DNA from: Syntrophales bacterium
Lineage (GTDB): Bacteria; Desulfobacterota; Syntrophia; Syntrophales; UBA2210
NCBI GenBank assembly: GCA_963662405.2
Contig: CAXXKT010000001.1
Coordinates: forward strand, 672,001-736,000
DNA: 64,000 nucleotides
Reading direction: 5' to 3'
Shown here: positions 1-64,000 of the stretch, in pieces
How positions within the stretch are numbered: position 1 is the first letter of the stretch
Layout of the letters: the number at the start of each line of letters is the position of its first letter
Made by a program: the position numbers and the translations under genes
Notes under the pieces: model-generated
What the model saw: only the letters and a program-made list of their open reading frames with translations
What the model was told of the DNA's origin: nothing
The model's database searches: none

Positions 1-1
1 A

Positions 2-394
2 TGGTTCGTGGACCATTATCTTGACCTCCTGAAAGAAAATCCCTATCTGCCCAACTTTATCATGAACGAACTCAACAAGAACCCCGACAAGATCATCGAG
101 CGGTTCACCATGAAGGGGATCCTGTCAGATCATATGCGACGGTGGATAGAGGATGAACTGGACTACTTCCAATCGGACATTCCCCCTTCCCAGTTTATGG
201 CGAATCTGATCAGCATGTGTGTCTTCCCCTTTATCGCCAAACCCCTGTTAAAAGAGTTCTTTATCGATGATAAACCTGAAGCTTTTAACCGCTTTATCAA
301 CGAGAGGAAGAGAATCATTGTTGAGACCCTGATGTCCAGCATCAGGAATTCCTCTTTGCCGAAGCCTGTGAATATCAAAAATTCCAGCACCTGA
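2..394 (+). CDS. TetR/AcrR family transcriptional regulator, C-terminal part (5' end outside window)
   Basis: Frame is open from base 2. YLDLLKENPYLPNFIMNELNKNP...FMANLISMCVFPF...FINERKR resembles TetR C-terminal domains. The HTH is not in the window. Confidence 0.7.
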   Translation, partial: WFVDHYLDLLKENPYLPNFIMNELNKNPDKIIERFTMKGILSDHMRRWIEDELDYFQSDIPPSQFMANLISMCVFPFIAKPLLKEFFIDDKPEAFNRFINERKRIIVETLMSSIRNSSLPKPVNIKNSST

Positions 395-418
395 GGGTGA
401 TGTTTCGGAGAAACGTCC

Positions 419-3400
419 ATGAAACGAGAGTGTCTGGGAGCCGGTGTCGATGTGGGTTCCACCACGGCGAAACTCATCCTGCTGGATGATTCCGGCTCGG
501 TGAAATTTTCCTCTTACCGTCGTCACAGTTCCGATATTATCAACACCCTCACGATCATCTTTGAAGAGGCGGCCGAGGCTCTCGGCGATCCCCCGACAGA
601 GTTTTCCATTACCGGGTCGGCCGGCATGGGAGTGGCGGAAAGGATGGGTGTGCCCTTCGTCCAGGAGGTCGTCGCCGCCGGTGAGGTGGCCCGACGGCAC
701 TTTCCGGACATCAGGACACTGATCGATATCGGCGGCGAAGACAGCAAAATGATGTTCTTTTCACCGCACCGACCACCGGATATCCGCATGAATGGAAGCT
801 GCGCCGGAGGGACAGGGGCCTTTATCGACCAGATGGCGACACTGCTCAACCTCTCCGTCAACGATCTCGACCGCTTGGCGGGCCGCTATCAGCGCATCTA
901 CCCTATCGCCTCCCGATGCGGGGTCTTCGCCAAGACCGATGTGCAGAATCTGATCAGCCGCAAGATCGACCTGCCCGATATCTGCGCATCCATCCTGCAG
1001 GCAGTGGCCCTGCAAAATCTCAACTCGCTGGCCCGCGGCGTCACCATACGACCAAAGGTCCTCTTCTGCGGTGGCCCCCTGACCTTCCTTCCCAGTCTGC
1101 AGGACTGTTTCTGCCGCCTGCTCCACCTCTCACCCTGGGACATCGTCCTTCCGACCAACGGGCTCTTCTTCCCCGCCTGGGGGGCAGCCCTTATCACAGA
1201 AGGTGATGGCACGCCGGACCGTCTCAGCACGTGGTGCCGCCGTATACACTCTCTCGATACTGATGCGGAGCATCCCCAAGAGGAGCACCATCGGCTTCCT
1301 CCACTCTTCGCAAATGAAGATGCGTATCGCCAGTGGGAACACGATCGGACGGTCATGTCCCTGACTGACACCCCCTGTCACCTGGCTGAGCCTCCGCTCT
1401 TTCTCGGCGTCGACTGCGGGTCGACCACCACAAAGGTCATGGTGATCGACTCCCGTCAGCGCGTTATCTTCAGCGACTATCGCCCCAACCGCGGCAATCC
1501 CATCGACGCCGTCATGAAGGCACTGATCACGTTTCGCGCACAAAACACCGATTTCCTCCCCCTCGCCGTCGGAAAGGCCACCGGCTACGGGGAAGATCTG
1601 ATTAGCGCCGCCTTCGATCTCGACAGGGGCGTGGTGGAGACGATGGCCCACTGGCGGGCCGCGGCTGAGTGTGACCCGAATGTTTCCTTCATCCTCGACA
1701 TCGGCGGGCAGGACATGAAGGCCCTCTTCATCAGAGACCAGGCGATCAGCCGTATGGAAATAAACGAGGCCTGTTCTTCCGGATGCGGCTCCTTCATCGA
1801 AGGCTTTGCCCAGTCCCTCGGATTGACAGCGGAGTCGTTTGCCGAGAGGGCGTGCCATTCCGGAGCACCCTGTGATCTCGGAACACGATGCACGGTCTTC
1901 ATGAATTCCCGTATCAAACAGGCCCAGAGAGAGAACGCATCCATCGAGGATATCGCCGCGGGTCTTGCCTACGCGGTCATCAAGAACAGCCTCTATAAGG
2001 TCCTCAAGCTGCGAGACCCTGCCGAATTGGGAGACCACATCCTGGTCCAGGGAGGAACCTTCCGGAATCCGGCGGTCCTGAGGGCCTTTGAAGCACTTAC
2101 CGGTTCCCCGATCGTCTCTTCCGACAGGCCCGAGATGATGGGGGCATACGGTGCGGCTCTCCTTGCCAAAGAGGCATACAATGCCGATCCCGCGTCGGTC
2201 CATCCCTTCGATCTGAACAGCCTCGAGAGGTGCACCGACTACCGGACCCGCGAGATGGAATGTCACGGCTGCACCAACCGGTGTCGTGTAACCGTTTTTT
2301 CCTTCTCCGGGGGGAGACGATTCTTCACCGGGAACAAGTGCGAGCGCCTCTTCGGCAATCGCGGAAGCGCCACCGGGCGGGGGACCAATCTCTTCTCCGC
2401 GCGGAACGACCTGTTGTTCGATGAGATACCCCGACCGGAAAAACCGCCGGCCGGGGTCAGGATCGGCATCCCCCGCATCCTGGAGATGTATGAGACATTC
2501 CCCTTCTGGAGTACCCTACTGGCCGCGTGCGGGTTCGACGTCGTCCTCTCCGACAAATCAAGCCAGGCCCTGTATGAAAAGGGGCTCGGATCGATCATGG
2601 CAGACAACATCTGTTTTCCCGCAAAGATTGCCCATGGCCACGTCATTGATCTGATCGAGAAAGGGGTGGATCGTATCCTGTATCCGCTCACAATCCATGA
2701 AATCATGGAAGAAGCCGGCGCCGCCAACAGCTACAACTGCCCCATCGTGGCGAGCTATGCCGAGGTGCTGAAAGGTTCCATCGGCACCGATGGAACAGGG
2801 CCGCTCTTTGATGCGCCGACAATCTCCTTCCGCGACGAGGGACTGCTCCGAAAGGCCTGCGTGAGATACCTGAAATCCCTGGGTGTGTCCCGCCGCCGAG
2901 CCGCGGAGGCCTTCCTCCGGGCACTGGTCGCGCAGGAGCAGTTTCGCGCAACCCTTGCAAAGCAGGGAGGCGAACTCCTCGAGAGGGCGCGCCGTGAAGG
3001 ACGAACCGTGATCGTCTTGGCCGGCAGGCCCTACCATGCCGACCCCTTCATCGAACACCAGACTTCGGAAATGCTGGCCGATCTGGGCGCAGACGTGCTG
3101 CCCTGCGACGTGGCCTCGCACCTCTGCCGGAAGAGCATCCGCGAAATCCAGACGATCTCCCAGTGGACCTTTCCCAACCGGCTCATGAAGGCCGCGCAGT
3201 GGGTCGCCGACCAGCCCGAACGGAATATCCAGTACGTCATGCTCAACTCGTTCGGATGCGGTCCCGACGCCTTCATCATGGATGAGATCCGGGACATCCT
3301 TTCGGCAGCGGGGAAGACCTTCACCCTGATCAAGATCGACGAGATCTCCAGCACCGGCTCCGTCCGGCTCCGCCTCCGCTCTCTCATGGAGACGCTGGAA

Positions 3401-4705
3401 CGACGCCCTCCGAGGAACGAGACCCTCACGATACACCGCCACACCACCCCTTCCTTCTCTGCCGAAGACCGCGTCAAACAGATCATTGCCCCCTATTTCG
3501 CCGACTGTTACTCTCCCTTCATATCACCCATATTCCGCCTTGCCGGGTATGATCTGGCGGTCCTCCCCCCCTCGGACAGGGAATCCGTGGAATACGGATT
3601 GCAATACGCCAACAACGAGATCTGCTACCCCGCCATCGTGATTATCGGCGATATCATCAAGGCGTTTAAACAGGGCCGCTTCGACCCGGGGAAAACCGTG
3701 GTCGGCATGACCCAGACGGGGGGACAGTGCCGGGCCACCAACTACATTGCCCTGATCAAGAAAGCGCTGATCAGTGCCGGGTACGGGGAAGTCCCCGTCA
3801 TCGCCGTGGCCAGCACCGACAGCCTGATCAATGATCAGCCCGGCTTTGAATTTGAGTTACGGGACATCATGAAACCGACCTTTGCCAGCATTCTCTATGC
3901 GGATGGCATAGCCCGTATGTATTACAAGACGGTGGTTCGCCAGCGCACGGTCGGTCTGGCCGAAACCGTCCGGGACCACTACCTCGAAGCAGGACGGGCC
4001 TGCGTCGAGCAAGGCGATATCAGCGGGCTCATGGAACATCTCAAAAAGGCGGTCGTCGCCTTCAACGATACACTGACGGGGGATGATCCACGGCCGAGAA
4101 TCGGTATCGTCGGAGAGATCTTCCTGAAATATAACCGCTTCAGTCATATGAATGTCGTTGACTGGATGATTGCGCAGGATGTGGAGGTGACTGTCCCCTC
4201 ACTGACCGATTTCGCAATGCAGTTTTTTGTCAATACACGGGAAAATCGACAGAGCCATCTCGAACGATCAGATGGCAACTCGCGGCTGTTCGAGGCATTT
4301 CTCGCCTTTCAGGCGGGTCGCTTGATAGACCGTTTCGAGTCGATCCTCACCGGGTTCCGCTGTTACGAACCACCCGTCAGCATTCACCAGAAAGCCCGGT
4401 TGGCGTCACAGGTCATAAGCCTCTCGAATCAGTTCGGGGAGGGGTGGCTCATCCCGGCCGAAATTGCCGGGTTTGCCCGCGAAGGGATCTGGGATGTGGT
4501 CTGTCTCCAACCCTTTGGCTGCATTGCCAACCAGATCATCGCCAAGGGAATCGAGAACCGGATCCAGCAGATCTACCCCATGATGAACATGCTCTTTCTC
4601 GATTTCGACGCCAGCACCAGCGAGGTCAATATCCTCAACCGCCTGCACTTCATGATCGAAAATGCCCGCCACCACCACCGGACAGCCGTGAAACAATATG
4701 CCTGA
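419..4705 (+). CDS. Fused CoA-substrate enzyme activase/reductase (2x BadF/BcrAD ATPase + DUF2229 + dehydratase-like); PlsA(PlsAR)/Ger-type plasmalogen or ether-lipid synthase candidate
   Basis: Two ASKHA domains (GVDVGSTT..DIGGEDSK..MNGSCAGGTG; GVDCGSTT..DIGGQDMK..NEACSSGCG), plus CHGCTNRC, CFPAK, GRPYH, SFGCGPD, GGQCRA, GEGW and QPFGC motifs; 1428 aa. Confidence 0.85.
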   Translation: MKRECLGAGVDVGSTTAKLILLDDSGSVKFSSYRRHSSDIINTLTIIFEEAAEALGDPPTEFSITGSAGMGVAERMGVPFVQEVVAAGEVARRHFPDIRTLIDIGGEDSKMMFFSPHRPPDIRMNGSCAGGTGAFIDQMATLLNLSVNDLDRLAGRYQRIYPIASRCGVFAKTDVQNLISRKIDLPDICASILQAVALQNLNSLARGVTIRPKVLFCGGPLTFLPSLQDCFCRLLHLSPWDIVLPTNGLFFPAWGAALITEGDGTPDRLSTWCRRIHSLDTDAEHPQEEHHRLPPLFANEDAYRQWEHDRTVMSLTDTPCHLAEPPLFLGVDCGSTTTKVMVIDSRQRVIFSDYRPNRGNPIDAVMKALITFRAQNTDFLPLAVGKATGYGEDLISAAFDLDRGVVETMAHWRAAAECDPNVSFILDIGGQDMKALFIRDQAISRMEINEACSSGCGSFIEGFAQSLGLTAESFAERACHSGAPCDLGTRCTVFMNSRIKQAQRENASIEDIAAGLAYAVIKNSLYKVLKLRDPAELGDHILVQGGTFRNPAVLRAFEALTGSPIVSSDRPEMMGAYGAALLAKEAYNADPASVHPFDLNSLERCTDYRTREMECHGCTNRCRVTVFSFSGGRRFFTGNKCERLFGNRGSATGRGTNLFSARNDLLFDEIPRPEKPPAGVRIGIPRILEMYETFPFWSTLLAACGFDVVLSDKSSQALYEKGLGSIMADNICFPAKIAHGHVIDLIEKGVDRILYPLTIHEIMEEAGAANSYNCPIVASYAEVLKGSIGTDGTGPLFDAPTISFRDEGLLRKACVRYLKSLGVSRRRAAEAFLRALVAQEQFRATLAKQGGELLERARREGRTVIVLAGRPYHADPFIEHQTSEMLADLGADVLPCDVASHLCRKSIREIQTISQWTFPNRLMKAAQWVADQPERNIQYVMLNSFGCGPDAFIMDEIRDILSAAGKTFTLIKIDEISSTGSVRLRLRSLMETLERRPPRNETLTIHRHTTPSFSAEDRVKQIIAPYFADCYSPFISPIFRLAGYDLAVLPPSDRESVEYGLQYANNEICYPAIVIIGDIIKAFKQGRFDPGKTVVGMTQTGGQCRATNYIALIKKALISAGYGEVPVIAVASTDSLINDQPGFEFELRDIMKPTFASILYADGIARMYYKTVVRQRTVGLAETVRDHYLEAGRACVEQGDISGLMEHLKKAVVAFNDTLTGDDPRPRIGIVGEIFLKYNRFSHMNVVDWMIAQDVEVTVPSLTDFAMQFFVNTRENRQSHLERSDGNSRLFEAFLAFQAGRLIDRFESILTGFRCYEPPVSIHQKARLASQVISLSNQFGEGWLIPAEIAGFAREGIWDVVCLQPFGCIANQIIAKGIENRIQQIYPMMNMLFLDFDASTSEVNILNRLHFMIENARHHHRTAVKQYA

Positions 4706-4855
4706 GGGTCGGACATCGTGAAGATCCTGCCTTTCTCTTCGATAGACCCGCGCGGCACGGTGAACCCTGTTCGTGCCATTTCTTCGGCGCGTCCTTGACT
4801 CCCGTCCCTTTTCGCGTATAGTCTTTCGGAAAATACAGAAACGAGGGGGAACCTG

Positions 4856-5377
4856 ATGAAGAAAGAAATTCCTGCGTACGAACAGTATCCGGTCAGCGAG
4901 GAAGTCATGGGGAAACGGTACAAGAACTGGACCGAGGGTCTGGCACGGCAGATGGTGATGCTGTACCGGGTGGGGAAAGAGGTCGGCGGTGAGCGGTTCG
5001 TCGAGCGGCTGAAGGAAGAGTACTACAAGAGCGGGCAGAAGGGCGCTCACCTGTGGATGTCCCTGACCGGCACAACGAAGGAAGATTTCAAGGACTGTTC
5101 GAACCTGCCGAAGGTCCACGATCTCATCGACGACACCTTCGCGAATTACTGGGACGGCTACATAGAACAGACACCGAAGGCATTCGAGAAAGAACTCACA
5201 ACCTGCCCGGTCGTCAGACAGTGGTCCAAGGAACCGGAACTCTGTGAGATCCTCCTGGCGGAATCCCTCAGAGGGATGGCGACGGAACTCAACCCGAAGT
5301 TCAAGACCTCGGGATTCAGCAAGCTCCTCACCAAGGGCGATCCCGTCTGCCGTTTCAGGGTGGAGATGGAAGAATAA
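4856..5377 (+). CDS. L-2-amino-thiazoline-4-carboxylic acid hydrolase-like (V4R-fold) protein
   Basis: CP..W....LC...G....NP...K.L.KGD..CRF pattern; RBS GAGGGGG upstream. Confidence 0.65.
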   Translation: MKKEIPAYEQYPVSEEVMGKRYKNWTEGLARQMVMLYRVGKEVGGERFVERLKEEYYKSGQKGAHLWMSLTGTTKEDFKDCSNLPKVHDLIDDTFANYWDGYIEQTPKAFEKELTTCPVVRQWSKEPELCEILLAESLRGMATELNPKFKTSGFSKLLTKGDPVCRFRVEMEE

Positions 5378-5463
5378 TTCTGTTGGATGATCGCATGTCG
5401 ATCATTTCTTGCTGATCAGTGCATCGGCAACGCGTGCGCCGTCGGGAAAGACCAAGAGTGGAG

Positions 5464-5582
5464 GGACGGGGGCCGAGATCGCGGGGGATATGGTGATCCT
5501 GCACTTCATCGACGGCCAGCGGGGGGACGATGACCTTGACGGAGGGAACGGGGTGATCGTCGACAACGGCGACCCGTCCGCG
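5464..5582 (+). pseudogene. Isolated remnant of a choice-of-anchor U-type domain C-terminus
   Basis: GTGAEIAGDMVILHFIDGQRGDDDLDGGNGVIVDNGDPS resembles GTAEIGGQTVLYVEFILTAGQLGDDTNGLPIIDQGGPG in the 36136-42369 protein. No upstream coding context. Confidence 0.55.
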
Positions 5583-5724
5583 CCTGCTTCGGTAATCCCT
5601 GCATCCTCGCGGTGAGGCGTGATGATCTTTGTGGCCCTCCTGTCCCTGATTGCCTGTCTGATTATACGAACGCGAAAGAAAGAATCATATTGATCCGTGG
5701 CCGCTCCAGGAGGGCACAGGGGTC

Positions 5725-6660
5725 TCATATTGTGGCTTGTTCCGCTGTGCACGCGGGTTCTTCCGTTCCCATTTCGCATATAATGTGGCGAACCATTGAG
5801 GGATATACCTCTTGGAGGATATCAGGTGAGAGGAAGTATTCCTTGTGAAGCGCGAACGTATACTTGACCATCCGTTTGACCGTTTTTTCGACCGATCCCG
5901 CTCTGCGGTATACCGCCTTTATCATGGCGCAGAACTGATCTGACATCTGGATCGTTTTGGATATGAATTCGTTCGCCTCAGGACCGGTAATGTAGCCAAA
6001 GTGATCCGCGCACAGGTATTCAACATCCAAACGGCTTAATTTTCCGAGGCTTTTTTGAAACTCGGTGTAGTTCCAATTACCCGACGGGATAATCCCGTCC
6101 TTGAGAGGGATGCCCCCGCTGTCCGAGGGGAAGAGGGCCTTGATCTGGGGGATATAGGCGGATATGGAGCATTCGGAATGCCCCGGTGTCTCAAGGATCT
6201 CGACGTGAAATCCACCCAGATCGATGGAATCTCCTTCGAAAACGGTGATTCCATCGAGATCATTGCGCCAGAGCAGGTCGTACCGTGAAAGATCAAAGGG
6301 GGCGTTTGCCCTCTTCATTTCAATGGTATTGAACGAGTTGATTTCCTTGATTTTATCTGTGTCGTGAAGCACATCCCAGGCATGGCGTGAGGCGTAGACG
6401 GTCAGGTCTTCAAGACGTTTGCTGAACAGCGGAACGAGGCCGACATGGTCGAAGTGGCTATGGAGGATCAACAATTTTCGTATCTTGTTTACATCGATAG
6501 CGAATTCCCTGAGTTGATTCAGGACGTCGTAAGCGATACGACTCATGCCGCCGCTGATGATCATGGAACAGTCTGATCCCTCAACGAGATAGAGACCGGA
6601 TTCCTCCCGACCGAGGTACCACACGTGCTCACATATTTTTCCGGGGTTTCGGTGCCTCAT
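5725..6660 (-). CDS. MBL-fold metallo-hydrolase
   Basis: HSHFDH, TPGHS, SD and DH metal ligands. Start taken at MRHRNPGK (ATG 6660). Confidence 0.85.
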   Translation of the reverse strand: MRHRNPGKICEHVWYLGREESGLYLVEGSDCSMIISGGMSRIAYDVLNQLREFAIDVNKIRKLLILHSHFDHVGLVPLFSKRLEDLTVYASRHAWDVLHDTDKIKEINSFNTIEMKRANAPFDLSRYDLLWRNDLDGITVFEGDSIDLGGFHVEILETPGHSECSISAYIPQIKALFPSDSGGIPLKDGIIPSGNWNYTEFQKSLGKLSRLDVEYLCADHFGYITGPEANEFISKTIQMSDQFCAMIKAVYRRAGSVEKTVKRMVKYTFALHKEYFLSPDILQEVYPSMVRHIICEMGTEEPACTAEQATI

Positions 6661-6782
6661 ACGAATGTCTAAGTAGCTCCTTTCGGTTCTCTTATAATAG
6701 TTGTACCCTGCCAAAGATTGCTGTCCCGATCATGCCAACAATAAGGAAGATCTCTGCTCGTACACTGTGAGATGGGTACCTT

Positions 6783-8150
6783 TCAAGAGAGTTTTTTCCT
6801 TCGATAACGGAAGGTATGATGGTTTAAGTTGAGAAGCTTCGCCGCCTTGGATTCATTCCCCTTCGCGATACGTAATGCCTCGGAAATGTAGTAATCTTCC
6901 ACGGTGCTTTCAATCGAAGAAATATCGACCCCTTCCTCCGTCAAGGGCGGGAAAGAAAAATTCTTTGGGTCGAATGTTTCTGTTTCCACAATGCCGAGGT
7001 CATTTTTTTCTATGGATGGCTCTTGCGCTGTCAGGACGGCTCGTTCGATCATATTCTTGAGCTCTCTGATATTGCCGGTCCAGCGATGGGTTGCGAGTGC
7101 CTCAATCGCCCCATCTGAAAAGTTGGTGAATATTCTCCCGAATTTATCGGAAAAGTGAAGCAGAAAGTGGTGTGCGAGGGGAAGGATATCATCTGGACGG
7201 TCGTTCAGCGAAGGGATAGTCACGACAATGACGGCGAGGCGGAAGTACAGATCCTGGCGGAAGAGTTTGTTATCTATAAGGGTATGGAGATCTTTGTTGG
7301 TTGCGGAGACGACCCGTGTGTGCACCTGCAGCTTCGCGGTTCCCCCAACCCGATAGAACTCACCCTCTTCGAGGAAGCGAAGAAGTTTTGCCTGGGCTTC
7401 CATACTGAGGTCTCCCACTTCATCCAGGAAGAGGGTTCCTCCTCCTGCCGCCTCGATGAGGCCTTTCTTCCCGCTCGTGCTGGCACCACTGAAGGCGCCT
7501 TTCTCATATCCAAAGAGTTCGCTTTCTATCAGATCTTTCGGGATGGCCGCACAGTTGACCGTTATAAAAGGGCCCTTGAAGTTAGGACTTCTATGGTGAA
7601 TGGCGCTGGCGATCAGTTCTTTCCCGGTGCCGGTTTCACCGAGGATCAGTATCGGGGTGTCGGGGCTTTTTGCGACCATCCCGATAAACTTGAGCACATT
7701 ATGTATCTCATTGCTCTCGGCAACAAAACAGGGGATATTCTCTGCGAGATATTCTTCCTGGAGATCCTGGACTTCCTTGCGTAATCGAATCGTACTGAGT
7801 GCATTGCGAATGGTAATTTCAAGTCCATCCATGACGATGGGTTTGACGACATAATCATATGCGCCGAGCTTCATGGCGGAGATGACCGTTTGGATATCCT
7901 CGTACGCGGTGATCATAATCACCAGGATATCGTGACATTCCTTTCTGATATGGTGGAGGGCCTTGATACCGTCCATCCCGGGCAATCCAATGTCAAGGAG
8001 TATCAGGTCCGGAGGGTTTGATTGCATCGACTCGAGGGCGGATTCCGCTGTTGCGAAGGTATATATACGATATTCTGATTCAAGGGAAAAGCGGATACCG
8101 GTTCGTATTATTTCGTCGTCGTCGATGATGTATATGGAGTATTGTGTCAT
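6783..8150 (-). CDS. Sigma-54-dependent response regulator (REC-AAA+-HTH, NtrC family)
   Basis: IIDDD/LLDIGLP receiver, GETGTGKE Walker A, GAFSGA loop, LFLDE, GNIREL, C-terminal Fis-type HTH. Confidence 0.95.
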   Translation of the reverse strand: MTQYSIYIIDDDEIIRTGIRFSLESEYRIYTFATAESALESMQSNPPDLILLDIGLPGMDGIKALHHIRKECHDILVIMITAYEDIQTVISAMKLGAYDYVVKPIVMDGLEITIRNALSTIRLRKEVQDLQEEYLAENIPCFVAESNEIHNVLKFIGMVAKSPDTPILILGETGTGKELIASAIHHRSPNFKGPFITVNCAAIPKDLIESELFGYEKGAFSGASTSGKKGLIEAAGGGTLFLDEVGDLSMEAQAKLLRFLEEGEFYRVGGTAKLQVHTRVVSATNKDLHTLIDNKLFRQDLYFRLAVIVVTIPSLNDRPDDILPLAHHFLLHFSDKFGRIFTNFSDGAIEALATHRWTGNIRELKNMIERAVLTAQEPSIEKNDLGIVETETFDPKNFSFPPLTEEGVDISSIESTVEDYYISEALRIAKGNESKAAKLLNLNHHTFRYRRKKLS

Positions 8151-10207
8151 GCCGTTCGGTTCCCTTGTGTGATCGGAATCTGAAAGACAAATTCAGCCCC
8201 GCCCCACTTACTGTCATGAACCACGATTGAACCCCGATGATCGGTAACGATACGCTGGCATATGCTCAGTCCGATACCCGAACCGTCGTGTTTTGTTGTA
8301 TAAAATGGTTCGAAGATCTTGTCTCTCAGGTAATGGGGGATTCCGGGTCCCGAATCGGCGATCCTGGTAGCAATGATGCCGTTTTCACATGCCGTTGTGA
8401 TAGTGATTATTTTTTCTCCCTCTGAGTGGCTCATTGCTTCGGCGGCATTTGAAATGAGGTTTAAGATCAATTCCTCAATCAGTTGGGGGTTGAGCAGAAC
8501 GTCGGAGAGATTCCCATCGATATCCACCTCAAGTGCGATTTTACTTTTCCGCAGACTGACGGAAGAGAGTTCAACGGCATCCAGTATGGGCTTTTTTATA
8601 TTTCCTGCAATGAGTTTGTGCTCGGTCGGCTTGGAAAAATCCATAACCCGTTTGATAACGGATTCGATTTTTTTTGATGCGGAATGGATCTGCTTATAAA
8701 TTTCAGACGCATTTTCCGGAGGTCCACCTTGCTCATGGGATTTTTCAAGGAGATTCAGGTAGATGTTGATCCCCGAGAGAGGATTCCTTATTTCGTGGGC
8801 AATGCCGGCGGCCACCCGCCCCAGGGATGCCATCTTGTCCTGGATCCGCATGAGTTGGTCCACCTCCTTGCTTCTGGTGACGTCCATCATATTCAGCAGG
8901 AAGGCATCTTCCCCATCGTATTTGATCGATGTTCCATGACAGTGGACCCATCGGAAGTGTGATCCTGTATCGAGGGGAAGCAACCGAAATTCTATGTCTA
9001 TGGAGTCTGAGGCATTCGAAGCGATATCATGAAAAAGCTGTTGCACTCTATCGAGGTCCTCCGGATAAATCATTCTCAGATCGACGGGATGTATCTGCCG
9101 TTCTGGTTGCCCGAACAACCGTTGATGCTCGTGATTGCTATAGACAACGGTCTCGTCCTGGATGATGGAGATCCCTGTCGAGGCGTTTTCCGCGAGATCG
9201 CGGAATCGCTGTTCACTTTCGCGCAACCTGTCCTGGTAATTCTTATGCTCGATCAGCCGCAGCATCCCCTGCATAAGCAGCGTTAACTGCCTGACGTCCG
9301 ATTGATCATAATCTCCCTTCTTGTTCGCAACCCCTGCGATGGCATAAATCGTGTCATTGTTAAAGACAGGGATTCCCATATGCCGACTGAGTTTGACATG
9401 CCCCTTTGGATATCCTCTTTTAAAGTAATTCGGGGCGGTATAGTCGTTGGTGACGATGGGCCTGCGTTGCCGAATGGGCTCTCCCCATAATCCCATACTG
9501 TCAAGGTCAAAAATCCGGGATGGATTTTGAATTTTGGATGTCTTCGCCAAACAGGCGTACAGGGTAACCTTTTTCCCCTCTTCATCGACAAGGGCGATAT
9601 ACCCGTACCGGCTTTTCGTCAGTTTGATCCCTTCAGCGACGGCATAGTTGATGAGATCCTCGAGAGAAGCCCCGTCTGCCATCTGATTCAGTTTCAACTG
9701 TGTCTCAAGGCGCGCTTCGTCGAGGCGCAGGGCCTCTTCATTCTGTTTTCTTTCGGTGATATCAAGGTACGAGGCAATGCTTTGATTAGATCCGGCAATA
9801 ACGGCGACTGTTGCCATGATATCCTTGACATTTCCCTGCTTGTCTCTGAATTTGAATTCGTAGTTGCGTGGGACAAGTTGGGGGGCGATCCTCCGGACGG
9901 TGTGATATGCGATCATCGTATCCAGCATATCTTCATCCGCCACGAAGGTATTCCAGCTTATCTTTCCTTCCATCTCTTCCTTGGAGTAACCGGAGAGTTT
10001 TTCAAATTCACGGTTGGTTAAGGAGATGGTCATGTCGTTTTCCGAAATAATCATTGCCGTTCCGGTGTTTTCAAAAATGGTCCGGTACTTATACAGATCT
10101 GCGGTAGTGATATTCTGGTCCCTCAGCGTTTCCTCGTAGTTCAATCTCTGACGAAGTTTGTTGAGTTCACGAATCAATTGCCGTTTTGTTTTCTTTTCAT
10201 CTCTCAT
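8147..10207 (-). CDS. PAS-GAF-PAS sensor histidine kinase (cytoplasmic)
   Basis: AHEIRNPL H-box, NLISNA, DSGPGI, FEPFYTTK, GSGIGL. PAS and GAF (GHVKLSRHMGIP..VANK) domains; no TM segment. Start taken at MRDEKK. Confidence 0.93.
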   Translation of the reverse strand: MRDEKKTKRQLIRELNKLRQRLNYEETLRDQNITTADLYKYRTIFENTGTAMIISENDMTISLTNREFEKLSGYSKEEMEGKISWNTFVADEDMLDTMIAYHTVRRIAPQLVPRNYEFKFRDKQGNVKDIMATVAVIAGSNQSIASYLDITERKQNEEALRLDEARLETQLKLNQMADGASLEDLINYAVAEGIKLTKSRYGYIALVDEEGKKVTLYACLAKTSKIQNPSRIFDLDSMGLWGEPIRQRRPIVTNDYTAPNYFKRGYPKGHVKLSRHMGIPVFNNDTIYAIAGVANKKGDYDQSDVRQLTLLMQGMLRLIEHKNYQDRLRESEQRFRDLAENASTGISIIQDETVVYSNHEHQRLFGQPERQIHPVDLRMIYPEDLDRVQQLFHDIASNASDSIDIEFRLLPLDTGSHFRWVHCHGTSIKYDGEDAFLLNMMDVTRSKEVDQLMRIQDKMASLGRVAAGIAHEIRNPLSGINIYLNLLEKSHEQGGPPENASEIYKQIHSASKKIESVIKRVMDFSKPTEHKLIAGNIKKPILDAVELSSVSLRKSKIALEVDIDGNLSDVLLNPQLIEELILNLISNAAEAMSHSEGEKIITITTACENGIIATRIADSGPGIPHYLRDKIFEPFYTTKHDGSGIGLSICQRIVTDHRGSIVVHDSKWGGAEFVFQIPITQGNRTA

Positions 10208-10249
10208 CGTTTCAACTGCCTGATAGGTCGCGGTTACTGCGTTGCAGAA

Positions 10250-10265
10250 AGCAAGGAGCATGCCA
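10250..10265 (-). promoter_or_regulatory. Sigma-54 (-24/-12) promoter for the kinase/regulator genes
   Basis: Minus strand TGGCATGCTCCTTGCT is GG-N10-GC, ~43 bp upstream of the kinase ATG. Confidence 0.75.
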
Positions 10266-10394
10266 ATCCGGATGGTATATTAGTCCAAGTCACCTGGTTC
10301 TGTCAAACAAATGGCATGAATAGGATTTTTGCTACTTTTCCCTTCAAGAGGAACGCCCATAACCATAAGGAAAGAGAAAATATCGATGTTGATA

Positions 10395-10436
10395 CAAAAT
10401 ACTTTCGCAAATTTGCAAAATATTTTCGCAAAATTT
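10395..10436. promoter_or_regulatory. Tandem 21-bp direct repeat, putative enhancer (UAS) for the sigma-54 activator
   Basis: CAAAATACTTTCGCAAATTTG / CAAAATATTTTCGCAAAATTT, lying between the two divergent sigma-54 promoters. Confidence 0.55.
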
Positions 10437-10526
10437 CTACATGTGAAGGGCGAGTACGACGGGCTATGAAAAGACGGCTTGATCTAACATGCTGATATAA
10501 TAGATAATATTTTTAGGGTGCAGGGG

Positions 10527-10542
10527 TGGCATAGCTTGTGCT
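10527..10542 (+). promoter_or_regulatory. Sigma-54 (-24/-12) promoter for the 10.6-19.5 kb operon
   Basis: TGGCATAGCTTGTGCT is GG-N10-GC. Confidence 0.7.
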
Positions 10543-10590
10543 CAGGGGGTGGGGAGAGCTTCTATTATTGCAAAAGGATCATCAGGCGAC

Positions 10591-10983
10591 GTGAATAACC
10601 CAACGGCCCTTCATGGAACAAGAATATTGCTTATCGATGATGACCAGTGGATCAGAGACTCCATGACTTTGTACTTTGAAGCGGAAGGATGTCATGTCCG
10701 ATCTTTTGCCACGGCTGAGGAAGGCCTGCCTGTCTTTCAGGACGATATGTGGGATGTGATCATAGTCGATTATCACCTGCCGGGTATGGATGGATTGATG
10801 ATGCTCGATCAGATTCAGAACCGCCAGGAAGGAGTCATAAAGGTCCTGATTACCGCGTATACAAGTGATACGGCTATTTCACGTGCCCGTGACGTCGGTG
10901 TCAACGCTTTTATCGAAAAACCATTTACGGCGGATGACATTGAGACGACGCTTGTGCGACTGCTTCACGAGCGAAGTGCCTGA
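10591..10983 (+). CDS. Single-domain response regulator (receiver)
   Basis: LLIDDD..IVDYHLPGMDG..ITAY..FIEKPF. Start taken at GTG 10591 because the ORF-track start at 10549 falls before the likely transcription start. Confidence 0.88.
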   Translation: MNNPTALHGTRILLIDDDQWIRDSMTLYFEAEGCHVRSFATAEEGLPVFQDDMWDVIIVDYHLPGMDGLMMLDQIQNRQEGVIKVLITAYTSDTAISRARDVGVNAFIEKPFTADDIETTLVRLLHERSA

Positions 10984-11060
10984 GAGGCGGGCGATGGATT
11001 GGTCCGGTAAGACTGTCCATGGTGCGTTGAACGAATATCATGTGATGAGAGGTAGAAACC

Positions 11061-12896
11061 ATGAATAGAAAATCTTATGTCAGATCTGTTCTTCTGATCG
11101 TAGCCGGCATACTGCTGAACCTGGGCATTACATATGTGATCGAATGCTTGGAGGGATCAGTGCCGTTCGATCATGTCGGGACTGTCTTTGTGGCAATCCT
11201 TGGCGGACCGATTGTGGGTGCTGTGGTGGGGCTGGTGAGTGTTCTGCTGTCTGCATTGCTGCAGTATGGGATTGGACTCATCGATGGGATGAACAGTGTC
11301 AACGGGGCCATATTGGGATGCCTTGTTGGCTGGCTGGCAGGACGCGGATTTTTCAAGGAATTTTGGAAAGCGATCGTCCTGGCCGTCGTGGCGGTGTTTG
11401 TGTATGCCTCCATTGTCATGCTCATTGTCACCTATGTCAGGATGACCGGATTCGGTGTGGGGTTCTGGTCCGGTATTGCCGAAGCATTCGCTTACCCCCT
11501 GGCGGTCATGAAAGATTTTATGGGGACCCTCTGGTTTGTCTTTCTCGATAAATTCTTCACCGTCCTGATCTTGTGGGCCTTTTTCAAACTGGTAGGGACG
11601 ATGCTTTTTCGGGGTGTGGCCCAAAATCCACCCACCCTTCCGGCAGCCATTAACACACAGAAGCTCGGAACAAAGCTTGCGGAAATCCCGATCGTGGGTC
11701 CTGTCTGGAAGAAGTTCGTACGTCTGGTCACTATCGTATATGTCGATTATGTTCCCCAATTTCAAAAAGGGAGCGAAACGGTAAAAACGCTCAAGACCTC
11801 GGAGGAGGAACAATACATGTTTAATCAGTACAGAGGATATGGTTTCAGATTACCGCAAAACATTTCGGAGTGGAACAAGGTCAAGGTGCAACTTGTTATC
11901 GGAACGATTCAGTTCGCCGGGGCGAATCATGATCTGCTCAATAAGGAGACAGTGGCACAACAGCTGAATCTCGGCATCGATGAAGTCACCAAGCGGATCG
12001 TCAGGATGTATAACGATCATCTTCTCTTGGTCCCCACCGATGCGGCGTTACAGACTGTTGGTTTTGCGCTGTTCTACATGGTGGTGAAACTGAAGAAGGG
12101 GACGTCTGACAAAAGGAAACAGGAAATATCAGCAATGATCCGCGACAACGATTATGCCTGCACCAGTTTTGAAACAGCGGGTGATTATGATTTCTTCCTG
12201 GGTGCTCATATTACGACCATTGATAACCTCTATAAAACTGTTTTGAAAGAGCTGTATGCCTTACCGGAGCTTGAGGAGCTGACACTGCTTCCGGTCCAGC
12301 GCATGTTGCGGCAGGAGCGTTTGAATCACTGGGATATGAAGACGGATCTGTGGCGGGAAGCGGCATTGATCGAGGGGGAATTGGATAAGCTGGCAGCGAT
12401 TCAGAGTGCACTGGACAAGACGGATCTCAAGATCCTTGAGGTGCTGATGAAGAAACGGGAGATCACCGAATATCTGAATGTCAATTTCCTGTCGAAGAAA
12501 AAAGAGGCAGGCGAGGCGATACTGCGGACACTTGATGAGAAGCGCCTTTTCGTATCACCGGTATTCCTGAATTGGATGAAGCTCAATTATAAGCCCTATT
12601 TCTTTGTCGTCAAATTCAATGAAAAGACCGACTGTGACAAAAAGATAGAACTATCGGACCATCTGGTTGAGACATATCCGGAGTTCAATCTCGCCCTTCA
12701 AGTGACTGATACTTACTATGATTTGTTCCTCGGGAGTTATCAAGGATTGGCGAATGTCGAGGCCGTGAAGAAGGCACTCAAAGAAACACCGGGAGTTGAA
12801 GATGTCAGAGAGATGGTTGCGACACGGCAGCATCGGATGTGGACGACCAAACTATCGGAAGAGAACTGGGGTGAATGCGTCATGATGTGGGAGTAG
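11061..12896 (+). CDS. ECF S-component-like membrane domain fused to tandem Lrp/AsnC-like (wHTH + ferredoxin-like) domains; function unknown
   Basis: N-terminal ~180 aa has ~5-6 hydrophobic segments with PFDHVGTVFVAILGGPIVGAVVG..FLDK. C-terminal part has VAQQLNLGIDEVTKRIVRM, FETAGDYDF and LDKTDLKILEVL, and is paralogous to 15956-17137. Confidence 0.6.
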   Translation: MNRKSYVRSVLLIVAGILLNLGITYVIECLEGSVPFDHVGTVFVAILGGPIVGAVVGLVSVLLSALLQYGIGLIDGMNSVNGAILGCLVGWLAGRGFFKEFWKAIVLAVVAVFVYASIVMLIVTYVRMTGFGVGFWSGIAEAFAYPLAVMKDFMGTLWFVFLDKFFTVLILWAFFKLVGTMLFRGVAQNPPTLPAAINTQKLGTKLAEIPIVGPVWKKFVRLVTIVYVDYVPQFQKGSETVKTLKTSEEEQYMFNQYRGYGFRLPQNISEWNKVKVQLVIGTIQFAGANHDLLNKETVAQQLNLGIDEVTKRIVRMYNDHLLLVPTDAALQTVGFALFYMVVKLKKGTSDKRKQEISAMIRDNDYACTSFETAGDYDFFLGAHITTIDNLYKTVLKELYALPELEELTLLPVQRMLRQERLNHWDMKTDLWREAALIEGELDKLAAIQSALDKTDLKILEVLMKKREITEYLNVNFLSKKKEAGEAILRTLDEKRLFVSPVFLNWMKLNYKPYFFVVKFNEKTDCDKKIELSDHLVETYPEFNLALQVTDTYYDLFLGSYQGLANVEAVKKALKETPGVEDVREMVATRQHRMWTTKLSEENWGECVMMWE

Positions 12897-12964
12897 CAAT
12901 CTCCTCGGCAGCGATGGCATATGAGCGTGGGTGGATGAGTAGTCGGTAGATTTGAGGTTGTAAA

Positions 12965-14191
12965 GTGACAAGCTTCAAGCAGTTTGCAGCACGACAGGCA
13001 TTAAAATTTTATCCTGATTTTCCGGAAGAATTTATAGAATACCTGGTTGAAAAACTTCGATGGGAAAGACTTGGATGGTTCCAGGGGAGAGTGATTATTA
13101 ATTCATATTTCCCTCCCATTCCCAGCAGGGCCGTGAATAGTGTCGTGAAGGCCTGGCGTTCAGGGATGAAGGGACGGGTTGTCCCCGAGGTAGCCACGGT
13201 AGCCGTGACCAATAAATGTCCTTATAACTGTCTGTATTGCAGCGTTCCTGACAAGACCGTCAGCGATATGTCTGCAGATCTTCTCAAACGTACGATCGGG
13301 CAGATCCAGGATATGGGAAGTTTCCATATCTCATTGACCGGCGGAGAACCGCTGTTACGCGATGATCTTGAAGATATTATCGCCTCCGTAGACGATCGCT
13401 CCGTGGTAAAGCTCTTTACGACAGGGTATTCTTTGACGAAAGAGCGGGCAAAGGCACTGAAAAAAGCGGGGCTCTTCTCGATCAACATCTCTCTCGACAG
13501 CGGTGATCAAGACATTCACGACCATGGGTGTGGATTTGATGGGGCATTCGATATCGCGTTGCGGGCGATCGAACATGCGAAACAGGCATCTCTCCTGACC
13601 TGCGTGGCGACTGTGGCGTCGCACAACGGTGTCTTGGGTGGAGAAATGAATCAGTTCTTGCGGTTTCTAAAAAAACAAGGTGTCGATGAGGTGTCGATAT
13701 TTGAACCGGCACCGACGGGGAAAATGTCGTTTCATGAGGAACTGCTCTTGAGTGATGACGAGCGAGAGGCATTGCACGATCTGCATAAGGAGATCAACGA
13801 AAGCGCGGACAAGAGATATCCGCGGGTCTTTTCATTCCCCTATGTGGAAGGCGCGGATTATATGGGATGTGGGGCCGGTTGCACACGGTTACATGTGACC
13901 GCACTGGGCCACGTGACGCCCTGTGATTTCACCTCGATTTCGTTCGGAAATATTCAACGAGAAAACATTGAAACGATATGGGACCGGATGAAGAGGTATT
14001 TCAATCAGCCGGACTGCGGTTGTTTTATATGCCATAATTTCAAGGAATTGAGAGGCATGTATGACGATCGGTCCGGTATGGCTGATGGTGATATGCTGGT
14101 AAAGAGAGGTAAGATGATGAAGGAAAGTCATCCACCGGCATTTTATAAATTGTTGATGGTGACGCAAGATACAAAACCAACGATATTTTAG
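12965..14191 (+). CDS. Radical SAM enzyme with SPASM/twitch C-terminus
   Basis: CPYNCLYC, TGGEPLLR, SLD; C-terminal CGAG..G.VTPC..GNI..C.CFIC. Confidence 0.92.
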   Translation: MTSFKQFAARQALKFYPDFPEEFIEYLVEKLRWERLGWFQGRVIINSYFPPIPSRAVNSVVKAWRSGMKGRVVPEVATVAVTNKCPYNCLYCSVPDKTVSDMSADLLKRTIGQIQDMGSFHISLTGGEPLLRDDLEDIIASVDDRSVVKLFTTGYSLTKERAKALKKAGLFSINISLDSGDQDIHDHGCGFDGAFDIALRAIEHAKQASLLTCVATVASHNGVLGGEMNQFLRFLKKQGVDEVSIFEPAPTGKMSFHEELLLSDDEREALHDLHKEINESADKRYPRVFSFPYVEGADYMGCGAGCTRLHVTALGHVTPCDFTSISFGNIQRENIETIWDRMKRYFNQPDCGCFICHNFKELRGMYDDRSGMADGDMLVKRGKMMKESHPPAFYKLLMVTQDTKPTIF

Positions 14192-14201
14192 GAGGAACGA
14201 C

Positions 14202-14450
14202 ATGTCGAATGAGAATGAGGGGAAAATTATAGCAATTATTGCCGAAGTGTTTGAAATGAGTAAGAAAGCAGTGACGAGAGACAAGGATTTCGTCAAGGAT
14301 TTCAAGGCAAAATCGATCAAAATCATAGAGATGTGTGCGATGCTCGAAGATGAGTTCGATATTGAGATCGATATGGAAGACGCGCGAAAAAATGCGACGG
14401 TTGGTGAAGCTATTGACTATACGCTGGAACTTATCGATGCGCAACAGTGA
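14202..14450 (+). CDS. Acyl carrier protein (atypical phosphopantetheine motif)
   Basis: 82 aa; FVKDFKAKSIKIIE..LEDEFDIEI..TVGEAIDY; RBS AGGAGG; acpS nearby. Confidence 0.85.
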   Translation: MSNENEGKIIAIIAEVFEMSKKAVTRDKDFVKDFKAKSIKIIEMCAMLEDEFDIEIDMEDARKNATVGEAIDYTLELIDAQQ

Positions 14451-14468
14451 TACGCGGTTGCTAAGGAG

Positions 14469-15482
14469 GTGACGCTCTTAATGGAGAAGAATAATACATT
14501 CATAGATGATTTGAAGGTTCGTGTCCAGGGAAAAGGAATACGGGTTGTGTTCCCTGAAGCCGAAGAACCTCGTATCCTGAAAGCCGCATCGATCGCACGG
14601 GCTCAAAATATCGCCATTCCCATACTGGTAGGAGATCCGCAAAAGGCACATGATATTGCAAAAGACCACGGCATCGATATTACCGGGATGGAGATCATTC
14701 TTCCCGAGGAATCCGTACAGTTTGATGCCTATGCGGAGACATATCGTGCATCAACGACACTCCGCGAGGGAGCTGTGAGAAGATTGTTAAAAAAACCGGT
14801 TTTCTACGCGGATATGATGGTGAAGGTGGGAGATGCGGATGCCATGGTCGGCGGTGCGGTGTACGAAACGGCGACCGTGATTATGGCGGGAACCATGGTA
14901 ATCGGGATGAAAGAGGGAGCATCCACTCCGTCGAGTTTCTTTGTCATGGATATCCCCGGATTTGAAGGAGGAGAGAACGGCAAACTCATATTCGCGGATT
15001 GTGCTGTGGTCCCGGACCCGAGTGCCGAGGAGTTGGCTGACATCGCCATAGCGAGTGCGGATAGTGCGAAAAAGCTCCTGGGTTGTGTTCCCCGGGTCGC
15101 CATGCTCTCGTTTTCGACGAAGGGGAGCAGCCTGGAGCCCCCGGTTGAAAAGGTTATTCGTGCAACGGAAATAATCAAGGAACGGAGGTCGGATATATTG
15201 GTGGACGGGGAATTACAGGTAGATACCGCCATTGTTCCCGCGATCGCTCAGAAAAAGATCAAGGGGAAAAGCCCCGTTGCCGGTCAGGCCAACGTACTGA
15301 TCTTCCCGGATTTGAACTCGGGGAACATCGGGTACAAACTGGTCCAGCGCCTGGCGGGGGCCGACGCGATCGGTCCTCTCTTGCAGGGATTTGCGAAACC
15401 GGTGTGTGATCTGTCCCGCGGTGCAACCGTGGAGGATATCATTGGTTCGATCGTAATGACGGCGATACAGGCGATCGATTAG
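14469..15482 (+). CDS. pta: Phosphate acetyltransferase / phosphotransacylase
   Basis: VFPEAEEPR, FADCAV, AMLSFSTKGS, DGELQ.D, GNIGYKLVQRL, DLSRG. Confidence 0.92.
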   Translation: MTLLMEKNNTFIDDLKVRVQGKGIRVVFPEAEEPRILKAASIARAQNIAIPILVGDPQKAHDIAKDHGIDITGMEIILPEESVQFDAYAETYRASTTLREGAVRRLLKKPVFYADMMVKVGDADAMVGGAVYETATVIMAGTMVIGMKEGASTPSSFFVMDIPGFEGGENGKLIFADCAVVPDPSAEELADIAIASADSAKKLLGCVPRVAMLSFSTKGSSLEPPVEKVIRATEIIKERRSDILVDGELQVDTAIVPAIAQKKIKGKSPVAGQANVLIFPDLNSGNIGYKLVQRLAGADAIGPLLQGFAKPVCDLSRGATVEDIIGSIVMTAIQAID

Positions 15483-15492
15483 GTTCAGGAAG

Positions 15493-15882
15493 GTGAATCC
15501 CGTGATTTATGGTGTTGGGATCGATATCGAAAAAAAAGATCGTTTGCGAAAGGCATTGGAGCTCAATGAGCGGGCGTTTCTGAAGTATGTGTTCGCCCCG
15601 CAGGAGGTGTCCTATGCACGGAGGCAGGAGGATCTGGTGTCGCATCTGACGGCTATTTTTTCTGCGAAAGAAGCGGTTCTCAAGACCGTGGGTACCGGTT
15701 GGAAAGGCGGGGTCAGGTTGACCGATATTGAGATCTGCCATGATTCTCATGGGAAGCCGGAGGTCGTCTTGTCCGGGAATCTTCAAAGGATAGCTGCCTC
15801 ACGTCATATCACGACAATCATGGTGTCGCTTTCTTATGAGGATACCTATGCGGTTTCTTACGCCGTCGCCCTGACCGGGTAA
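15493..15882 (+). CDS. acpS: Holo-ACP synthase
   Basis: GVGIDI, FSAKEAVLK.VGTG, GKPEV, VSLSYE..YAVS. Confidence 0.9.
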   Translation: MNPVIYGVGIDIEKKDRLRKALELNERAFLKYVFAPQEVSYARRQEDLVSHLTAIFSAKEAVLKTVGTGWKGGVRLTDIEICHDSHGKPEVVLSGNLQRIAASRHITTIMVSLSYEDTYAVSYAVALTG

Positions 15883-15955
15883 GAGCATGTAGCAATAGAG
15901 GGTAGGGAACGTGAAACAAAAGATAAACAAAACGACTGTAAGAGAGGAGAGTCAC

Positions 15956-17137
15956 ATGGGAAAGATTCAAAAAAGATTTGGGTTGCTGTTTGCATTGATT
16001 GTTGCGTGTGTCTTTTTAGTGAGTGTCTCGGTTGTCGGCGCGGAAGATAAGTATTACTGGCCGCCTGAGAGAGGCTACCATAAGCTTTTACCGTTTGCGA
16101 AAGAGTATCTGAAGAAGGAAAACACATCGGGCTATGCATTGGCCAAGGCAACGAGAACGGCGGATATCGTCAACCTCGACTATGTGACGCAAAAGGTAGG
16201 GATCAGCAAGAAAGAGGCGGCAAAACGAATTAACAGAATGTTCGACGAGCACCTCATTCGACTGACGGCGGATTCTCCCATCGATAATCGAGGATTCGGA
16301 CTTTATTATACCGCTATAAAGCTGAAACCCGAAGCAACCCCGGAACAGAAGGCGAAACTATCCGAGATTATGCAGAATGAAGATCATGTCTGCACCGGGT
16401 ACGAGGTGGAAGGTGACTTTGACTTTGTTCCGGCGTTCCATGTGACGACACTGGAGGTGTCCGAAAAATATGTCAGGTCCTATTTCGAAAAGTCAGGTGT
16501 CCTTGAGTCGTATCAGTTGCTTCCCATTCAGAGAATTCTCCGTCAGGAACGTATTAATCATTGGGGTGCTCCGATTTCGATGTGGAATGAGGTCGTATAT
16601 GCCCCCAACGAATTCGAAAAACTTGCCAAGATCCAGGACAAACTGGATATAACGGACCTGAAGATCATAGAGGCGATGCAGGAAAAACGAGCGGCAAAGG
16701 ATTTTTACAACTGGGATTTTGTTGCCAAGAAGACCGGTCTCAAAAAAGACGGCCTGATCAATGGACTTGAGCACGCCTGGGCTGAGCGGATGTTTGTGCT
16801 GCCGGTTTTTATGAACTGGATGAAATTAGGGTACACGAATCACATCTTCTTCGTCAAGATGAGCAGGAAGCTGACCTCGGATGAGAAACTCGCAATCGGT
16901 GACAAATTTGCTGAAAATCCTTCATTTAATCTGGTTTTCCAGTTCAACGACTGTGAGTTCACCTATGCCCTTGGCGCCTGGACAAAACTGACCGACATCG
17001 ATGCCCTCAGAGATGCAATCAAGGGTGTCAGTGGTGTAGAGGGAATCAAGGAAGTCAACCTGACCAGACAGTGGAGGCAGTGGACGTGCCGCCTGGATGA
17101 TGACAACTGGGATAACTGCAAGTATTGCGTCGATTAA
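15956..17137 (+). CDS. Signal-peptide-bearing tandem Lrp/AsnC-like protein; function unknown
   Basis: MGKIQKRFGLLFALIVACVFLVSVSVVGA/EDK is a Sec-like leader. Body has KVGISKKEAAKRINRM, YEVEGDFDF and LDITDLKIIEAM. Shares LP.QR.LRQER.NHW, PVF.NWMKL.Y and RQ.R.WT..L...NW with 11061-12896. Confidence 0.6.
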   Translation: MGKIQKRFGLLFALIVACVFLVSVSVVGAEDKYYWPPERGYHKLLPFAKEYLKKENTSGYALAKATRTADIVNLDYVTQKVGISKKEAAKRINRMFDEHLIRLTADSPIDNRGFGLYYTAIKLKPEATPEQKAKLSEIMQNEDHVCTGYEVEGDFDFVPAFHVTTLEVSEKYVRSYFEKSGVLESYQLLPIQRILRQERINHWGAPISMWNEVVYAPNEFEKLAKIQDKLDITDLKIIEAMQEKRAAKDFYNWDFVAKKTGLKKDGLINGLEHAWAERMFVLPVFMNWMKLGYTNHIFFVKMSRKLTSDEKLAIGDKFAENPSFNLVFQFNDCEFTYALGAWTKLTDIDALRDAIKGVSGVEGIKEVNLTRQWRQWTCRLDDDNWDNCKYCVD

Positions 17138-17150
17138 TGAGTCCTCTATC

Positions 17151-17187
17151 GAAGTGGGTGAGGGATGTGTGTCCCCTCGCCCACTTC
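17151..17187 (+). other. Strong intergenic hairpin without U-tract (mRNA stability/processing element?)
   Basis: GAAGTGGGTGAGGGA..TCCCCTCGCCCACTTC inverted repeat. Confidence 0.5.
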
Positions 17188-17238
17188 ACCCCCTGCAGTA
17201 TGAAAGAAATTCGAATTAGTTGGTAAGGAGTTTGTAAT

Positions 17239-18459
17239 ATGAATATCCTGACGTTTAACTGCGGAAGCTCATCGCTGACGTACAAGATATTTCGAGCCGG
17301 GTCCGATGACGATATAGAGATCGCCGTATCCGGAAAGGCTCACCGTGTCGGTGTTACCGGAAGTGAACCATCTTTCATTGAACACAACTATAACGGACAA
17401 TATGAAAAAAATACACTGCCCATAGCGAGTCATCGGGAAGCCGCGGCGCTTGTATTTCAATATGTAAAAAAAAACGGCATACCCATTGACCTTATCGGTC
17501 ACCGGTTTGTTCATGGTGCAACATATTTCCCGAGGACCGCGATCATTACGGATGAAGCGTTAGAGACGCTTGAAATTTGCCTTCCTTTTGCCCCCCTGCA
17601 CAATCCTATCTCCATGAGTGTCATTAAAGAGTCACGCGCGACGCTCCCTTCGGTGAAGGAATATATTACATTTGACGGGGCATTTCATTCAACCATACCG
17701 GATTATGCCTATACCTATGCGCTACCGGATGAGGTTATCGAACAATATGGATACCGGAAATACGGTTTTCACGGTTTATCCTTCCAGTATGTCAGTGGGG
17801 AATCGGCACGATTTCTGAACGTCCCGCTGGAAGAGTTGAAGTTGGTGATGTGTCATCTCGGTACCGGGGGATCAAGCGTCTGTGCCGTAAAAGACGGTTA
17901 TTCCATAGACAATTCTCTCGGATACACGCCTCTCCCGGGGCTCATCATGAGTACCAGATCGGGTGACATCGATCCAATGGCCGTCATCTTTCTGATGAAC
18001 AACTATGGATATACCCCGGATAACCTGGAGGCCCTTTTGAACAAAAAGGGGGGAATCTTGGGAATATCAGGATTCTCGAGTGATCCGCGCGATATTATCG
18101 AAGCGATCAAGACGGATGAGACAAAACGGGATATCGCACAGCTCGCCCTTGATATGTATGTACAACGGCTGAAAAAATATATCGGCGCCTATATTGCGGT
18201 CATGGGGGGGATTGATGCACTGGTATTTACCGATGATGTCGGGGTCCTGAGCGCGGTGATACGGGAAGAGGTGTGCAAGAGCATGGGCTGGTGCGGAGTT
18301 GAGCTTGATTATGATCTCAATCGAACCGTCGACCCGAAACAGGATTCCATCGTGAGTACGGAGCAATCAAAGGTATACGTCATGACGGTTCCCACAGCCG
18401 AAGAACTGGTTATCTGCCGGGAGGGCCTGAAACTACAAAGAGAAGGAGAAGCAGCATGA
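17239..18459 (+). CDS. ackA: Acetate kinase family protein with Entamoeba-type (PPi-dependent) signatures
   Basis: NCGSSSLTYK, GHRFVHG, APLHNP, KYGFHGLS, HLGTGGSS, TRSGDIDP, FTDDVG, TAEEL. Confidence 0.9.
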   Translation: MNILTFNCGSSSLTYKIFRAGSDDDIEIAVSGKAHRVGVTGSEPSFIEHNYNGQYEKNTLPIASHREAAALVFQYVKKNGIPIDLIGHRFVHGATYFPRTAIITDEALETLEICLPFAPLHNPISMSVIKESRATLPSVKEYITFDGAFHSTIPDYAYTYALPDEVIEQYGYRKYGFHGLSFQYVSGESARFLNVPLEELKLVMCHLGTGGSSVCAVKDGYSIDNSLGYTPLPGLIMSTRSGDIDPMAVIFLMNNYGYTPDNLEALLNKKGGILGISGFSSDPRDIIEAIKTDETKRDIAQLALDMYVQRLKKYIGAYIAVMGGIDALVFTDDVGVLSAVIREEVCKSMGWCGVELDYDLNRTVDPKQDSIVSTEQSKVYVMTVPTAEELVICREGLKLQREGEAA

Positions 18460-19499
18460 TTGTAATTTTTGATCCTCAGCCGCCTTTCATCCGATGGTAC
18501 AAAATGACAGAGAGCGGCTTCACAGAGAAGCAGTGTATATATCAGAACGGTTGGGAAAAAGAAGTCTCGGCTGATCTCGAAGGGATCACCGGTGCCGCCT
18601 ATGTCTTGTATAACGGGGGCGATGAAATCGTCACATCACCGGTCACTATTGATCGGAGTCTTATGGCAACAGTTGAAAAGACTGTTCCCTTGTCACCTGA
18701 GCGTAATAAGATGACCCTTGAGGCAATTCGTTACTGCTATGAACAGATGCCCGGAATTCGGCATACCATTGTCTGTGAAACGGCATTGTATGGTGCCCTC
18801 CCGCCAAAATCCCGAAATTATGCAGTCCCCCTGGAACTCAGAGAGAAGGGAATAAAGCGCTACGGTGGATATGGGCTGGAACATGGATACATGGTGGAAA
18901 AGGTAAAACCGGTATTAGGAGATGCGCATCATAAGGTGATCAGTGTCTTCCTGGGGCCTGAAACCAATGTGACGGCCTTTGAAGATGGCTGTCCATTGGA
19001 GACATCAATCGGTTTTAGTACTGCGGAGGGGATCCCTTCCCTCCATGGTTGCGGTGATACCGACGCCTCGTTTGTCTTTCTGATGCAGGAGGCCGGTTGG
19101 GCACTCAAGGATATCGCCCCGGTTTTTTCTCAAAAAGGTGGACTCTGTGCGTTGATGGGAAAAGAAGATAGTACCTTAGGCGATATCCTCCATGCCGGAG
19201 TAGACACTATCGCCTACAAGGTGCTCCGATATTCCGTAATAAAATATATGGGAAATGCTGTCGCGCAACTGAGAGGGGCTGATGCCTTTCTCATACACGG
19301 CGAGAATCCGATTAAAACGGTGGGGCCGTTTATTCGGGATGTATGCCGGAATTTTGAGTTCATCGGCCTGACCTGTGCAGAGACAGATGAAGAATTGCCG
19401 GGAGGTTTGTTCATTCTTTCCGGGAAAGAATCATCGATAAAGGTGTTGTATGTCCAGTGCGCCAGGCCCGAACTGCTCGGAACATGCGTCAATCAGTAG
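18456..19499 (+). CDS. Degenerate acetate kinase-like protein (catalytic motifs lost)
   Basis: Colinear with AckA but YVLYNGG replaces HRVVHGG, CETALY replaces FDTAFH, KRYGGYGLEH replaces RYGFHGxSH, and FLGPET replaces HLGNG. ATGA overlap with ackA. Confidence 0.75.
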   Translation: MIVIFDPQPPFIRWYKMTESGFTEKQCIYQNGWEKEVSADLEGITGAAYVLYNGGDEIVTSPVTIDRSLMATVEKTVPLSPERNKMTLEAIRYCYEQMPGIRHTIVCETALYGALPPKSRNYAVPLELREKGIKRYGGYGLEHGYMVEKVKPVLGDAHHKVISVFLGPETNVTAFEDGCPLETSIGFSTAEGIPSLHGCGDTDASFVFLMQEAGWALKDIAPVFSQKGGLCALMGKEDSTLGDILHAGVDTIAYKVLRYSVIKYMGNAVAQLRGADAFLIHGENPIKTVGPFIRDVCRNFEFIGLTCAETDEELPGGLFILSGKESSIKVLYVQCARPELLGTCVNQ

Positions 19500-19742
19500 T
19501 GCACCGAGCTTCCCCGCATCCGTTTTTTCGTTCTCCTTCAGCGGGTGGGGGGGCCGATATATAGGCAGATATAACAAGCAGATTCTGTACCTTTGAAGTC
19601 CTGCCTCGCTTGGATCGGGGGGGTATTTACACAACAATCATTCCGGTTGAGGAAATACCCCCCGATCCTTTTTTCCTGTATAGGTGTGTTGCCAGGATGG
19701 AAGCAACATGCGTGGGTACGGCAGGCTCCCCTGTCCTTCCCG

Positions 19743-20189
19743 TTACGCCGGATCCGTTCCGGTCGGCAGGGGTTCATCTCCAAGAACCAGTTCGGGTTGT
19801 CCACGCGAGCGGCGAAGATGATTGATGAATCGGAGCGTGGAACCGCGGGTGACAAGCCACCGTTCGAACCGGAACTTCCCGGGGAAATTCATGAGCGCGA
19901 TCCCGAGCAGGATCGTCAGGATACCCTGGCCGGGAAGCACCAGCAGGGTAATGCCGGACAGGACAAACACGACGCCGAAAAAGTTTTTCACGATCTGGAG
20001 CAACAGCCATATAGCTGGCCGCTCCCGGTGTATCGTGGACAACCCGGGCCGTCTCCGCCCGGAGAAATAATCTTCCGGAATTCGGACCACCACCCACGGA
20101 ACGGCCGCCAGGGCTCCCGCGAACACCACGAGCGAGACCCCCGCTATCCCGAAAAAAAGCATCTCATGGTTCTGAATCCAGCCGAACAT
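19743..20189 (-). CDS. PGPGW-domain small membrane protein
   Basis: IPEDYF..VKNFFG..LLVLPGQGILTILLG..FPGK. Confidence 0.8.
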   Translation of the reverse strand: MFGWIQNHEMLFFGIAGVSLVVFAGALAAVPWVVVRIPEDYFSGRRRPGLSTIHRERPAIWLLLQIVKNFFGVVFVLSGITLLVLPGQGILTILLGIALMNFPGKFRFERWLVTRGSTLRFINHLRRSRGQPELVLGDEPLPTGTDPA

Positions 20190-20600
20190 TTACCCTCTCT
20201 TGCTCATCAGTTCAAAGATAGCGCCCCCCGGCCCTCCCGCGTCGAGATAGGCAAAACGTCCCGGGTCATGGATGAGAAGATTGGCGCCCTCCTCGACCAG
20301 CCGGGCGACTTCCGCGTCGACATCGTCGACGAAAAACCCGAGGTGATGGACCCCTTCGCCCCACTTGTCGATAAATTTCGACTGGAAGATTCGACCTTCC
20401 AGGGACTGCACCAATTCGATTTCCACCGGTCCCACATAGGCGAAGGCCATGCGGATCTTCCAAGGCCGCCCTTTGACATCCGTTCCCCCGTTTTCCTGAA
20501 ACGTCCAGGGACCGATGCCGTAGAGCCGGGACCAGGTCTCGATAGTCGCATCGATGTCGGTGACTGCGTAACTGATGTGATCAATAGATTGAATCTTCAT
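20190..20600 (-). CDS. VOC/glyoxalase family protein (methylmalonyl-CoA epimerase-like)
   Basis: IDHISYAV, EIELVQ, GEGVHHLGF.VDD, FELM; RBS GAGGAGG. Confidence 0.85.
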   Translation of the reverse strand: MKIQSIDHISYAVTDIDATIETWSRLYGIGPWTFQENGGTDVKGRPWKIRMAFAYVGPVEIELVQSLEGRIFQSKFIDKWGEGVHHLGFFVDDVDAEVARLVEEGANLLIHDPGRFAYLDAGGPGGAIFELMSKRG

Positions 20601-20612
20601 AACACCTCCTCT

Positions 20613-20673
20613 TGCTAATATGCTTTTCAGCAGTCGCGGTTTTTTCTGGTCCGCTGTAAAAGTCTTGTTAGGC
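20613..20673 (-). mobile_element. Integron attC-like recombination site (R' degenerate)
   Basis: Minus strand GCCTAAC-AAGAC-TTTTACAGCGG..CTGCTGAAAAG-CAT-ATTAGCA; 61-bp imperfect hairpin whose R'' overlaps the stop codon of the DUF2971 gene. Confidence 0.7.
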
Positions 20674-21486
20674 TATTTTGCTACATTCAATTTCGTATCG
20701 TGTTTTTGAAATAGATATGCCATAAACCTCAGCATCCAGTCCATTTTTATGCACTATGTCTATTACTTCTGATTCTAAATTTGGAGCAGCATGCGCACCA
20801 ATATAAATACTTTTAATGCTGTCTTTGGGAATATCGAACAGATAAATTGGATACCCTGATTCATCTACGTTTGGCGACCTTTTAGTGCGTTCAGTAAAAA
20901 TCCTGAGCACCCTTACTTCTTCTTCATACGCCCAGTCGATTGGTTTTTCACACAACAACTTCTCATAGTAATCAAAGTCTTGCAGGGTAGGAGCGCTACG
21001 TTGCTTGGTATATCTTACTTGGCTTGGGCATGTTCCAAGGCCAAGATATGATTTTTGATAAAAGAATTCATGTGATTCATCGAAACCAATCACAAAACCT
21101 TTGTGGCGATCGGCATAATGAGTCCACATCAATAAATTACTAAATGTTCTTGAAAGAGAAAGTATACCGATCCTTTTATTTAACCAATCCATCAGTTCAC
21201 GTCCCACATTTGATGAGGACATTTTTTCAAGGAGATGAGATTTTAATGATCGAACTTCTTCATCCAATATTTTACAGTTCTCTGATGTTTTTTCTTCACC
21301 TACCGTGTTTTCACACAAATCAAATCTGTAACGTTCTATTTGATCCATTAAATCACTAATACTAGAACTCATGTCTATCAAAGGTGACCCCTCAAAAGGA
21401 TCATTTAATGCTCTAGGCTGGGAAAATCGAATCTCTAAATTCTTCAGAACTTGGACTCTATTTGGAGGTAAGTATTTATAAAACAT
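20668..21486 (-). CDS. DUF2971 domain protein (gene-cassette cargo)
   Basis: YKY..LNDPFE, LSLS...NLLMWTHYADRHKGFVIGFD, K...WAYEEEVR, IYIG. Markedly AT-rich relative to flanks. Confidence 0.85.
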   Translation of the reverse strand: MFYKYLPPNRVQVLKNLEIRFSQPRALNDPFEGSPLIDMSSSISDLMDQIERYRFDLCENTVGEEKTSENCKILDEEVRSLKSHLLEKMSSSNVGRELMDWLNKRIGILSLSRTFSNLLMWTHYADRHKGFVIGFDESHEFFYQKSYLGLGTCPSQVRYTKQRSAPTLQDFDYYEKLLCEKPIDWAYEEEVRVLRIFTERTKRSPNVDESGYPIYLFDIPKDSIKSIYIGAHAAPNLESEVIDIVHKNGLDAEVYGISISKTRYEIECSKIA

Positions 21487-21501
21487 GAGTTATCTTTATT
21501 G

Positions 21502-21508
21502 ACCTAAC
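21502..21508 (-). mobile_element. GTTRRRY core (crossover) site at the cassette 5' boundary
   Basis: Minus strand GTTAGGT, 15 bp before the ATG; complementary to R'' GCCTAAC with one G-T pair. Confidence 0.65.
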
Positions 21509-21575
21509 AACCATCGTTTATCTGGATCCTGACAAAAACCCCAACACGGCAAACTTGCCGAATGAAACTCCTCAC

Positions 21576-21617
21576 AAAAAACAAAAAGCCCATTTCTCAT
21601 CGTGAGAACAGGGCTTT
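21576..21617 (-). terminator. Rho-independent terminator
   Basis: Minus strand AAAGCCCTGTTCTCA-CGA-TGAGAAATGGGCTTTTTGTTTTTT. Confidence 0.65.
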
Positions 21618-22182
21618 CGGCAATCCGATCATAATCTCCCCCCTTGGACTACGATTAAGGGAATATACATGAGACATGGTTAATGAAGCAACGATACCGA
21701 TCTCTTAGCGTCATCATCGTATCCTGTCAAGAAATATTGCCGGCAACATGATGGATGTACGAGGCTCTCCGGAGATGTCGATGGAGACACCCGTGGTGCG
21801 CGCCGGGTCGCTGGCATTGTTTGTATTGGATAAGGATATTCCCGCTCAGATACACTGTATTCGGATCCCTGGAAACGGAACGTTCGCGATGCCCCCGAGG
21901 AGCCCCGGCAGGTTCAATCGGGGAAAGTGATCTGCATATCAGCCGAAAACCTTTTGAATTTGTTTTTAAAATTCGCGTTTACCTGCAGCCGTTTGTATGA
22001 TGTTGTTTCTCTCCGAGGCCGTTGCACGGAGATTGGTCAAATATCTGGTAGCATTCAAACGAAAATCATGATAGGCGCTACAGGGTAAAATGAACGGGGG
22101 TCATTCTTTCTTGAGTTGCCGGAGACAATAGGTATTTCGGTGCCTTTAACCATCAAAACATAGTATTAGGAGGAGGTAAAGT

Positions 22183-24057
22183 ATGTCAGTGAACACATTG
22201 GTTGATTCTCGTGATGTCCGCTTTGTTCTCTTCGAGCTGTTGGAAATGGAAAAGTTGAATCGGTATGAGTGCTTCCAGGATTTCGACCGCTCCGTTTACG
22301 AAGACACCCTGGAACTTGCGGAAAAGATTGCCGTCGAGCAATTCTATCCGTCCAACGTCGACGGAGACCAGATAGGGCTCAAGTACGATGCCAAGGAGCA
22401 CACCGTCACCGTACCCGAATCGTTTCACAAGGGATTCCAAGCGTATGTCGAAGCCGGCTTCCACATCCTGGCATTTCCTCAGGATGTCGGTGGAGTGGGT
22501 ATCCCCACCACGATCTCCATGGCGGCCGCGGAGTATTTTAACGCGGGGAACACGGCGCTGACCATGTACGGAGGTTCGATCACCGGCGCCATGGCCCTTA
22601 TCCTGAATTTCGGGTCCGACGAGCTGAAGGAGATGTTTCTCCCCAAGATGTTCGAGGGGACCTGGGGCGGCACCATGTGTCTGACCGAGCCGAGCGCCGG
22701 CTCCGACGTGGGCGCACTCAAGAGCAAGGCGGTCAAGCAGGCCGACGGCACCTATCTCATTACCGGCCAGAAGATCTTCATCAGCAACGGCGAGTCCGAT
22801 CTGACCGAGAACATCATCCATCCTGTCCTGGCCAGGATCGAGGGTGATCCTCCGGGGACAAAGGGGATCTCTATCTTCATCGTTCCGAAGTACCTGGTCA
22901 ATCCGGACGGCTCCCTGGGCGAGCGCAACGACATGTACTGCGCCGGCGTCGAGCACAAGATGGGGCTCAAGGGAAACGCCACCTCGTCGCTGGCCTTCGG
23001 CGAAGAGGGCAAGTGTGTCGGCTACCTCCTGGGTGAGGAGCGTCAGGGGATGCCGATCATGTTTCAGCTCATGAATTCGGCCCGCATCCACACGGGCGTT
23101 CAGGCCGAGGCTTGTTCCAGCGCCGGCTACATGCACGCCGTCACCTACGCCCGCAACAGGGTCCAGAGCGTTCATATCACCCAATCCATGAATAAGGCCG
23201 CCCCGCCTGTCAACATCATCGAGCACCCCGACGTCAAGCGGATGCTGCTGTACATGAAGAGCACCGTCGAGGGAATGCGGATGCTCTGCCTCTTCCTCGC
23301 CTATCACGAGGACGTCATGCACGCCTCGAAGGACCCCGAGGAGGTGAAGGCGGCGAAGGGGATCGTCGAGATCCTGACCCCCATCGTGAAGGCGGGCATA
23401 TCCGACGAGGCCTGGCTGGTCACGTCCGAGGCAATCCAGGTGTATGGCGGTTACGGGTACTGCAGTGAATACCCGGTCGAGCAGTACGCCCGCGACGTCA
23501 AGGTCCTCTCCGTCTATGAGGGTACGAACGCCATTCAGTCCCTCGACCTCCAGATGCGCAAGATCCTCATGAACCCCGAGATGTACAACTACGGGCAGCT
23601 CAGGAAGTGGATGAACGGGACAATCGACAAGGCCAAGGGTGTGGTGGACGAGAAGTACATCTCCCCCGTCGTCAAGGGGCTCGCGAAGCTCGACGAGATC
23701 ATTGAGATGATGAAGGGACAGCTGGGTGAAGGCAAGATCTTGGCCCTGGTCCTCAACGCCACGCCGTTCCAGCAGGCCATGTTCCCCCTCGTCCTGGCCT
23801 GGCTGCACCTGTGGAGTCTCACGATCACGACCCCCAAGGCGAAGGAACTCCTGGGCGACGCAAAGGGCGAGGAGCGCCAGAAGAAGATCGCGGAAGACGC
23901 CGAGGCGGCGTACTACAGCGGCAGGATGCTCTCGTCGCAGTTCTACATCGGCGCGGAATTCCCCAAATTCTTCGGCCGGGTGGAATGCATTATGAACAAC
24001 GAAGGGGCGGCCCTGAAGGTCGATTCGGCGAACTTCACCGGAGCGCCTCTGGAATAG
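22183..24057 (+). CDS. Acyl-CoA dehydrogenase (long ~600-aa type)
   Basis: GTMCLTEPSAGSDVG, GQKIFIS, EHKMG, AIQVYGGYGY, YEGTNAIQ; RBS AGGAGG. Confidence 0.95.
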   Translation: MSVNTLVDSRDVRFVLFELLEMEKLNRYECFQDFDRSVYEDTLELAEKIAVEQFYPSNVDGDQIGLKYDAKEHTVTVPESFHKGFQAYVEAGFHILAFPQDVGGVGIPTTISMAAAEYFNAGNTALTMYGGSITGAMALILNFGSDELKEMFLPKMFEGTWGGTMCLTEPSAGSDVGALKSKAVKQADGTYLITGQKIFISNGESDLTENIIHPVLARIEGDPPGTKGISIFIVPKYLVNPDGSLGERNDMYCAGVEHKMGLKGNATSSLAFGEEGKCVGYLLGEERQGMPIMFQLMNSARIHTGVQAEACSSAGYMHAVTYARNRVQSVHITQSMNKAAPPVNIIEHPDVKRMLLYMKSTVEGMRMLCLFLAYHEDVMHASKDPEEVKAAKGIVEILTPIVKAGISDEAWLVTSEAIQVYGGYGYCSEYPVEQYARDVKVLSVYEGTNAIQSLDLQMRKILMNPEMYNYGQLRKWMNGTIDKAKGVVDEKYISPVVKGLAKLDEIIEMMKGQLGEGKILALVLNATPFQQAMFPLVLAWLHLWSLTITTPKAKELLGDAKGEERQKKIAEDAEAAYYSGRMLSSQFYIGAEFPKFFGRVECIMNNEGAALKVDSANFTGAPLE

Positions 24058-24082
24058 ACACACTTTCAACATCAAAGCTCAC

Positions 24083-24116
24083 ATGGCCTCACGTCCTCTC
24101 GGCGTGGGGCCATTTT
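24083..24116 (+). terminator. Rho-independent terminator
   Basis: ATGGCCTCACG..CGTGGGGCCATTTT. Confidence 0.6.
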
Positions 24117-24394
24117 ATGATGAGTGGGGAAATCTCGCCGTTTTTGATTCGGGATACGATATCGTGATCCTTGCGTGGTTCAAAAAAATCCGGTGGCACG
24201 GAGTGCCGGGCTGTTACCTTCACTTCTGCCCGGATACACTGGGGCAGAAATGATAAGCCCAAACAGATCTTTTTGCTAGAAAACATTTCTTGCATACTAA
24301 AGAGAATATTGTTAGTAGCTCTGGGGTTACTTTCGAGAAAGGGCATAGCAGCGGTGAAGGTAGCACAATAAAGAAAAGCGTGAAAGGATAAATT

Positions 24395-25576
24395 ATGAGA
24401 GAAGTAGTGATTGTGAGCGGAGCAAGAACGGCCATTGGGGATTATTTAGGATCGCTTTCGAGTCTTAATGCGGTGCAATTGGGCATTATTGCGCTCAATG
24501 GCGCGCTGGAAAAGGTGGGGGTTGATAAAAACCTGATTCAGGAACTGATCTGCGGCCATGTCAACCAGGCCGGTGCACCGGGAAACACCGCGCGCCACAT
24601 TGCAATGAACGTAGAATTGCCGGTGGAATCATTTGCCTTTACCGTGCATCAGCAGTGTGCCTCGTCGATGCGCGGCGCCGAGCTGCTGGCGCAGGAGATT
24701 ATGCTGGGCAAGGTCGATGCCGGCGCGGTTGTCGGTGTGGAGAGCATGAGCAGCGCCCCCTATCTGCTCTTCGGCGCCCGCAAGGGATATCGCCTCAATG
24801 ACGGCGAGCAGATCAAGGACAGTCTGATGATCGGCGGTCTGGTGGATGAGCTCCTCGGGTATCATATGGGGATCACGGCGGACAACATCGCCGATAAATA
24901 CAACATCTCCCGTCAGGAGCAGGACGAATGGGCACTGATGAGCCATCAGCGCGCCTGCGCCGCCATCGAAAAGGGCTGGTTCAAGGACGAAATCATCCCG
25001 GTCGAGATCAAGACCAAGAAGGGCACGACCATCTTCGATACGGATGAGCACCCCCGGGCCGACACGAACATGGAGGCGCTGAGCAAGCTCAGACCCGTCT
25101 TCAAAAAAGACGGCACGGTCACGGCCGGCAACGCATCCGGCCTGAATGACGCCGGTTCCTGCCTGATTCTGATGGCCGCCGAAAAGGCGAAAGAACTGGG
25201 ACTCACCCCCATTGCAAAAGTCGTCGCGTCGGCTCCCGGTTCGGTCGAGCCCCGCGTCATGGGGTTGGGCGTCGTTCCGGCGGTACAGAACGCCCTGAAA
25301 TTCGCCGACATGAAACTGGAAGACATCGATTACTTCGAGTTGAACGAGGCCTTTGCCGCGCAGGTAATCGGCTGCAACCGCGAGTTCAAGCTTGATGTTG
25401 AGAAGATCAACGCGGTCGGTTCCGGCATCAGCATGGGGCACCCCGTCGGCGCGACCGGTGCCCGCCTGATCGTGACCATGATGAACGAATTGAAACGGCA
25501 AGGCAAGAAATTCGGTTGTGCCTCTCTGTGCGCCAGCGGCGGACCGGGCCACGCGTTTATTATAGAAATGCTGTAA
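24395..25576 (+). CDS. Thiolase (acetyl-CoA C-acyltransferase)
   Basis: QQCASS, TAGNASGLND, NEAFAAQ, GHPVGATG, LCASGG. Confidence 0.95.
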   Translation: MREVVIVSGARTAIGDYLGSLSSLNAVQLGIIALNGALEKVGVDKNLIQELICGHVNQAGAPGNTARHIAMNVELPVESFAFTVHQQCASSMRGAELLAQEIMLGKVDAGAVVGVESMSSAPYLLFGARKGYRLNDGEQIKDSLMIGGLVDELLGYHMGITADNIADKYNISRQEQDEWALMSHQRACAAIEKGWFKDEIIPVEIKTKKGTTIFDTDEHPRADTNMEALSKLRPVFKKDGTVTAGNASGLNDAGSCLILMAAEKAKELGLTPIAKVVASAPGSVEPRVMGLGVVPAVQNALKFADMKLEDIDYFELNEAFAAQVIGCNREFKLDVEKINAVGSGISMGHPVGATGARLIVTMMNELKRQGKKFGCASLCASGGPGHAFIIEML

Positions 25577-25579
25577 TAC

Positions 25580-25623
25580 ATCGTTTGGGTCGGGCCAATA
25601 TCTCTTGGCCCGACCCAAACGAT
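25580..25623. terminator. Perfect 19-bp inverted repeat between convergent genes, likely bidirectional terminator
   Basis: ATCGTTTGGGTCGGGCCAA-TATCTC-TTGGCCCGACCCAAACGAT. Confidence 0.7.
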
Positions 25624-25688
25624 TTCCTTGTTTCCTCCTCGAATTCCTTATCGAAGAAGATCTGATCCAGAATGGCAAGAGAGGGAAA

Positions 25689-26222
25689 TTACATCCTCCC
25701 TTGGCGACCCTTTTCCAACCTGGCCCGCAGCCACTGTCTTTCGATTTCCTTGTATATGTTAACCAACGATTCAGGGGGGTTCAGTTCCCCCTCTCTCAGT
25801 GAATCAAGAAACAGAATGCCGTACCGATTATTGTTTCGCCGGCGGACAAGTCCCATGAGCGTCGAGACTTTCTCGTTTAATCGAAGTTCTATGCTGAGTG
25901 TGGTATCTATCGGTAAGTCTATCACCGCTGATGGGGAAAGCTCGATCAGAATCCCTACCAGGCTGATATCCACAGGGGTTGCCGACCTGGTTTTCCCCTT
26001 CAGTGTAAATCGAACCATAAGACCGGCCGAGCGGGGAACAGCGACTCGAAATGCCCTCCGTCGTTCAGTCGCATCCTGATTCAGCAAGCTCAGGAAATCG
26101 ATAAGCTCATCTATTGCGCTGGTTGGCAGAGTAATCGGTGCATCCGGTTTATCTTCACGCAGGAAAGTTACAGCATTGTTCTCCCAAAAGACCTTGATGT
26201 TTTTTATCGTAATCTCCGGCAT
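25689..26222 (-). CDS. PilZ domain protein (c-di-GMP effector)
   Basis: ERRRAFRV (RxxxR) and DISLVG (DxSxxG) motifs; YGILF. Confidence 0.8.
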   Translation of the reverse strand: MPEITIKNIKVFWENNAVTFLREDKPDAPITLPTSAIDELIDFLSLLNQDATERRRAFRVAVPRSAGLMVRFTLKGKTRSATPVDISLVGILIELSPSAVIDLPIDTTLSIELRLNEKVSTLMGLVRRRNNNRYGILFLDSLREGELNPPESLVNIYKEIERQWLRARLEKGRQGRM

Positions 26223-26767
26223 CGGTTCCCCCTCCCGATATCAGATAGTTACCCCTGTCTTGCTTTACCTCAAAACCGGAAAGACTCCCCCTGTGAGACT
26301 TTTATATCTGATTCTGAAATGCAAAAAAAGGTCTTGGGTAGCAGGTGGGGTTTTATAACAAACACATCGGTTTGTTTGGTGAAATCTTTAGCGGTGACAA
26401 TTTATTGTTGCTCCAACAGAAAGAGAGGTTTTGAGACAGACGAAAATGGCTGGGAAAGCTTTTCATGTCCAAAAGAGGCGTAGGCCACGGGCCTGAAGAG
26501 TAGACATCACACCCCCGCCGCTTTTCACAAAATCGTGGAGAGTGCCATATACAATGTGGATGGGGAAAATACTCCTCATCTGCCATCTAGCGCCAGTGAC
26601 CGTCGATCCATCGTCCTTTGGATCCGCAATGTCCCGGAACCCACACGGCCCCCGGCTTGGGGGGTCTGATATAGCACGAGGTTGCTAAAAACGCGGGCAT
26701 GACCGCGAAGCACACGAAAAAGGCGATCCTTGATTTTCTGAACATTCTATTCTCCTTGATACATGGT

Positions 26768-27460
26768 TTACATTGCGCCGGACCTTACAACCCCGAGTCG
26801 TAACATCAGCAGGCCCCCTTTGGAGATTGACAGTCCTTTACCCACAGGCAGTGGTCCTTCCATGCCCTTGAGGAGGACGGAGAGATCGTATGTCCCGGGG
26901 GGGACCGCAAAGACCTTCCAGAGAGGGTAGTTGTTGTCCCATCTCCTCCGCACCTGCAGAGCGGGTGTCTCGCCTCCGGCCGGAACGAGATTCCAACCCT
27001 GGACATTGACATCCTTCCCCGTCGGTTTCTGCAGTCCGATACCTGAATCGATCGTGACAATGGATTCCCTGCCCGTTTCTATCGTGATGTCGTGTGCGAC
27101 AGCAGTGGGGCCAGGGCTTCTCGAATAGGCAAAAGAGAGCGAGTACGCACCCAGGGGGAGAGGTTTTGGTTTGAAGAGATAGCAACCATTCCCGTGGTGG
27201 TGGAGGGTCAAGAGGGGATCAGGTGCCCCCTTTCGGTAGACATTGACGGCGTCGACGGGTATTCCCTTCAGCGAGTCAGCGACATTGAAAGTCATAACCC
27301 CCAGTTCTAATGTGGCGGTTTCTCCCCCCGTAACAGTGACAGTCCCGAAGGATACCTCTGTGGATTCCTGGTAATTGGGATTGGCGAATGCCGCGACGAT
27401 CTCGTAATCTCCGGCGAGGAGGGGATGCGTCGAATCCCACGACACAAGAGGTCCACGCAC
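26768..27460 (-). CDS. Hypothetical beta-rich protein, possibly a 5'-truncated remnant of an exported protein
   Basis: Repeated (P)G.Y strands (AGDYEI, LGAYSL, PGTYDL); no clear start or RBS. Confidence 0.4.
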   Translation of the reverse strand: MRGPLVSWDSTHPLLAGDYEIVAAFANPNYQESTEVSFGTVTVTGGETATLELGVMTFNVADSLKGIPVDAVNVYRKGAPDPLLTLHHHGNGCYLFKPKPLPLGAYSLSFAYSRSPGPTAVAHDITIETGRESIVTIDSGIGLQKPTGKDVNVQGWNLVPAGGETPALQVRRRWDNNYPLWKVFAVPPGTYDLSVLLKGMEGPLPVGKGLSISKGGLLMLRLGVVRSGAM

Positions 27461-27532
27461 AACACGCGTTCCTTGGTATCATTTCCGAATACGTTCTGGT
27501 TTCTCGGAGATATAACGGCGTTGACCGGCGGA

Positions 27533-29548
27533 TCAGTTGACATACATGCGTGCTATCTCATCGTGAAATTTCTCAAAGATAACCCTGCGCTTGAGCTTTA
27601 ACGTGGGAGTCAATTCACCCGATTCGATGCTGAAGGATCTCCGCAGCACCGTATAATACTGGATTCGTTCATGATGAGACAGTGTTGCGTTGACTTCATC
27701 CACCTGCCGCTTGATCAGCTCCTGAGCCTGCTCATGTATGATAAGGTCTCCATCGGGACATGTCGGGATGCCGTTCTGCTTGAAAAAACGACGGATCTCC
27801 TGGAAGTCAGGAACGATCAAAGCGGAGATATATTTGCGCGCGTCGCCGACGAGACAGGCCTGATCTATATAAGGTCTGGCCGTCACTGCCAGCTCGATGG
27901 GATGCGGGGCTATATTCTTACCGCCCGAGGTAACCATAAGATCTTTTTTCCTATCAGTAATCACGAGGAATCCTTCGTGATCGAATCCTCCGATATCACC
28001 GGTCTTGAACCATCCGTCATCGGTGAAGGCCTCGGCGGTTGCCTCAGGTAAATTCCAGTATTCTCTGAACACTTGAGGACCCTTGACCAAGATTTCACCG
28101 TCTTCTGCAATTTTTTCCTCTGTCCAGAGGACCGGCTTGCCGACGGTGCCGGGTTTGATCTGGAGTTTGTGGGCAACCGTATTATATGCCAGGGCAAGAC
28201 CCAGGGAACGGATCGGATTGGTATAGGGTGATAATCCTCGGGACTGCTTGGTAACCATCAAGTCGACCGTCAGATCGATCATCTTGCCGCCAAACCACCC
28301 GACCTTGTCGATATCGAAGCTGCCGGTGAATTCGGGCTCGTTGAAGTTGATAACTGGCGACGTTTCCGTCAGTCCGTACCCTTCACTGAGTTGAATGCCC
28401 AGGGCACGGATGAAAATGCATACATCTCTGGAGAGTTTGCCGCCCCCTGATATGCCCAGTACGACGCGATCGAGGCCTGCTATTTTCCTGATTTTATTAA
28501 AGACAACCCTGTTGGCCAGGGCGAATTGCATCAGGTCGAATTGACCCATGCGTGTGGCAGTCGCCATGGCGTTGGTATATTCCCCGCCAAGACCCATCGC
28601 CCAGTGAAAAACGGATCGAGCGGTTTTGCTCCGCCGGGAGACAATTGATCGTGTGAAATCATATATTTTTTCCCATAACCGGGGAATACTGGCAATGACA
28701 TTCGGTCTGACTTCCCGAAGATTTTCCGGTATTTTTTCAAAACTTTCAGCGAATACGAGGATACTTCCCTGTCGAAGCGCACCCACGTGGTAATCGCTTG
28801 TTCTGCCGAACACGTGACACAGCGGCAGATGAACAAGGTGTGTCATGTGAAGGTCTTTTTCTCGCTGACGACGCATGAGCGTGGAACCGGAGCACTGGTG
28901 AAGATTGGATACCCAATTCTTCTGGGTAAGGACAACGCCCTTCGGGATTCCCGTGGTTCCCGATGTATATATGATGGAGGCGACATCTTCGGGGGCAACG
29001 GTCCGTATCCTGTTCTCCAGTTCTCGATCGCTGATTCCTTGTTTCCCCAGAGTCATGACGTCGTCAAAGGTGAAAACCCCTTCCGGCTTGGCGTCATCCC
29101 AACGACCCATGACGACGATTATTTCCACAGGGGTTCCCTGCGCCTGTGCCTTAAGGACCATTTCCCCCTTCTCAGAGGTAGAGACGATAACAACCCGGGC
29201 CTGGCTGTCCGATGTCATGTATCTCAGTTCTTCCACGGTCAATGAGGGATAGAGCGGAACACCAATCGCCCCGCAGGCCTGAATAGCCTGATCGGCGATG
29301 ATCCATCTTGGTCTGCTTTCTGAAAAAAGAATGACGCGATCCCCTCGGTTTAATCCGAGGCAAATCAAACCCTTGGCAAGGGACATCACTTCCCGGCGCG
29401 TTTCCGCCCAGTTTCGTGAATGCCATGTGCTGCTTGGATCTCCATTCCGGTCAAACTTGGCACGGAGCATCTCGACCTGATCCCCATAACGCAGCGCCTG
29501 ATTATGAAACATACCGCATATGGTATCCTCTCCGTACGTCATGCTCAT
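27533..29548 (-). CDS. Long-chain fatty acid-CoA ligase (AMP-forming)
   Basis: YTSGTTGIPKG, LPLCHVF, EGYGLTET, FKTGDIG, TDRKKD..SGGKNI, GELTPTLK. Start taken at MSMTYG. Confidence 0.93.
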   Translation of the reverse strand: MSMTYGEDTICGMFHNQALRYGDQVEMLRAKFDRNGDPSSTWHSRNWAETRREVMSLAKGLICLGLNRGDRVILFSESRPRWIIADQAIQACGAIGVPLYPSLTVEELRYMTSDSQARVVIVSTSEKGEMVLKAQAQGTPVEIIVVMGRWDDAKPEGVFTFDDVMTLGKQGISDRELENRIRTVAPEDVASIIYTSGTTGIPKGVVLTQKNWVSNLHQCSGSTLMRRQREKDLHMTHLVHLPLCHVFGRTSDYHVGALRQGSILVFAESFEKIPENLREVRPNVIASIPRLWEKIYDFTRSIVSRRSKTARSVFHWAMGLGGEYTNAMATATRMGQFDLMQFALANRVVFNKIRKIAGLDRVVLGISGGGKLSRDVCIFIRALGIQLSEGYGLTETSPVINFNEPEFTGSFDIDKVGWFGGKMIDLTVDLMVTKQSRGLSPYTNPIRSLGLALAYNTVAHKLQIKPGTVGKPVLWTEEKIAEDGEILVKGPQVFREYWNLPEATAEAFTDDGWFKTGDIGGFDHEGFLVITDRKKDLMVTSGGKNIAPHPIELAVTARPYIDQACLVGDARKYISALIVPDFQEIRRFFKQNGIPTCPDGDLIIHEQAQELIKRQVDEVNATLSHHERIQYYTVLRRSFSIESGELTPTLKLKRRVIFEKFHDEIARMYVN

Positions 29549-29705
29549 CCTCGTCCCACATTTTTTGCATAACACAATCTCTTTTGAGAGAATACTCCCC
29601 TTCCTCCCTATGTTCAAGTATCCCGGACCGGATCCGGATCATGCCCGGTACGGCAAGGTGGGGTTTCCTTCGTCACGCATGGCGGAACCGCGCGCTATGC
29701 GTCAC

Positions 29706-29737
29706 AAAAAAGCCCCCGTCTTTTGAGACGGGGGCCG
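29706..29737 (-). terminator. Rho-independent terminator
   Basis: Minus strand GCCCCCGTCTCAAAAGACGGGGGCTTTTT. Confidence 0.75.
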
Positions 29738-29764
29738 TAATGTTGCTGTGATTTTTCTATTTGG

Positions 29765-30025
29765 CTACCATCGTTCCTTCTTCTGCCGCTCCATGGTGAG
29801 CTTGGCCTCTCCGTAGAGCCTCCAGATGCACAGACCGACGGCGAGAAAGAAAAGCCCGAACATGAAGCCGGGTTCGGTATTGAACCGGGTGTCGATCCAG
29901 CGGCCCACGTAGAGGAACAGAAACGAAGAAGCGACGATCACGAACCCCCATACGCTGATCTGCAATATCTGAGTCAGGTTCGATCTCCAGTTTATCGCAC
30001 TATGGTGGTGATGTGTGGCGATCAT
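29765..30025 (-). CDS. AtpZ/AtpI-family (ATPase_gene1-like) small membrane protein
   Basis: FLYVGRWIDTRFNTEPGFMFGLFFLAV matches the G..lD....T.P pattern; RBS AGGAGG. This is the C-terminal part of ORF-track entry 29765-30748. Confidence 0.7.
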   Translation of the reverse strand: MIATHHHHSAINWRSNLTQILQISVWGFVIVASSFLFLYVGRWIDTRFNTEPGFMFGLFFLAVGLCIWRLYGEAKLTMERQKKERW

Positions 30026-30060
30026 TGTTCGTGTCCTCCTTTCGTATATGCTTACCCTCT

Positions 30061-30336
30061 CTAGCTGACGATGCCCTTGAGCGCACCCACGACCGGGGCC
30101 GTGAAGAGGGCCACCAGGACGGCGTAGAGCGCGAAGGAGCCGACCGCCTCGCTGAGATACAGTTTCGTGTATTTGTGTTTGAGCGAGGTGATGATCATCC
30201 CGCCGACGATGAGGCATCCGAGATGGAAATAGGGGAAACCCGCCGCGTTGGTTGCGGTATACTCGGCATAGCCGAAGGAAGCGGTGACGAGCACCACGAA
30301 GGCCGCCATGATGATTGTCTGCACTGTCCGTTTCAT
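30061..30336 (-). CDS. Small membrane protein, hypothetical
   Basis: MKRTVQTIIMAAFVVL..; leader plus two TM segments; RBS AGGAGG. Confidence 0.65.
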   Translation of the reverse strand: MKRTVQTIIMAAFVVLVTASFGYAEYTATNAAGFPYFHLGCLIVGGMIITSLKHKYTKLYLSEAVGSFALYAVLVALFTAPVVGALKGIVS

Positions 30337-30391
30337 GATTATATCCTCCTTTTGGTAGTCCCTTTTGTTTGTTTCTTTTGCCTTCTGGTAA

Positions 30392-30407
30392 CGAAAGAAG
30401 CGTGCCA
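30392..30407 (-). promoter_or_regulatory. Possible sigma-54 promoter with variant -12
   Basis: TGGCACGCTTCTTTCG: perfect -24 element, TTTC instead of TTGC at -12. Confidence 0.4.
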
Positions 30408-30795
30408 TACAGGGGATTCGGGGAAAAGTAGTTGCAACCAGCTGAATGAAGGATGGTTTCTGAGATGATCATCTGGGAGGAAGCGGGCGAATCCGGGCGC
30501 TGAAAGCCCGGATCTTTAAAGAAACGTCCAATCTGATTCCATGAAATGTTCAGAAAAAAGATCAGAGAAACGAAAAAATCCTCAGCAACAGATATTTTAT
30601 TGAAAAATATCAGCTTCAAATAAATATGGAGGGTATGGGGTCGAGTGCTTTCCGGGGATACGTGCACCATCGGTTCGCATATGACGGAAGAGGAAGTGTC
30701 TTTCGATGGTAAAGAGACCGTTGTCAAAGACGACCTACACCGTCGCATACCGTTCCACCGTAGCAGGCGCGAGATGGCCTTCTCGTGGGATATGG

Positions 30796-32524
30796 TTATG
30801 CCGAGATAAAGAAGGAGATATATGCGTATCCGGATATCTGAATATGCCGCAGGTCCATAACGGTGTTTTGCAGGACGAGGGGCCCCAGTTTTGACATTTC
30901 ATCAATACCGGCATCAAGGGAGCGCGGCGGTCGCACGATCTGGTCGATGTCTTCGATCGCCGCCCCGCTGATCAGTTCCACAAACAGCACATCTTCGTCA
31001 CGGTTGATCTTTAATATAATCTCACCCTCTCTGTGCTCATGCGAAATCATGTGGAGGAAGGCCTCTTCGCAGGCCAGTTGCAGCTTGATATATTCTCTGT
31101 CGGTGAGTTTGAGTTTTTTAACGCTTCCCTCCAGCGCTTTCATCAGTTCGGTCAGGCCCGCCATATCCGCCGGGACGGAAAAGGACCCGCCGGGGTTTTG
31201 GCATGACATGGATCAGCGTGTTGAGGAAAAAGGCGCTGAACCCGCCGACCGCCACACCGTTCTCCAGCAGCGGTTTCATGTAAACTGGCATCAGATCGGG
31301 GAAAAATTGGCCGGAGTCCGCGACCAGACCGGCGCACAGGGAAAATCCCATGATGAGCCCCTTCTGAAACGTCATCCCGGAGGATTGAACCAGGGAGATC
31401 CCGGCGTAAAAGAGCATGGCGGCAATCACCACCAGCACGCCACCCACCACGGGAGGGGGCATGTCCAGTATGAGTCCGCCGATCTTGGGTATGAAGGCAG
31501 CGCACAGGAGTATCGCCGCCCCGCATATGCCGATGCGCCGCGAGGAGACCCCGGTCATCTCTATGAGCGGAATATTGTCGCAGTATGTGGCGTTGGGGGT
31601 TGTCCCCGCCACCCCTGCCAACAGCTTCACCAGCCCGTCGCAGAACAGTCCCCCCTGGACACGGTCGTATCTGACCTTGTGGAAATCACGCTCAGAAACC
31701 TTCTGCACCAGCATGATGTTTCCCGTCCCCTCGATGGCGCTGACCAGGGCGACCATGAGAAAGGCGGCGGCAAGGGGGAGGTGCTTTATGTCCAGATCCA
31801 CGGCAATCCCGGACCAGTGGCCCTGGGGCATGCCAAACAGGGGCGCACTGTGAAAGTGGGTCAGTTCCAGGAGCCCGAAGCTCCACGCGGTAAGATACCC
31901 AACCCCCATGCCAATGATCGGGGTCCAGAGCCTGATGACTCTGTTCCCGGTGATCATCAGGACCATCAAGGCGACGATGGTGACGGTGCCGGTCAAATAG
32001 GAGGCACCGGAGCCAAAGGACGGGAGACTGGAATCCGCCCCCATCCACAGGTCCAGGCCGATGGGGATCAACCCCATGGCGACCAGCATGATCACCGTTC
32101 CGCCGACCACCGGCGTCACGATATGGCGCAGGAAGCGCAGAAAGTAGGCATACAGAAAAACCATGGGAGCTGTCAGAATTCCCATGACCGCCAGCAGGGG
32201 CAGGCCGCCCATATTGACCGCATCGAGGGAACAGGCCAGAAACGCGCTGTACGACCCGGCGAACAAGACGTAGCCGCATCCGATGGAGCCGACGCGCAGG
32301 GCCTGGATCAGCACGGCGACGGCGGCGATGATAATCTAGGTAAAGGCGAGATATTCGACCTGCTCGGGGGGGATCCCCGTTGTTTCACCGATAATGTTGG
32401 GGATAAAGACGATGGCATCGAAAATGAGTGCCACATGGGTAAAACCGAGGAAGAGGCTCATCCACACGGGAGGGTTTTCATTGACATCGTACGCTATCTT
32501 TCCTCCTGGTTGTGTCTGTGTCAA
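30796..32524 (-). CDS. NCS2 xanthine/uracil permease with C-terminal anti-sigma/HATPase-like domain (two frameshifts, ~32335 and ~31195)
   Basis: YDVNENPP, TPVVGGTVI, DG..L.G.TPNATY..NI..TGVSSR, P.PVVGG, NGVAVG; C-terminal LQLACEEAFLHM. Fragments are colinear across frames. Confidence 0.75.
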
Positions 32525-32663
32525 TTATCTCCACCTGTTGGATTGGTTTCGTGTCAGGATCGCCGGCTTTTCCACTGTTCAAAAAGCGGCCGGATTGTAC
32601 ACGGATGAAAACGTTTTCGCCAAGTTTTTCTCTCTGTATCCGCGATTTTTTGATTCGACCGGA

Positions 32664-34077
32664 TTACGCCACCGGCATCGAGAGGTTCCTCTTGTCTCTC
32701 CGGATCTGGTAGTTCCGGACCATGGCGTAGGTCTTCATGGCACGCTCCGGCGATTCAAAGAAGGGGAGACCGGCGTCGAAGAAGGTCTGAATGGCATCCG
32801 CATCGAGACCGGGGATCTTGACGGCGACAAAGGGCTTCCCCGTCTCTTTCCGTATCCGGATCATGGCGTCGGCATAGTGCCTGTTCACCTCGGGGAGAGA
32901 GGCCGATTCCCATCACAACCACGGCATCCACACCGGGGTCCTCGGCAACCGCCCTGGCCGCATTGATATAGAGATCAATGTCGAGAGAAGAGGTCAGTCC
33001 GATATCTATGGGATTGTTCAGGCTGGTACCGGTCGGAGGAATAACACCCGCCAATTTGGATCGGGTCTCGGGAGCTATCGAAGCCAACCTGAGCCCTGCG
33101 GTTCCACAGGCCTCCGCCGCCGAGACTGCCAGTCCACCGGGTCCCGAGATGATGACCATCCGGTCCCCCAGGTGTGGAGGGAGGAGGGAAAAGCCGATCA
33201 GGGCATCAACCCATTCCTCGAATCCCGTCACCGGGACGGCACCGGTCTGCCGGACCACCCCTTCCCATATCTCACGGGAACCCGCGAGCGCGCCGGTATG
33301 TGAGGCGGCGGCGCGGCTCCCCTCCGGCGTCAGACCCACCTTCCAGACAATCACCGGTTTTCTGACCGACGCCTCGTATAGGGCCCTGAGAAACCGCGGC
33401 CCATCTTTGATCCCCTCCAGGTAGGTGCCGATCACCTCCGTGTCGGGATCCTTCCCAGGTAGGTCAGAAAATCGGCGGCGTTGAGGTCGCACTCATTGCC
33501 GAGGCTGACGGCCTTGCTGAACGAGAGACCCTTCTCAGGCCCCATGCGGCACAGAATATTCCCCAGCGAGCCGCTGTGGGAGATAAGGCCGATCGGCCCC
33601 GGGGTGTGGGAGAGCCCCGGAAAGTATGAGAGGCCCGTCCGGGGCGCATACAGCCCCATGCAGTTGGGCCCGATGATCCTCATCCCGGAGGCCTGCGCGA
33701 TGTGAGTCAGTTCGGCCTCCATCGCTTTTCCCTCATCGCTCCCCGTTTCCTTGAAACCGGCGGTAAAGAGGATCGCCCCCTTGAGCTCTTTGTCCGCGCA
33801 TTCCCGAACGATGGGAAGCGCGCGGTCGTGGGGGACGAGGATGATGGCGAGATCAACAGGGCCGGGGATTGCCGAAACGGAGGGGTATGCCTTCAGCCCG
33901 TCGATCTCATCCGCCGTGGGGTGGACGGGATAAATGACCCCCGGGGAAACCCTGATCGATCAGGGCCATGAGGAAGAGCTTCCCCGTCTTCATCTCCTTC
34001 GGCACACCGACAATGGCGACGGACGCGGGATTGAAAATCGCTTCAAGCCGGGTCGTCAGAATATCGGTGCCGTTCAT
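32664..34077 (-). CDS. Acyl-CoA synthetase (ADP-forming) alpha-type CoA-binding protein, frameshifted
   Basis: FNPASVAIVG, IIGPNCMG, SHSGSLG, SLGNECD, YLEGIKDG, AAASHTGALAG, NPIDI, spread over several frames. Confidence 0.8.
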
Positions 34078-34437
34078 CGTCGCTCCTAGTATCGGATGGG
34101 TCTCGTTCAAAAGCACAGGAGGTTCCGGTTACAATGCGCATCTTCTTGCCTGTCTGAATAACGATCAGACGGGCTTGAACTCACCAATCCGTGTGGATGA
34201 TACCATAAACCGTCTCATTTCAGAAGGACGGTATTGAGCGGCGATAACGTCAGGCACGAAACCCTTCGGTTTTCCTCCGTAAAACGGAAAAATGGCTCAC
34301 ATTATAGAACCAACTTTTTCCCCGGGTGTGACAATGTTTTCCGTTGACCAACGTCAAACGCAGGTCTATAATTCGTCCGCCTGATCATGTGTGAAAAAAT
34401 ATTGCATTGAGATAACATCACAAGGAAGGGACATGTC

Positions 34438-36015
34438 ATGATTACACGTGTACAGTCGTTTTTCGCGAGGGTTACCTGTCGGTATCTGTTTTTGATTCCC
34501 CTGATCGTTCTGGCGATTCATGCCGGTACGGTGACGGGGGCACGAGCCGATGATGCCGCCACCGTGGAGATCAGTGCGGATGGTATCGTTGTCACCCCCG
34601 CCACGGCTACGGTGACCTACCTCCTCCTCCGGGTCGCCGATCCCCGGGGGGATCTGATCAGCGAAGAGAGCACCGCGGGGAGCCGGATCACCTGGACGCC
34701 GGCGGGGGGGGCGGCGGACGGTTTCTACACCTGGGAGGTCCGCGCCGGCTTCAGCGCACGGAAGACGTCGAGGGATGAGGCCGTACAGACACAGGAAGAG
34801 ACCCGCCCGTGGTCTCAGTCGGGGACGTTCCTCGTCAAGGGGGGTACCATCGTTTCTCCGTCCGGTACGGAGAGCGGCCTCCTCGATAGGCTCTTCTCCA
34901 CGGCCGCAGCCGCCCTCGGAGCGTTTATGGATCTCATGGTCCCGCCGGCCTGGGCGGATCAGGTCTTTCAAGGCGATGTCATCGTCCAGGGAAGCCTCGG
35001 TGTCGGGATGGACACCGACAACGGCGAGAGCTTCGGGTTCGACACGATCCGCCTCAAGGAGAACAACCTGCGGATCCGTTTTTACGATACCAGCAACAGC
35101 GGCTCTTTCCCCTCGAACGACTGGCAGATCACCATCAACGACTCTTCCAACGGCGGGGGTAACTACTTCGCCGTCGATGATATCGATTCAGGGAAGACCC
35201 CCTTCAAGATCGAGGCCGGGGCTCCAACCAACGCTCTCTTTGTCGAAGACTCTGGCCAAATTGGTATCGGGACGGCAACACCGGTCACGGACCTTCACAT
35301 ACTATGCGGGAACACCCCCACCGTCCGCCTCGATCAGGACGGATCGTCCGGGTGGTCGCCACAGGTGTGGGACGTGGCGGGGAACGAAACGAACTTCTTC
35401 GTCCGCGATGCGACAAACGGCTCTCTGCTTCCCTTTAAGATCTACCCCGGCACGCCGAGCAACACCCTCTGTGTGGGGTATAATAATGGTGCGGAGATGC
35501 GTGTCGGAATCGGGACCGTAAAACCGGAGGCGACATTGGATGTGCGGGGGGACGCCCGGATCGGGATCGAATCAGGAACGACGGCGAATGTGGTTGAGGT
35601 GTACGGGACCGTCAGGGTCACGGCCCAAACGAGCTTCCCGGCGAACCTGGAGGTGAACGGGAACGCCTTTGTCCTCGGGAACCTCGAGGTGGGGAGCAGC
35701 AGGGACTACAAGGAAGACATCCGGGCCCTCGAGGTGAAGGAGGCGATGGATACCCTGCGGGAGCTCCGCCCGGTCAAATTCCATTACACCGTCGACCCGA
35801 CCGAGGAATCGGTGGGGTTCATCGCCGAGGAGGTCCCGACACTGGTCGCGACCAACAGCCGGAAATCGCTGAGCACCATGGACGTCGTGGCGGTCCTCGC
35901 CAAGGTGACCCAGGAACAGCAGCGGGTGATCGACCAACTCACCCACAAGATCGCCGACCTGGAGCGAGAGCTGAAGACGGTCCCTCAAAAGACGCCCTCG
36001 GGCAGTGCCATGTAA
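34438..36015 (+). CDS. Exported protein with C-terminal intramolecular chaperone (Peptidase_S74/tail-fibre) domain
   Basis: Signal peptide (..ARA/DD), GIGTATP and VGIGT.KP..LDV repeats, SSRDYKEDI..LRPVKFHY..GFIAEEVP, C-terminal coiled coil. Confidence 0.8.
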   Translation: MITRVQSFFARVTCRYLFLIPLIVLAIHAGTVTGARADDAATVEISADGIVVTPATATVTYLLLRVADPRGDLISEESTAGSRITWTPAGGAADGFYTWEVRAGFSARKTSRDEAVQTQEETRPWSQSGTFLVKGGTIVSPSGTESGLLDRLFSTAAAALGAFMDLMVPPAWADQVFQGDVIVQGSLGVGMDTDNGESFGFDTIRLKENNLRIRFYDTSNSGSFPSNDWQITINDSSNGGGNYFAVDDIDSGKTPFKIEAGAPTNALFVEDSGQIGIGTATPVTDLHILCGNTPTVRLDQDGSSGWSPQVWDVAGNETNFFVRDATNGSLLPFKIYPGTPSNTLCVGYNNGAEMRVGIGTVKPEATLDVRGDARIGIESGTTANVVEVYGTVRVTAQTSFPANLEVNGNAFVLGNLEVGSSRDYKEDIRALEVKEAMDTLRELRPVKFHYTVDPTEESVGFIAEEVPTLVATNSRKSLSTMDVVAVLAKVTQEQQRVIDQLTHKIADLERELKTVPQKTPSGSAM

Positions 36016-36135
36016 CAGAGAGAGACAGAACGATCCTCAGGATCGTGTGAAACGGGTATGATGCTCATCATTTTCCCTGATGCCCTTTCGAGAGTCGTAC
36101 GGAGCTGAAGTGATATTCCCCATGGAGAGAGAATC

Positions 36136-39100
36136 ATGAAAAGGCCGCTTGTGTCCGTGGCGTTGGTCCTCATTTTCGCGGTGTCGTTCCTCGCCGCCCT
36201 TCCGGTTTGTGCGGATGTAATCATCCACGCAGAAGGCACGATCACCCTGCATGATTCGACAATCGATATCAACTGCGGTGACCTGACCGTCGAGAACGGC
36301 GGGACGCTGCAACTGACCAGCGGAACCGTGCAGGAATGCGGAGCCCTGATCGTCGAAGGCGGCGGCTCCGTCGTTCAGACCCAGGGGACGATATCCTACT
36401 GCGCCCCCACCGTCACGACCCAGGAGGTGACCGCCATCGGGACGACCGCGGCGACCGGGAACGGAACGATTACGGCCCTCGGGACCTCCGCCCTCACCGC
36501 ACACGGTGTCTGCTGGAATACGACCGGAGCCCCCACACTGGCGGACAGCAGCACGGACGAGGGGGGGGCGGCGGCCCCCGGTGCCTTTACCAGCACCATG
36601 ACCGGACTCTCGCCGAACACCACCTACTATGTCCGGGCCTATGCCACCAATACGTCGGGAACCGCCTACGGCAATGAAGTCTCTTTCACAACGGCGGCCG
36701 GGGTGATCGCACCGACGGCGAGCACCCAGACGGCCAGCGGGGTCGGGAGTACGACGGCCACGCTGAACGGGACCGTCAACGCCCACGGGACCGACACGAC
36801 CGTCATCTTCGAGTACGGTACAACCACGGCCTATGGGACCACCGCCACCGCGGATCAGAGCCCGGTCACCGGTACCACCGACACGGCTGCCAGCGTGACC
36901 CTCACGGGTCTGGCGCCCGGCACGACCTATCACTGCCGCGTTGTTGCAACGAGCACGGAGGGGACCACATACGGCGGCGACGTAACGTTCACCACCCTGG
37001 TTGCCGCAACGGCGACCACCAATGCGGCCAGCGGGGTCGGCACCACGACCGCCACGCTGAACGGAACCGTTAACGCAAGCGGGAGCAGTACCACCGTCAC
37101 CTTCGAATACGGTCTGACCTCCGCCTACGGTACCACCGTCACGGCGGACCAGAGCCCGGTCACCGGCTCCGCCGATACGGCCGTGAGCGGTGCGATCACC
37201 GGTCTGACTCCCGGTACCACCTATCACTTCCGTGTGGTGGCCGCCAACACCACGGGCACCACCTGCGGCAGCGACATGACCTTCACCACCTTGCCCCCCC
37301 CGACAGCGACCACCCGGGCGGCAACCGGGGTCGGGATTACGGCGGCAACCCTGAACGGGACCGTTAACGCCCATGGAGAGAGCGCGACCGTCACCTTCCA
37401 GTACGGCACAACCACCGCCTACGGGACTACCGTCACGGCGGATCAGAGCCCCGTCAGCGGATCTGCCAACACAGAGGTCAACAGGGCACTCACCGGCCTG
37501 ACCACCGGTGTCACCTACCACTACCGCGTCGTGGCGACCAACGGCGGCGGTACCGCTTACGGCACTGATATGACCTTTATCACCGCTGTCATCCCCCCGA
37601 CGGCGACTACCCAGGCGGCCGGCTCCGTGGGCACCACGACCGCCACGCTGAACGGGACCGTCAATGCCAAGGGGAACAGTACCACCGTCAACTTCGAGTA
37701 CGGAGAGACGACCGCCTACGGGACCACCGTCACGGCGGATCAGAGCCCGATCACCGGCTCCGCCGATACGGCCGTCAGCAGGCTTATCACTGGTCTGACG
37801 AGTGGTGTTACGTATCATTACCGCGTCGTGGCGGCCAATGACGGCGGCACTACCCAGGGCGCCGATATGACCTTCACCACCCCGGCGCCCCCCGCCGTCA
37901 CCACCGGTGCAGCATCCGGTTTGAGCACCTCCGGGGCTACGCTGAACGGAACGGTCAATGCCAACGGGACGAGCACCACCGTCACCTTCCAGTACGGCCT
38001 GACCACGGCCTACGGGTCCACCGTCACCGCCGATCAGAGCCCGGTCAACAACTCCACCGACACGGCTGCCGGCGCGACACTGACGGGGCTGGCCGCCGAT
38101 ACGGTCTATCATTACCGGGCGGTGGGCCAGAATACCTACGGCACCACCTACGGCGCGGACATGACCTTTATCACGTCGGTACCTGCCGCACCCACCGCCG
38201 TCACCGATGCCGCCACGGATGTGGAGTTCGACAGTGCCACGCTGAACGGAACGGTCAACCCCAATAATGGTGTGACGACCGTCACCTTCGAATACGGCCT
38301 CACCACGGCATACGGCTCGTCAGTATCGGCCGTTCCGGGTTCACTGACCGGCACGGTCGATACCGCCGTCAGTGCAGCCATCGGCGAGTCCGACGAACTT
38401 GAACCCGACACCACGTACCATTTCCGTGTGGTGGCACAGAACGCGAGCGGAACCACTTACGGTGCGGATATGACGTTCGACACCACGTCCGCCCCGCCCC
38501 TTGCTCTGACTGTCGCGGGTCTGGTCACCGGGGGCGACAGCGCCACGCTGAACGGTATCGTGGACCCCCAGGGAACAGTGACCACCGTCACTTTCGAATA
38601 CGGAACAACCACGGCATACGGGACCACGGTAACAGCGGACCAAAGCCCTCTGACAACTACCCTTACCTATTCGAAAGCCGTGACGGCAGACATCTCCGGG
38701 CTTGCAAACAACACCACGTACCATTTCCGTGTGGTGGCACAGAACGCGGGTGGCACCACCTATGGCAGAGATATGACCTTCACCCTCGGCACGGTCGGTA
38801 CCGCTCCGACCGCAACCACTGATGCGGCGACAGGGGTGGATTCGACCACCGCGACCCTGAACGGGACGGTCAATGCGGGTGATGCCACGACGATCATCAC
38901 CTTCGAGTACGGACTGGACACCGGGTACGGCAGCACAGCCATTGCGAATCCGAACCCTCTTTCCGGCACGACCGACACCGCGGTCAGCGCGGCCGTCGGT
39001 GACCTCTCCCCCAACACCACCTATCATTACCGGGTGACCGCGATCAATGCGAACGGAACCGTCTCTGGGGCTGACATGACCTTCACCACCCTGCCTCCTC

Positions 39101-42100
39101 CTCCGACGGCCATCACCACGGCGGCCACATCCGTGGGAACCGCGAACGCCGAACTGAACGGGACCGTCAACGCCAACGGGGCCAGTGCAACGGTTACTTT
39201 CGAGTACGGCCTGACCACCGCCTACGGGACCACGGTAAACGCGATACAGGACCCGGTCAACGGCACTGCCGACACGGCGGTGAGCAGGGCCATCACCGGT
39301 TTGACCGACGGGGTCACCTATCATTACCGGGTCGTGGCGACCAGTACGAGCGGCACCACCTATGGGGCGGACATGACCTTCACCCCCGGCGTCACGCCAC
39401 CGACGGCGACCACTCAGGCGGCAACGGGCGTCGAGGCCACGACGGCAACCCTGAACGGGACGGTCAACGCCAACGGCACCAGCACGACCGTCACCTTCGA
39501 GTACGGCCCGACCACCGCCTACGGCAAGACCGTCACCGCAACCCCCGGGACCGTCACCGGTCTCTCCGACACGGGGGTCAGTGTCTCGATTTCTGGATTA
39601 ACGTCCAATACAACGTATCACTTCCGTGTGGTGGGGGAAAATACGGGGGGCACGGCCTACGGCGTCGACATGACCTTTACCACATTGGCGCCTCCCGCCG
39701 TCACCACCGGTGCCGCATCCGGGGTGAGCACCGCCGGGGCCACCCTGAACGGGACGGTCAACGCCTACGGCACCGGCACAACCGTCACCTTCGAGTACGG
39801 AACCACGACGGCCTACGGGACCACCGTGACCGCCGATCAGGACCCGGTCACCGGCTCCATCGATACGGCCGTGAGCACCGCCATCACGGGCCTGACCGCC
39901 GATACGATCTATCACTACCGGGCGGTGGGGACCAACATGTACGGCACCACGTACGGTACGGACATGACCTTTGTCACCACGGTGGGCGCAGCGCCCACGG
40001 TCACCACCGATGCAGCCATGCCGGTATTTAACGGCGCGACGCTCCGCGGCACGGTAACGGCAAATAATAGCAGCACCACCGTCACCTTCCAGTACGGAAC
40101 CACCACTGCCTACGGAACTACGGTCACAGCGGATCAGAGCCCGGTGACCGGGGTGAACGTCGAGGTGAGCGCGACCATTACCGGCCTCGCCTACAACCAG
40201 ACGTACCACTATCGGGTGGTAGGGACCAACGCCAGCGGAACCAGCAACGGCGCCGATATGACCTTCACCACAACTCTCAATCCCAGTGTCACGGTAAAGC
40301 CCGCAACCAATGTGCTGGGTACCAGCGCCACGTTGAACGGAGTGGCGAATGCCAACAACAGCGTATGGTCTGTTAACTTCGATTACAGCACGGATCTGAG
40401 CTACGACAGCTCCGTCAGCGCGACCCCCGCGACCGTCGATGGAAACAGCGACACACCGGTCAGTGCGGACATCACCGGGTTGACCCCGAACACACTGTAC
40501 AATTACCGGGCCAGGGTATATTCCGGCGCTTTCAACTACTCCAGCAGCTCCATGACCTTTACCACGCTGCAAGGGCAGTCGGTCACCACCGATGCCGCTT
40601 CGTCGGTAGGCGGCACCACCGCAACCGTGAACGGCACGGTCAATGCAAACACCTATGCCACGGCTGTCACCTTCGAATTCGGGCTTGACACCGGCTATGG
40701 GAAAACGGTGAACGCGGCCCAGGGCCCGGTCGCCGGTTCTACCGATACCGCCGTGAGTGCCGCTCTGACCGATCTGATTCCCGGCACGACCTATCATTAC
40801 CGGGCGACAGGGCGGAGCACCCAGGGGACCGTCTCCGGCGCGGACATGACCTTCACGACCTCTGCCGCCCCCCCGACCGCCGTCACCGATGCCGCTACCG
40901 GAGTCACGAACACCGGCGCGACACTGCACGGGACGGTGAACGCCCGGAACGACGCCACGACCGTTACCTTCGAGTACGGCCTGACCACCGCCTACGGCAC
41001 CACGGTGACCGCCGACCAGAGCCCGGTTACCGGTACGACCAACACGGCTGTCAGCAAAAGCATAACCGGGCTGACCGCCGAGACGACCTATCATTACCGG
41101 GTGGTGGCCCAGAACAGTTCGGGCACGACCTTCGGCGCGGATATGACCTTTTTCACCGGTATTATGCCCCCCATCGCGACCACCGGCCAAGCGACCGCCA
41201 TCGGCCCCGACGGGGCCACCCTGCACGGCACGGCAAATGCCCGTAATGCCAGCACCACCGTTACCTTTGAATACGGAGAGACGACAGGCTATGGACGCTC
41301 CGCCACGGCGTCCCCGAGCCCGGTCAGCGGTTCCGCGGATACCGCCGTCAGCGTCGCCATTGATTTGCTGAATGCAAACACCATCTATCATTACCGGGTG
41401 TGCGCGGTGAATGCGGCGGGCACCACCTACGGCACCGATATGACCTTTACGACCAATCTCGCCGGGACGCCCACGGTGACGACCGCCGATGTGACCGACA
41501 TATCCGGATCGACGGCGACAGGAGGAGGGACTGTTATCGATGAGGGGGACACCCCGGTGATAACGCGGGGTGTCTGCTGGAAGACCTCCTCCGCGCCGAC
41601 TATTGCCGATTCCACCACCTCGGACGGAACGGGCAGCGGTGGGTTCACGAGCAGCCTCACCGACCTGACCCCGCTTACCACCTACTATGTCAGGGCCTAT
41701 GCAACCAATGCGGCGGGGACGGCCTATGGAGAAGAAGTGCAGTTCACGACTATTGACGGAACCGGAGTGCCCCCAGCGATCCAGGATGCCGGACCGAACG
41801 GCGGTGATGGGAATGGAGACGGGACACGCGACAGTCTGCAGACAAACGTTGCGTCACTCCCCACGGCAACCGGTGCCGGCTATCTGACCGTTGAAGTCTC
41901 CGGCTGTGATCAGATGGAACAGGTCGCCACTTTCCTGTACGAATCTGTGGGTGCAACCGATCCCGGGTACACCTACCCCTTCGGGCTGGTGGGGTTTGAA
42001 ATCCCCTATTCCCCGGTGACGGTCAGGATCTATTACCACGGCGCCGAGGCCCTTGACGGATATTTCTACCGGAAGTTCGGTCCCACACCGAGTGACTGGA

Positions 42101-42369
42101 GCACGTCGATCTGGTATACCATGACGGGGGTGGTCTTCGGAACGGCAGAGATCGGCGGTCAGACCGTTCTCTATGTGGAGTTCATCCTCACGGCAGGTCA
42201 GCTGGGAGACGATACCAATGGTCTTCCCATTATCGATCAGGGAGGACCGGGACTGTTTGAACCCAATGCGGTGCCCACCCTATCGGAATGGGGTATGATA
42301 CTGTTCGCCTTGGTGATTGCGGGAACAGCGATTGCGATCATAAGAAAAAGAAGTTCGGTAGAGGGATAA
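36136..42369 (+). CDS. Large Thr-rich surface protein: 18 FN3-like repeats, choice-of-anchor U-like domain, IPTL-CTERM sorting signal
   Basis: Signal peptide; 16 ATLNGTVN..FEYG.T..YHYRVVA..TYG.DMTFTT units flanked by 2 GVCW..YYVRAYATN units; GDGNGDG..D..Q.NVAS; VPTLSEWGMILF + TM + RKR. Confidence 0.9.
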   Translation: MKRPLVSVALVLIFAVSFLAALPVCADVIIHAEGTITLHDSTIDINCGDLTVENGGTLQLTSGTVQECGALIVEGGGSVVQTQGTISYCAPTVTTQEVTAIGTTAATGNGTITALGTSALTAHGVCWNTTGAPTLADSSTDEGGAAAPGAFTSTMTGLSPNTTYYVRAYATNTSGTAYGNEVSFTTAAGVIAPTASTQTASGVGSTTATLNGTVNAHGTDTTVIFEYGTTTAYGTTATADQSPVTGTTDTAASVTLTGLAPGTTYHCRVVATSTEGTTYGGDVTFTTLVAATATTNAASGVGTTTATLNGTVNASGSSTTVTFEYGLTSAYGTTVTADQSPVTGSADTAVSGAITGLTPGTTYHFRVVAANTTGTTCGSDMTFTTLPPPTATTRAATGVGITAATLNGTVNAHGESATVTFQYGTTTAYGTTVTADQSPVSGSANTEVNRALTGLTTGVTYHYRVVATNGGGTAYGTDMTFITAVIPPTATTQAAGSVGTTTATLNGTVNAKGNSTTVNFEYGETTAYGTTVTADQSPITGSADTAVSRLITGLTSGVTYHYRVVAANDGGTTQGADMTFTTPAPPAVTTGAASGLSTSGATLNGTVNANGTSTTVTFQYGLTTAYGSTVTADQSPVNNSTDTAAGATLTGLAADTVYHYRAVGQNTYGTTYGADMTFITSVPAAPTAVTDAATDVEFDSATLNGTVNPNNGVTTVTFEYGLTTAYGSSVSAVPGSLTGTVDTAVSAAIGESDELEPDTTYHFRVVAQNASGTTYGADMTFDTTSAPPLALTVAGLVTGGDSATLNGIVDPQGTVTTVTFEYGTTTAYGTTVTADQSPLTTTLTYSKAVTADISGLANNTTYHFRVVAQNAGGTTYGRDMTFTLGTVGTAPTATTDAATGVDSTTATLNGTVNAGDATTIITFEYGLDTGYGSTAIANPNPLSGTTDTAVSAAVGDLSPNTTYHYRVTAINANGTVSGADMTFTTLPPPPTAITTAATSVGTANAELNGTVNANGASATVTFEYGLTTAYGTTVNAIQDPVNGTADTAVSRAITGLTDGVTYHYRVVATSTSGTTYGADMTFTPGVTPPTATTQAATGVEATTATLNGTVNANGTSTTVTFEYGPTTAYGKTVTATPGTVTGLSDTGVSVSISGLTSNTTYHFRVVGENTGGTAYGVDMTFTTLAPPAVTTGAASGVSTAGATLNGTVNAYGTGTTVTFEYGTTTAYGTTVTADQDPVTGSIDTAVSTAITGLTADTIYHYRAVGTNMYGTTYGTDMTFVTTVGAAPTVTTDAAMPVFNGATLRGTVTANNSSTTVTFQYGTTTAYGTTVTADQSPVTGVNVEVSATITGLAYNQTYHYRVVGTNASGTSNGADMTFTTTLNPSVTVKPATNVLGTSATLNGVANANNSVWSVNFDYSTDLSYDSSVSATPATVDGNSDTPVSADITGLTPNTLYNYRARVYSGAFNYSSSSMTFTTLQGQSVTTDAASSVGGTTATVNGTVNANTYATAVTFEFGLDTGYGKTVNAAQGPVAGSTDTAVSAALTDLIPGTTYHYRATGRSTQGTVSGADMTFTTSAAPPTAVTDAATGVTNTGATLHGTVNARNDATTVTFEYGLTTAYGTTVTADQSPVTGTTNTAVSKSITGLTAETTYHYRVVAQNSSGTTFGADMTFFTGIMPPIATTGQATAIGPDGATLHGTANARNASTTVTFEYGETTGYGRSATASPSPVSGSADTAVSVAIDLLNANTIYHYRVCAVNAAGTTYGTDMTFTTNLAGTPTVTTADVTDISGSTATGGGTVIDEGDTPVITRGVCWKTSSAPTIADSTTSDGTGSGGFTSSLTDLTPLTTYYVRAYATNAAGTAYGEEVQFTTIDGTGVPPAIQDAGPNGGDGNGDGTRDSLQTNVASLPTATGAGYLTVEVSGCDQMEQVATFLYESVGATDPGYTYPFGLVGFEIPYSPVTVRIYYHGAEALDGYFYRKFGPTPSDWSTSIWYTMTGVVFGTAEIGGQTVLYVEFILTAGQLGDDTNGLPIIDQGGPGLFEPNAVPTLSEWGMILFALVIAGTAIAIIRKRSSVEG
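36706..41454 (+). repeat. 16 tandem ~290-310 bp coding repeats
   Basis: Recurring CTGAACGGGACCGTCAAC, TTCGAGTACGG and GACATGACCTTCACC. Confidence 0.9.
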
Positions 42370-42424
42370 GGCAGTCCCTGAGATATACCGGGCCTCTCTT
42401 TTCTTCGCTTTCGTTCGGCAGCCG

Positions 42425-43759
42425 CTACCGATCGAGCCAGATCTTCATCTCCCGCGCCTGTTTCATGAGGTCGTCACGAAACCGGGGATGAGCGATACTG
42501 ATCAGCGCCTCCGCACGCTCCCATGTCGATTTCCCCTTGAGCTGGACAATCCCGTACTCGGTGGCGATGTACTGCACGCAGGATCGAGGAACGGTGACGA
42601 TGGAACCCGGCCGGAGCGTGGGGACGATCCGGGAATGAACGCCCCCGTCTTTGTCCTCGAAGGTCGAACTCAGGCCGATGATCCCCTTGCCGCCCCGCGA
42701 ATTGAAGGCACCGAAGATAAAGTCGAACTGTCCCCCCGTCCCGGAAATCTGGGAGGTCCCGACGGATTCGGAGCAGACCTGACTGAACAGGTCCACCTCG
42801 ATGGCGTTGTTGACGGCCGTCACCTTGCTGTTGAAGGACATCACCCGGGGATCGTTGGTGTAGTTCACCGGGTACGAGGCGCAGGCCGGATTGTGGTGCA
42901 GGAACTCATAGAGCTTGCCGGTCCCCATGGCAAAGGTATAAACCATCTTGAAACGGTCCGCCGTCTTCCGGTTCCCCGTGATCTTCCCGGCCTCGTAGAG
43001 GTCCACCATGGAATCGACCAGCATCTCCGTGTGGATCCCCAGATCCTTCAGGTCGCTCTCCGCAATCATGGCACCGATGACGTTGGGCAGACCGCCGATG
43101 CCGAGTTGGAGGCAGGCCCCGTCTTCGATCTCCGTCATGATGTGCCGGGCGATCAGGGTGTCCGTCTCCGAGGGTTGGGCAGGGGGAATCTCGATCATCG
43201 GGGGATTGTTCCCCTCGATGATATAATCGACCCGCGATACGTGCACCGATTCCTGATTGCCCCCGAGGCAGTGGGGCATGCTCTCGTTGATCTCGACGAT
43301 GACCTTCCTGGCCTTGGTAATGGCCGCCGAGGTGAGGGAGTTGGAGACGCCGTAGTTGAAATATCCCTGCCCGTCCATGGGCCGCGCGCTCACCACCACG
43401 AAATCATACTCCTTGTATTTCCGAATGATCCGGGGTCCCTGGTGATAGGTAAGGGGAATGTAGCTGCACAGACCCTGCCGGTACAGTCTCCTGCTCACCC
43501 CGGAAAAGTGCCAGTCATTGTAAATAAAGTGCCGCCGTTTCGAGTCTGCCTCAATAAAATGAGGAACCTTGGTGAGGCTCACCCCCTCGATTTGGATCTT
43601 CGCCAGCTCGTCGGCACGATCGGCGAGGGCCGCGTCAAACGATTCGGGTCGGAGGACAAATTCGGAAAAGAAGATCCGGTCGCCGGACGTGATCATCCGG
43701 GCCACCGCCTCGGCGGTCCTCAGCTTGTCCCGATACTTGATTCTGTTTAACTGCTCCAT
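42425..43759 (-). CDS. Acetyl-CoA hydrolase/transferase family protein (butyryl-CoA:acetate / 4-hydroxybutyrate CoA-transferase)
   Basis: CLQLGIGGLP, LGIHTEM, SGTGGQFDF, TEYG...LKGKS..ERA..LISIAHP.FR. Start taken at MEQLNR. Confidence 0.92.
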   Translation of the reverse strand: MEQLNRIKYRDKLRTAEAVARMITSGDRIFFSEFVLRPESFDAALADRADELAKIQIEGVSLTKVPHFIEADSKRRHFIYNDWHFSGVSRRLYRQGLCSYIPLTYHQGPRIIRKYKEYDFVVVSARPMDGQGYFNYGVSNSLTSAAITKARKVIVEINESMPHCLGGNQESVHVSRVDYIIEGNNPPMIEIPPAQPSETDTLIARHIMTEIEDGACLQLGIGGLPNVIGAMIAESDLKDLGIHTEMLVDSMVDLYEAGKITGNRKTADRFKMVYTFAMGTGKLYEFLHHNPACASYPVNYTNDPRVMSFNSKVTAVNNAIEVDLFSQVCSESVGTSQISGTGGQFDFIFGAFNSRGGKGIIGLSSTFEDKDGGVHSRIVPTLRPGSIVTVPRSCVQYIATEYGIVQLKGKSTWERAEALISIAHPRFRDDLMKQAREMKIWLDR

Positions 43760-43930
43760 GCACTCACTCCTGCGGATTGATTTCTCGCTCAATACCCCCA
43801 AAAGATCAGGGGACATCTTCACCCCTTCTTGCGGAAAAAAGAAAGGAGAAAACCACATAAAGGGAAAAGACGATTATACGAATCCCGATCGGCTGGAAGG
43901 ACCCGGAGCGGATCTCTTATTTCAGCCGGA

Positions 43931-45208
43931 TCACGGCACGCGCGAAACCCTTGTGTAACTGTAGCAACTCAACGTTTCCTCCTCATAGAAGGGGCCGTTA
44001 TAGGTGGCGATGGCGTCCAGGTAATCATCATAGCTCGTCGGTTCGTCGAACTTTACCGTCTCCAAGGAAAGATTGGTATATGCCCCGGGGCGAAGATCCG
44101 CCAGCGTGTCGGGAAGGTCGGGGAAAATGGCGGCTCCGGCAGTGGCCGGCACCGTTATCGTATAAGCACACGAAACCCTCTGTGGCGACGTTGCACTATA
44201 GTCGATGGTAATCTTTTGCATCGTTGAGCTTGAATCGTTATTCGACCAACTGATAAGCGGCCGACCGGCCATACCCGCGTTGTAAGCAAGATCACCGGGG
44301 ATCAGAGGTGCCTGACCGAAATCAAAGACCTGATTGGAGGAATCTTTCAGATACCGGACCAGGCCGATATCCGCGTCGGCGGTACCGTCACTGTCCTGAT
44401 CAACACTGACGGTGGCAGTGAGCATGTTGTTGTCGGCGAAGCCAGCGGTGGAATAGGTGGCCATCACAGCGGGTAACGGTGCCATCCCCCAGGTAAAATT
44501 GAACGGCAGATTGGTGGGGGCATGTTTCCGGAACAGCGAGGCAAAGGCGTAGTAAGACATGAAGCGCGGCGGAACATTCTCGAAACGATGGGTATGCTGG
44601 ACGAGATCCGTGCGGTCGATGGCGACGTCGATCACACTGCCGTCAACGGCGGGCTGGTCAAGGGCGAACCCATACCCCTCGATGTCACCACCAGCATCGT
44701 ACCCGGTGGCAAAAACTGAAATGGTGCCATCATCCTGTAACTCATGGATATCCATGGTAACATTGGACCCATTGTACGTTATCGGGCCGAGCGTTACTTC
44801 ACGGTCGGTGACACCTGCCACCTCATCGGTGACGTTGATATGTACCTGCCGAGTGTTTTGATCACAGGTTCCCAACGTCAATGTTACGACTGAAACATTG
44901 ACGTCGTAGACGACGTCGACATAAGAGTAGGTCCTGTCTGCGGAAGACGCATGGCAACTGAAGGCGGCGGTTATTGTGGCGTGTGACGGAGCCCCATCGA
45001 AATACGCTTCACCGTCATCACCGGTAGAGGAAAAAGACATCACCTGACCGGTCCGGGTTCCGATAACAACGGTGGCATTCGCTATCCCGTTCCCTTGTCC
45101 ATCGATAACCCTGACGCATATCGGGTTGGCTGCGTGATCGCTTGTGCTGCATGCAGCCATGACCAACAAACAGAGGATAATAAAAATAAACTGTGTTTTC
45201 ATCGTCAT
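43931..45208 (-). CDS. Hypothetical lipoprotein with N-terminal carboxypeptidase-regulatory-like beta domain
   Basis: Lipobox-like VMAAC; VRVIDGQGNGIANATV..TGDDG. Confidence 0.65.
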   Translation of the reverse strand: MTMKTQFIFIILCLLVMAACSTSDHAANPICVRVIDGQGNGIANATVVIGTRTGQVMSFSSTGDDGEAYFDGAPSHATITAAFSCHASSADRTYSYVDVVYDVNVSVVTLTLGTCDQNTRQVHINVTDEVAGVTDREVTLGPITYNGSNVTMDIHELQDDGTISVFATGYDAGGDIEGYGFALDQPAVDGSVIDVAIDRTDLVQHTHRFENVPPRFMSYYAFASLFRKHAPTNLPFNFTWGMAPLPAVMATYSTAGFADNNMLTATVSVDQDSDGTADADIGLVRYLKDSSNQVFDFGQAPLIPGDLAYNAGMAGRPLISWSNNDSSSTMQKITIDYSATSPQRVSCAYTITVPATAGAAIFPDLPDTLADLRPGAYTNLSLETVKFDEPTSYDDYLDAIATYNGPFYEEETLSCYSYTRVSRVP

Positions 45209-45492
45209 GCCTCCGATTTCCACAAATGCCAGCCTGCTTTGCAGGCGAGAGCACCGTACATTGCTCCAATACCACAGGAGAAGCCGCTTCGGTTACGGAG
45301 ACCGCCGATATTGAGCAGGGCCTTTATTCTATACGATCTTCATGCCTTGCTCCATTAGGCCACGGGTAATCAGGCGCGCCGATATACCCTTCCCAAAAGG
45401 ATCCCACGATTCGATAGGATCGAGCCCTCTTTGTCCGGATAGGTGTCGAGACAGATCACAGAAAAACACCTGCGGTGCGGAGGGATAACCGG

Positions 45493-46239
45493 TCAGTCGC
45501 CTTCCCCGGCAATGATCGCCCTGACCCGGTTGAGTTCTTTCTCGTTGTCCACCTCGACGGAGTCGTGGGGGGTCTCAACGACCTTGATCTTATACCCGTT
45601 CTCCAGCGCTCGAAGCTGTTCAAGGGCCTCAATTCGCTCTAATGTCCCGGTCTCCAGACCCGTGAAGGTCCGCAGGAACGATCGGCGATAACCGTAGATC
45701 CCGTGGTGCTTGTAATAGGAGACCGGTTCCTTCCCGTCACGGTCGTAAGGGATCGTCGCCCGGGAGAAGTAGAGGGCGAAATGGTCCTTATCGAAAGTGA
45801 CCTTGACGGCGTGGGGGTGGCGTATCTCTTCCTCACGCTGGATACGGTAGATAAGGGTAGAAAAATCAAGTGCGGGATCGTCGAGGAGAGGCCGAGCGAC
45901 TTCTTCTATCTGCGCAATGTAAAAAAGGGGTTGATCCCCCTGAATATTGACGATGATGTCTGTTTCGTCCAGGCCGAGACCGCCAACGGCCTCGGCGATC
46001 CGATCGGTCCCGGATCGATGGCGGGGGGAGGTCATGACGGCGTTTCCCCCGAATTCCTTTACCCGCTCGAAGATACGTTCGTCATCCGTGGCAACCGCGA
46101 CATGCGCGATCAGGTCGGCCCCGGCCGCCCGTTCATAGACGTGTTGTATCATCGGTTTACCGCAGATATCCGCCAGGGGTTTTCCTGCAAAACGCGACGA
46201 GCCCCACCGGGCGGGGATGATGCAGACGACCTTCGGCAT
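45493..46239 (-). CDS. kdsB: 3-deoxy-manno-octulosonate cytidylyltransferase
   Basis: IIPARWGSSRFAGKPL, VATDD, SGTDR, NIQGD, YFSR, LEQLRALENG. Confidence 0.95.
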   Translation of the reverse strand: MPKVVCIIPARWGSSRFAGKPLADICGKPMIQHVYERAAGADLIAHVAVATDDERIFERVKEFGGNAVMTSPRHRSGTDRIAEAVGGLGLDETDIIVNIQGDQPLFYIAQIEEVARPLLDDPALDFSTLIYRIQREEEIRHPHAVKVTFDKDHFALYFSRATIPYDRDGKEPVSYYKHHGIYGYRRSFLRTFTGLETGTLERIEALEQLRALENGYKIKVVETPHDSVEVDNEKELNRVRAIIAGEGD

Positions 46240-46243
46240 AATC

Positions 46244-47446
46244 CTACAGGTTTCTCCCCGCCTCCCCGATCGCGTCGATGGTCTTTACCCGTGTTTCTTC
46301 GGGCATCCTGACCGGTATGATCAGGAAGAGTGTCCGGCTCATGATCTGTTCGGCGTGGGGAATGTCCTCCGCGCGGTAATCGACCGTTCCCGTATAGAGC
46401 GGGTTAGTGAAAGGAAACTGTTTTGAATTGGCGGTGGCCCGCGCGATCAGATGTTCCCAGCGCAGGGCGTAGTGCCACGCGTTGTCACGATAATAGATCG
46501 CGCCGACGCCTCTCTCACCGAGAAGCTTCTGGAAGCGTTTCGCGGCCGCCTCGTCCGGGAGGTTGAAACCCAGGAAGGACGCGATATCACCGTCGGGATC
46601 GAAGAGTTTCCTGAAGCCGATCCCGGGGACCGCCCCCAGGGTCTCCTTCAGCGCAGCCTTGTTTTTTCGCTGTTCGCCGATGATGTGATCCAGTTTCCGG
46701 AGTTGAGCCAGACCGACCGCCCCTTGGAACTCATTCATCCGGAAGTTGAAACCGAGGATCGAACGCCCCTCGTCCCCCCGCCCCACGCTGGGATTGTGAT
46801 CGTGGCCGTGGTCGTGGTACCAGTCGGAGCGATCGTAGAGGGCCTTGCTGTTCGTCAGGACCATCCCCCCCTCGCCGGTGGTGATCGTCTTGTAGTAGTC
46901 GAAGCTCAGGATCCCCATGTCGCCGAAGCTCCCCAGTTTCTTCCCTTGGTAGCTCCCGCCGCAGGCTTGGGCGTTGTCCTCGAGTACGATGAGATTGTGC
47001 TTCTTCGCGACCTCGATGATCCGGTCGATCCGCGCCGCTGCGCCGCACATGTGGACGGGGATCACACACTTCGTCCGGGGGGTAATCTTGGCCTCCATGT
47101 CGTCCGGATCGATGTTCAGAGAGTCGTCGATATCGGTCATGATCGGGATCGCTCCTGCCTCCAGGACCGCCTCGTAGGTGGCGATGAAGTCGAATGCCGG
47201 GACAAGAACCTCGTCCCCCGGCCCCACATCGAGGGCGGTCAGGGCAACCTTCAGGGCCGCCGAACCGGAGGTTACGCCCAGGGTGTAGCCGACCCCCAGA
47301 AACTCGGCGAACGCCTTCTCAAATTCCTTGACTTTGAAAACCCCTTTGCGCTCCTCGTCAAAGCCGTAGCGCATGAAGACCCCCGTCTCCAGGATGTCTA
47401 ATACCTCTTGTTTCTCTTCCTTCCCTATCAGTTCACTTCCTGCCAT
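46244..47446 (-). CDS. kdnA: DegT/DnrJ aminotransferase, KdnA-like (8-amino-Kdo transaminase)
   Basis: M.G.ELIG.EEKQEV..FMRY.FD..R, VHMCG, SFD..KTIT.GEGG, DHGHDH, NFR, YYRDNAWHY..W. Matches Shewanella KdnA as I recall it; adjacent to kdsB. Confidence 0.8.
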   Translation of the reverse strand: MAGSELIGKEEKQEVLDILETGVFMRYGFDEERKGVFKVKEFEKAFAEFLGVGYTLGVTSGSAALKVALTALDVGPGDEVLVPAFDFIATYEAVLEAGAIPIMTDIDDSLNIDPDDMEAKITPRTKCVIPVHMCGAAARIDRIIEVAKKHNLIVLEDNAQACGGSYQGKKLGSFGDMGILSFDYYKTITTGEGGMVLTNSKALYDRSDWYHDHGHDHNPSVGRGDEGRSILGFNFRMNEFQGAVGLAQLRKLDHIIGEQRKNKAALKETLGAVPGIGFRKLFDPDGDIASFLGFNLPDEAAAKRFQKLLGERGVGAIYYRDNAWHYALRWEHLIARATANSKQFPFTNPLYTGTVDYRAEDIPHAEQIMSRTLFLIIPVRMPEETRVKTIDAIGEAGRNL

Positions 47447-47461
47447 TCCGTTTCCTCCGGT

Positions 47462-48619
47462 TTAGTATGCGTCGCTGTAGATCTCGATGGCGTCCTGCGG
47501 TGTCACCATGCGCGGGTTGTTCGCCAGGGGCCGGGCCACCGTCATGGCCGTGTCCGCCAGCTTCGGGAAGTCCGCTTCCACGATCCCCAGCGTCTCCAGC
47601 GTCTCGTAGATCCCGCAGTCATCGATCAGATCTTCAACCGCGCCGACGGCCAATCCCGCGGCCTCGTTCAGGGAAAGGCCTTCGGTCGGGGCCCCCATCA
47701 CTTCGGCAATGACGGCAAACTTTTCCAGTGCCCCGGGGAGGTTGAAGTTCATCACCGCCGGGAGGAGGATCGTGTTCGCCAGACCGTGGGGAATCCCGTA
47801 CATCCCCCCCAGCGGGTAGGAGAGGGAGTGGACGGCGGTAACCCCGGCATTCGCCAGCCCCAGGCCAGCATACAAACTTCCCAGGAGCATCTGACCTCGT
47901 GCCTCCAGGTCGGTCCCGTTGTGGACGCAGGTCCGCAGGCTCGATGCGATCAGGTCGATCGCCTCCAGGGAGATCAGCTCGCTCATGGGGCTTGCCGCGA
48001 TCGAGGTGTACGATTCGATGGCGTGACAGAGGGCATCGACTCCCGTGGTTGCCGTTACCGGCGACGGGATGGTCAGGGTCAGCTCAGGATCGAGGAGGGC
48101 AACATTGGGATAGAGGTACGGGCTGTTCATCCCCTCCTTCTTGCTGAGGTCCTTGCGGATGAAGACGGAGGTGAAGGTCACCTCGCTCCCCGTCCCGGCG
48201 GTCGTCGGAACCATGATGGTGGGGAGACCCGGCCCGGGGACATTGTTCAGTCCCAGGAAGTCCTTGGCCGATCCCTTGTTGACGGTGATGGCCGCCACGG
48301 CCTTTGCCACGTCCATGGCGCTTCCCCCGCCGATCCCCACGACGAGGTCGCACTGTTTGGTCGCGGCCGCCTGCGCCCCTTCATCGGCAAGCTCCAGGGG
48401 AGGCTCCCCCTCCACCTTGTCGAAGATGACGATTTCCATGCCGGCCTTTTTCAAGGAGGCAGTCACCCGCTCATGCAACCCCGCGGCCGAGAGGTTGCCG
48501 TCGAGCACGACCAGCGGTTTCGTGCCGCCCAGTTCCTTTATCTGCTCGGCCAACTGTTCGAACGCCCCGTTTCCAAATACAATCTTTCCCGCACCGGTAA
48601 AAGAAAAGGTCTTATTCAT
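47462..48619 (-). CDS. Iron-containing alcohol dehydrogenase (positional KdnB candidate)
   Basis: GGGSAMD, PTTAGTGSEVT, DALCHAIE, HSLS, HGLAN. Confidence 0.88.
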   Translation of the reverse strand: MNKTFSFTGAGKIVFGNGAFEQLAEQIKELGGTKPLVVLDGNLSAAGLHERVTASLKKAGMEIVIFDKVEGEPPLELADEGAQAAATKQCDLVVGIGGGSAMDVAKAVAAITVNKGSAKDFLGLNNVPGPGLPTIMVPTTAGTGSEVTFTSVFIRKDLSKKEGMNSPYLYPNVALLDPELTLTIPSPVTATTGVDALCHAIESYTSIAASPMSELISLEAIDLIASSLRTCVHNGTDLEARGQMLLGSLYAGLGLANAGVTAVHSLSYPLGGMYGIPHGLANTILLPAVMNFNLPGALEKFAVIAEVMGAPTEGLSLNEAAGLAVGAVEDLIDDCGIYETLETLGIVEADFPKLADTAMTVARPLANNPRMVTPQDAIEIYSDAY

Positions 48620-48653
48620 ATCGTATCCTTCCGTATCACGTATTCTTACCCAG

Positions 48654-48688
48654 AAAAACCCATCCGACCAACAAGTCGAATGGGTTTC
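48654..48688 (-). terminator. Rho-independent terminator
   Basis: Minus strand AAACCCATTCGAC-TTGTTG-GTCGGATGGGTTTTT. Confidence 0.7.
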
Positions 48689-48730
48689 CTTATACCACGC
48701 TCTTTTTCCGTTTCCTATTACAATTTATGG

Positions 48731-51319
48731 TTAGAAGAAGCAGATGACCCGTTGAGAAATAATATCCGCCGCCAGCCGTATCTCCCGTTCACCAAAATCA
48801 CTGACCGTGACGATGTCCCGATACGCCTCGGTATCCGGAACCATTGCCGTGAGGAGATTCGGACGGATCTCCAATGCCTCCCGGTTGAAGGTGACCTCTT
48901 CTTCGTCGGGGAAGAGAGCGAGGTAGAAGATGCTCATCTCCACGAGGTCCTGGAAGAAGTGTGAGCCGAAGGACAACTCAGGCATCAGGTTGCCGTGGAC
49001 ATATGCCACCTCTCCTAAAGCCGTCACGCGGTTGATTTCCGAGAAACTGACCGGGATTCCCAGTGACGGCGTGGTCGACCCCCACCTCCCCGGCCCAAGC
49101 AGCATAACGGGGATTTCTTTTCGGTCGGGTATCTGTCGGTTCAGCCTCCCGATCAAACGCGCGATGTCGTACTTTTTCTGGAGGGGAAGTTCACTGTATC
49201 CCTTCGGGTCTATGGAGATTATCCTCCTGATCGACTGGGAGATATTCCCGCCGAAAAAATTGCGCTTCGAGGCGAAGAGGAGCCTCTCCTTCTCGATATT
49301 CCGGGGGATCTCGACGACCTTCCCCTCACCGATCGTCTGAAGGGGGCGACACTGGAGAAGGTTGATCTCAAAGGAATCATCTTTCGTGAAATTGACGGTA
49401 AATTCGATGTCCACCGGGTAATTGTAGACCACCTCCAGCTTCTTGAGCATCAACCGCATTACCTCGGCAAAAGAGGTCTGAGAAAGGAGGTCATCGAAGG
49501 TGATCAGCCACGCCTCTTGCCCGGCGATTCCCCGTTCCTTCATCTCTCGGGTCATCTCGTGGTCTCTGACGGCAATACGATCGAGCCTGAGGTCCAGCTC
49601 TTCACCCGTCAGTTTACGCAACTCGACGGTCTCCAAGGTGTTCGATTCGATATCAAGGACGTCCACGTCGCGCTGGGAGAATTTTCGGGAATTCTCCATC
49701 CCCGCGTACGGTTTCAGGAGGGGGAGGTCCAGGGCCGCGATCCGCGGATAATCCCCCTCGACACGGTTGACCGCCCGCGTCCCCAGGCCGAAGACCAGTC
49801 GGAGGAGACCAGCCTTGGGATCCATTTCCTTTTTCCAGACGAAGGTGTTGTAAGAAAGGCCCACCCCGGCGATATCGGGAAAGAAATAATGCCCGTAGCG
49901 GTTCCCGGAAACGCGCTGGACCAGGAGGGCCATCTGTTCATTGGCGTGCTGCAGACCCTTTTCGATGCGATAGGTAAGAGCGTTTTCATTCAGCGTACTG
50001 GCATATACCCGTTTGACGGCCTCTTCGAACTGGACGAGTCGCTCTTCGGGTGTCCCCTGATTCACGCAGAAGAAACTCTCGTACTTCCCGGCAAAGGCGT
50101 TCCCGAAGGCATCTTCAAGGAGACTGCTGGAGCGAACGATGAAGGAAGACTGACCGAAATATTCGACGATCTGGAGGAACTGTTCCCGGATCTCGTCCGG
50201 TATAGTGCCCTGCCGTATCCGAGCACCGAGCTCCCGTGCCGCCTCGAAATATGTCTCCCCCGCCTGCTGCTGTTCCATGAGGGGCTTCCACCAACCATTC
50301 TGGACCAGGTAGGTGTAGAAGACGTCCGATCCGATGTAAAAGGAATCGTGTGGCTCCAGCCGTTCCTCCCAGTTGAAGGACTGGTCACGGAGGAGAATCT
50401 TCCGGGCGAGGAGCATGCCGGTGGTCTTCCCGCCGACGAACCCCGTTCCGATGAGACGGTTCTTGATGCTCAACATATCCTCGAGAGAGAAATTGTCCTT
50501 CACGAGGATCGACATCCGGGGATCGCGGGTGATCATGATGCTGCACAGCTTATCCACCATCTTCTGCCGCGTCTCCGTCTCCCACGGCTTATCCAGGAGT
50601 TCTTCGGCCTGGAGAAAGAGAAGATCCCAGTAGTCGAGGTTCCGCTTGGCCCGTTCCTTCGCGTTCCGGGACATGATGTGAGAGATCTCCGCGGCCTCCG
50701 TGCTGTCGGTGACGGGGATAAAACGGTTCCCGTCGCGGATGTGCGGCATGAACATGGTGGATGAATACCGTTTCCACACCTTTAACGGATGAATGTACAG
50801 GGTCCCCGCATCGTTATACAGGTCCAGGAAGAGTTGCGTCGTTTCACGGATCCGGGCGGTTGTCTGGAAGGAATGCCGGTCACGAAGGATCGCGAAGTAG
50901 GCGATGGTGTCCAGTTCGAAGAGATAGGGGCACGAACTCATGAAAAAATTCGCGATCATCAGGTCGCTGGCCCAGACCGCCAGAAGGTCGGAGAGACAAT
51001 CGAAGACGTAGAAGGCCCCTTTCCCTTCACGGGTGATGATGTTGTACACCTCGGTGAAGAATGATTCAAACCCGCTGGCGGTATCCAGGTTCCTGACCAG
51101 GATATCGGGGTGTTCCTCAAGGATCGGTGCCCGATCGGAGAAACGCATATAGACGACTTTTCGTTTGTCCTCGAGGGCCTGCTTGACAAAGAGCCGGGCA
51201 CAAGACTCATAGTCCTTGATGTCGTCGACGCGCCAGACGACGTTGTCCCCGAGGCGCAGATAATCGATGATCTCATCGATGCCCTCAAACCCTGTGCTGA
51301 CCCGTTCCAATTGTTCCAT
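48731..51319 (-). CDS. PEP/pyruvate-binding (PPDK_N) domain protein lacking the phosphohistidine domain
   Basis: VGGKTTG, VRSSSLLED..FAGKYES, GLGTRAV, DIEF, LLQCRP, PGRWGS, SFGSHFFQD. Confidence 0.85.
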   Translation of the reverse strand: MEQLERVSTGFEGIDEIIDYLRLGDNVVWRVDDIKDYESCARLFVKQALEDKRKVVYMRFSDRAPILEEHPDILVRNLDTASGFESFFTEVYNIITREGKGAFYVFDCLSDLLAVWASDLMIANFFMSSCPYLFELDTIAYFAILRDRHSFQTTARIRETTQLFLDLYNDAGTLYIHPLKVWKRYSSTMFMPHIRDGNRFIPVTDSTEAAEISHIMSRNAKERAKRNLDYWDLLFLQAEELLDKPWETETRQKMVDKLCSIMITRDPRMSILVKDNFSLEDMLSIKNRLIGTGFVGGKTTGMLLARKILLRDQSFNWEERLEPHDSFYIGSDVFYTYLVQNGWWKPLMEQQQAGETYFEAARELGARIRQGTIPDEIREQFLQIVEYFGQSSFIVRSSSLLEDAFGNAFAGKYESFFCVNQGTPEERLVQFEEAVKRVYASTLNENALTYRIEKGLQHANEQMALLVQRVSGNRYGHYFFPDIAGVGLSYNTFVWKKEMDPKAGLLRLVFGLGTRAVNRVEGDYPRIAALDLPLLKPYAGMENSRKFSQRDVDVLDIESNTLETVELRKLTGEELDLRLDRIAVRDHEMTREMKERGIAGQEAWLITFDDLLSQTSFAEVMRLMLKKLEVVYNYPVDIEFTVNFTKDDSFEINLLQCRPLQTIGEGKVVEIPRNIEKERLLFASKRNFFGGNISQSIRRIISIDPKGYSELPLQKKYDIARLIGRLNRQIPDRKEIPVMLLGPGRWGSTTPSLGIPVSFSEINRVTALGEVAYVHGNLMPELSFGSHFFQDLVEMSIFYLALFPDEEEVTFNREALEIRPNLLTAMVPDTEAYRDIVTVSDFGEREIRLAADIISQRVICFF

Positions 51320-51386
51320 GTTCCAAGCCTTCCTTAACGGTTCCTTCCTGAGCTGTTATACGATCCCCCTCTGCAACCGAGGGGAT

Positions 51387-54599
<3,213 letters not shown>

Positions 54600-54610
54600 A
54601 CCGTTTCAGA

Positions 54611-56155
54611 TTACTCCCATTCAATGGTGCTGGGCGGTTTTGAACTGATGTCGTAGACGACGCGGTTCACCCCCGCAACTTCGTTGATTATCCGCGAGGA
54701 TATGCGGCCCAGGACATCATACGGGATCCGTGCCCAGTCCGCCGTCATTGCGTCCTGGCTGGTAACGGCCCTCAGGGCCACCACATTGGCGTAGGTTCGT
54801 TCGTCCCCCATTACCCCGACGCTCTTGACGGGGAGGAGGACGGCGAAGAATTGCCATATCTCGTGGTCCGTATCGTAGCGCTCGATCTCCTCCCGGACGA
54901 TTAGGTCCGCATTGCGGAGGATGGCGAGGTCATCCGCAGTTATCTCGCCGATAAGACGGACTCCCAGACCCGGCCCCGGGAAAGGCTGGCGGAGGAGGAG
55001 ACGCTCGGGCAGCCCCAATTCTCTTCCAAGGAGACGGACCTCGTCCTTGAACAGTTCCTTGAGCGGCTCGATCAACTCGAAGTTCAGGTCTTCCGGAAGT
55101 CCCCCGACGTTGTGGTGGCTCTTGATGGTCGATGAAGGCCCCCCCGAGGGGGGATCTACTCTCGATGATATCGGGGTAAAGTGTCCCCTGCGCGGAGAAA
55201 CCTTGCCCCCTGCACCTCCACCGCCGCATCGGCGAAGACATCAATGAAGGTCTTCCCGATGATCTTCCGTTTGGTCTCGGGGTCGGTCACCCCCTTCAGT
55301 GCGGCAAGAAACCGGTCCGCGGCATCGACGATTCGGAAATCGAGGGGATATTCTTTCGTGAACAAGGCATGGATTTCCTCGACCTCTCCTTCCCGGAGGA
55401 GACCGTTATCGACGAAGATGGCCTTCATCCGGTCCCCGATGGCTCGGTGTAAGAGCGCCGCCGCAACCGATGAGTCGACACCGCCTGAAAGACCACAGAT
55501 CACCGTTTGATCGCCGACCATACCCCCTGATCCTGGTGACCGATTCTTCGATGAAGCGCCCCATCGTCCATCCCCCCGTGCAGGAGGCGACACCAAACAG
55601 GAAATTCCCGAGGATATCGAGCCCCTGCGGGGTATGCACGACCTCGGGGTGAAATTGGATACCGTATATCTTCCGGTCGATGTCGGCCATAGCCGCGATG
55701 GGGCAACCCGCGGTCCCCCGCCAGGACCTCGAATCCTTCGGGAGGAATGGTCACCTGATCTCCGTGGCTCATCCAGACATCAAGAGCGGTGGGCAGATCG
55801 GCGAAGATACCGACAGGATGCGGGATCTCTATCCGGGCAGGTCCATACTCCCCGCTCTTTCCCTTCTCCACGGTCCCCCTCCATGATCCGTGCCATGAGT
55901 TGCATCCCGTAGCAGATCCCCAGGACGGGGATCCCCATCCTCAGGATACGCCGGTCCATCCGGGGGTGACCGGACTCAAAGACCGAGGAGGGTCCGCCGG
56001 AGAGGACAATCGCCGCGGGGTTCATTTGCAACAGGTCATCCTCAGGAGGTGTCGTGTCGGACGATTTCGCAGTACACGCCGAGCTCGCGGATCCGCCTGG
56101 CGATCAGCTGTGCGTACTGCGAACCGAAATCAAATACTGCTACCATTTCTTCCAT
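54611..56155 (-). CDS. guaA: GMP synthase (glutamine-hydrolysing), multiple frameshifts
   Basis: [60 protein letters not shown], across frames. Confidence 0.92.
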
Positions 56156-56156
56156 A

Positions 56157-57252
56157 TCATATATCCCCTGTTTCGTGGTGTATCGCCTGTACGAACCGGT
56201 TGAAGAGGTACCGCGCGTCGTGCGGTCCCGGCCCCGCCTCCGGGTGGAACTGCACGGAGAAGAGCGGGAGGGTCCGGTGTCGAATCCCCTCCAGGGAATG
56301 GTCGTTCAGGTTGATGTGCGTAATCTGGATGACACCGGTATCGAGCGAGTTGATATCTACACAAAAGCCGTGATTCTGGACCGTGATATCGATCCGTCCC
56401 GTGGTCAGGTCCTTGACCGGGTGATTCGATCCGTGATGCCCGAACTTCATCTTGAATGTCTTGCCTCCGAGTGCCAAACAAAGAACCTGCTGTCCCAGGC
56501 ATATCCCGAAGAGGGGGATCGTACCGAGCGTCAGGATCTCACGGGCGGTGTCGATCCCGTATGTCACGGCGGCGGGATCGCCGGGTCCGTTCGACAGCAG
56601 GACACCGGCCGGTTCATATGCCAGGATCTGATCAACGGCGGTATGGGCCGGAACGACAATCACCCTACACCCCGCTGCTTGAAGCTGCCGCAACGTGCTG
56701 TACTTGACACCGAAGTCCAGGACTACGATCGTCGGCCCTCCCTGGTCCGCAAAGGTGAAGGGCTCCGGGCAGGTCACGTGCTGAACCAGATCACTCCCTG
56801 CCAGACCGGAGGACTGTTGCGCCTTCTCGACGAGCGACCCCGGATCGAGGTCGGTGGTGGAGATGACCGCCTTCAAAGCGCCGACCTCCCGTATATGTTT
56901 TGTCAGGGCGCGCGTGTCCACTCCGTGGATCCCGATGACCTCGTGCTCCCTGAGGTAGGTTTCGAGGTCCTTTTCCGATCGCCAGTTGCTGGAAATCTTA
57001 CTCAGCTCCTTGACGACAAATCCCTCGAGCCACAGGTCCCGTGATTCCGCGTCCGCCTCGTTGACACCGTAGTTCCCGATCAGGGGATAGGTCATCGCGA
57101 CGATCTGCCCTTTATAGGAGGGGATCGGACAGGACCTCCTGATACCCCGTCATCCCGGTGTTGAACACCACCTCCCCGGCGCACTCTCCCGCAGCTCCGA
57201 AGGATATCCCTTCAAAGATACGACCGTCTTCCAATGCAAGTAATGCCTTCAT
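56157..57252 (-). CDS. carA: Carbamoyl-phosphate synthase small subunit (one frameshift ~57121)
   Basis: [47 protein letters not shown]; extra C in a C-run. Confidence 0.95.
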
Positions 57253-57254
57253 CC

Positions 57255-59137
57255 CTATCCGCCAAACCTCGAGCACATATCCGTTACAGAGAAAATTTCA
57301 TCACCTTTTTTGCCGTCCACCCACCCGACCCCCACCGCTTCGAGAAGGCCCGCATCCACCAGTTGCCGGTCCGATACCGGGGAGGGGGCCTCCGTCAGCG
57401 GGCAGGAAGCGCTCCTGTTCTTCGGAAAGGCGATCACATCGCGGATCGATGACGTTCCCAGTATCATGGAAACGACCCGGTCCATCCCGAGGGCAAGTCC
57501 GCCGTGGGGGGGTGCCCCGTACCGCAGGCTCCGCAAGAAAAATCCGAACTTGTCCTTAATCTCCTCTTCGGCAAGCCCCAGGGCCTGAAAGATCCGGCGC
57601 TGCACCTCTATGGTATTGATACGGATAGACCCTCCGCCGATCTCTTCGCCATTGATCACGATATCGTACGAGCGGGATTTGAGAGAGACAAGTGCCTCCC
57701 GGTCATGGGGATCAAAGTTCGTCCGATCAGGCGCCGTGAAAGGGTGATGCGTCGAGGTGACGGTCTTTCCGTGTATCTCGAAGAGGGGGAAATCAGTTAT
57801 CCATATGGGGACAATACACATTATGGGATATCAGGTCAAGCCGCTCGGCCAGATGGAGACGGAGCAGCCCCAGCACCCGGTTGACCCGTACCGACGAGGC
57901 ATCGGCAATCATGACCAGGACGTCTCCGTCCTCGGCCTCGAGACGCTTGACGATCGCGTTTTGTTCCTCCTCGCTGAAGAACTGGACGATATTCGACTCC
58001 AGACCGTTGCCGGTCATCCGCATCCAGGTCATCCCCTTGGCACCAAGAGAGGGGACGATCTTCTTGGCGTATTCGTTCTGGAGGACGTTCTTGCTCAACT
58101 TTGCGGACTGTCCCTTGATGTTGATTGCCTTGATGATACCGCCGCGCTTGATGACCTGCCGCAGTATCCCGTACGAGGTGTCATGCAGGATATCGGTCAT
58201 CTCGACGAGGCGGAGGCCGAAGCGGAGATCCGGACTGTCAGATCCGGTGGTATCGATCGCCTCCTGCCAGGTCATTCGGGGGAACGGAGCGGGCAGGGCG
58301 ATTCCCCCCACGGCGAACATCCTGATGATCAGTTTCTTCCGTCACCCGGTAGATGAACTCCTCATCGATGAATGATGCCTCCAGGTCCAGCTGCGTAAAT
58401 TCCGGTTGCCGGTTCGGCCGCAGGTCCTCATCCCTGAAGCAGCGGGCCAACTGGTAGTACCGTTCGAGGCCACCGACCATGAGGAGCTGTTTAAAGAGCT
58501 GCGGGGACTGGGGGAGGGCATAAAACTTCTTCGGATGCACCCGGCTGGGGACGAGATAGTCACGCGCCCCTTCGGGGGTGCTCTTGGTCAACATGGGCGT
58601 CTCCACCTCTATGAAGGCCTGCTGGTCCAGGTAGTCGCGCACGCATTTGTTGATCTTGTGCCGTTTAATCAGGTTTTCCTGTATGGTGGGGCGGCGTAGG
58701 TCGAGATAACGGTATCTGAGGCGCAGGTCCTCTCCGACTGTCTCCATTCCTCCGACCGCGGCACCGGCAATCATCGCCTTCTCCGAAATGGAAAAGGGGA
58801 GTGACCTCGATTTGTTCAAAACCAGGAGACGCTCGGCGATGACCTCGATCGTTCCCGTCTCGATATGAGGATTTTCCGTATCCTTCTCGCGTCTGACAAT
58901 ACGCCCGGTGACGCAGATACAAAACTCGTTTTTCAGCGAATCGGCCCGCGCGCGGTCCTCTTCCGGCATGTGTTGCGGACTGAAGACGACCTGTATGATC
59001 CCGCTCCGATCGCGCATATGGATGAAAACCACATCTCCGTGGTCCCGCAGGGCGTCCACCCATCCCGCCAGCTGTACCGTGTGGCCCACGTCGGCGTGGG
59101 TCAGTGTTCCGCACCCTGATCGTTCTGTGAATGTCAT
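57255..59137 (-). CDS. aspS: Aspartate-tRNA ligase, probably non-discriminating (frameshifts ~58340 and ~57810)
   Basis: [46 protein letters not shown]. Confidence 0.93.
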
Positions 59138-59260
59138 AACCTCTTTCCTGCCCTCTTAAAACTTGCTCACACGCGGCTGTCGTCTGAGCAGTATATCTCC
59201 CTCACCGGGACGCCCCTCCACCGTCCCGGGGTGCTCCGTGGATTCGGGAGACCGTCTCTC

Positions 59261-60734
59261 TTATCGTGTGATCGAAAATTGCTCCTTGTTGAAACCTTCC
59301 GGGACCGCCGTCGGATATTCGCCGGTGAAGCAGGCGGTGCACTGAATCGTCCCCGTCAGGGACGGCTTCCAGCATCTCCCGGACAGAGAGATAGGCGAGA
59401 GAATCGGCCTCCATGTAACGACATATCTCTTCTACGGAGTGAGCAGATGCGATCAGCTCCTCGTTGGTCGGTATGTCGATTCCGTAGAAACAGGGACATC
59501 GTACCGGAGGTGACGCGACCCTGACGTGGACCTCCGTCGCCCCTCCTTCCCGTATCAGGCGAACCAACTGCCGCATCGTCGTCCCGCGGACGATCGAATC
59601 ATCCACGACCACCACGCGCTTCCCTTCCAGGACACCGTTGACGGGATTGAATTTGATCCGTACGTCGCGATCCCGTTTGTCCTGATAGGGGTCGATAAAG
59701 GTCCTGCCGATATAGTGGTTTCGGATCAGGCCGATCTCAAAACGAAGCCCCGATCGCTGGGCGTACCCGAGTGCCGCCGTGTTGGCCGAGTCGGGGATGC
59801 TCATCACGATGTCTGCGGTACAGGGAGACTCTTCCGCCAGTTTCTTTCCCAACCGCCTCCTGAACTTGTCGACCTTTTCACCGAATATGATACTGTCCGG
59901 CCGGGGAAAAGTAGATGTACTCAAAGATGCAGAAGGACTTCCGGGGAACTTCCGGGAGCCTGCGGGATGTCATACCCCGTGCATCGACACTGATAACCTC
60001 TCCCGGTTCAACGCTCCGAACATACCGTGCGCCGATGATATCGAGGGCGCACGATTCGGAGGCGACAATGGTGGCCTCCCCCAGGGTGCCGATACACAGG
60101 GGCCGAAACCCTTGAGGATCCCGCGCCGCGATCATTTCCGTGGGAGTGAGGAAGAGAAAGCAGTAGGCCCCTTCGAGCTGTCGCAGGGCATCGATAATCA
60201 TGTCATCAATCGTTTTCTCCTGAGATCGCGCGATGAGGTGAAGGGCGACCTCGCTGTCCGACGTGGTCTGAAAAATCGATCCCGCGCCCTCCATTCGCTT
60301 CCTCAGGTTCAGGGCATTGATCAGGTTCCCGTTATGAGCCGCGGCGATTCTGGCCACCCTTGAACTGTATCCGTATGGGTTGTGCGTTGATCAGACCGGA
60401 CCCCCCGGTGGTGGAGTAGCGGTTGTGACCGATAGCGACCGCTCCCGGCAGACCGGCCATGATATCGGGGTGTGAAAAAGACCGTTCGCACCAGACCCGT
60501 TCCCTTGTGGAGGGAGATCATCCGGCCGTCGGATGCGGCGATTCCCGCGCTTTCCTGCCCCCGGTGCTGGAGCGCGTACAGCCCCAGATATGTCTTCTCG
60601 GCGGCCCGCGGATCTCCGAATATGCCGAAGATGCCGCACGCATCCCTGAGGCGATCCGCTTCCGGTGATACGGACGACACGGTTTCGCTCGCCTTTTCGG
60701 CCGGTGCCTTCCTATCTGGACATGCTTCCTTCAT
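59261..60734 (-). CDS. purF: Amidophosphoribosyltransferase (several frameshifts; start uncertain)
   Basis: [57 protein letters not shown]. Confidence 0.92.
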
Positions 60735-61548
60735 ATACAAAGACGACCTTCCCCTTGAGCCATACATCCTCAAGGGAATCTCCCTTCTCTTTAAAATCGA
60801 CGATGAGCGTTCCCCCGGGCATCTCGACATGGATCGGCGGGGCTCCCGCTCCCTGAAACCGGCTGCTGATGATCGCCGACGCCACCGCCCCTGTTCCGCA
60901 TGCCAGGGTTTCCGCCTCGACACCCCGCTCGTAGGTACGAACCCGGATCCTCCCGTGCGCGAGGACCTCCACGAAATCGACATTGGTCCCTTGAGGCGAA
61001 AATACCGGATGAAATCTGACTTCATGACCCACCCGTGCCACTTCATCGGCCGGGATGGCGTCAACCGCGTCCCTGAAGATAATGGTATGCGGGACCCCCG
61101 AATTGATGAAGTAAAAGGGAATATTCCCGCTGTCTATCTCCAACCATCCTTCGTCCTTTAACGAGGACGGGTCCGTCAGCTGGATGGCGATCATATCCCC
61201 CTGCACCGAGGCCCCAACCGGCCCGGCCAGCGTCTCCATTATCATCTCCGGCGGTGCGATCCCTTCCCGCACGGCGAAGGCGGCGGCACACCGAGCGCCG
61301 TTGCCGCACATCTCCGCCTCGCTTCCGTCAGCATTGAATATCCGCATCCGTATATCGGCAACCGTACCGGGTTCGATAATCAGGAGACCATCGGCCCCGA
61401 TGGAGGTACGGCGTGCGCACCACGCGCGGGCCAGATCGCTCCAGTTTGTGCCGTCCGGGTCTTTCCGCCCATCCATGATGATAAAATCATTTCCATGGCC
61501 CGACATCTTTGTAAAGACCACGGATCGCTCACCTCCTTCAGTCACCAC
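60712..61548 (-). CDS. dapF: Diaminopimelate epimerase
   Basis: [43 protein letters not shown]. Confidence 0.95.
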
Positions 61549-61598
61549 CTCCACCTCCCGTCGCGATTGATAAGGGCGTACCGTAAACACCCTCCGCA

Positions 61599-61614
61599 AG
61601 CAATATTGATACCA
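61599..61614 (-). promoter_or_regulatory. Sigma-54 (-24/-12) promoter upstream of dapF
   Basis: Minus strand TGGTATCAATATTGCT is GG-N10-GC, ~50 bp before the start. Confidence 0.65.
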
Positions 61615-61884
61615 AGAGCATCCTCTGTCGTATTCTCTTGATTTGTATGTTTATTTTACTTCTCTTCTTCTGATGATGCAATTGCAATCCCGCTGTACAC
61701 TACATTATTGTAAGATTACACAACGTAATCCACCATTATGTACCGACAGGGGACCCGATCTGTACCCAGTGGTAATGGGGGGGAAAGAGAACCTCCCTGT
61801 CGCTCCCTCGGAAAGACCTACCGGGGAACCGCCCCTCCGGCGGCACTCGTCCGGCGCGGAGATGTCAAGAGCGTCGTGGCAAGG

Positions 61885-62709
61885 CTATAAGGCCTTCTTG
61901 ATAAAATTAACGGCATTGCGGAAAATCACAAGTCCTGCCCCGTCTTCGGGCAAGGCCTCACGTGACCAACGCGGATGGTTTGTGTAGTGGGTATAGGCTT
62001 CAGGATGGGGCATGAGACCGAATATCCGACCCGATTCATCACATATTCCCGCAATGGCATCGATGGAACCGTTTGGATTGTCGGGATAGGTCATAGCGGC
62101 CTTTTCATATCGTTCATCGCTGTACTGGAGGACAATCTGGTTGTTCGCGTGGAGCCGTTTGAGTACGGTGGTATCGTCCGTGACGATCTTTCCCTCACCA
62201 TGCCTGATGGGGAGATATACACCTTCTATTTCTTTTGTAAAAACGCAGGGAGTTTTTTTGTTGACCTTCAGAGAAACCCAGCGATCCTCAAAGCGCCCGG
62301 AATCGTTGAATGTCAGGGTCACTTTCTGGGTGGCGTAGTCCCCGTCGAATGCCGGGAGAAGCCCCAACTTGACCATGAGTTGAAAGCCGTTGCATACCCC
62401 CAGGATCAGCTTGCCGTCGCGAACAAATTTGACCAGCTGGTCATATAACCTCTCTCGGTTCCGGCCCACGGTTGCATGAATAATCCTGTTCGCCCCCGCT
62501 TTCGCACCTCCCAGATCGTCTCCATCCAGGAATCCGCCGGGGAGATTGAGAAAGTGATAGTCATCCAGGCGTTTCTCCCCGCAGAGGAGCTCGCTGATGT
62601 GGACGATATCGACAACGGCGGCTCCCGCCAGCCGGCAGGCGTGCGCCATTTCCATCTCGCAATTCGTCCCGTTTCCCGTCAGTACAATTGTCTTTACCTT
62701 GTGTATCAT
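61885..62709 (-). CDS. purQ: Phosphoribosylformylglycinamidine synthase glutaminase subunit
   Basis: GTNCE, PGGF.DGD, GVCNGFQ, HGEG, NPNGS, MPHPE. Confidence 0.95.
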   Translation of the reverse strand: MIHKVKTIVLTGNGTNCEMEMAHACRLAGAAVVDIVHISELLCGEKRLDDYHFLNLPGGFLDGDDLGGAKAGANRIIHATVGRNRERLYDQLVKFVRDGKLILGVCNGFQLMVKLGLLPAFDGDYATQKVTLTFNDSGRFEDRWVSLKVNKKTPCVFTKEIEGVYLPIRHGEGKIVTDDTTVLKRLHANNQIVLQYSDERYEKAAMTYPDNPNGSIDAIAGICDESGRIFGLMPHPEAYTHYTNHPRWSREALPEDGAGLVIFRNAVNFIKKAL

Positions 62710-62722
62710 CTGTCCGTATTTT

Positions 62723-64000
62723 CTAAAAGTCCAGTGTTTTTTGCCACTCAGTTTTCAGGGAGTCAGTATCTTCCTCGATAACGGTCGTCCCATGAATTCC
62801 GGCAACCATGAAGGCCTTCCCGGGAATCACCTTTCCGATACAGGCACAGTCATGTCCCATCATGATCGTTTCGAATGCCTCTCGTGCTTCCGGAGCAATG
62901 GTTACCACGAACCGGCTCTGCGATTCGGAGAAGAGGAGTTCGTCATCCCTCTCAATCCCTTCACGAGGAACAAGCGAGAGCGCGATATCCATGCCAAGCC
63001 CTCCCGCAAAGGCGACTTCGGCGAGGGCGACCCCGAGGCCACCGTCGGAACAATCATGACAGGAGGCGACGAGACCGGATGCAATCGCTCCACTGAGTGC
63101 TCGGTAAAGGCCCTTTGCCTTCTGCGTGTCGACCGTCGGGACGGCATTTCCTATGAACCCGTGCAGGGCGAACCACTCGGACCCGCCCAGCTCCGCTCGA
63201 GTCATGCCCAGCACGTACACCAAGTCACCCGGTTTCTTGGCGTCCATGGTGACCGCCTTTCTGACATCCTCGATCTTTCCCATAATGGAAAAGAGGAGGG
63301 TTGGGGGGATTGATATCTTCGTGTTCCCGATAAGGTAATCGTTTTTCATGCTGTCTTTCCCGGAGATACAGGGAACCCCGTACGCCGTGGTGTAATCGTA
63401 GAGGGCCCGGTTCGCGCGGACAAGCTGGGCCAGCTTGTACCGGCCATCGGGGGTCTTCTCCGATTCCACCGGATCACACCAGCAGAAGTTGTCGATCCCG
63501 GCGAGATGATCGAGCGATCCCCCCACCGCGACGGCGTTTCTGACAGCCTCGTCGATCGCGCAGGCAGCCATGTGATAGGTATCGATATCGCTGTAGCGGG
63601 GACAGATGCCGTGTGCCACCACCACTCCTTCGAAGGTCTCCAGGATCGGCCGGATAATCGCCGCGTCACTGGGACCGTCATTCGCGACCCCGACCAGCGG
63701 TTTGACGACACTCCCCCCTTGCACCTCATGATCGTACTGTCTGACAATCGATTCCTTACTGCAGATATTGAGGCGCGCAAGCATCTCTTTGAGGGCGCTC
63801 CCCATATCCTCCGGCTCGGGAAAGTCAGGATCCGCGTACCGGGGGAAGGTCCACCGGGCATTCAACCGCATCCGGGGAAGCCCCTCATGGAGAAAATTCA
63901 TGTCGAGATAGACCACCGCCTGTTCTCCGTAACGGACGTGGAATATCCCTGAGTCGGTGAAGGTGCCGAGCATTGTCGCCTCGACATCCATCTTCGCAGC
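62723..64000 (-). CDS. purL: Phosphoribosylformylglycinamidine synthase synthetase subunit, C-terminal part (5' end outside window)
   Basis: QYDHEVQG, DNFCW, ISGKDS, HDCSDGGL, LFSES. Confidence 0.95.
   Translation of the reverse strand, partial: AAKMDVEATMLGTFTDSGIFHVRYGEQAVVYLDMNFLHEGLPRMRLNARWTFPRYADPDFPEPEDMGSALKEMLARLNICSKESIVRQYDHEVQGGSVVKPLVGVANDGPSDAAIIRPILETFEGVVVAHGICPRYSDIDTYHMAACAIDEAVRNAVAVGGSLDHLAGIDNFCWCDPVESEKTPDGRYKLAQLVRANRALYDYTTAYGVPCISGKDSMKNDYLIGNTKISIPPTLLFSIMGKIEDVRKAVTMDAKKPGDLVYVLGMTRAELGGSEWFALHGFIGNAVPTVDTQKAKGLYRALSGAIASGLVASCHDCSDGGLGVALAEVAFAGGLGMDIALSLVPREGIERDDELLFSESQSRFVVTIAPEAREAFETIMMGHDCACIGKVIPGKAFMVAGIHGTTVIEEDTDSLKTEWQKTLDF

Follow-up and report, generated by a model that had tools for sequence, protein, structure and literature searches.

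A nine-gene cassette in a Syntrophales bacterium that may support CoA-free acyl transfer on a private carrier protein

In a Syntrophales bacterium, nine + strand genes behind a conserved sigma-54 site combine a non-canonical acyl carrier protein (ACP), its own priming enzyme (AcpS*), a phosphotransacylase (Pta*) and two acetate kinase homologues with a radical SAM enzyme (rSAM) and two tandem-Lrp proteins. Gene identities, co-occurrence, residue changes, folds and the exchange of partners were observed directly. Based on sequence comparisons, we propose with a probability of roughly 45% that the cassette encodes a CoA-free acyl-transfer line on a private carrier protein, unloading to acyl-phosphate and ATP or PPi. 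The cassette has two layers, namely, a portable carrier module (ACP, AcpS, Pta, kinase) and a tandem-Lrp partner. No description of such a cassette or pathway was found in the literature, in agreement with the original prediction of an undescribed combination.

RESULTS

Organization of the locus

Coordinates are positions within the window, i.e., the whole 64,000-nt stretch analyzed (Syntrophales bacterium GCA_963662405.2, contig CAXXKT010000001.1, 672,001-736,000).

5725..6714, - strand: metallo-beta-lactamase-fold (MBL) hydrolase behind the regulator pair; accessory; accompanies the pair in L018 and L039
6783..8150, - strand: NtrC-type sigma-54 activator (REC-AAA-HTH); divergent, accessory; likely activates the operon promoter
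8147..10261, - strand: soluble PAS-GAF-PAS histidine kinase; divergent, accessory
10527..10542, + strand: sigma-54 -24/-12 promoter element, GG-N10-GC; 9/12 match; conserved in L018 and L039
10591..10983, + strand: stand-alone receiver protein; accessory; start refined from 10549
11061..12896, + strand: ECF S-component (RibU fold) fused to a tandem-Lrp/NirDL-fold domain; Cys/His pair present, second HTH with deletion
12965..14191, + strand: radical SAM enzyme; CxxxCxxC at 85-92, N-terminal extension, conserved C-terminal Cys 302, 320 and 353 (twitch-like)
14202..14450, + strand: non-canonical ACP; AKSIK replaces ADSLD, Ser kept
14481..15482, + strand: phosphotransacylase Pta*; ORF listed from 14469; S-R-D kept, CoA-site arginines gone, KKxKG insertion
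15502..15882, + strand: dedicated AcpS-type phosphopantetheinyl transferase (AcpS*); ORF listed from 15493; lacks Arg53 and His103 equivalents
15956..17137, + strand: exported (signal-peptide) tandem-Lrp/NirDL-fold protein; 35% identical to the fused copy, Cys146/His162 kept
17151..17186, + strand: 14-bp RNA hairpin with no U tract, separating the exported gene from ackA1; z -4.0
17239..18459, + strand: AckA1, acetate kinase with putative PPi-dependent signature (extra Gly in PHOSPHATE2, Asp-Asp in ADENOSINE)
18456..19499, + strand: AckA2, conserved acetate-kinase-fold pseudoenzyme; catalytic motifs gone

The co-orientation, the gene order (receiver, ECF-S::Lrp-like, rSAM/SPASM, ACP, pta, acpS, signal-peptide Lrp-like, ackA, degenerate ackA) and the close spacing, with gaps of 10-101 bp and a single 4-bp overlap for the refined starts, agree with the original prediction, which had counted ten genes instead of nine. 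For the receiver, the listed GTG 10549 falls upstream of the point where sigma-54 transcription should begin, so that GTG 10591 is the most likely start; the start of the exported protein is ATG 15956. The block has a GC content of 49.0%, compared to 53.6% for the genome, so that the AT-richness noted earlier is real but mild, with 12.6% of the 9-kb genome windows equally low. GC3 is 0.49-0.59 in the block and 0.73-0.83 in four flanking genes, and the low-GC region also extends over the divergent kinase, activator and MBL genes.

Sigma-54 control

The GG-N10-GC promoter noted earlier is present at 10527-10542. Scoring covered 12 positions of the sigma-54 consensus; sites with a score of at least 9/12 numbered 926 in the 7.59 Mb of the genome (both strands), so that approximately 0.04 would be expected in the 360-bp spacer. 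The same site occurs in L018 (9/12) and L039 (11/12), related loci with the divergent kinase/activator and the only relatives with a divergent NtrC-type activator. At sequence level, the locus thus contains a -24/-12 site and a nearby enhancer-binding protein, as is typical of sigma-54 operons. However, sigma-54/receiver control is missing from five relatives in which upstream DNA is present. Because of this absence, sigma-54/receiver control lies outside the core of the system, of which it had been thought to form part.

Distribution of the cassette

The cassette is carried by 5 of the 339 genomes of the order and by none of the seven genomes of the same genus. It is a rare cassette of anaerobes that recurs in Syntrophales-type bacteria and, with inverted gene order, on one archaeal-looking contig, where a FAS-type ACP with AcpS is unusual by itself. 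The co-occurrence expected from the original prediction was thus found in other genomes. The Lrp-fold genes are not adjacent to rSAM/ACP in L029 and L030, both near contig ends, and there is no acpS within the block of L035. A FolE2-like neighbour was rejected as part of the cassette: it lacks the GTHMSR motif and is present in three relatives, not in the source block.

A single-sequence locus search with the exported protein gave no matches, and a first phylum sample of 401 genomes yielded no true relative apart from the source genome. The pattern scan returned 39 loci, 28 of which were dropped as chance matches. The Pta pattern was blind to GTG-Val codons; it returned three loci, two known already and L059. 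The ESM Atlas yielded hypothetical or generic clusters only, and plasmid searches found nothing relevant.

The carrier module

Pta* passes the NCBIfam pta cut-off and scores as PTA_PTB; no PlsX model matched. The roles of the catalytic Ser-Arg-Asp and of the CoA-site arginines of Pta are described in PMC6461089. The catalytic Ser309, Arg310 and Asp316 are retained, with DLSRG..D in all cassette rows. At CoA site 2, the Arg87 loop is replaced and Arg133 is Met in 7/7 cassette Pta. Absence of the Arg87 loop and Arg133 with retention of S-R-D applies to 12/12 Pta* (8 cassette rows and four other loci), and these same eight rows and four loci form one side of a branch in the tree with support of 94/91. 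An ACP is encoded within 1.5 kb of 6/9 genome-derived Pta* versus 0/23 other Pta matches (1.5 kb examined on each side); among the remaining three Pta*, two have an ACP 3.5-4 kb away and one is at a contig end. The loss of Arg133 alone was discarded as a Pta* marker, as it is shared by seven long Ptas in which Arg87 is retained and near which no ACP is encoded. These sequence data make the ACP the very probable substrate of Pta*. Pta* may use CoA after all, because Arg133 is also lost in Ptas without an ACP nearby and the CoA-site arginines only tune Km (PMC6461089).

The ACP, a four-helix PP-binding domain, scores above the PF00550 cut-off and has the attachment Ser in 8/8 cassette rows. Position 35, Asp in canonical ACPs, is Lys in 8/8 rows, and position 38 is Lys or Gln. 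A Lys before the Ser was observed in the ACPs of 8/8 cassettes, of 4/4 hydrolase modules (see below) and of L161. In ACP, Asp35 and Asp38 are recognised by Arg14 of AcpS (PMC3447402), and AcpS* keeps Arg14 in 6/7 cases, though these partner residues are gone. The catalytic Asp8, Glu58 and Lys62 (residues as named in PMC3447402) are retained, and Arg53 and His103, which contact the CoA 3'-phosphate, are replaced in 7/7 cassette AcpS, both being present in the housekeeping AcpS. The His103 equivalent is missing from 4/4 and Arg53 from 3/4 AcpS of the hydrolase modules; the yeast FAS PPTase likewise lacks Arg53. The predicted dedicated ACP/AcpS set looks, together with Pta, co-adapted and separate from the housekeeping set.

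Sister modules without tandem-Lrp and rSAM contain a CocE/NonD hydrolase (L139, L154, L155), an HSL esterase (L140), or a thiolase with ChsH2/DUF35 (L161) as the partner. The CocE/NonD, HSL and thiolase families all form acyl-enzymes, and the nucleophile Ser motif was found in all four hydrolases. Transporters and dehydrogenases surround L139, L154 and L155; L139 also has a thiolase, and L155 a CoA-transferase.

The kinases AckA1 and AckA2

The catalytic motifs of acetate kinases are NxGSSS, GHR, GFHG, TRxGD and PTxEE. All five are gone from AckA2 in 4/4 rows, and by its sequence AckA2 is a pseudokinase. AckA1 has the PPi signature of PMC5517563 (extra Gly in PHOSPHATE2, Asp-Asp in ADENOSINE) in 4/4 rows, and lacks Gly331 in ADENOSINE and the short PHOSPHATE2 loop of the ATP type. 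Its nearest solved relative is the Entamoeba PPi-ACK, with a kcat of 266 per s towards acetate versus 1.4 per s towards acetyl phosphate; the phosphoryl donor of the putative bacterial PPi-ACK group was left open in PMC5517563. Six relatives carry instead a canonical ATP kinase, a type that works in both directions. The possibility that AckA1/AckA2 form a common independent module in the order was discarded, with 3/339 genomes containing it, all cassette carriers; elsewhere the AckA2 family is wider (76 matches). Apart from those of the cassette, the genome yielded no pta or ackA homologues.

The radical SAM enzyme

The cassette rSAM forms its own branch of a wide uncharacterised family. Among the NCBIfam equivalogs for AhbC, AhbD, NirJ, PqqE and MoaA, the best score was 109 bits at a cut-off of 325, and AhbD gave 103 against 500; the AhbC/D label was consequently rejected. 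[quoted passage not shown] Twelve loci of distant rSAM relatives (up to ~6 kb on each side, less at contig ends) contained no ACP, Pta, Ack or tandem-Lrp. Their neighbours are mixed, some of them lipid-type, and these loci thus do not identify the reaction.

The tandem-Lrp family

The tandem-Lrp proteins constitute an undescribed family with a Cys/His pair and degenerate DNA-binding helices. Cys146 and His162 are each present in 26/28 rows, at positions that are not conserved in weakly related tandem-Lrp regulators, and we infer their adjacency from the Lrp topology. In the recognition helix, an acidic residue replaces T/A/S in 26/28 rows, versus T/A/S in 80/111 regulator helices, and the second HTH of the S-component fusion carries a deletion. 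A plain-regulator label, which calls for an intact HTH with T/A/S in this helix, was therefore dismissed. In fold, these proteins come closest to the enzyme NirDL (E 4e-10, Z 13.1). Folds, Cys/His pair and acidic helices make these proteins enzyme-like rather than regulators, as had been suggested, and their sequences put formation of an acyl-enzyme at slightly better than even odds. The Lrp G-x-x-D ligand loop (G153, D156) is kept in 28/28 rows with the RAM domain, which fits a binding protein equally well.

The predicted ECF-S::Lrp-like fusion is backed by a RibU match of the S-component, with a six-helix fold and a TM-score of 0.67-0.69 on target; its Pfam score is below the cut-off. No ecfT/A gene is present within the block, and the fused tandem-Lrp domain is probably cytoplasmic. 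The exported forms carry either a signal peptide or a lipoprotein anchor, with a Thr-rich linker.

In Firmicutes, the tandem-Lrp gene is directly followed by the alpha subunit of an ADP-forming acyl-CoA synthetase in 7/9 loci, the subunit retaining its phospho-His. A strong beta subunit was not found in 4/5 of the Firmicutes genomes, nor rSAM in 5/5, and this minimal version has no kinase, ACP or rSAM nearby. The family thus adjoins a thioester/acyl-phosphate converter in two unrelated ways. Since ACP-AcpS-Pta-kinase has other partners and tandem-Lrp another acyl-phosphate enzyme, the block is not indivisible, contrary to the single self-contained pathway originally proposed.

DISCUSSION

Relation to known systems

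The Pta-AckA pathway (Methanosarcina thermophila Pta 1QZT, Ack 1G99) shares the two families, the Pta Ser-Arg-Asp and an acyl-phosphate intermediate with the cassette. In contrast, the cassette Pta lacks both CoA-site arginines and always accompanies a non-canonical ACP and AcpS, and the kinase of the window is PPi-type and accompanied by a pseudokinase. PlsX, like protein C of glycine reductase, turns an acyl thioester held on a protein into acyl-phosphate, which in glycine reductase goes on to acetate kinase. Compared to these systems, the block contains no PlsY, FAS or Grd genes, and Pta* is a PTA_PTB protein. Citrate lyase and malonate decarboxylase each devote a private carrier and a matching priming enzyme to a single catabolic reaction, using a ribosyl-dephospho-CoA arm and CitX/G or MdcB/G, whereas the cassette has a FAS-type ACP, AcpS and a phosphotransacylase.

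NirDL/AhbAB (PDB 4CZC, 4CH7, 4CZD) also use two fused Lrp units with non-DNA-binding helices as an enzyme scaffold, but the tandem-Lrp proteins are only 14-16% identical to them and have the Cys/His pair and exported and S-component-fused forms. Lrp/AsnC regulators (PH1519, ST1022, AsnC), the nearest by profile (E 1e-6), share the HTH and RAM fold and the G-x-x-D loop; unlike them, the cassette proteins are tandem, carry an acidic recognition helix, have lost one HTH in the fusion and include exported copies. AckA1 shares the extra Gly, the Asp-Asp and a Phe at the Val93 position with the Entamoeba histolytica PPi-ACK (PDB 4H0O) and putative Anaerolineaceae PPi-ACKs (PMC5517563), but is bacterial, putative, paired with a conserved pseudokinase and located inside an ACP cassette.

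Proposed mechanism and alternatives

In the proposed acyl-transfer line, AcpS* would attach the pantetheine arm to the K-S ACP. The membrane-tethered tandem-Lrp copy would take a small substrate imported by its own S-component, cleave an acyl bond (ester, amide or aryl-ketone C-C) via a Cys146/His162 acyl-enzyme and pass the acyl group to the ACP thiol. Pta* would then convert acyl-ACP and phosphate to acyl-phosphate, from which the kinase would free the acid and conserve energy in the form of ATP in most relatives and probably of pyrophosphate here (AckA1). The AckA2 pseudokinase might be a partner subunit of AckA1, the exported paralogue might catch or pre-process the same substrate outside, and the rSAM might make one C-H-activating change on the substrate or the ACP-bound acyl group. 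The exported copy cannot meet ACP or acyl-phosphate, which runs counter to this scheme, as does the lack of redox and downstream catabolic genes in the cassette.

By analogy, we marginally favor the catabolic direction. The original prediction had an acid loaded onto the ACP; unloading with energy gain is at least as likely, because the kinase resembles an acetate-forming enzyme and sister modules are located in catabolic clusters. The main rival is nevertheless the opposite direction, in which kinase and Pta* load a short acid on the private ACP, the rSAM modifies it, and the membrane tandem-Lrp transfers it to an acceptor, giving a small exported product (signal, cofactor or lipid) bound by the exported paralogue. 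The pairing of the closest sister modules with hydrolases in catabolic clusters, the strong preference of the PPi-type kinase model for acid formation, and the minimal Firmicutes version, which has no nearby kinase, ACP or rSAM (no rSAM found in 5/5 genomes), make this reading rather unlikely. In its favor, the core holds a SAM-consuming enzyme, and as SAM is spent at each rSAM turnover, biosynthesis fits better than energy harvest; the block is also without catabolic redox genes, and six relatives have an ordinary ATP kinase. Furthermore, L160 holds a related Pta and an AQS-type ACP next to an HMGL-like synthase/lyase, lipid-type genes adjoin some of the distant rSAM relatives, and the high cellular PPi reported for Syntrophus aciditrophicus (PMC4992975) could push a PPi kinase towards acyl-phosphate.

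It is improbable that the tandem-Lrp proteins are ligand sensors, one outside and one membrane-tethered inside, with ACP/Pta/kinase/pseudokinase reading the acyl-phosphate status and the block serving chiefly for signalling: the family is closest in sequence to Lrp/AsnC regulators and keeps the G-x-x-D loop, its exported forms resemble solute-binding proteins (signal peptide/lipoprotein anchor, Thr-rich linker), and the block includes a receiver and a pseudokinase, but the recognition helices are acidic, the fusion has a deletion in its second HTH, Lrp-type binding does not require the family-specific Cys/His pair, and five relatives lack the receiver and the two-component pair. Salvage of a tetrapyrrole or cofactor, with NirDL/AhbAB-like decarboxylases and an AhbC/D/NirJ-like rSAM remodeling an imported porphyrinoid, appears highly improbable. 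The HxYxR motif and the linker His are essential in siroheme decarboxylase; HxYxR is absent in both halves of the tandem-Lrp proteins, which have an aromatic residue where AhbB/NirDL have the linker His, so that this label was rejected even though the siroheme decarboxylase NirDL is the best fold match and His162 aligns with the His of the AhbB FTMIH motif. AhbD and NirJ2 are among the top sub-threshold NCBIfam matches of the rSAM, but at ~100 bits versus cut-offs of 500; separate ahbA and ahbB are present elsewhere in the genome, and no role is left for ACP, Pta and kinase. We give scarcely any credence to the view that Pta and Ack are an ordinary CoA-dependent pair, placed by chance beside unrelated ACP, rSAM and Lrp genes on a mobile island. 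The island is indeed patchy (0/7 same-genus genomes) and AT-shifted, and no other pta or ackA homologues were found in the genome; however, ACP and pta stay linked, with matched residue changes, in bacteria and on the archaeal-looking contig with its inverted order, and this holds across at least three other partner types as well.

Significance

If the proposed acyl-transfer line is correct, substrate-level phosphorylation (or the activation of acids) could run on a carrier protein of its own, shielded from the CoA pool, and 'pta-ack' annotations can then mislead. The cassette would include the first examples of Cys-based Lrp-fold enzymes with exported members, of an S-component fused to an enzyme, and of a bacterial PPi-type acetate kinase. 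An orthogonal ACP/AcpS/Pta set would be a useful tool for acyl loading without adenylation enzymes. In its most far-reaching form, which we consider unlikely as a whole, a second, Cys-based enzyme family would have arisen from a transcription-factor fold, acting on both membrane sides, with import coupled to catalysis through the fusion of one copy to a vitamin-transporter S-component. It would feed an orthogonal "protein coenzyme A" (the K-S ACP, for which dephospho-CoA or a CoA analogue might be the priming donor), by which syntrophs and archaea could conserve the energy held in an ester, amide or C-C bond; in this genome, that energy would be kept as pyrophosphate by the first bacterial PPi acetate kinase with its pseudokinase subunit. 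For organisms living near the thermodynamic limit, the acyl-transfer line would be a new design of energy conservation.

Organization of the window operon and its genomic setting

The original prediction counted ten co-oriented genes at 10527-19499; the ORF listing of this interval gave nine, all on the + strand. Pfam and NCBIfam assigned genes 1 to 5 to a receiver, an ECF-S-like N-terminus with a faint AsnC match, Radical_SAM plus SPASM, PP-binding and PTA_PTB, and genes 6 to 9 to ACPS, no family, Acetate_kinase (393 bits; AckA1) and Acetate_kinase (114 bits; AckA2). Genes 2 and 7 encode tandem-Lrp proteins, consisting of two fused Lrp units, the former fused to the ECF-S part and the latter exported. 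Divergent from this operon, termed the cassette, are genes for a PAS-GAF-PAS kinase and an NtrC-type activator. The -24/-12 site of the cassette matched 9 of the 12 consensus positions. The same genome has one comparable site per ~8 kb, so that ~0.04 would be expected in the spacer, and the GG-N10-GC promoter proposed earlier is retained in both activator-bearing relatives (L018 and L039; L-numbers denote loci from other genomes or metagenomes, with local coordinates). The AT-richness claimed for the block is reflected in a GC content of 49.0% vs 53.6% genome-wide, at the 13th percentile of windows of 9 kb, but the dip also spans the regulators.

Away from the cassette, the genome encodes a fab-cluster ACP, a separate AcpS, AhbA and AhbB, and the cassette pta and ackA genes are the sole pta/ackA homologues detected in it. 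The whole genome yielded ~18 ADP-forming acyl-CoA synthetase-like and ~38 sigma-54 activator-like matches. A second genomic ACP (contig C1, 1134916-1135164), in a FabA/FabB-like cluster, has a non-canonical VNSAR motif; ACPs without the usual Asp-Ser motif thus occur outside the cassette too. Three further features of the window were recorded:

419-4705, + strand: protein of 1428 aa containing two BcrAD_BadFG and DUF2229 domains, the architecture of PlsA/Ger ether-lipid enzymes; probably unrelated to the cassette, because its GC3 is host-like
20668-21486, - strand: DUF2971 gene whose GC3 (0.29) makes it look much more foreign than the cassette; it lies at the right-hand edge of the block of low GC, with glyoxalase-fold and PGPGW genes in between
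36136-42369, + strand: ORF of 2077 aa; the stretch around it is rich in GC and strongly skewed and contains long antisense ORFs

Distribution and gene content of related loci

Of 39 loci picked up by a motif scan, 11 proved true: 3 of the 13 from genomes and 8 of the 26 from metagenomes. Since L047 gave the same identities as L018, these represent 10 distinct loci, which L072 joined afterwards. The predicted synteny across genomes was borne out: ECF::Lrp, radical SAM, ACP, Pta and kinase genes occur together in 7 of the 10 (L018, L019, L020, L034, L035, L039 and L052). Loci L029 and L030, both near contig ends, contain fused and exported Lrp-fold genes and a free S-component, with no radical SAM or ACP gene adjoining the Lrp-fold genes, and in L036 (1.1 kb) an Lrp-fold gene adjoins a cassette-type acpS. 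The block of L035 contains no acpS. L052 (34% GC) carries a Trm1 fragment, a DUF116 gene and an inverted ACP-ackA-pta segment, and its fusion protein is identical at 605 of 606 positions to a protein named from a Thermococci archaeon. Among the relatives, the receiver, kinase and activator were found only in L018 and L039; they are missing from the five other loci with upstream DNA (L019, L020, L029, L034 and L052).

Frequent additions were a second exported Lrp-fold type, a free S-component in 7 loci and an AhpD/CMD-like protein in 4. The exported types seem able to stand in for each other. In L018, the window-type exported gene (11201-11524) is shortened to 107 aa and overlaps ackA1, and the second type lies downstream. 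The AhpD/CMD-like protein flanking four cassettes has a CxxC motif and a hydrophobic C-terminus; the window block does not encode it, and a 40% relative exists elsewhere in the genome. A divergent FolE2-fold protein without the GTHMSR motif is encoded immediately 3' of ackA2 in each of three loci.

AhpD/CMD-like genes
L019:318-944
L020:2326-2949
L034:8177-8782
L052:5679-6281

FolE2-fold genes
L034:7308-8084
L039:19430-20026
L072:7345-7854

The tandem-Lrp profile matched 5 of the 339 genomes of the order, the window's own included, and none of the 7 other genomes of the genus; three of the four other matches were stretches counted before. The order is probably Syntrophales, since named relatives at 60-90% identity bear the labels Syntrophaceae or Syntrophobacterales. 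The cassette is accordingly conserved yet patchily distributed, in the manner of a mobile unit.

The tandem-Lrp and radical SAM proteins

The tandem-Lrp family is rare: a single query gave 11 matches at 90% clustering, and 30 representatives, many of them fragmentary, were found at E <=1e-30 among 1.8 billion. The two copies of the window share 35% identity. NirDL was the best match of the structure model (pLDDT 83) and Lrp regulators were nearest by profile, and membership of both groups was rejected. HxYxR and the linker His of the NirDL/AhbAB siroheme decarboxylases are absent from the family, and its recognition helix is acidic (Glu or Asp; 26 of 28 rows) at a position occupied by Thr, Ala or Ser in tandem regulators (80 of 111 helices). 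Cys146 and His162 are each conserved in 26 of the 28 rows, and neither is typical of weak relatives; judging from the Lrp topology, they should face the same barrel cleft that AhbB uses. As the N-terminal part of the fusion protein has a RibU fold, its Lrp part would be cytoplasmic. The signal predicted for the exported forms is of Sec type or, for L052, of lipoprotein type together with a Thr-rich linker.

The cassette radical SAM enzymes form a tight branch (48-82% identity) within a family of 1149 matches at E <=1e-40. They passed no named family cut-off, and assignment to Mss was rejected because the VEPC motif of Mss (PMC13159169, PMC13459092) is absent. The closest non-cassette relative in the phylum sample (L107:11-2472) lies directly 5' of a queE-like radical SAM gene and queC.

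A cytoplasmic tandem-Lrp gene in Firmicutes is directly followed by one for the alpha subunit of ADP-forming acyl-CoA synthetase in 7 of 9 loci (one broken, one at a contig end); a sigma-54 activator and a matching site lie 5' in 4 of the 9. This highly conserved alpha subunit retains the phospho-His. In 4 of the 5 Firmicutes genomes searched, no strong beta subunit was detected, and the cassette radical SAM was found in none of the 5. On its own, an alpha subunit is able to interconvert acyl-CoA and acyl-phosphate, a task equal to that of Pta. This two-gene operon is the simplest system for studying the family.

Two-gene operons of tandem-Lrp and beta-less alpha subunit
L005 (9944-12583), L006, L007, L008, L009, L012, L013

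The carrier module and the kinases

The cassette ACP keeps the attachment Ser, with Lys at the Asp35 position in 8 of 8 sequences and Lys or Gln at Asp38, the residues read by Arg14 of AcpS according to PMC3447402. The same source names Arg53 and His103 of AcpS as 3'-phosphate ligands. Both are substituted in 7 of 7 cassette AcpS rows, which keep Asp8, Glu58 and Lys62, and both are present in the housekeeping AcpS of the genome. The cassette Pta keeps Ser-Arg-Asp, has lost the Arg87 loop and Arg133 (residues as in PMC6461089) and has gained a KKxKG insertion.

The Pta control set comprised all matches within the order, from 20 of 339 genomes, and the best of the phylum sample, from 13 of 256. 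Loss of Arg133 alone was discarded as a marker, being common (7 long Ptas). The full pattern was present in 9 genomes, namely five cassettes and four other loci. Each of these four combines it with an ACP bearing Lys before the attachment Ser (K-S ACP), a cassette-type AcpS and an acetate or butyrate kinase, inside catabolic clusters; none contains an Lrp-fold or radical SAM gene.

Carrier modules with hydrolases
L139:11023-18209, CocE/NonD hydrolase
L154:8432-13204, CocE/NonD hydrolase
L155:8714-15586, CocE/NonD hydrolase
L140:1925-6321, HSL esterase

By profile, an ACP was detected within 1.5 kb of the Pta in 6 of the 9 loci with the full pattern and in none of the 23 remaining Pta loci (22 viewed to that distance, L145 further). 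In L145, an ACP with Gln before the Ser lies slightly past 1.5 kb, next to an HMGL-like enzyme that resembles Re-citrate-synthase; this region (L160:350-3318) also encodes an intermediate Pta with an Arg retained in the Arg87 region. A Clostridia genome that also bears the two-gene tandem-Lrp operon encodes a thiolase, ChsH2/DUF35, K-S ACP and cassette-type Pta and AcpS (L161:710-4160). In a midpoint-rooted Pta tree of 35 rows, from which L161 was left out, a branch (94/91) separated the 12 cassette and hydrolase rows, as sister groups, from the others.

Besides the window, L018, L034, L039 and L072 contain the AckA1/AckA2 pair; six relatives have a canonical ATP kinase. The closest solved structure to AckA1 is 4H0O, the Entamoeba PPi kinase, and AckA1 shares an extra Gly and Asp-Asp with the putative bacterial PPi kinases of PMC5517563, whose authors do not settle the phosphoryl donor. 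None of the five catalytic motifs survives in any of the 4 AckA2 rows, and AckA2 is nevertheless a member of a conserved family. Syntrophus aciditrophicus keeps PPi high and makes ATP from it (PMC4992975), and a PPi-making kinase would thus be useful in this group.

Proposed pathway and alternatives

The most likely reading, to which we assign a probability of about 45%, is a catabolic flow. The tandem-Lrp enzyme would convert its substrate to an acyl-Cys, the acyl group would pass to the ACP and then to phosphate, and the acyl-phosphate would give the acid and either ATP or PPi. Supply of the substrate may fall to the exported copy and the S-component, and the radical SAM enzyme may make one activating change. 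The reverse, biosynthetic flow is the serious rival, if a less likely one, chiefly because a SAM-spending enzyme belongs to the core and catabolic redox genes do not. Readings of the cassette as a sensor, as a tetrapyrrole system or as a chance island fit worse; the first seems unlikely, the second distinctly improbable and the third slightly more so.

In agreement with the claim that no described pathway has this combination, a full-text literature search found none, with most subscription journals outside its scope. Taken together, the cassette is a real, conserved system without membership of a known family, and the mechanism is a proposal. Since the same set of ACP, AcpS, Pta and kinase stands beside differing partners, it is portable as a unit, and most of the enzymes exchanged beside it are acyl-enzyme formers.

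Follow-up and report, generated by a model that had tools for sequence, protein, structure and literature searches.

The 64,000-nucleotide stretch of Syntrophales DNA analyzed here (the window) carries a cassette of genes (Table 1) that includes an ORF fusing a membrane domain to an Lrp-like module, and a second ORF encoding a paralogue of that module. Both ORFs are intact, and the G+C content of the cassette ranges from 0.47 to 0.51, compared with 0.57 to 0.59 in most flanking genes. Scans of the cassette for sigma-70, terminator and sigma-54 signals gave results at or near chance level, with no sigma-54 site in front of the fusion. The radical SAM gene has orthologues with at least 56% sequence identity only in the four cassette genomes having that gene; eight further relatives share 36 to 39% identity and have longer frames, and the two that were inspected end in a methyltransferase-like domain.

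Table 1. Position and predicted nature of the cassette genes, and of the domains and residues of the fusion, in the window.
Feature	Position	Strand	Remarks
PAS/GAF histidine kinase, sigma-54 response regulator and metallo-beta-lactamase-fold gene, divergent	5725..10261	-	Arrangement shared by L021 and L046
Stand-alone receiver protein, in front of the fusion	10549..10983	+	Position shared by L021 and L046
Fusion gene: S-component-fold membrane domain, linker and tandem Lrp/NirDL-fold module	11061..12896	+	611 aa
S-component-fold domain	11067..11624	+	aa 3-188; six-helix core, helix 1 without AxxxA
Linker	11625..11798	+	aa 189-246; conserved charged helix at aa 214-235; low model confidence
Tandem Lrp module	11805..12893	+	aa 249-611; predicted cytoplasmic
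Cys367 codon	12159..12161	+	Proposed nucleophile
His383 codon	12207..12209	+	Proposed partner of Cys367
Radical SAM/SPASM enzyme	12965..14191	+	Cassette-specific clade; no named family above cut-off
Dedicated acyl carrier protein (ACP)	14202..14450	+	AKS serine motif; three other PF00550 matches elsewhere in the genome
Phosphotransacetylase (PTA)	14469..15482	+	Sole tblastn match in the genome
Holo-ACP synthase, AcpS family	15493..15882	+	Second copy elsewhere in the genome
Paralogous tandem Lrp module	15956..17137	+	Predicted exported, with a signal-peptide-like N-terminus (aa 1-29); Cys146 and His162 retained
Acetate kinase	17239..18459	+	PPi-type motifs HLGTGGSS and FTDD; best solved relative Entamoeba ACK (4H0O)
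Degenerate acetate-kinase-like protein	18456..19499	+	No GSSS motif; 4 nt overlap with ackA

The AlphaFold2 model of the 611-amino-acid fusion, obtained with 79 sequences, has a pLDDT of 88, with low confidence only at residues 189–246 and at the last residues. Although the N-terminus scores below the Pfam PF12822 cut-off (25.7 vs 30.7 bits), residues 5–182 of the model match ECF S-components (RibU, 5kbw, Z 14.5, rmsd 3.2, 161 residues aligned) and the top eight matches of this domain in a fold search were all S subunits, in agreement with the S-component-like nature proposed in the initial annotation. That annotation had also reported no ECF T or A genes in the window, and a scan of 49 window ORFs indeed returned no member of the T or ABC-ATPase families. 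The genome of the window, which is 100% complete, has one T gene (PF02361), cbiQ, located within cbiMNQO, and the genomes of the cassette relatives have either one T gene each, in other operons, or none; in two cassette genomes, a T and an ATPase gene adjoin another S-like gene. In S-components, helix 1 carries an AxxxA motif for T binding (available text of PMC11109136), which was found in none of 18 fusions and in none of six stand-alone S-fold copies. No conserved Cys was found in the membrane domain of the fusions. The full-length fusion is present in at least 14 other 90% clusters, with 59 to 82% identity among the best 8000 candidates scored, and P0021 and P0066 are more distant fusions, which rules out an assembly artefact as its origin. 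A more distant fusion cluster includes members named Thermococci and Methanomicrobia archaeon.

The C-terminal ~350 residues of the fusion had been aligned by eye with the product of the paralogous gene. BLASTP confirmed this relationship, as residues 249–606 align with residues 45–403 of the 408-residue reading of the paralogue with 35% identity over 365 amino acids (E 8e-79), and so did the Smith-Waterman score of 628, to be compared with a maximum of 61 in 300 shuffles; the motifs quoted at the time are present. Each module is composed of two Lrp units in one chain (internal repeat score of 74 vs a shuffled mean of 31, reached in 0 of 500 shuffles). This two-unit make-up had been overlooked. 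Residues 294–611 match the fused siroheme decarboxylase NirDL (4czc, Z 12.8, rmsd 4.8, 233 residues aligned), which is also ranked first by Foldseek (4ch7, E 4e-9), and the HTH and RAM folds are both present, so that the Lrp/Ahb-like assignment of the module is well founded. In the fusions the second HTH is shortened, and the start of the recognition helix is acidic. AhbA and AhbB have one Lrp unit each and pair to form one cavity, faced by an HxYxR motif that carries the catalytic Arg (PMC4145669, in its available part).

Ten positions (C367, T368, G374, D377, H383, P411, R417, N422, R592 and W594) are conserved in 90% or more of the 79 sequences. Cys367 and His383 are found in 77 of them, across four deep clades, and both are lost in the same two. 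They lie at the two ends of one hairpin (strands 366–374 and 378–384 in the AlphaFold2 secondary structure), the counterpart of the hairpin bearing the catalytic HxYxR in AhbA/B, and this arrangement suggests that the two side chains could be in contact. The CT motif noticed in both paralogues is a family-wide feature, but the terminal Cys noticed with it is present in 73% of the sequences only and is absent from the divergent exported clade. At the HxYxR positions the family has T368, Y/F370 and T372 (T-x-Y/F-x-T), and the HxYxR pattern occurs anywhere in the module in one sequence out of 79, off position. The module scores 18.9 bits with the NCBIfam AhbA model (cut-off 140); the genuine ahbA of the same genome (C1:349832) scores 158, and an ahbB is found elsewhere in this genome too. 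Since the motif is missing, the AhbA score is below the cut-off and no heme gene is among the recurring neighbours of the cassette, an identity as siroheme decarboxylase was rejected.

A profile search among 1.84 billion representatives retrieved 52 proteins at E 1e-10, including many fragments, below which only ordinary tandem Lrp proteins appeared; the longest of the 52 has 607 amino acids, and no fusion of the module with an alpha subunit (see below) was found among them. Neither the fusion nor the paralogue of the window reached the cut-off of any Pfam or NCBIfam family, four other members matched no NCBIfam family, and P0021 barely exceeded the PF01037 cut-off, over 67 residues. In a quick tree with long branches, for which SH-aLRT values and no bootstrap were computed, the sequences form a single family (SH-aLRT 100) that splits deeply into four clades, namely the fused modules, the window-type exported copies, the divergent exported ones and the soluble ones. 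The module thus occurs in three forms, namely fused to the S fold, exported and soluble, and from these sequence searches it is an unannotated family.

The best start of the paralogue is the ATG at 15956 (393 amino acids), with the ribosome site GAGAGGAG. Together with nine relatives, it has a basic start followed by a hydrophobic stretch with a hydropathy of 2.35 to 3.16, compared with at most 1.43 in 47 soluble members, and in the bacterial exported copies an Ala-x-Ala-like site, read by eye, ends this stretch. P0072 and the L048 copy have instead a membrane anchor and a Thr-rich linker, which we take to resemble those of archaeal binding proteins. In S folds, the chain enters the cytoplasm after helix 6 (PMC11109136, text available to us). 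The loops of the fusion have no Lys/Arg after H1 and H3, three after H4 and six after H6; the charge counts fit this orientation, despite two Lys/Arg in the long outer loop after H5. Downstream of H6, the 19-residue hydropathy does not exceed 1.42 in any of the 18 fusions, which points to no further membrane helix, hydropathy being a soft test because H4 itself reaches only 1.14. The linker helix, with its three to four charged residues, was rejected on hydropathy as a seventh membrane helix. Both paralogues therefore appear to be targeted to the envelope, as had been proposed, and the topology check suggested for the Lrp part of the fusion places it in the cytoplasm by prediction. The fused module and the paralogue are thus predicted to lie on opposite faces of the membrane.

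The cassette is rare: it was found in 5 of 301 genomes of the order, including that of the window, in none of seven others of the same genus and in none of 400 other genomes sampled from the phylum. Among eight loci with a full-length fusion, the ACP and PTA genes are both present in seven, the exported paralogue in seven and the radical SAM gene in six; AcpS and acetate kinase genes are usually present as well. At locus L043, the 14.9 kb that carry the fusion and the exported copy lack the ACP, PTA and radical SAM genes, and L044 ends before the point where a paralogue could appear. In L048, which looks archaeal by sequence likeness, the anchored paralogue, the fusion, ACP and PTA are encoded within 4.4 kb. 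When the 12 membrane-type loci are considered, five have a PPi-type kinase and five the ordinary ATP type, both types coexisting in two of them. A stand-alone S-fold gene adjoins the divergent exported copy in seven loci and is absent from the genome of the window; the two that were tested are ~40% identical to the N-terminus of archaeal-type fusions.

The soluble form, found in at least 93 loci of which many from the gut are near-identical, has a different partner. A plasmid search returned no match for it. Among the matches listed, 82 of 93 loci have the gene for the alpha subunit of an ADP-forming acyl-CoA synthetase (ACD) directly after the module gene, in most cases only a few bases away. 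Of the remaining 11, nine are cut off by a contig edge and L024 is broken; L060, with an intact module and no alpha gene, is the one genuine exception. Conversely, the module is encoded upstream of all 11 alpha genes of the clade, three of which lie in loci already found by the forward search, and upstream of none of 13 ordinary ACDs. The alpha subunit (best solved relative 4xyl, E 1e-101) scores below the TIGR02717 cut-off, and the partners of the module form their own clade with a long stem. Its catalytic His is kept in 28 of 28 sequences, in a loop that reads HTASEN in 27 of them; the 15 further ACD-like proteins encoded in the genome of the window all lack this motif. No ACD beta subunit for this alpha was found in 10 genomes, of which three have records titled complete or chromosome; the sole full-length ATP-grasp_5 match is a 412-amino-acid frame beside a succinyl-CoA-ligase-alpha-like match in Succiniclasticum, and two partial matches reaching the cut-off are within 900-amino-acid frames. 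The mirror-tree correlation between module and alpha subunit (r 0.75) shows their joint inheritance only. A complex prediction of the two proteins scored 0.01, which is uninformative either way. An ACD alpha subunit can exchange acyl-CoA and acyl-phosphate by itself, as PTA does. By analogy, since the alpha subunit keeps its catalytic His and no beta was found, it can act like PTA, so that both contexts would pair the module with an exchanger between acyl-thioester and acyl-phosphate. Most homologues are indeed unfused and cytoplasmic, a finding that the initial annotation would have held against its own proposal, yet they resemble enzyme partners and not regulators.

In the same clade (support 100, stem 1.16), four alpha genes with 63 to 64% identity have a GAPDH-family gene upstream in place of the module, itself preceded by a gene for an Ldh_2-type dehydrogenase. 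All four genomes also encode, elsewhere, a GAPDH with a better score, and two of them also carry the operon of module and alpha subunit. As it is confined to one clade, this replacement probably occurred once. GAPDH is a Cys-His thioacyl enzyme, in which a His assists the formation of a thioacyl-cysteine and an acyl-phosphate is released. The replacement is, by analogy, the best hint to the role of the Cys and His of the module. A role in arsenic detoxification was rejected, as the replacing GAPDH scores 296 on the ArsJ-associated model (cut-off 450) and no ars gene recurs. A glyoxalase-type route from an oxoaldehyde to a hydroxyacyl thioester would fit the DhaR-like regulators and the Ldh_2 neighbour; it has no direct support and was not retained.

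We tentatively propose, giving it somewhat less than an even chance, that the module is a thioacyl-cysteine acyl-transfer enzyme that would serve in the window as a two-sided membrane relay. Several observations point in this direction. First, Cys367 and His383 are conserved and lost together, on the hairpin that is catalytic in AhbA/B, and the top fold match, NirDL, is an enzyme. Second, ACP and PTA flank seven of the eight full-length fusion loci, including the archaeal-looking L048. Third, the soluble modules are coupled to an ACD alpha subunit, and GAPDH fills their slot in a sister clade. While folds, conservation and gene context are observed and the topology is predicted, the catalysis, the thioester and the passage through the membrane are what these data lead us to infer. 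The enzyme would combine the NirDL/AhbAB scaffold with a new Cys-His site, at which Cys367 would accept an acyl group as a thioester and exchange it with a pool of acyl-phosphate, acyl-ACP or acyl-CoA. The exported paralogue would act at the outer face and the fused copy at the inner one, the S-fold domain, devoid of an ECF motor, providing a site for binding and handing over a small molecule. PTA, ACP and AcpS would shuttle the acyl group between its phosphate- and carrier-bound forms, the carrier-bound group may be modified by the radical SAM enzyme and the PPi-type kinase would close the phosphate balance. Inward capture appears to be the more probable direction, although outward acylation as in the Dlt system is given only somewhat less weight. 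Of the two roles initially suggested, a transport-coupled sensor or a membrane-bound enzyme, it is the latter that comes close to this proposal.

The weakest point of the proposal concerns the target of the exported copy: having no acyl-phosphate or CoA at hand, it would need an outside substrate or a shuttle. Against the proposal also stand L043 without the cassette enzymes, L060 without an alpha gene and the limitation of the GAPDH replacement to a single clade. In its broadest form, which we consider rather doubtful, the cassette would represent a new class of group-translocating system, combining capture by an exported Cys, passage through a motor-free S fold and hand-over to phosphate or ACP at the inner face with energy kept as pyrophosphate, and the family with its beta-less alpha subunit would belong to an undescribed acyl-phosphate pathway of gut and sediment anaerobes.

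Other explanations must be weighed against acyl transfer. The module could be a phosphotransfer subunit, replacing the ACD beta in the soluble operons to pass phosphate from the alpha His to Pi, with the resulting PPi used by a membrane pyrophosphatase, and phosphorylating and trapping in the window, in a PTS-like manner, a solute brought by the S-fold domain. The missing beta, the modified His loop and the PPi-type kinase of five of the 12 membrane-type loci agree with such a role, as do the conserved Arg417, Arg592 and Asn422, which could bind phosphate, and a membrane pyrophosphatase gene, in one case a remnant, downstream of the alpha gene in 6 of 33 non-redundant loci. However, the same loop is found in the alpha subunits paired with GAPDH, whose operon has no module, no membrane pyrophosphatase was matched in three of the five small genomes tested, PTA and kinase of the window already make PPi or ATP, and the exported copies keep these residues with no phosphoryl donor on the outside; we deem phosphotransfer improbable, albeit worth considering. 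To a similar degree, we doubt a purely ligand-binding role of the module, with the exported copy as a binding protein, the fusion as a receiving site or as a receptor of the S-fold 'transceptor' kind, and the soluble copy presenting the ligand to the alpha subunit. The RAM domains of Lrp proteins bind effectors and the G-D-x-D loop is kept here, the anchor and linker of P0072 and L048 recall those of archaeal binding proteins, and the S fold, likewise without AxxxA, is the receptor domain of 5TMR kinases (PMC11109136, available part). On the other hand, the near-invariant Cys-His pair is not an Lrp feature and is missing in the six tandem-Lrp outgroup proteins inspected, the fusion has no known signalling output domain and the GAPDH replacement points to catalysis.

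A heteromer of the two paralogues, comparable to AhbA/AhbB, had been suggested in the initial annotation, and their presence in the same operon, repeated in seven of the eight full-length fusion loci, would be in line with a one-sided complex, the more so as the topology is a prediction. This is not supported by our analysis: since each chain already corresponds to AhbA plus AhbB and the modules are predicted on opposite faces, a heteromer is unneeded and unlikely, and with an exported partner drawn from two unrelated clades in different genomes and a single module copy in soluble operons, we give it very little credit. Slightly less credible still is a membrane-tethered Lrp-type transcription regulator of the operon, in spite of the two HTH-like regions, weak LysM and AsnC regulator matches and tandem Lrp proteins as nearest outside relatives, given that DNA would be out of reach for the exported copies, the second HTH of the fusions has a 5-residue gap, regulators (sigma-54 activators, TetR, two-component genes) are already encoded in the operons and the soluble genes are coupled to an enzyme gene. 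Least probable of all is a conventional ECF vitamin transporter with its motor encoded elsewhere, for, in spite of the S fold and of the T and ATPase genes beside another S-like gene in two cassette genomes, the lack of AxxxA and the location of the single T gene in cbiMNQO make ECF coupling unlikely on sequence grounds, and a 40 kDa cytoplasmic tail would be hard to reconcile with toppling.

Every fold in the cassette is known, and the combination matches no known system that we found; nor did full-text literature, in a coverage that leaves out most subscription journals, return any account of the family, the fusion or the cassette. With NirDL and AhbA/AhbB, the module shares the tandem HTH and RAM scaffold, the best fold match and conserved residues on the same hairpin, but it has Cys-His instead of HxYxR, exported and membrane-fused forms and no heme genes nearby. 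The membrane domain has the six-helix fold of the ECF S-components RibU, FolT and ThiT and of solitary BtuM and BioY (Z 13–14.5). Solitary S-components move their substrate without a motor (PMC11109136) and BtuM modifies its substrate through a Cys (PMC6072759), according to the parts available of both papers. The fusion differs from them by its missing AxxxA, its 420-residue cytoplasmic extension, its exported partner and the absence of a conserved Cys in the membrane domain. 5TMR-LYT proteins also have an S fold without AxxxA and a helix 6 continuing into cytoplasmic domains, and one homologue has a weak PF07694 match; in contrast, the model of the fusion begins at H1, with no helix H0, and it carries no kinase, GGDEF, MCP or phosphatase domain as output. 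Neither AsnC nor Lrp occurs in the available main text of the 5TMR paper (PMC11109136).

As for the soluble operons, the partner of the module is an alpha subunit with its catalytic His as in the alpha2 beta2 ACDs, from which it departs by the absence of beta in the 10 genomes, its own long-stem clade, the HTASEN loop and its score below the TIGR02717 cut-off. The Dlt and Pat/Alg trans-membrane acyl relays comprise an activating enzyme, a dedicated ACP, a membrane protein and an outer-face enzyme. Only this logic would be shared, by analogy, as the cassette has no MBOAT, adenylation or SGNH protein and the folds are unrelated. The kinase at 17239–18459 resembles the PPi-dependent acetate kinase of Entamoeba, with both the extended PHOSPHATE2 loop and its extra Gly and the Asp of the ADENOSINE motif, and matches the Asp-Asp variant of this motif reported for Anaerolineaceae; it differs in being paired with a degenerate copy, and the bacterial type is a putative PPi user (available text of PMC5517563 for both points).

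If our proposal is correct, the module would represent a second chemistry on the Lrp scaffold, besides the siroheme decarboxylases, as well as an exported variant of a fold that is familiar from DNA-binding proteins. To our knowledge, siroheme decarboxylases are the only Lrp-fold enzymes. With the fusion, the S-component fold, whose transporters, receptors and enzymes may not be sharply separated, gains a partner of a new kind, and a tight clade of ACD alpha subunits seemingly working without beta is brought to light. The cassette as a whole points to an undescribed route for an acyl group or a small acid across the membrane, with a mechanism that its architecture and context suggest. The soluble operon, in its two-gene form, is found in cultured anaerobes (Clostridium bovifaecis, Syntrophomonas wolfei subsp. 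methylbutyratica and Dethiosulfatarculus), where the chemistry would be accessible without membrane work.

In the window, the acetate kinase of the membrane cassette (the set of genes, including the S-fold fusion, that membrane-type loci carry) is of the PPi type and is overlapped by a degenerate copy of itself. This pair recurs at four of the other loci compared (L021, L042, L044 and L046), followed in three of them by a divergent FolE2-like gene. Within the order, a search for the degenerate copy at E 1e-60 gave matches in two of 301 genomes, both of which carry the cassette.

An AhpD/CMD-family gene adjoins the membrane cassette at three loci, and the encoded protein could maintain the module Cys in the reduced state. 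The genome of L021 encodes an intact, divergent exported paralogue besides a truncated one of the window type, and this coexistence suggests mutual replacement between the window-type and divergent exported clades. The Thermovirga protein P0017 starts at the linker and does not include the S-fold domain; either the fusion is split here, or the gene was called too short. In the genome G000, a second, weak PF12822 match lies within a 391-amino-acid frame, which is possibly another S-fold fusion. The nearest outside relatives of the cassette radical SAM enzyme (L131–L138, eight proteins at 36–39%) are unnamed fusions of about 670 amino acids with a methyltransferase-like domain, seen at the C-terminus of the two that were read.

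Among the soluble operons, in which the module gene directly precedes that of the ACD alpha subunit, the pair is immediately followed by a membrane pyrophosphatase gene at L007, L008, L015, L022, L092 and L169, an arrangement spanning Bacillota and one Bacteroidales genome; L008 has an additional pyrophosphatase copy 8 kb upstream. A distinct operon with a beta-less ACD alpha is a candidate for an independent aldehyde-to-acyl-CoA route.

Elsewhere in the window, several housekeeping genes are fragmented (an ACD-like gene, guaA, aspS and purF) or short (carA and dapF), and the assembly therefore seems to contain indel errors. The genes of the cassette are intact. The DUF2971 gene is likely of foreign origin.

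Coordinates of the features discussed and of further genes recorded
Feature	Location	Remarks
Acetate kinase and degenerate copy	window 17239-19499
DUF2971 gene	window 20668-21486	G+C 0.36; just beyond the cassette
Housekeeping genes in pieces	window 32755-33492, 54611-61599
Fibronectin-III repeat protein with the gene before it	window 34438-42369	repeat protein 2077 aa; preceding gene with endosialidase chaperone (Peptidase_S74) domain
Second PF12822 match	G000 C2:292961-293365
AhpD/CMD-family gene	L010 2326-2949; L041 318-944; L044 5403-6008	CxxC motif
Truncated window-type exported paralogue	L021 11201-11524	107 aa
Soluble module gene	L096 1062-2375	single in-frame TGA; intact alpha gene next
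Operon with beta-less ACD alpha	L172 5469-9108; L151, L152, L162, L163	Ldh_2-type dehydrogenase, second GAPDH, unknown membrane protein

Follow-up and report, generated by a model that had tools for sequence, protein, structure and literature searches.

The window analysed here is a 64,000-nucleotide stretch of a contig from a Syntrophales bacterium. It contains an operon-like run of same-strand genes (10549-19499), which includes an intact gene of the acetate kinase (ACK) family and, directly after it, a second ACK-like gene (together, the pair). The features of this run that are considered below are the following:

11061..12896, + strand: membrane protein, N-terminus weakly like an ECF-transporter S component (PF12822, 25.7 bits, below cut-off)
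12965..14191, + strand: radical SAM/SPASM enzyme outside the named subfamilies (PF04055, PF13186)
14202..14450, + strand: extra acyl carrier protein, ACP (PF00550; TIGR00517 at 58-59 bits, below its cut-off of 70)
14469..15482, + strand: phosphotransacetylase, Pta (PF01515, E 2.7e-105; TIGR00651, 328 bits against a cut-off of 311)
15493..15882, + strand: extra holo-ACP synthase, AcpS (PF01648, E 5e-19)
15911..17137, + strand: rare 408-aa protein that has a hydrophobic helix at its N-terminus and a NirDL-like fold of double Lrp/AsnC type; no Pfam match
17151..17187, + strand: strong hairpin with no T-tract after it (dG -27.9 kcal/mol, z -4.7; none of 200 shuffles reached this stability)
17225-17230, + strand: Shine-Dalgarno sequence AAGGAG of the kinase gene, 8 nt 5' of the ATG, read from the sequence
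17239..18459, + strand: Entamoeba-type acetate-kinase-family gene (P0001), a single intact open frame of 406 aa
18443-18448, + strand: the paralogue's own AAGGAG, read from the sequence
18456-18459, + strand: ATGA overlap of the kinase stop and the paralogue start, read from the sequence
18456..19499, + strand: catalytically dead ACK paralogue, 347 aa (PF00871, E 7.2e-33)

The kinase gene carries the following motifs:

17263-17286, + strand: GSSSLTYK (aa 9-16)
17329-17385, + strand: SGKAHRVGVTGSEPSFIEH (aa 31-49)
17497-17517, + strand: GHRFVHG (aa 87-93)
17854-17877, + strand: PHOSPHATE2 motif HLGTGGSS (aa 206-213), Thr for the canonical Asn plus an extra Gly
18076..18096, + strand: LOOP4 motif SSDPRDI, Pro where NDFRD of Methanosarcina thermophila has Phe
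18226-18243, + strand: ADENOSINE motif FTDDVG (aa 330-335); canonical FT(A/G)G(I/V)G, and FTDQMG in the Entamoeba histolytica ACK (EhACK)

The kinase among acetate kinases

The product of the kinase gene matched PF00871 with an E-value of 2.1e-117 (392.6 bits, cut-off 22) over profile positions 2-391 of 392, and the NCBIfam model TIGR00016 with 393 bits (cut-off 293), so that the family match is not a chance one. The columns of active ACKs (N7, S10-12, R89, H121, D146, H178, R240 and E388) are all present in the kinase and invariant in alignment A1; we take the catalytic residues of ACK to be, in M. thermophila numbering, N7, R91, H123, D148, H180, R241 and E384. In the alignment, the acetate-pocket columns V91, L120, F177 and P231 also equal those of active ACKs, and are the four acetate-pocket residues of M. 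thermophila ACK; the pocket is of a size for acetate. Judged by these residue columns, all of which are kept, the kinase is a catalytically competent acyl-phosphate/short-chain-acid kinase. A broad C2-C8 acyl kinase was considered as well, but we do not favour it, since all four residues of the pocket are shared with the M. thermophila enzyme. The structural model (pLDDT 87.2) adopts the two-domain ASKHA fold, with TM-scores of 0.82-0.88 to nine solved ACKs. A fold search of the PDB with this model did not separate EhACK from the ATP-dependent ACKs, all of which scored alike within that range, and fold comparison therefore cannot split the Entamoeba type from the ATP type.

The preliminary description had named five motifs in this open reading frame (GSSSLTYK, SGKAHRVGVTGSEPSFIEH, GHRFVHG, HLGTGGSS and FTDDVG), and all were found there. 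The Entamoeba strings that it had quoted were also correct, as alignment with the EhACK structure 4H0O gives NVGSSSLTYKVF, RVNVTGTEKPFIEH, CHLGTGGSS and LVFTDQMGLE. Its central claim, that of a bacterial ACK of Entamoeba type, was confirmed by these motifs, by the best solved relative and by phylogeny. The best solved relative was 4H0O, at 359 bits against 319 for the Thermotoga and 292 for the M. thermophila enzyme, and the kinase is 45% identical to the E. dispar ACK. The split between extended-loop and canonical ACKs received SH-aLRT values of 98 and 99 in two quick trees, and UFBoot/SH-aLRT values of 100/99 in a careful tree from which the columns of PHOSPHATE2, LOOP4 and ADENOSINE had been left out. 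In this alignment and tree comparison, of the kind that the preliminary description had proposed, the kinase groups with the Entamoeba-type ACKs and does not branch with canonical AckA. By sequence, then, the kinase is a member of the Entamoeba-type clade, apart from canonical AckA.

The preliminary description had also suggested that the kinase is possibly related to the donor lineage of the amoebal gene, and here the careful tree spoke against it. The Archamoebae sequences (Entamoeba, Mastigella and Mastigamoeba) join a partner-less bacterial subgroup (L034, L036 and L043; support 97/86), while the window kinase sits in another bacterial subgroup, which was rejected as the donor lineage. An Anaerolineaceae protein from a metagenome-assembled genome (P0092) shares the partner-bearing main group with the window kinase. 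Among 400 sampled genomes of the host phylum, Thermodesulfobacteriota, no other genome held an Entamoeba-type ACK, and a single-protein scan of genome contigs gave only one true relative (L004). To all appearances the kinase gene came recently into its genome, where it is the only intact ACK.

A bacterial ACK of this type is not new in itself, as the same motif changes were printed in 2017. In PMC5517563 (section 12), Dang and Ingram-Smith describe bacterial ACKs with the extra PHOSPHATE2 Gly and the ADENOSINE Asp-Asp, leaving their phosphoryl donor open, and report the extended loop together with Asp-Asp in four Anaerolineaceae (Ornatilinea, Longilinea, Flexilinea and Leptolinea).

The nucleotide site and the phosphoryl donor

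The extended PHOSPHATE2 loop, a one-residue insertion relative to 1G99 and 2IIR, was present in 138 of the 270 proteins compared. The extra Gly corresponds to Gly203 of EhACK, for which the extended loop has been described, and its deletion inactivates an EhACK variant (PMC5517563). In the ADENOSINE motif, D332 of the kinase is the Asp at the position before Gln323 of EhACK, a position that holds Asp in Entamoeba-type enzymes and Ala or Gly in all other ACKs (PMC5517563). The following residue, Asp333, replaces a Gly that is invariant in ATP-dependent ACKs ("completely conserved" in PMC5517563), and FTDD[IV]G recurs in 116 of the 120 best hits of the kinase. In LOOP4, SSDPRDI aligns with SSDMRDI of EhACK, so that the Asp and the Arg of the EhACK Asp272-Arg274 salt bridge, the role of which is described in PMC5517563, are kept as residues by alignment. 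A difference from EhACK lies in the pair Gln323-Met324, proposed to occlude its adenosine pocket (PMC5517563): the window kinase has Asp333-Val334 there, and the Gln-Met pair is limited to Entamoeba among the sequences compared. Moreover, the 4H0O alignment places a Leu of the kinase at the position of Glu327, the EhACK residue to which Yoshioka et al. gave preference (citation in PMC5517563).

Three readings of this site were weighed. The kinase could be an ordinary ATP/ADP-dependent acetate or propionate kinase in which the motif changes are neutral lineage variation; its fold and catalytic residues are those of ATP-dependent ACKs, a pta gene lies nearby as it does for many canonical ack genes, and the occluding Gln-Met pair is missing. 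We nevertheless consider this distinctly unlikely, given Asp333 in place of the invariant Gly, Thr209 in place of the canonical Asn, and the fixation of T209, G210, G211 and D332 across a deep clade, where they are invariant in the alignment of 26 diverse rows. In addition, the substitutions N213T, G332D and G333Q each weakened catalysis by E. coli ACK and increased its Km for ATP (PMC5517563).

Alternatively, the donor could be neither ATP nor PPi but another nucleotide, polyphosphate or a phosphorylated metabolite, with the Asp-Asp pair forming a new site. The 2017 authors raised the possibility of another donor for the bacterial Asp-Asp enzymes (PMC5517563), which have Asp where Entamoeba has Gln. 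A FolE2-like gene (79-94 bits) that follows the pair in a sister subgroup (L019, L020, L025, L026 and L033) hints at a function beyond plain acetate metabolism. At the window locus no FolE2-like or M20-like gene was found flanking the pair, and the only PF02649 gene of the genome (336 bits) lies about 317 kb away from it. This reading is rather unlikely in our judgement. The Asp-Asp form also occurs within the amoebal group, in a Mastigamoeba sequence (P0230) and in P0138, its sister from a metagenome. This makes Asp-Asp the usual state and Gln-Met a trait peculiar to Entamoeba, so that one donor shared by the whole clade is the more parsimonious assumption; none of the present results points to a candidate donor.

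The third reading, use of Pi/PPi by the kinase, is plausible on these residue comparisons, and we lean slightly towards it. The three branch-defining changes of the nucleotide site, together with Asp for the invariant Gly, suggest that the kinase would not use ATP/ADP. Its phosphoryl transfer would instead run between acetyl phosphate and Pi/PPi, as in EhACK, the sole assayed member of the branch; our literature search found no assay of any bacterial Entamoeba-type ACK. The main direction would be acetyl phosphate and Pi to acetate and PPi. According to PMC9983610, EhACK also runs mainly toward acetate and PPi, and no source of acetyl phosphate is known for it.

The catalytically dead paralogue

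The protein encoded directly downstream of the kinase has, by alignment, no equivalents of N7, GSSS, R89, H178, R240 and E388. When extended-loop loci with at least 1000 nt of downstream sequence were inspected, an ACK-like gene was found directly 3' in 16 of 20, against 1 of 28 canonical loci, and that sole canonical case is a split ACK gene. These partners form one family on one side of a branch (SH-aLRT 100), within which their split mirrors the kinase tree. Their Atlas clusters are commonest in Chloroflexota, Planctomycetota and Omnitrophota, phyla also named for the kinase hits. EhACK and the partner-less bacterial subgroup, as placed in the tree, work or exist without such a partner.

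A decaying duplicate without function would explain why nearly all catalytic residues have been lost from the paralogue, but we regard this as highly improbable. Its frame is intact and preceded by its own Shine-Dalgarno sequence, the pair is kept over deep branches of the kinase tree, and the partner clusters hold 79 to 234 members. Between the window and L004, dN/dS was 0.19 for the paralogue and 0.08 for the kinase; the paralogue is, as far as codon comparison goes, under purifying selection.

Prediction of a complex between kinase and paralogue gave an ipSAE of 0.94 in three runs, against 0.00 for the best of three controls, a score that may reflect likeness to solved ACK homodimers and that indicates that the paralogue remains compatible with the dimer interface of ACKs, while saying nothing on actual binding. 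This mark was attained by 116 of 157 solved complexes and by 2 of 215 mismatched pairs; the runs agreed in 100% of contacts, with a partner pLDDT of at least 91. The predicted interface, which covers 74 of the 347 residues of the paralogue, holds 11 of its 23 conserved residues (p = 0.003). On the basis of the synteny and of this predicted complex, the kinase and the dead paralogue probably form a heterodimer, in which the translationally coupled paralogue would stand where ACK homodimers normally have their other subunit. Literature searches brought up no relevant work on a pseudokinase or heterodimeric form of ACK and no paper on an ACK/dead-ACK pair, and no mention of a partner gene was found in the passages and section 12 of PMC5517563.

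Cluster context, proposed role and known systems

The Pta encoded upstream of the pair is the only PTA_PTB protein of the genome. The neighbouring ACP and AcpS are extra copies, with a housekeeping acpP at C3:440019 and a second AcpS at C1:2530155. For the radical SAM/SPASM enzyme, the best NCBIfam subfamilies (MoaA-archaeal, GeoRSP, AhbD and NirJ2) all scored far below their cut-offs. The 408-aa protein has 11 relatives among 5.8 billion proteins, and its model (pLDDT 83.5) matched best the fold of the siroheme decarboxylase NirDL (4CZC/4CH7, E 2e-9); the C-terminal half of the membrane protein is its paralogue (36% identity). Searches for this protein gave no hit in 300 further genomes of the phylum and a homologue in 1 of 399 Clostridia, so that it is too rare to define its partners. 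In that Clostridia genome the gene next to the homologue encodes an ADP-forming acyl-CoA synthetase-like protein, and thus the NirDL-like protein stands beside acid/thioester enzymes twice. Scans for promoters and terminators were near background, and a sigma-54 site at 10527-10542 was not callable (21 pattern matches against 20.1 expected).

The position of Pta between the extra ACP and AcpS and beside the radical SAM enzyme means that the cluster may serve a specialised pathway and not bulk acetate. In its full form, this alternative holds that an acid is activated via its acyl phosphate, that Pta loads (or unloads) the dedicated ACP, and that the radical SAM/SPASM and NirDL-like proteins act on the acid. 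It draws on the tight order ACP-Pta-AcpS (gaps of 10-28 nt) within the same-strand run of 10549-19499, on the extra copies, on the absence of the whole block at the DNA level from five same-genus genomes, and on the rarity and the Clostridia neighbour of the NirDL-like protein. We assign it a low probability. The Pta passes the cut-off of the pta equivalog model, the kinase has the acetate pocket of M. thermophila ACK, and the pair occurs in many genomes that have none of these neighbours; in addition, the strong hairpin at 17151-17187, which follows the NirDL-like gene and precedes the kinase gene, parts the pair from the upstream genes, and conservation of the cluster was seen in only one close relative (L004). 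Such a pathway would concern the role of the pair and not its phosphoryl donor, and is compatible with the explanation that we prefer.

That explanation, to which we give roughly even chances as a whole, is that of an Entamoeba-type kinase that would use Pi/PPi in place of ATP/ADP, as a heterodimer with its dead paralogue, on acetyl phosphate supplied by the Pta of the same cluster. A pta gene is near the kinase in only two extended-loop lineages, that of the window and L004 and that of L032. In this way PPi, and not ATP, would be gained from acetyl-CoA, and could be used by a membrane H+-pyrophosphatase and by AMP-forming acyl-CoA synthetases; the genome encodes an H+-PPase and two AcsA above cut-off. 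A wider reading, which we hold to be doubtful, is that bacterial Entamoeba-type ACKs are obligate active/dead heterodimers making PPi from acetyl phosphate; that a horizontally acquired module of Pta and heterodimer would, in this genome, carry out substrate-level PPi synthesis from acetyl-CoA within a PPi economy (H+-PPase, and AMP-forming acyl-CoA synthetases running in reverse); and that the amoebal enzyme would derive from a bacterial subgroup already without a partner.

To our knowledge, EhACK has been the sole PPi-forming acetate kinase for fifty years. A bacterial relative beside Pta offers a natural pathway context for this type of enzyme and a tractable system for the choice between ATP and PPi. 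If PPi is indeed the product, it would represent a smaller energy quantum for anaerobes near the thermodynamic limit, and would fit the PPi-linked enzymes of the genome. Should the dead paralogue be a required subunit, reasoning from the single EhACK chain and assays of the lone bacterial enzyme would need revisiting. As the kinase type is already in print, it is the partner and the context that give the present finding its value; particular to the window is the association of the pair with two NirDL-like proteins, a radical SAM/SPASM enzyme, the extra copies of ACP and AcpS and the only Pta of the genome.

Among known systems, the window kinase shares with the Pi/PPi-dependent EhACK (EC 2.7.2.12, 4H0O) its clade, HLGTGGSS, the first ADENOSINE Asp, the LOOP4 Asp and Arg, and the catalytic residues. 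It differs in having Asp-Val for Gln323-Met324, Leu for Glu327 and, in one pocket column, Pro where Entamoeba has Thr, and the conserved dead-paralogue partner and the adjacent Pta belong to the window kinase. The putative PPi-type ACKs of Anaerolineaceae also have the extended loop and Asp-Asp (PMC5517563), whereas the window host, labelled after the nearest metagenome-assembled genome, is a Syntrophaceae-like member of the Thermodesulfobacteriota. Canonical AckA, an ATP-dependent homodimer exemplified by M. thermophila ACK (1G99/1TUY), has the same fold (TM 0.85), catalytic residues, four pocket residues and neighbouring pta. In contrast to it, the window enzyme has a PHOSPHATE2 motif one residue longer with Thr for Asn, FTDDVGVL for FTAGIGEN and Pro for Phe in LOOP4, and is probably, by synteny and predicted complex, a heterodimer with a dead subunit. 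A likeness in architecture only may be drawn to TsaD with TsaB, an active and an inactive paralogue of the ASKHA superfamily: in another family and with other chemistry, a catalytic ASKHA protein there too has a dead paralogue as the second half of its dimer.

The kinase gene and its place in the acetate kinase family

The kinase gene (17239-18459, + strand) is one open frame of 406 aa, with a ribosome-binding AAGGAG located 8 nt upstream of its ATG. Its product matched PF00871 over the whole profile (E 2.1e-117) and scored 393 bits against TIGR00016, for which the cut-off is 293. The residues of active acetate kinases (ACKs) are kept in the catalytic columns (N7, S10-12, R89, H121, D146, H178, R240 and E388), and in our alignment these columns were invariant over 26 clade rows. 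The four acetate-pocket columns (V91, L120, F177 and P231) are the same as in the Methanosarcina thermophila enzyme. The motif strings quoted in the preliminary description were all found where it had placed them, and the Entamoeba strings that it had cited (SSSLTYKVF, RVNVTGTEKPFIEH, HLGTGGSS and FTDQMG) proved correct when seen in the alignment with the E. histolytica ACK (EhACK) structure 4H0O.

Compared with ATP-dependent ACKs, T209 replaces Asn in the PHOSPHATE2 motif, where one additional Gly gives the extended loop, P283 replaces Phe in LOOP4, D332 replaces Ala/Gly in the ADENOSINE motif and V336-L337 replace Glu-Asn. D333 occupies the position of a Gly which, in PMC5517563, is called "completely conserved" among ATP-dependent ACKs.

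Of the ACKs with a solved structure, 4H0O matched the kinase best in sequence (E 2.4e-106, 359 bits), against 319 bits for the Thermotoga enzyme 2IIR and 292 bits for M. thermophila 1G99; identity to the E. dispar ACK was 45%. In a quick tree computed from 62 members of the family, all extended-loop sequences, including the kinase and the Entamoeba protein, fell on one side of a branch (SH-aLRT 98), and a second tree gave the same extended-loop/canonical split (SH-aLRT 99). As this split was possibly circular, a careful tree was rebuilt from 42 rows, of which 27 have the extended loop and 15 are canonical, without the PHOSPHATE2, LOOP4 and ADENOSINE columns, and the split was retained (UFBoot/SH-aLRT 100/99). 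The kinase therefore does not branch with canonical AckA even when the motif columns are removed, and the Entamoeba-type placement first proposed from the motifs stands.

The further suggestion that the kinase is linked to the donor lineage of the amoebal gene was not borne out by the trees. The Archamoebae sequences formed one group (96/92) whose sister is a bacterial subgroup represented by loci L034, L036 and L043 (97/86). All four loci of this subgroup with enough downstream sequence (these three and L038) lack the partner gene described below, and the kinase falls in a different, partner-bearing subgroup. The grouping of the Archamoebae fits an old transfer into this lineage, as put forward in PMC8136499, and gives this genome no special tie to the donor.

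Entamoeba-type ACKs are abundant among uncultured anaerobes. FTDD[IV]G was present in 116 of the 120 best matches from a collection of 5.8 billion proteins (53-90% identity), and the extended loop in 138 of the 270 ACK-family proteins compared. Sources of the matches include Omnitrophota, Brevinematales, Elusimicrobia, Bacteroidota, Phycisphaerae and Anaerolineaceae MAGs.

A catalytically dead partner

The gene directly following the kinase encodes a second ACK-family protein:

18456-19499, + strand: partner, 347 aa, start inside the kinase stop codon (ATGA), own AAGGAG

The partner still matched PF00871 (E 7.2e-33) and has lost N7 (Asp), the PHOSPHATE1 GSSS (PQPP), R89, H178 (Tyr), R240 (Gly) and E388. 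Its distribution was followed in 80 metagenome loci (33 extended-loop, 40 canonical, and 7 unclassified and left out). Where at least 1000 nt of downstream sequence was present, an ACK-like gene lay immediately 3' of the kinase in 16 of 20 extended-loop loci, the exceptions being L034, L036, L038 and L043, against one of 28 canonical loci, L096, in which the kinase gene itself is split by a frameshift. Seventeen partners fell on one side of a branch with support of 100, and the internal split of the partner tree parallels that of the cognate kinases. Between the window and its close relative L004 (90% identical), the partner had a dN/dS of 0.19 and the kinase one of 0.08. In the Atlas, clusters of the partner have 79-234 members and are commonest in Chloroflexota, Planctomycetota and Omnitrophota.

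Complex prediction for kinase and partner gave an ipSAE of 0.94 over three runs (best of three controls, 0.00). Among solved complexes 116 of 157 attained this mark, and among mismatched pairs 2 of 215. Contacts were 100% concordant between runs, with partner pLDDT of at least 91. The predicted interface is the C-terminal-domain face; it comprises 74 of the 347 partner residues and holds 11 of the 23 conserved ones (p = 0.003). ACK homodimers have already been solved, so a passing prediction may reflect likeness; what it shows is that the modelled dead copy would still fit the ACK dimer face, not actual binding. We consider a real kinase-partner heterodimer likely.

In a sister subgroup that has the pair, a weakly scoring PF02649 gene (FolE2/GCHY-1, 79-94 bits) lies directly 3' of the partner in five loci:

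L019, 9617-10423
L020, 3688-4521
L025, 12198-13058
L026, 5912-6694
L033, 1931-2791

In L019 the next gene encodes a formate-tetrahydrofolate ligase. An M20-peptidase-family gene lies directly 5' of the kinase in L050 and L053. Neither a PF02649 nor an M20 gene adjoins the window pair, and the sole PF02649 gene of this genome (336 bits) is ~317 kb distant. L050 and L053 belong with L049 to the deepest extended-loop subgroup, with FTDT in ADENOSINE, and in all three a gene for a sigma-54 activator that contains an XylR_N domain lies upstream of the kinase. The window likewise has, just upstream on the opposite strand (6783-10261), genes for a response regulator of the sigma-54 type and a histidine kinase with a PAS domain.

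The gene cluster and its probable acquisition

Every gene between 10549 and 19499 lies on the + strand with small gaps, in the order receiver domain, membrane protein, radical SAM/SPASM enzyme, ACP, Pta, AcpS, 408-aa protein, hairpin, kinase and partner. The elements discussed here are:

11061-12896, + strand: membrane protein, 611 aa, C-terminal half paralogous to the 408-aa protein (36% identical)
14202-15882, + strand: ACP, Pta and AcpS, separated by 18 and 10 nt
15911-17137, + strand: 408-aa protein with an N-terminal hydrophobic helix
17151-17187: strong hairpin between the 408-aa protein gene and the kinase, 14-bp perfect stem, dG -27.9 kcal/mol, z -4.7

No T-tract follows the hairpin, which may function in processing or stabilisation. 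The frame at 19593-20618 (+, 341 aa) has a high content of Arg, Pro and Gly and is probably not a gene; it overlaps two minus-strand genes with better support, for a PGPGW membrane protein (19743-20189) and a glyoxalase-fold protein (20190-20600).

The 408-aa protein was modelled as a fused double Lrp/AsnC fold, nearest to the siroheme decarboxylase NirDL, and its family has 11 members in 5.8 billion proteins. The membrane domain of the 611-aa protein is weakly ECF-S-like. These two paralogues flank the gene for the radical SAM/SPASM enzyme, which has no named subfamily and counts AhbD and NirJ among its nearest named relatives. The arrangement recalls tetrapyrrole side-chain chemistry, with no family cut-off reached. 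One of 399 Clostridia genomes encodes a homologue of the NirDL-like 408-aa protein (in the region L115, G380:C11, 1035-3665); the abutting gene, whose start codon directly follows the last codon of the homologue, is ADP-forming acyl-CoA synthetase-like (CoA_binding_2, Succ_CoA_lig and Ligase_CoA_2). The NirDL-like protein therefore adjoins acid/thioester enzymes in both contexts seen.

Pta is the sole PTA_PTB gene of the genome and the kinase its sole intact ACK. A third PF00871 match on contig 3 (L003 ~1480-1800, G000:C3:331962-332258) covers the first ~100 ACK residues (NGGSSSIK...GHRLGH), has an in-frame TGA and reads on into the frame of an unrelated membrane protein; it appears to be what remains of a lost ack gene. 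Besides the ACP and AcpS of the cluster, the genome encodes housekeeping copies of both at other sites. It is unusual for a Pta to be placed between a carrier protein and the enzyme that activates it, and the ACP may be asked about as a substrate of this Pta. This gene order and the neighbouring radical SAM gene would be compatible with a role of the pair in a specialised carrier-protein pathway, a reading that we regard as unlikely and that concerns the role rather than the phosphoryl donor.

The cluster looks acquired by this genome. An extended-loop kinase was found in none of 40 relatives and none of 400 other sampled genomes of the phylum; the best identity to the kinase in these searches was 43%, and the loop was absent from all 37 top loci inspected. 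Five same-genus genomes match only the window flanks at the DNA level (5000-5377, 20205-20612 and 22040-24057), and G+C is 46-53% in the cluster against 55-60% further out. The same cluster recurs at L004, in a MAG that bears the label uncultured Syntrophaceae. There the NirDL-like gene before the kinase has shrunk to its first 116 codons, ending in TGA (7652-7999), and a more distant NirDL-like paralogue (34%) follows the partner gene (10457-11677).

Proposed role and comparison with the Entamoeba enzyme

The established parts of the system are the Entamoeba-type kinase, which is intact, its conserved dead partner and the adjoining Pta. In the acetate-forming role that we favour, Pta would convert acetyl-CoA into acetyl phosphate, and the heterodimer would transfer the phosphoryl group to Pi, yielding acetate and PPi. 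The latter could be consumed by the H+-pyrophosphatase or the two AcsA-type synthetases encoded in the genome. In Syntrophus, an AMP-forming synthetase generates ATP from acetyl-CoA, AMP and PPi. Formation of acetate and PPi is the direction favoured by EhACK (PMC9983610).

The kinase type is already published. Dang and Ingram-Smith (2017, PMC5517563) report ACKs of Entamoeba type, four from Anaerolineaceae and others from digester metagenomes, in which the extended loop and the clade-specific Asp are accompanied by a second Asp at the position of Entamoeba Gln323, and leave their donor unsettled between PPi, ATP or neither. Our literature search found no later assay of such a bacterial enzyme, and no paper on the dead-partner architecture or on the Pta/ACP/radical-SAM context.

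The kinase differs from EhACK in having Asp-Val for Gln323-Met324 and Leu for Glu327. Asp-Asp in ADENOSINE also occurs inside the amoebal group, in a Mastigamoeba protein (P0230) and its metagenome sister (P0138), and Mastigella has Asp-Gly; Gln-Met is therefore a peculiarity of Entamoeba. Since the Thr, the extra Gly and the first Asp are common to the whole clade, we lean, from these residues, towards a shared non-ATP phosphoryl partner, which would most simply be Pi/PPi as in EhACK.
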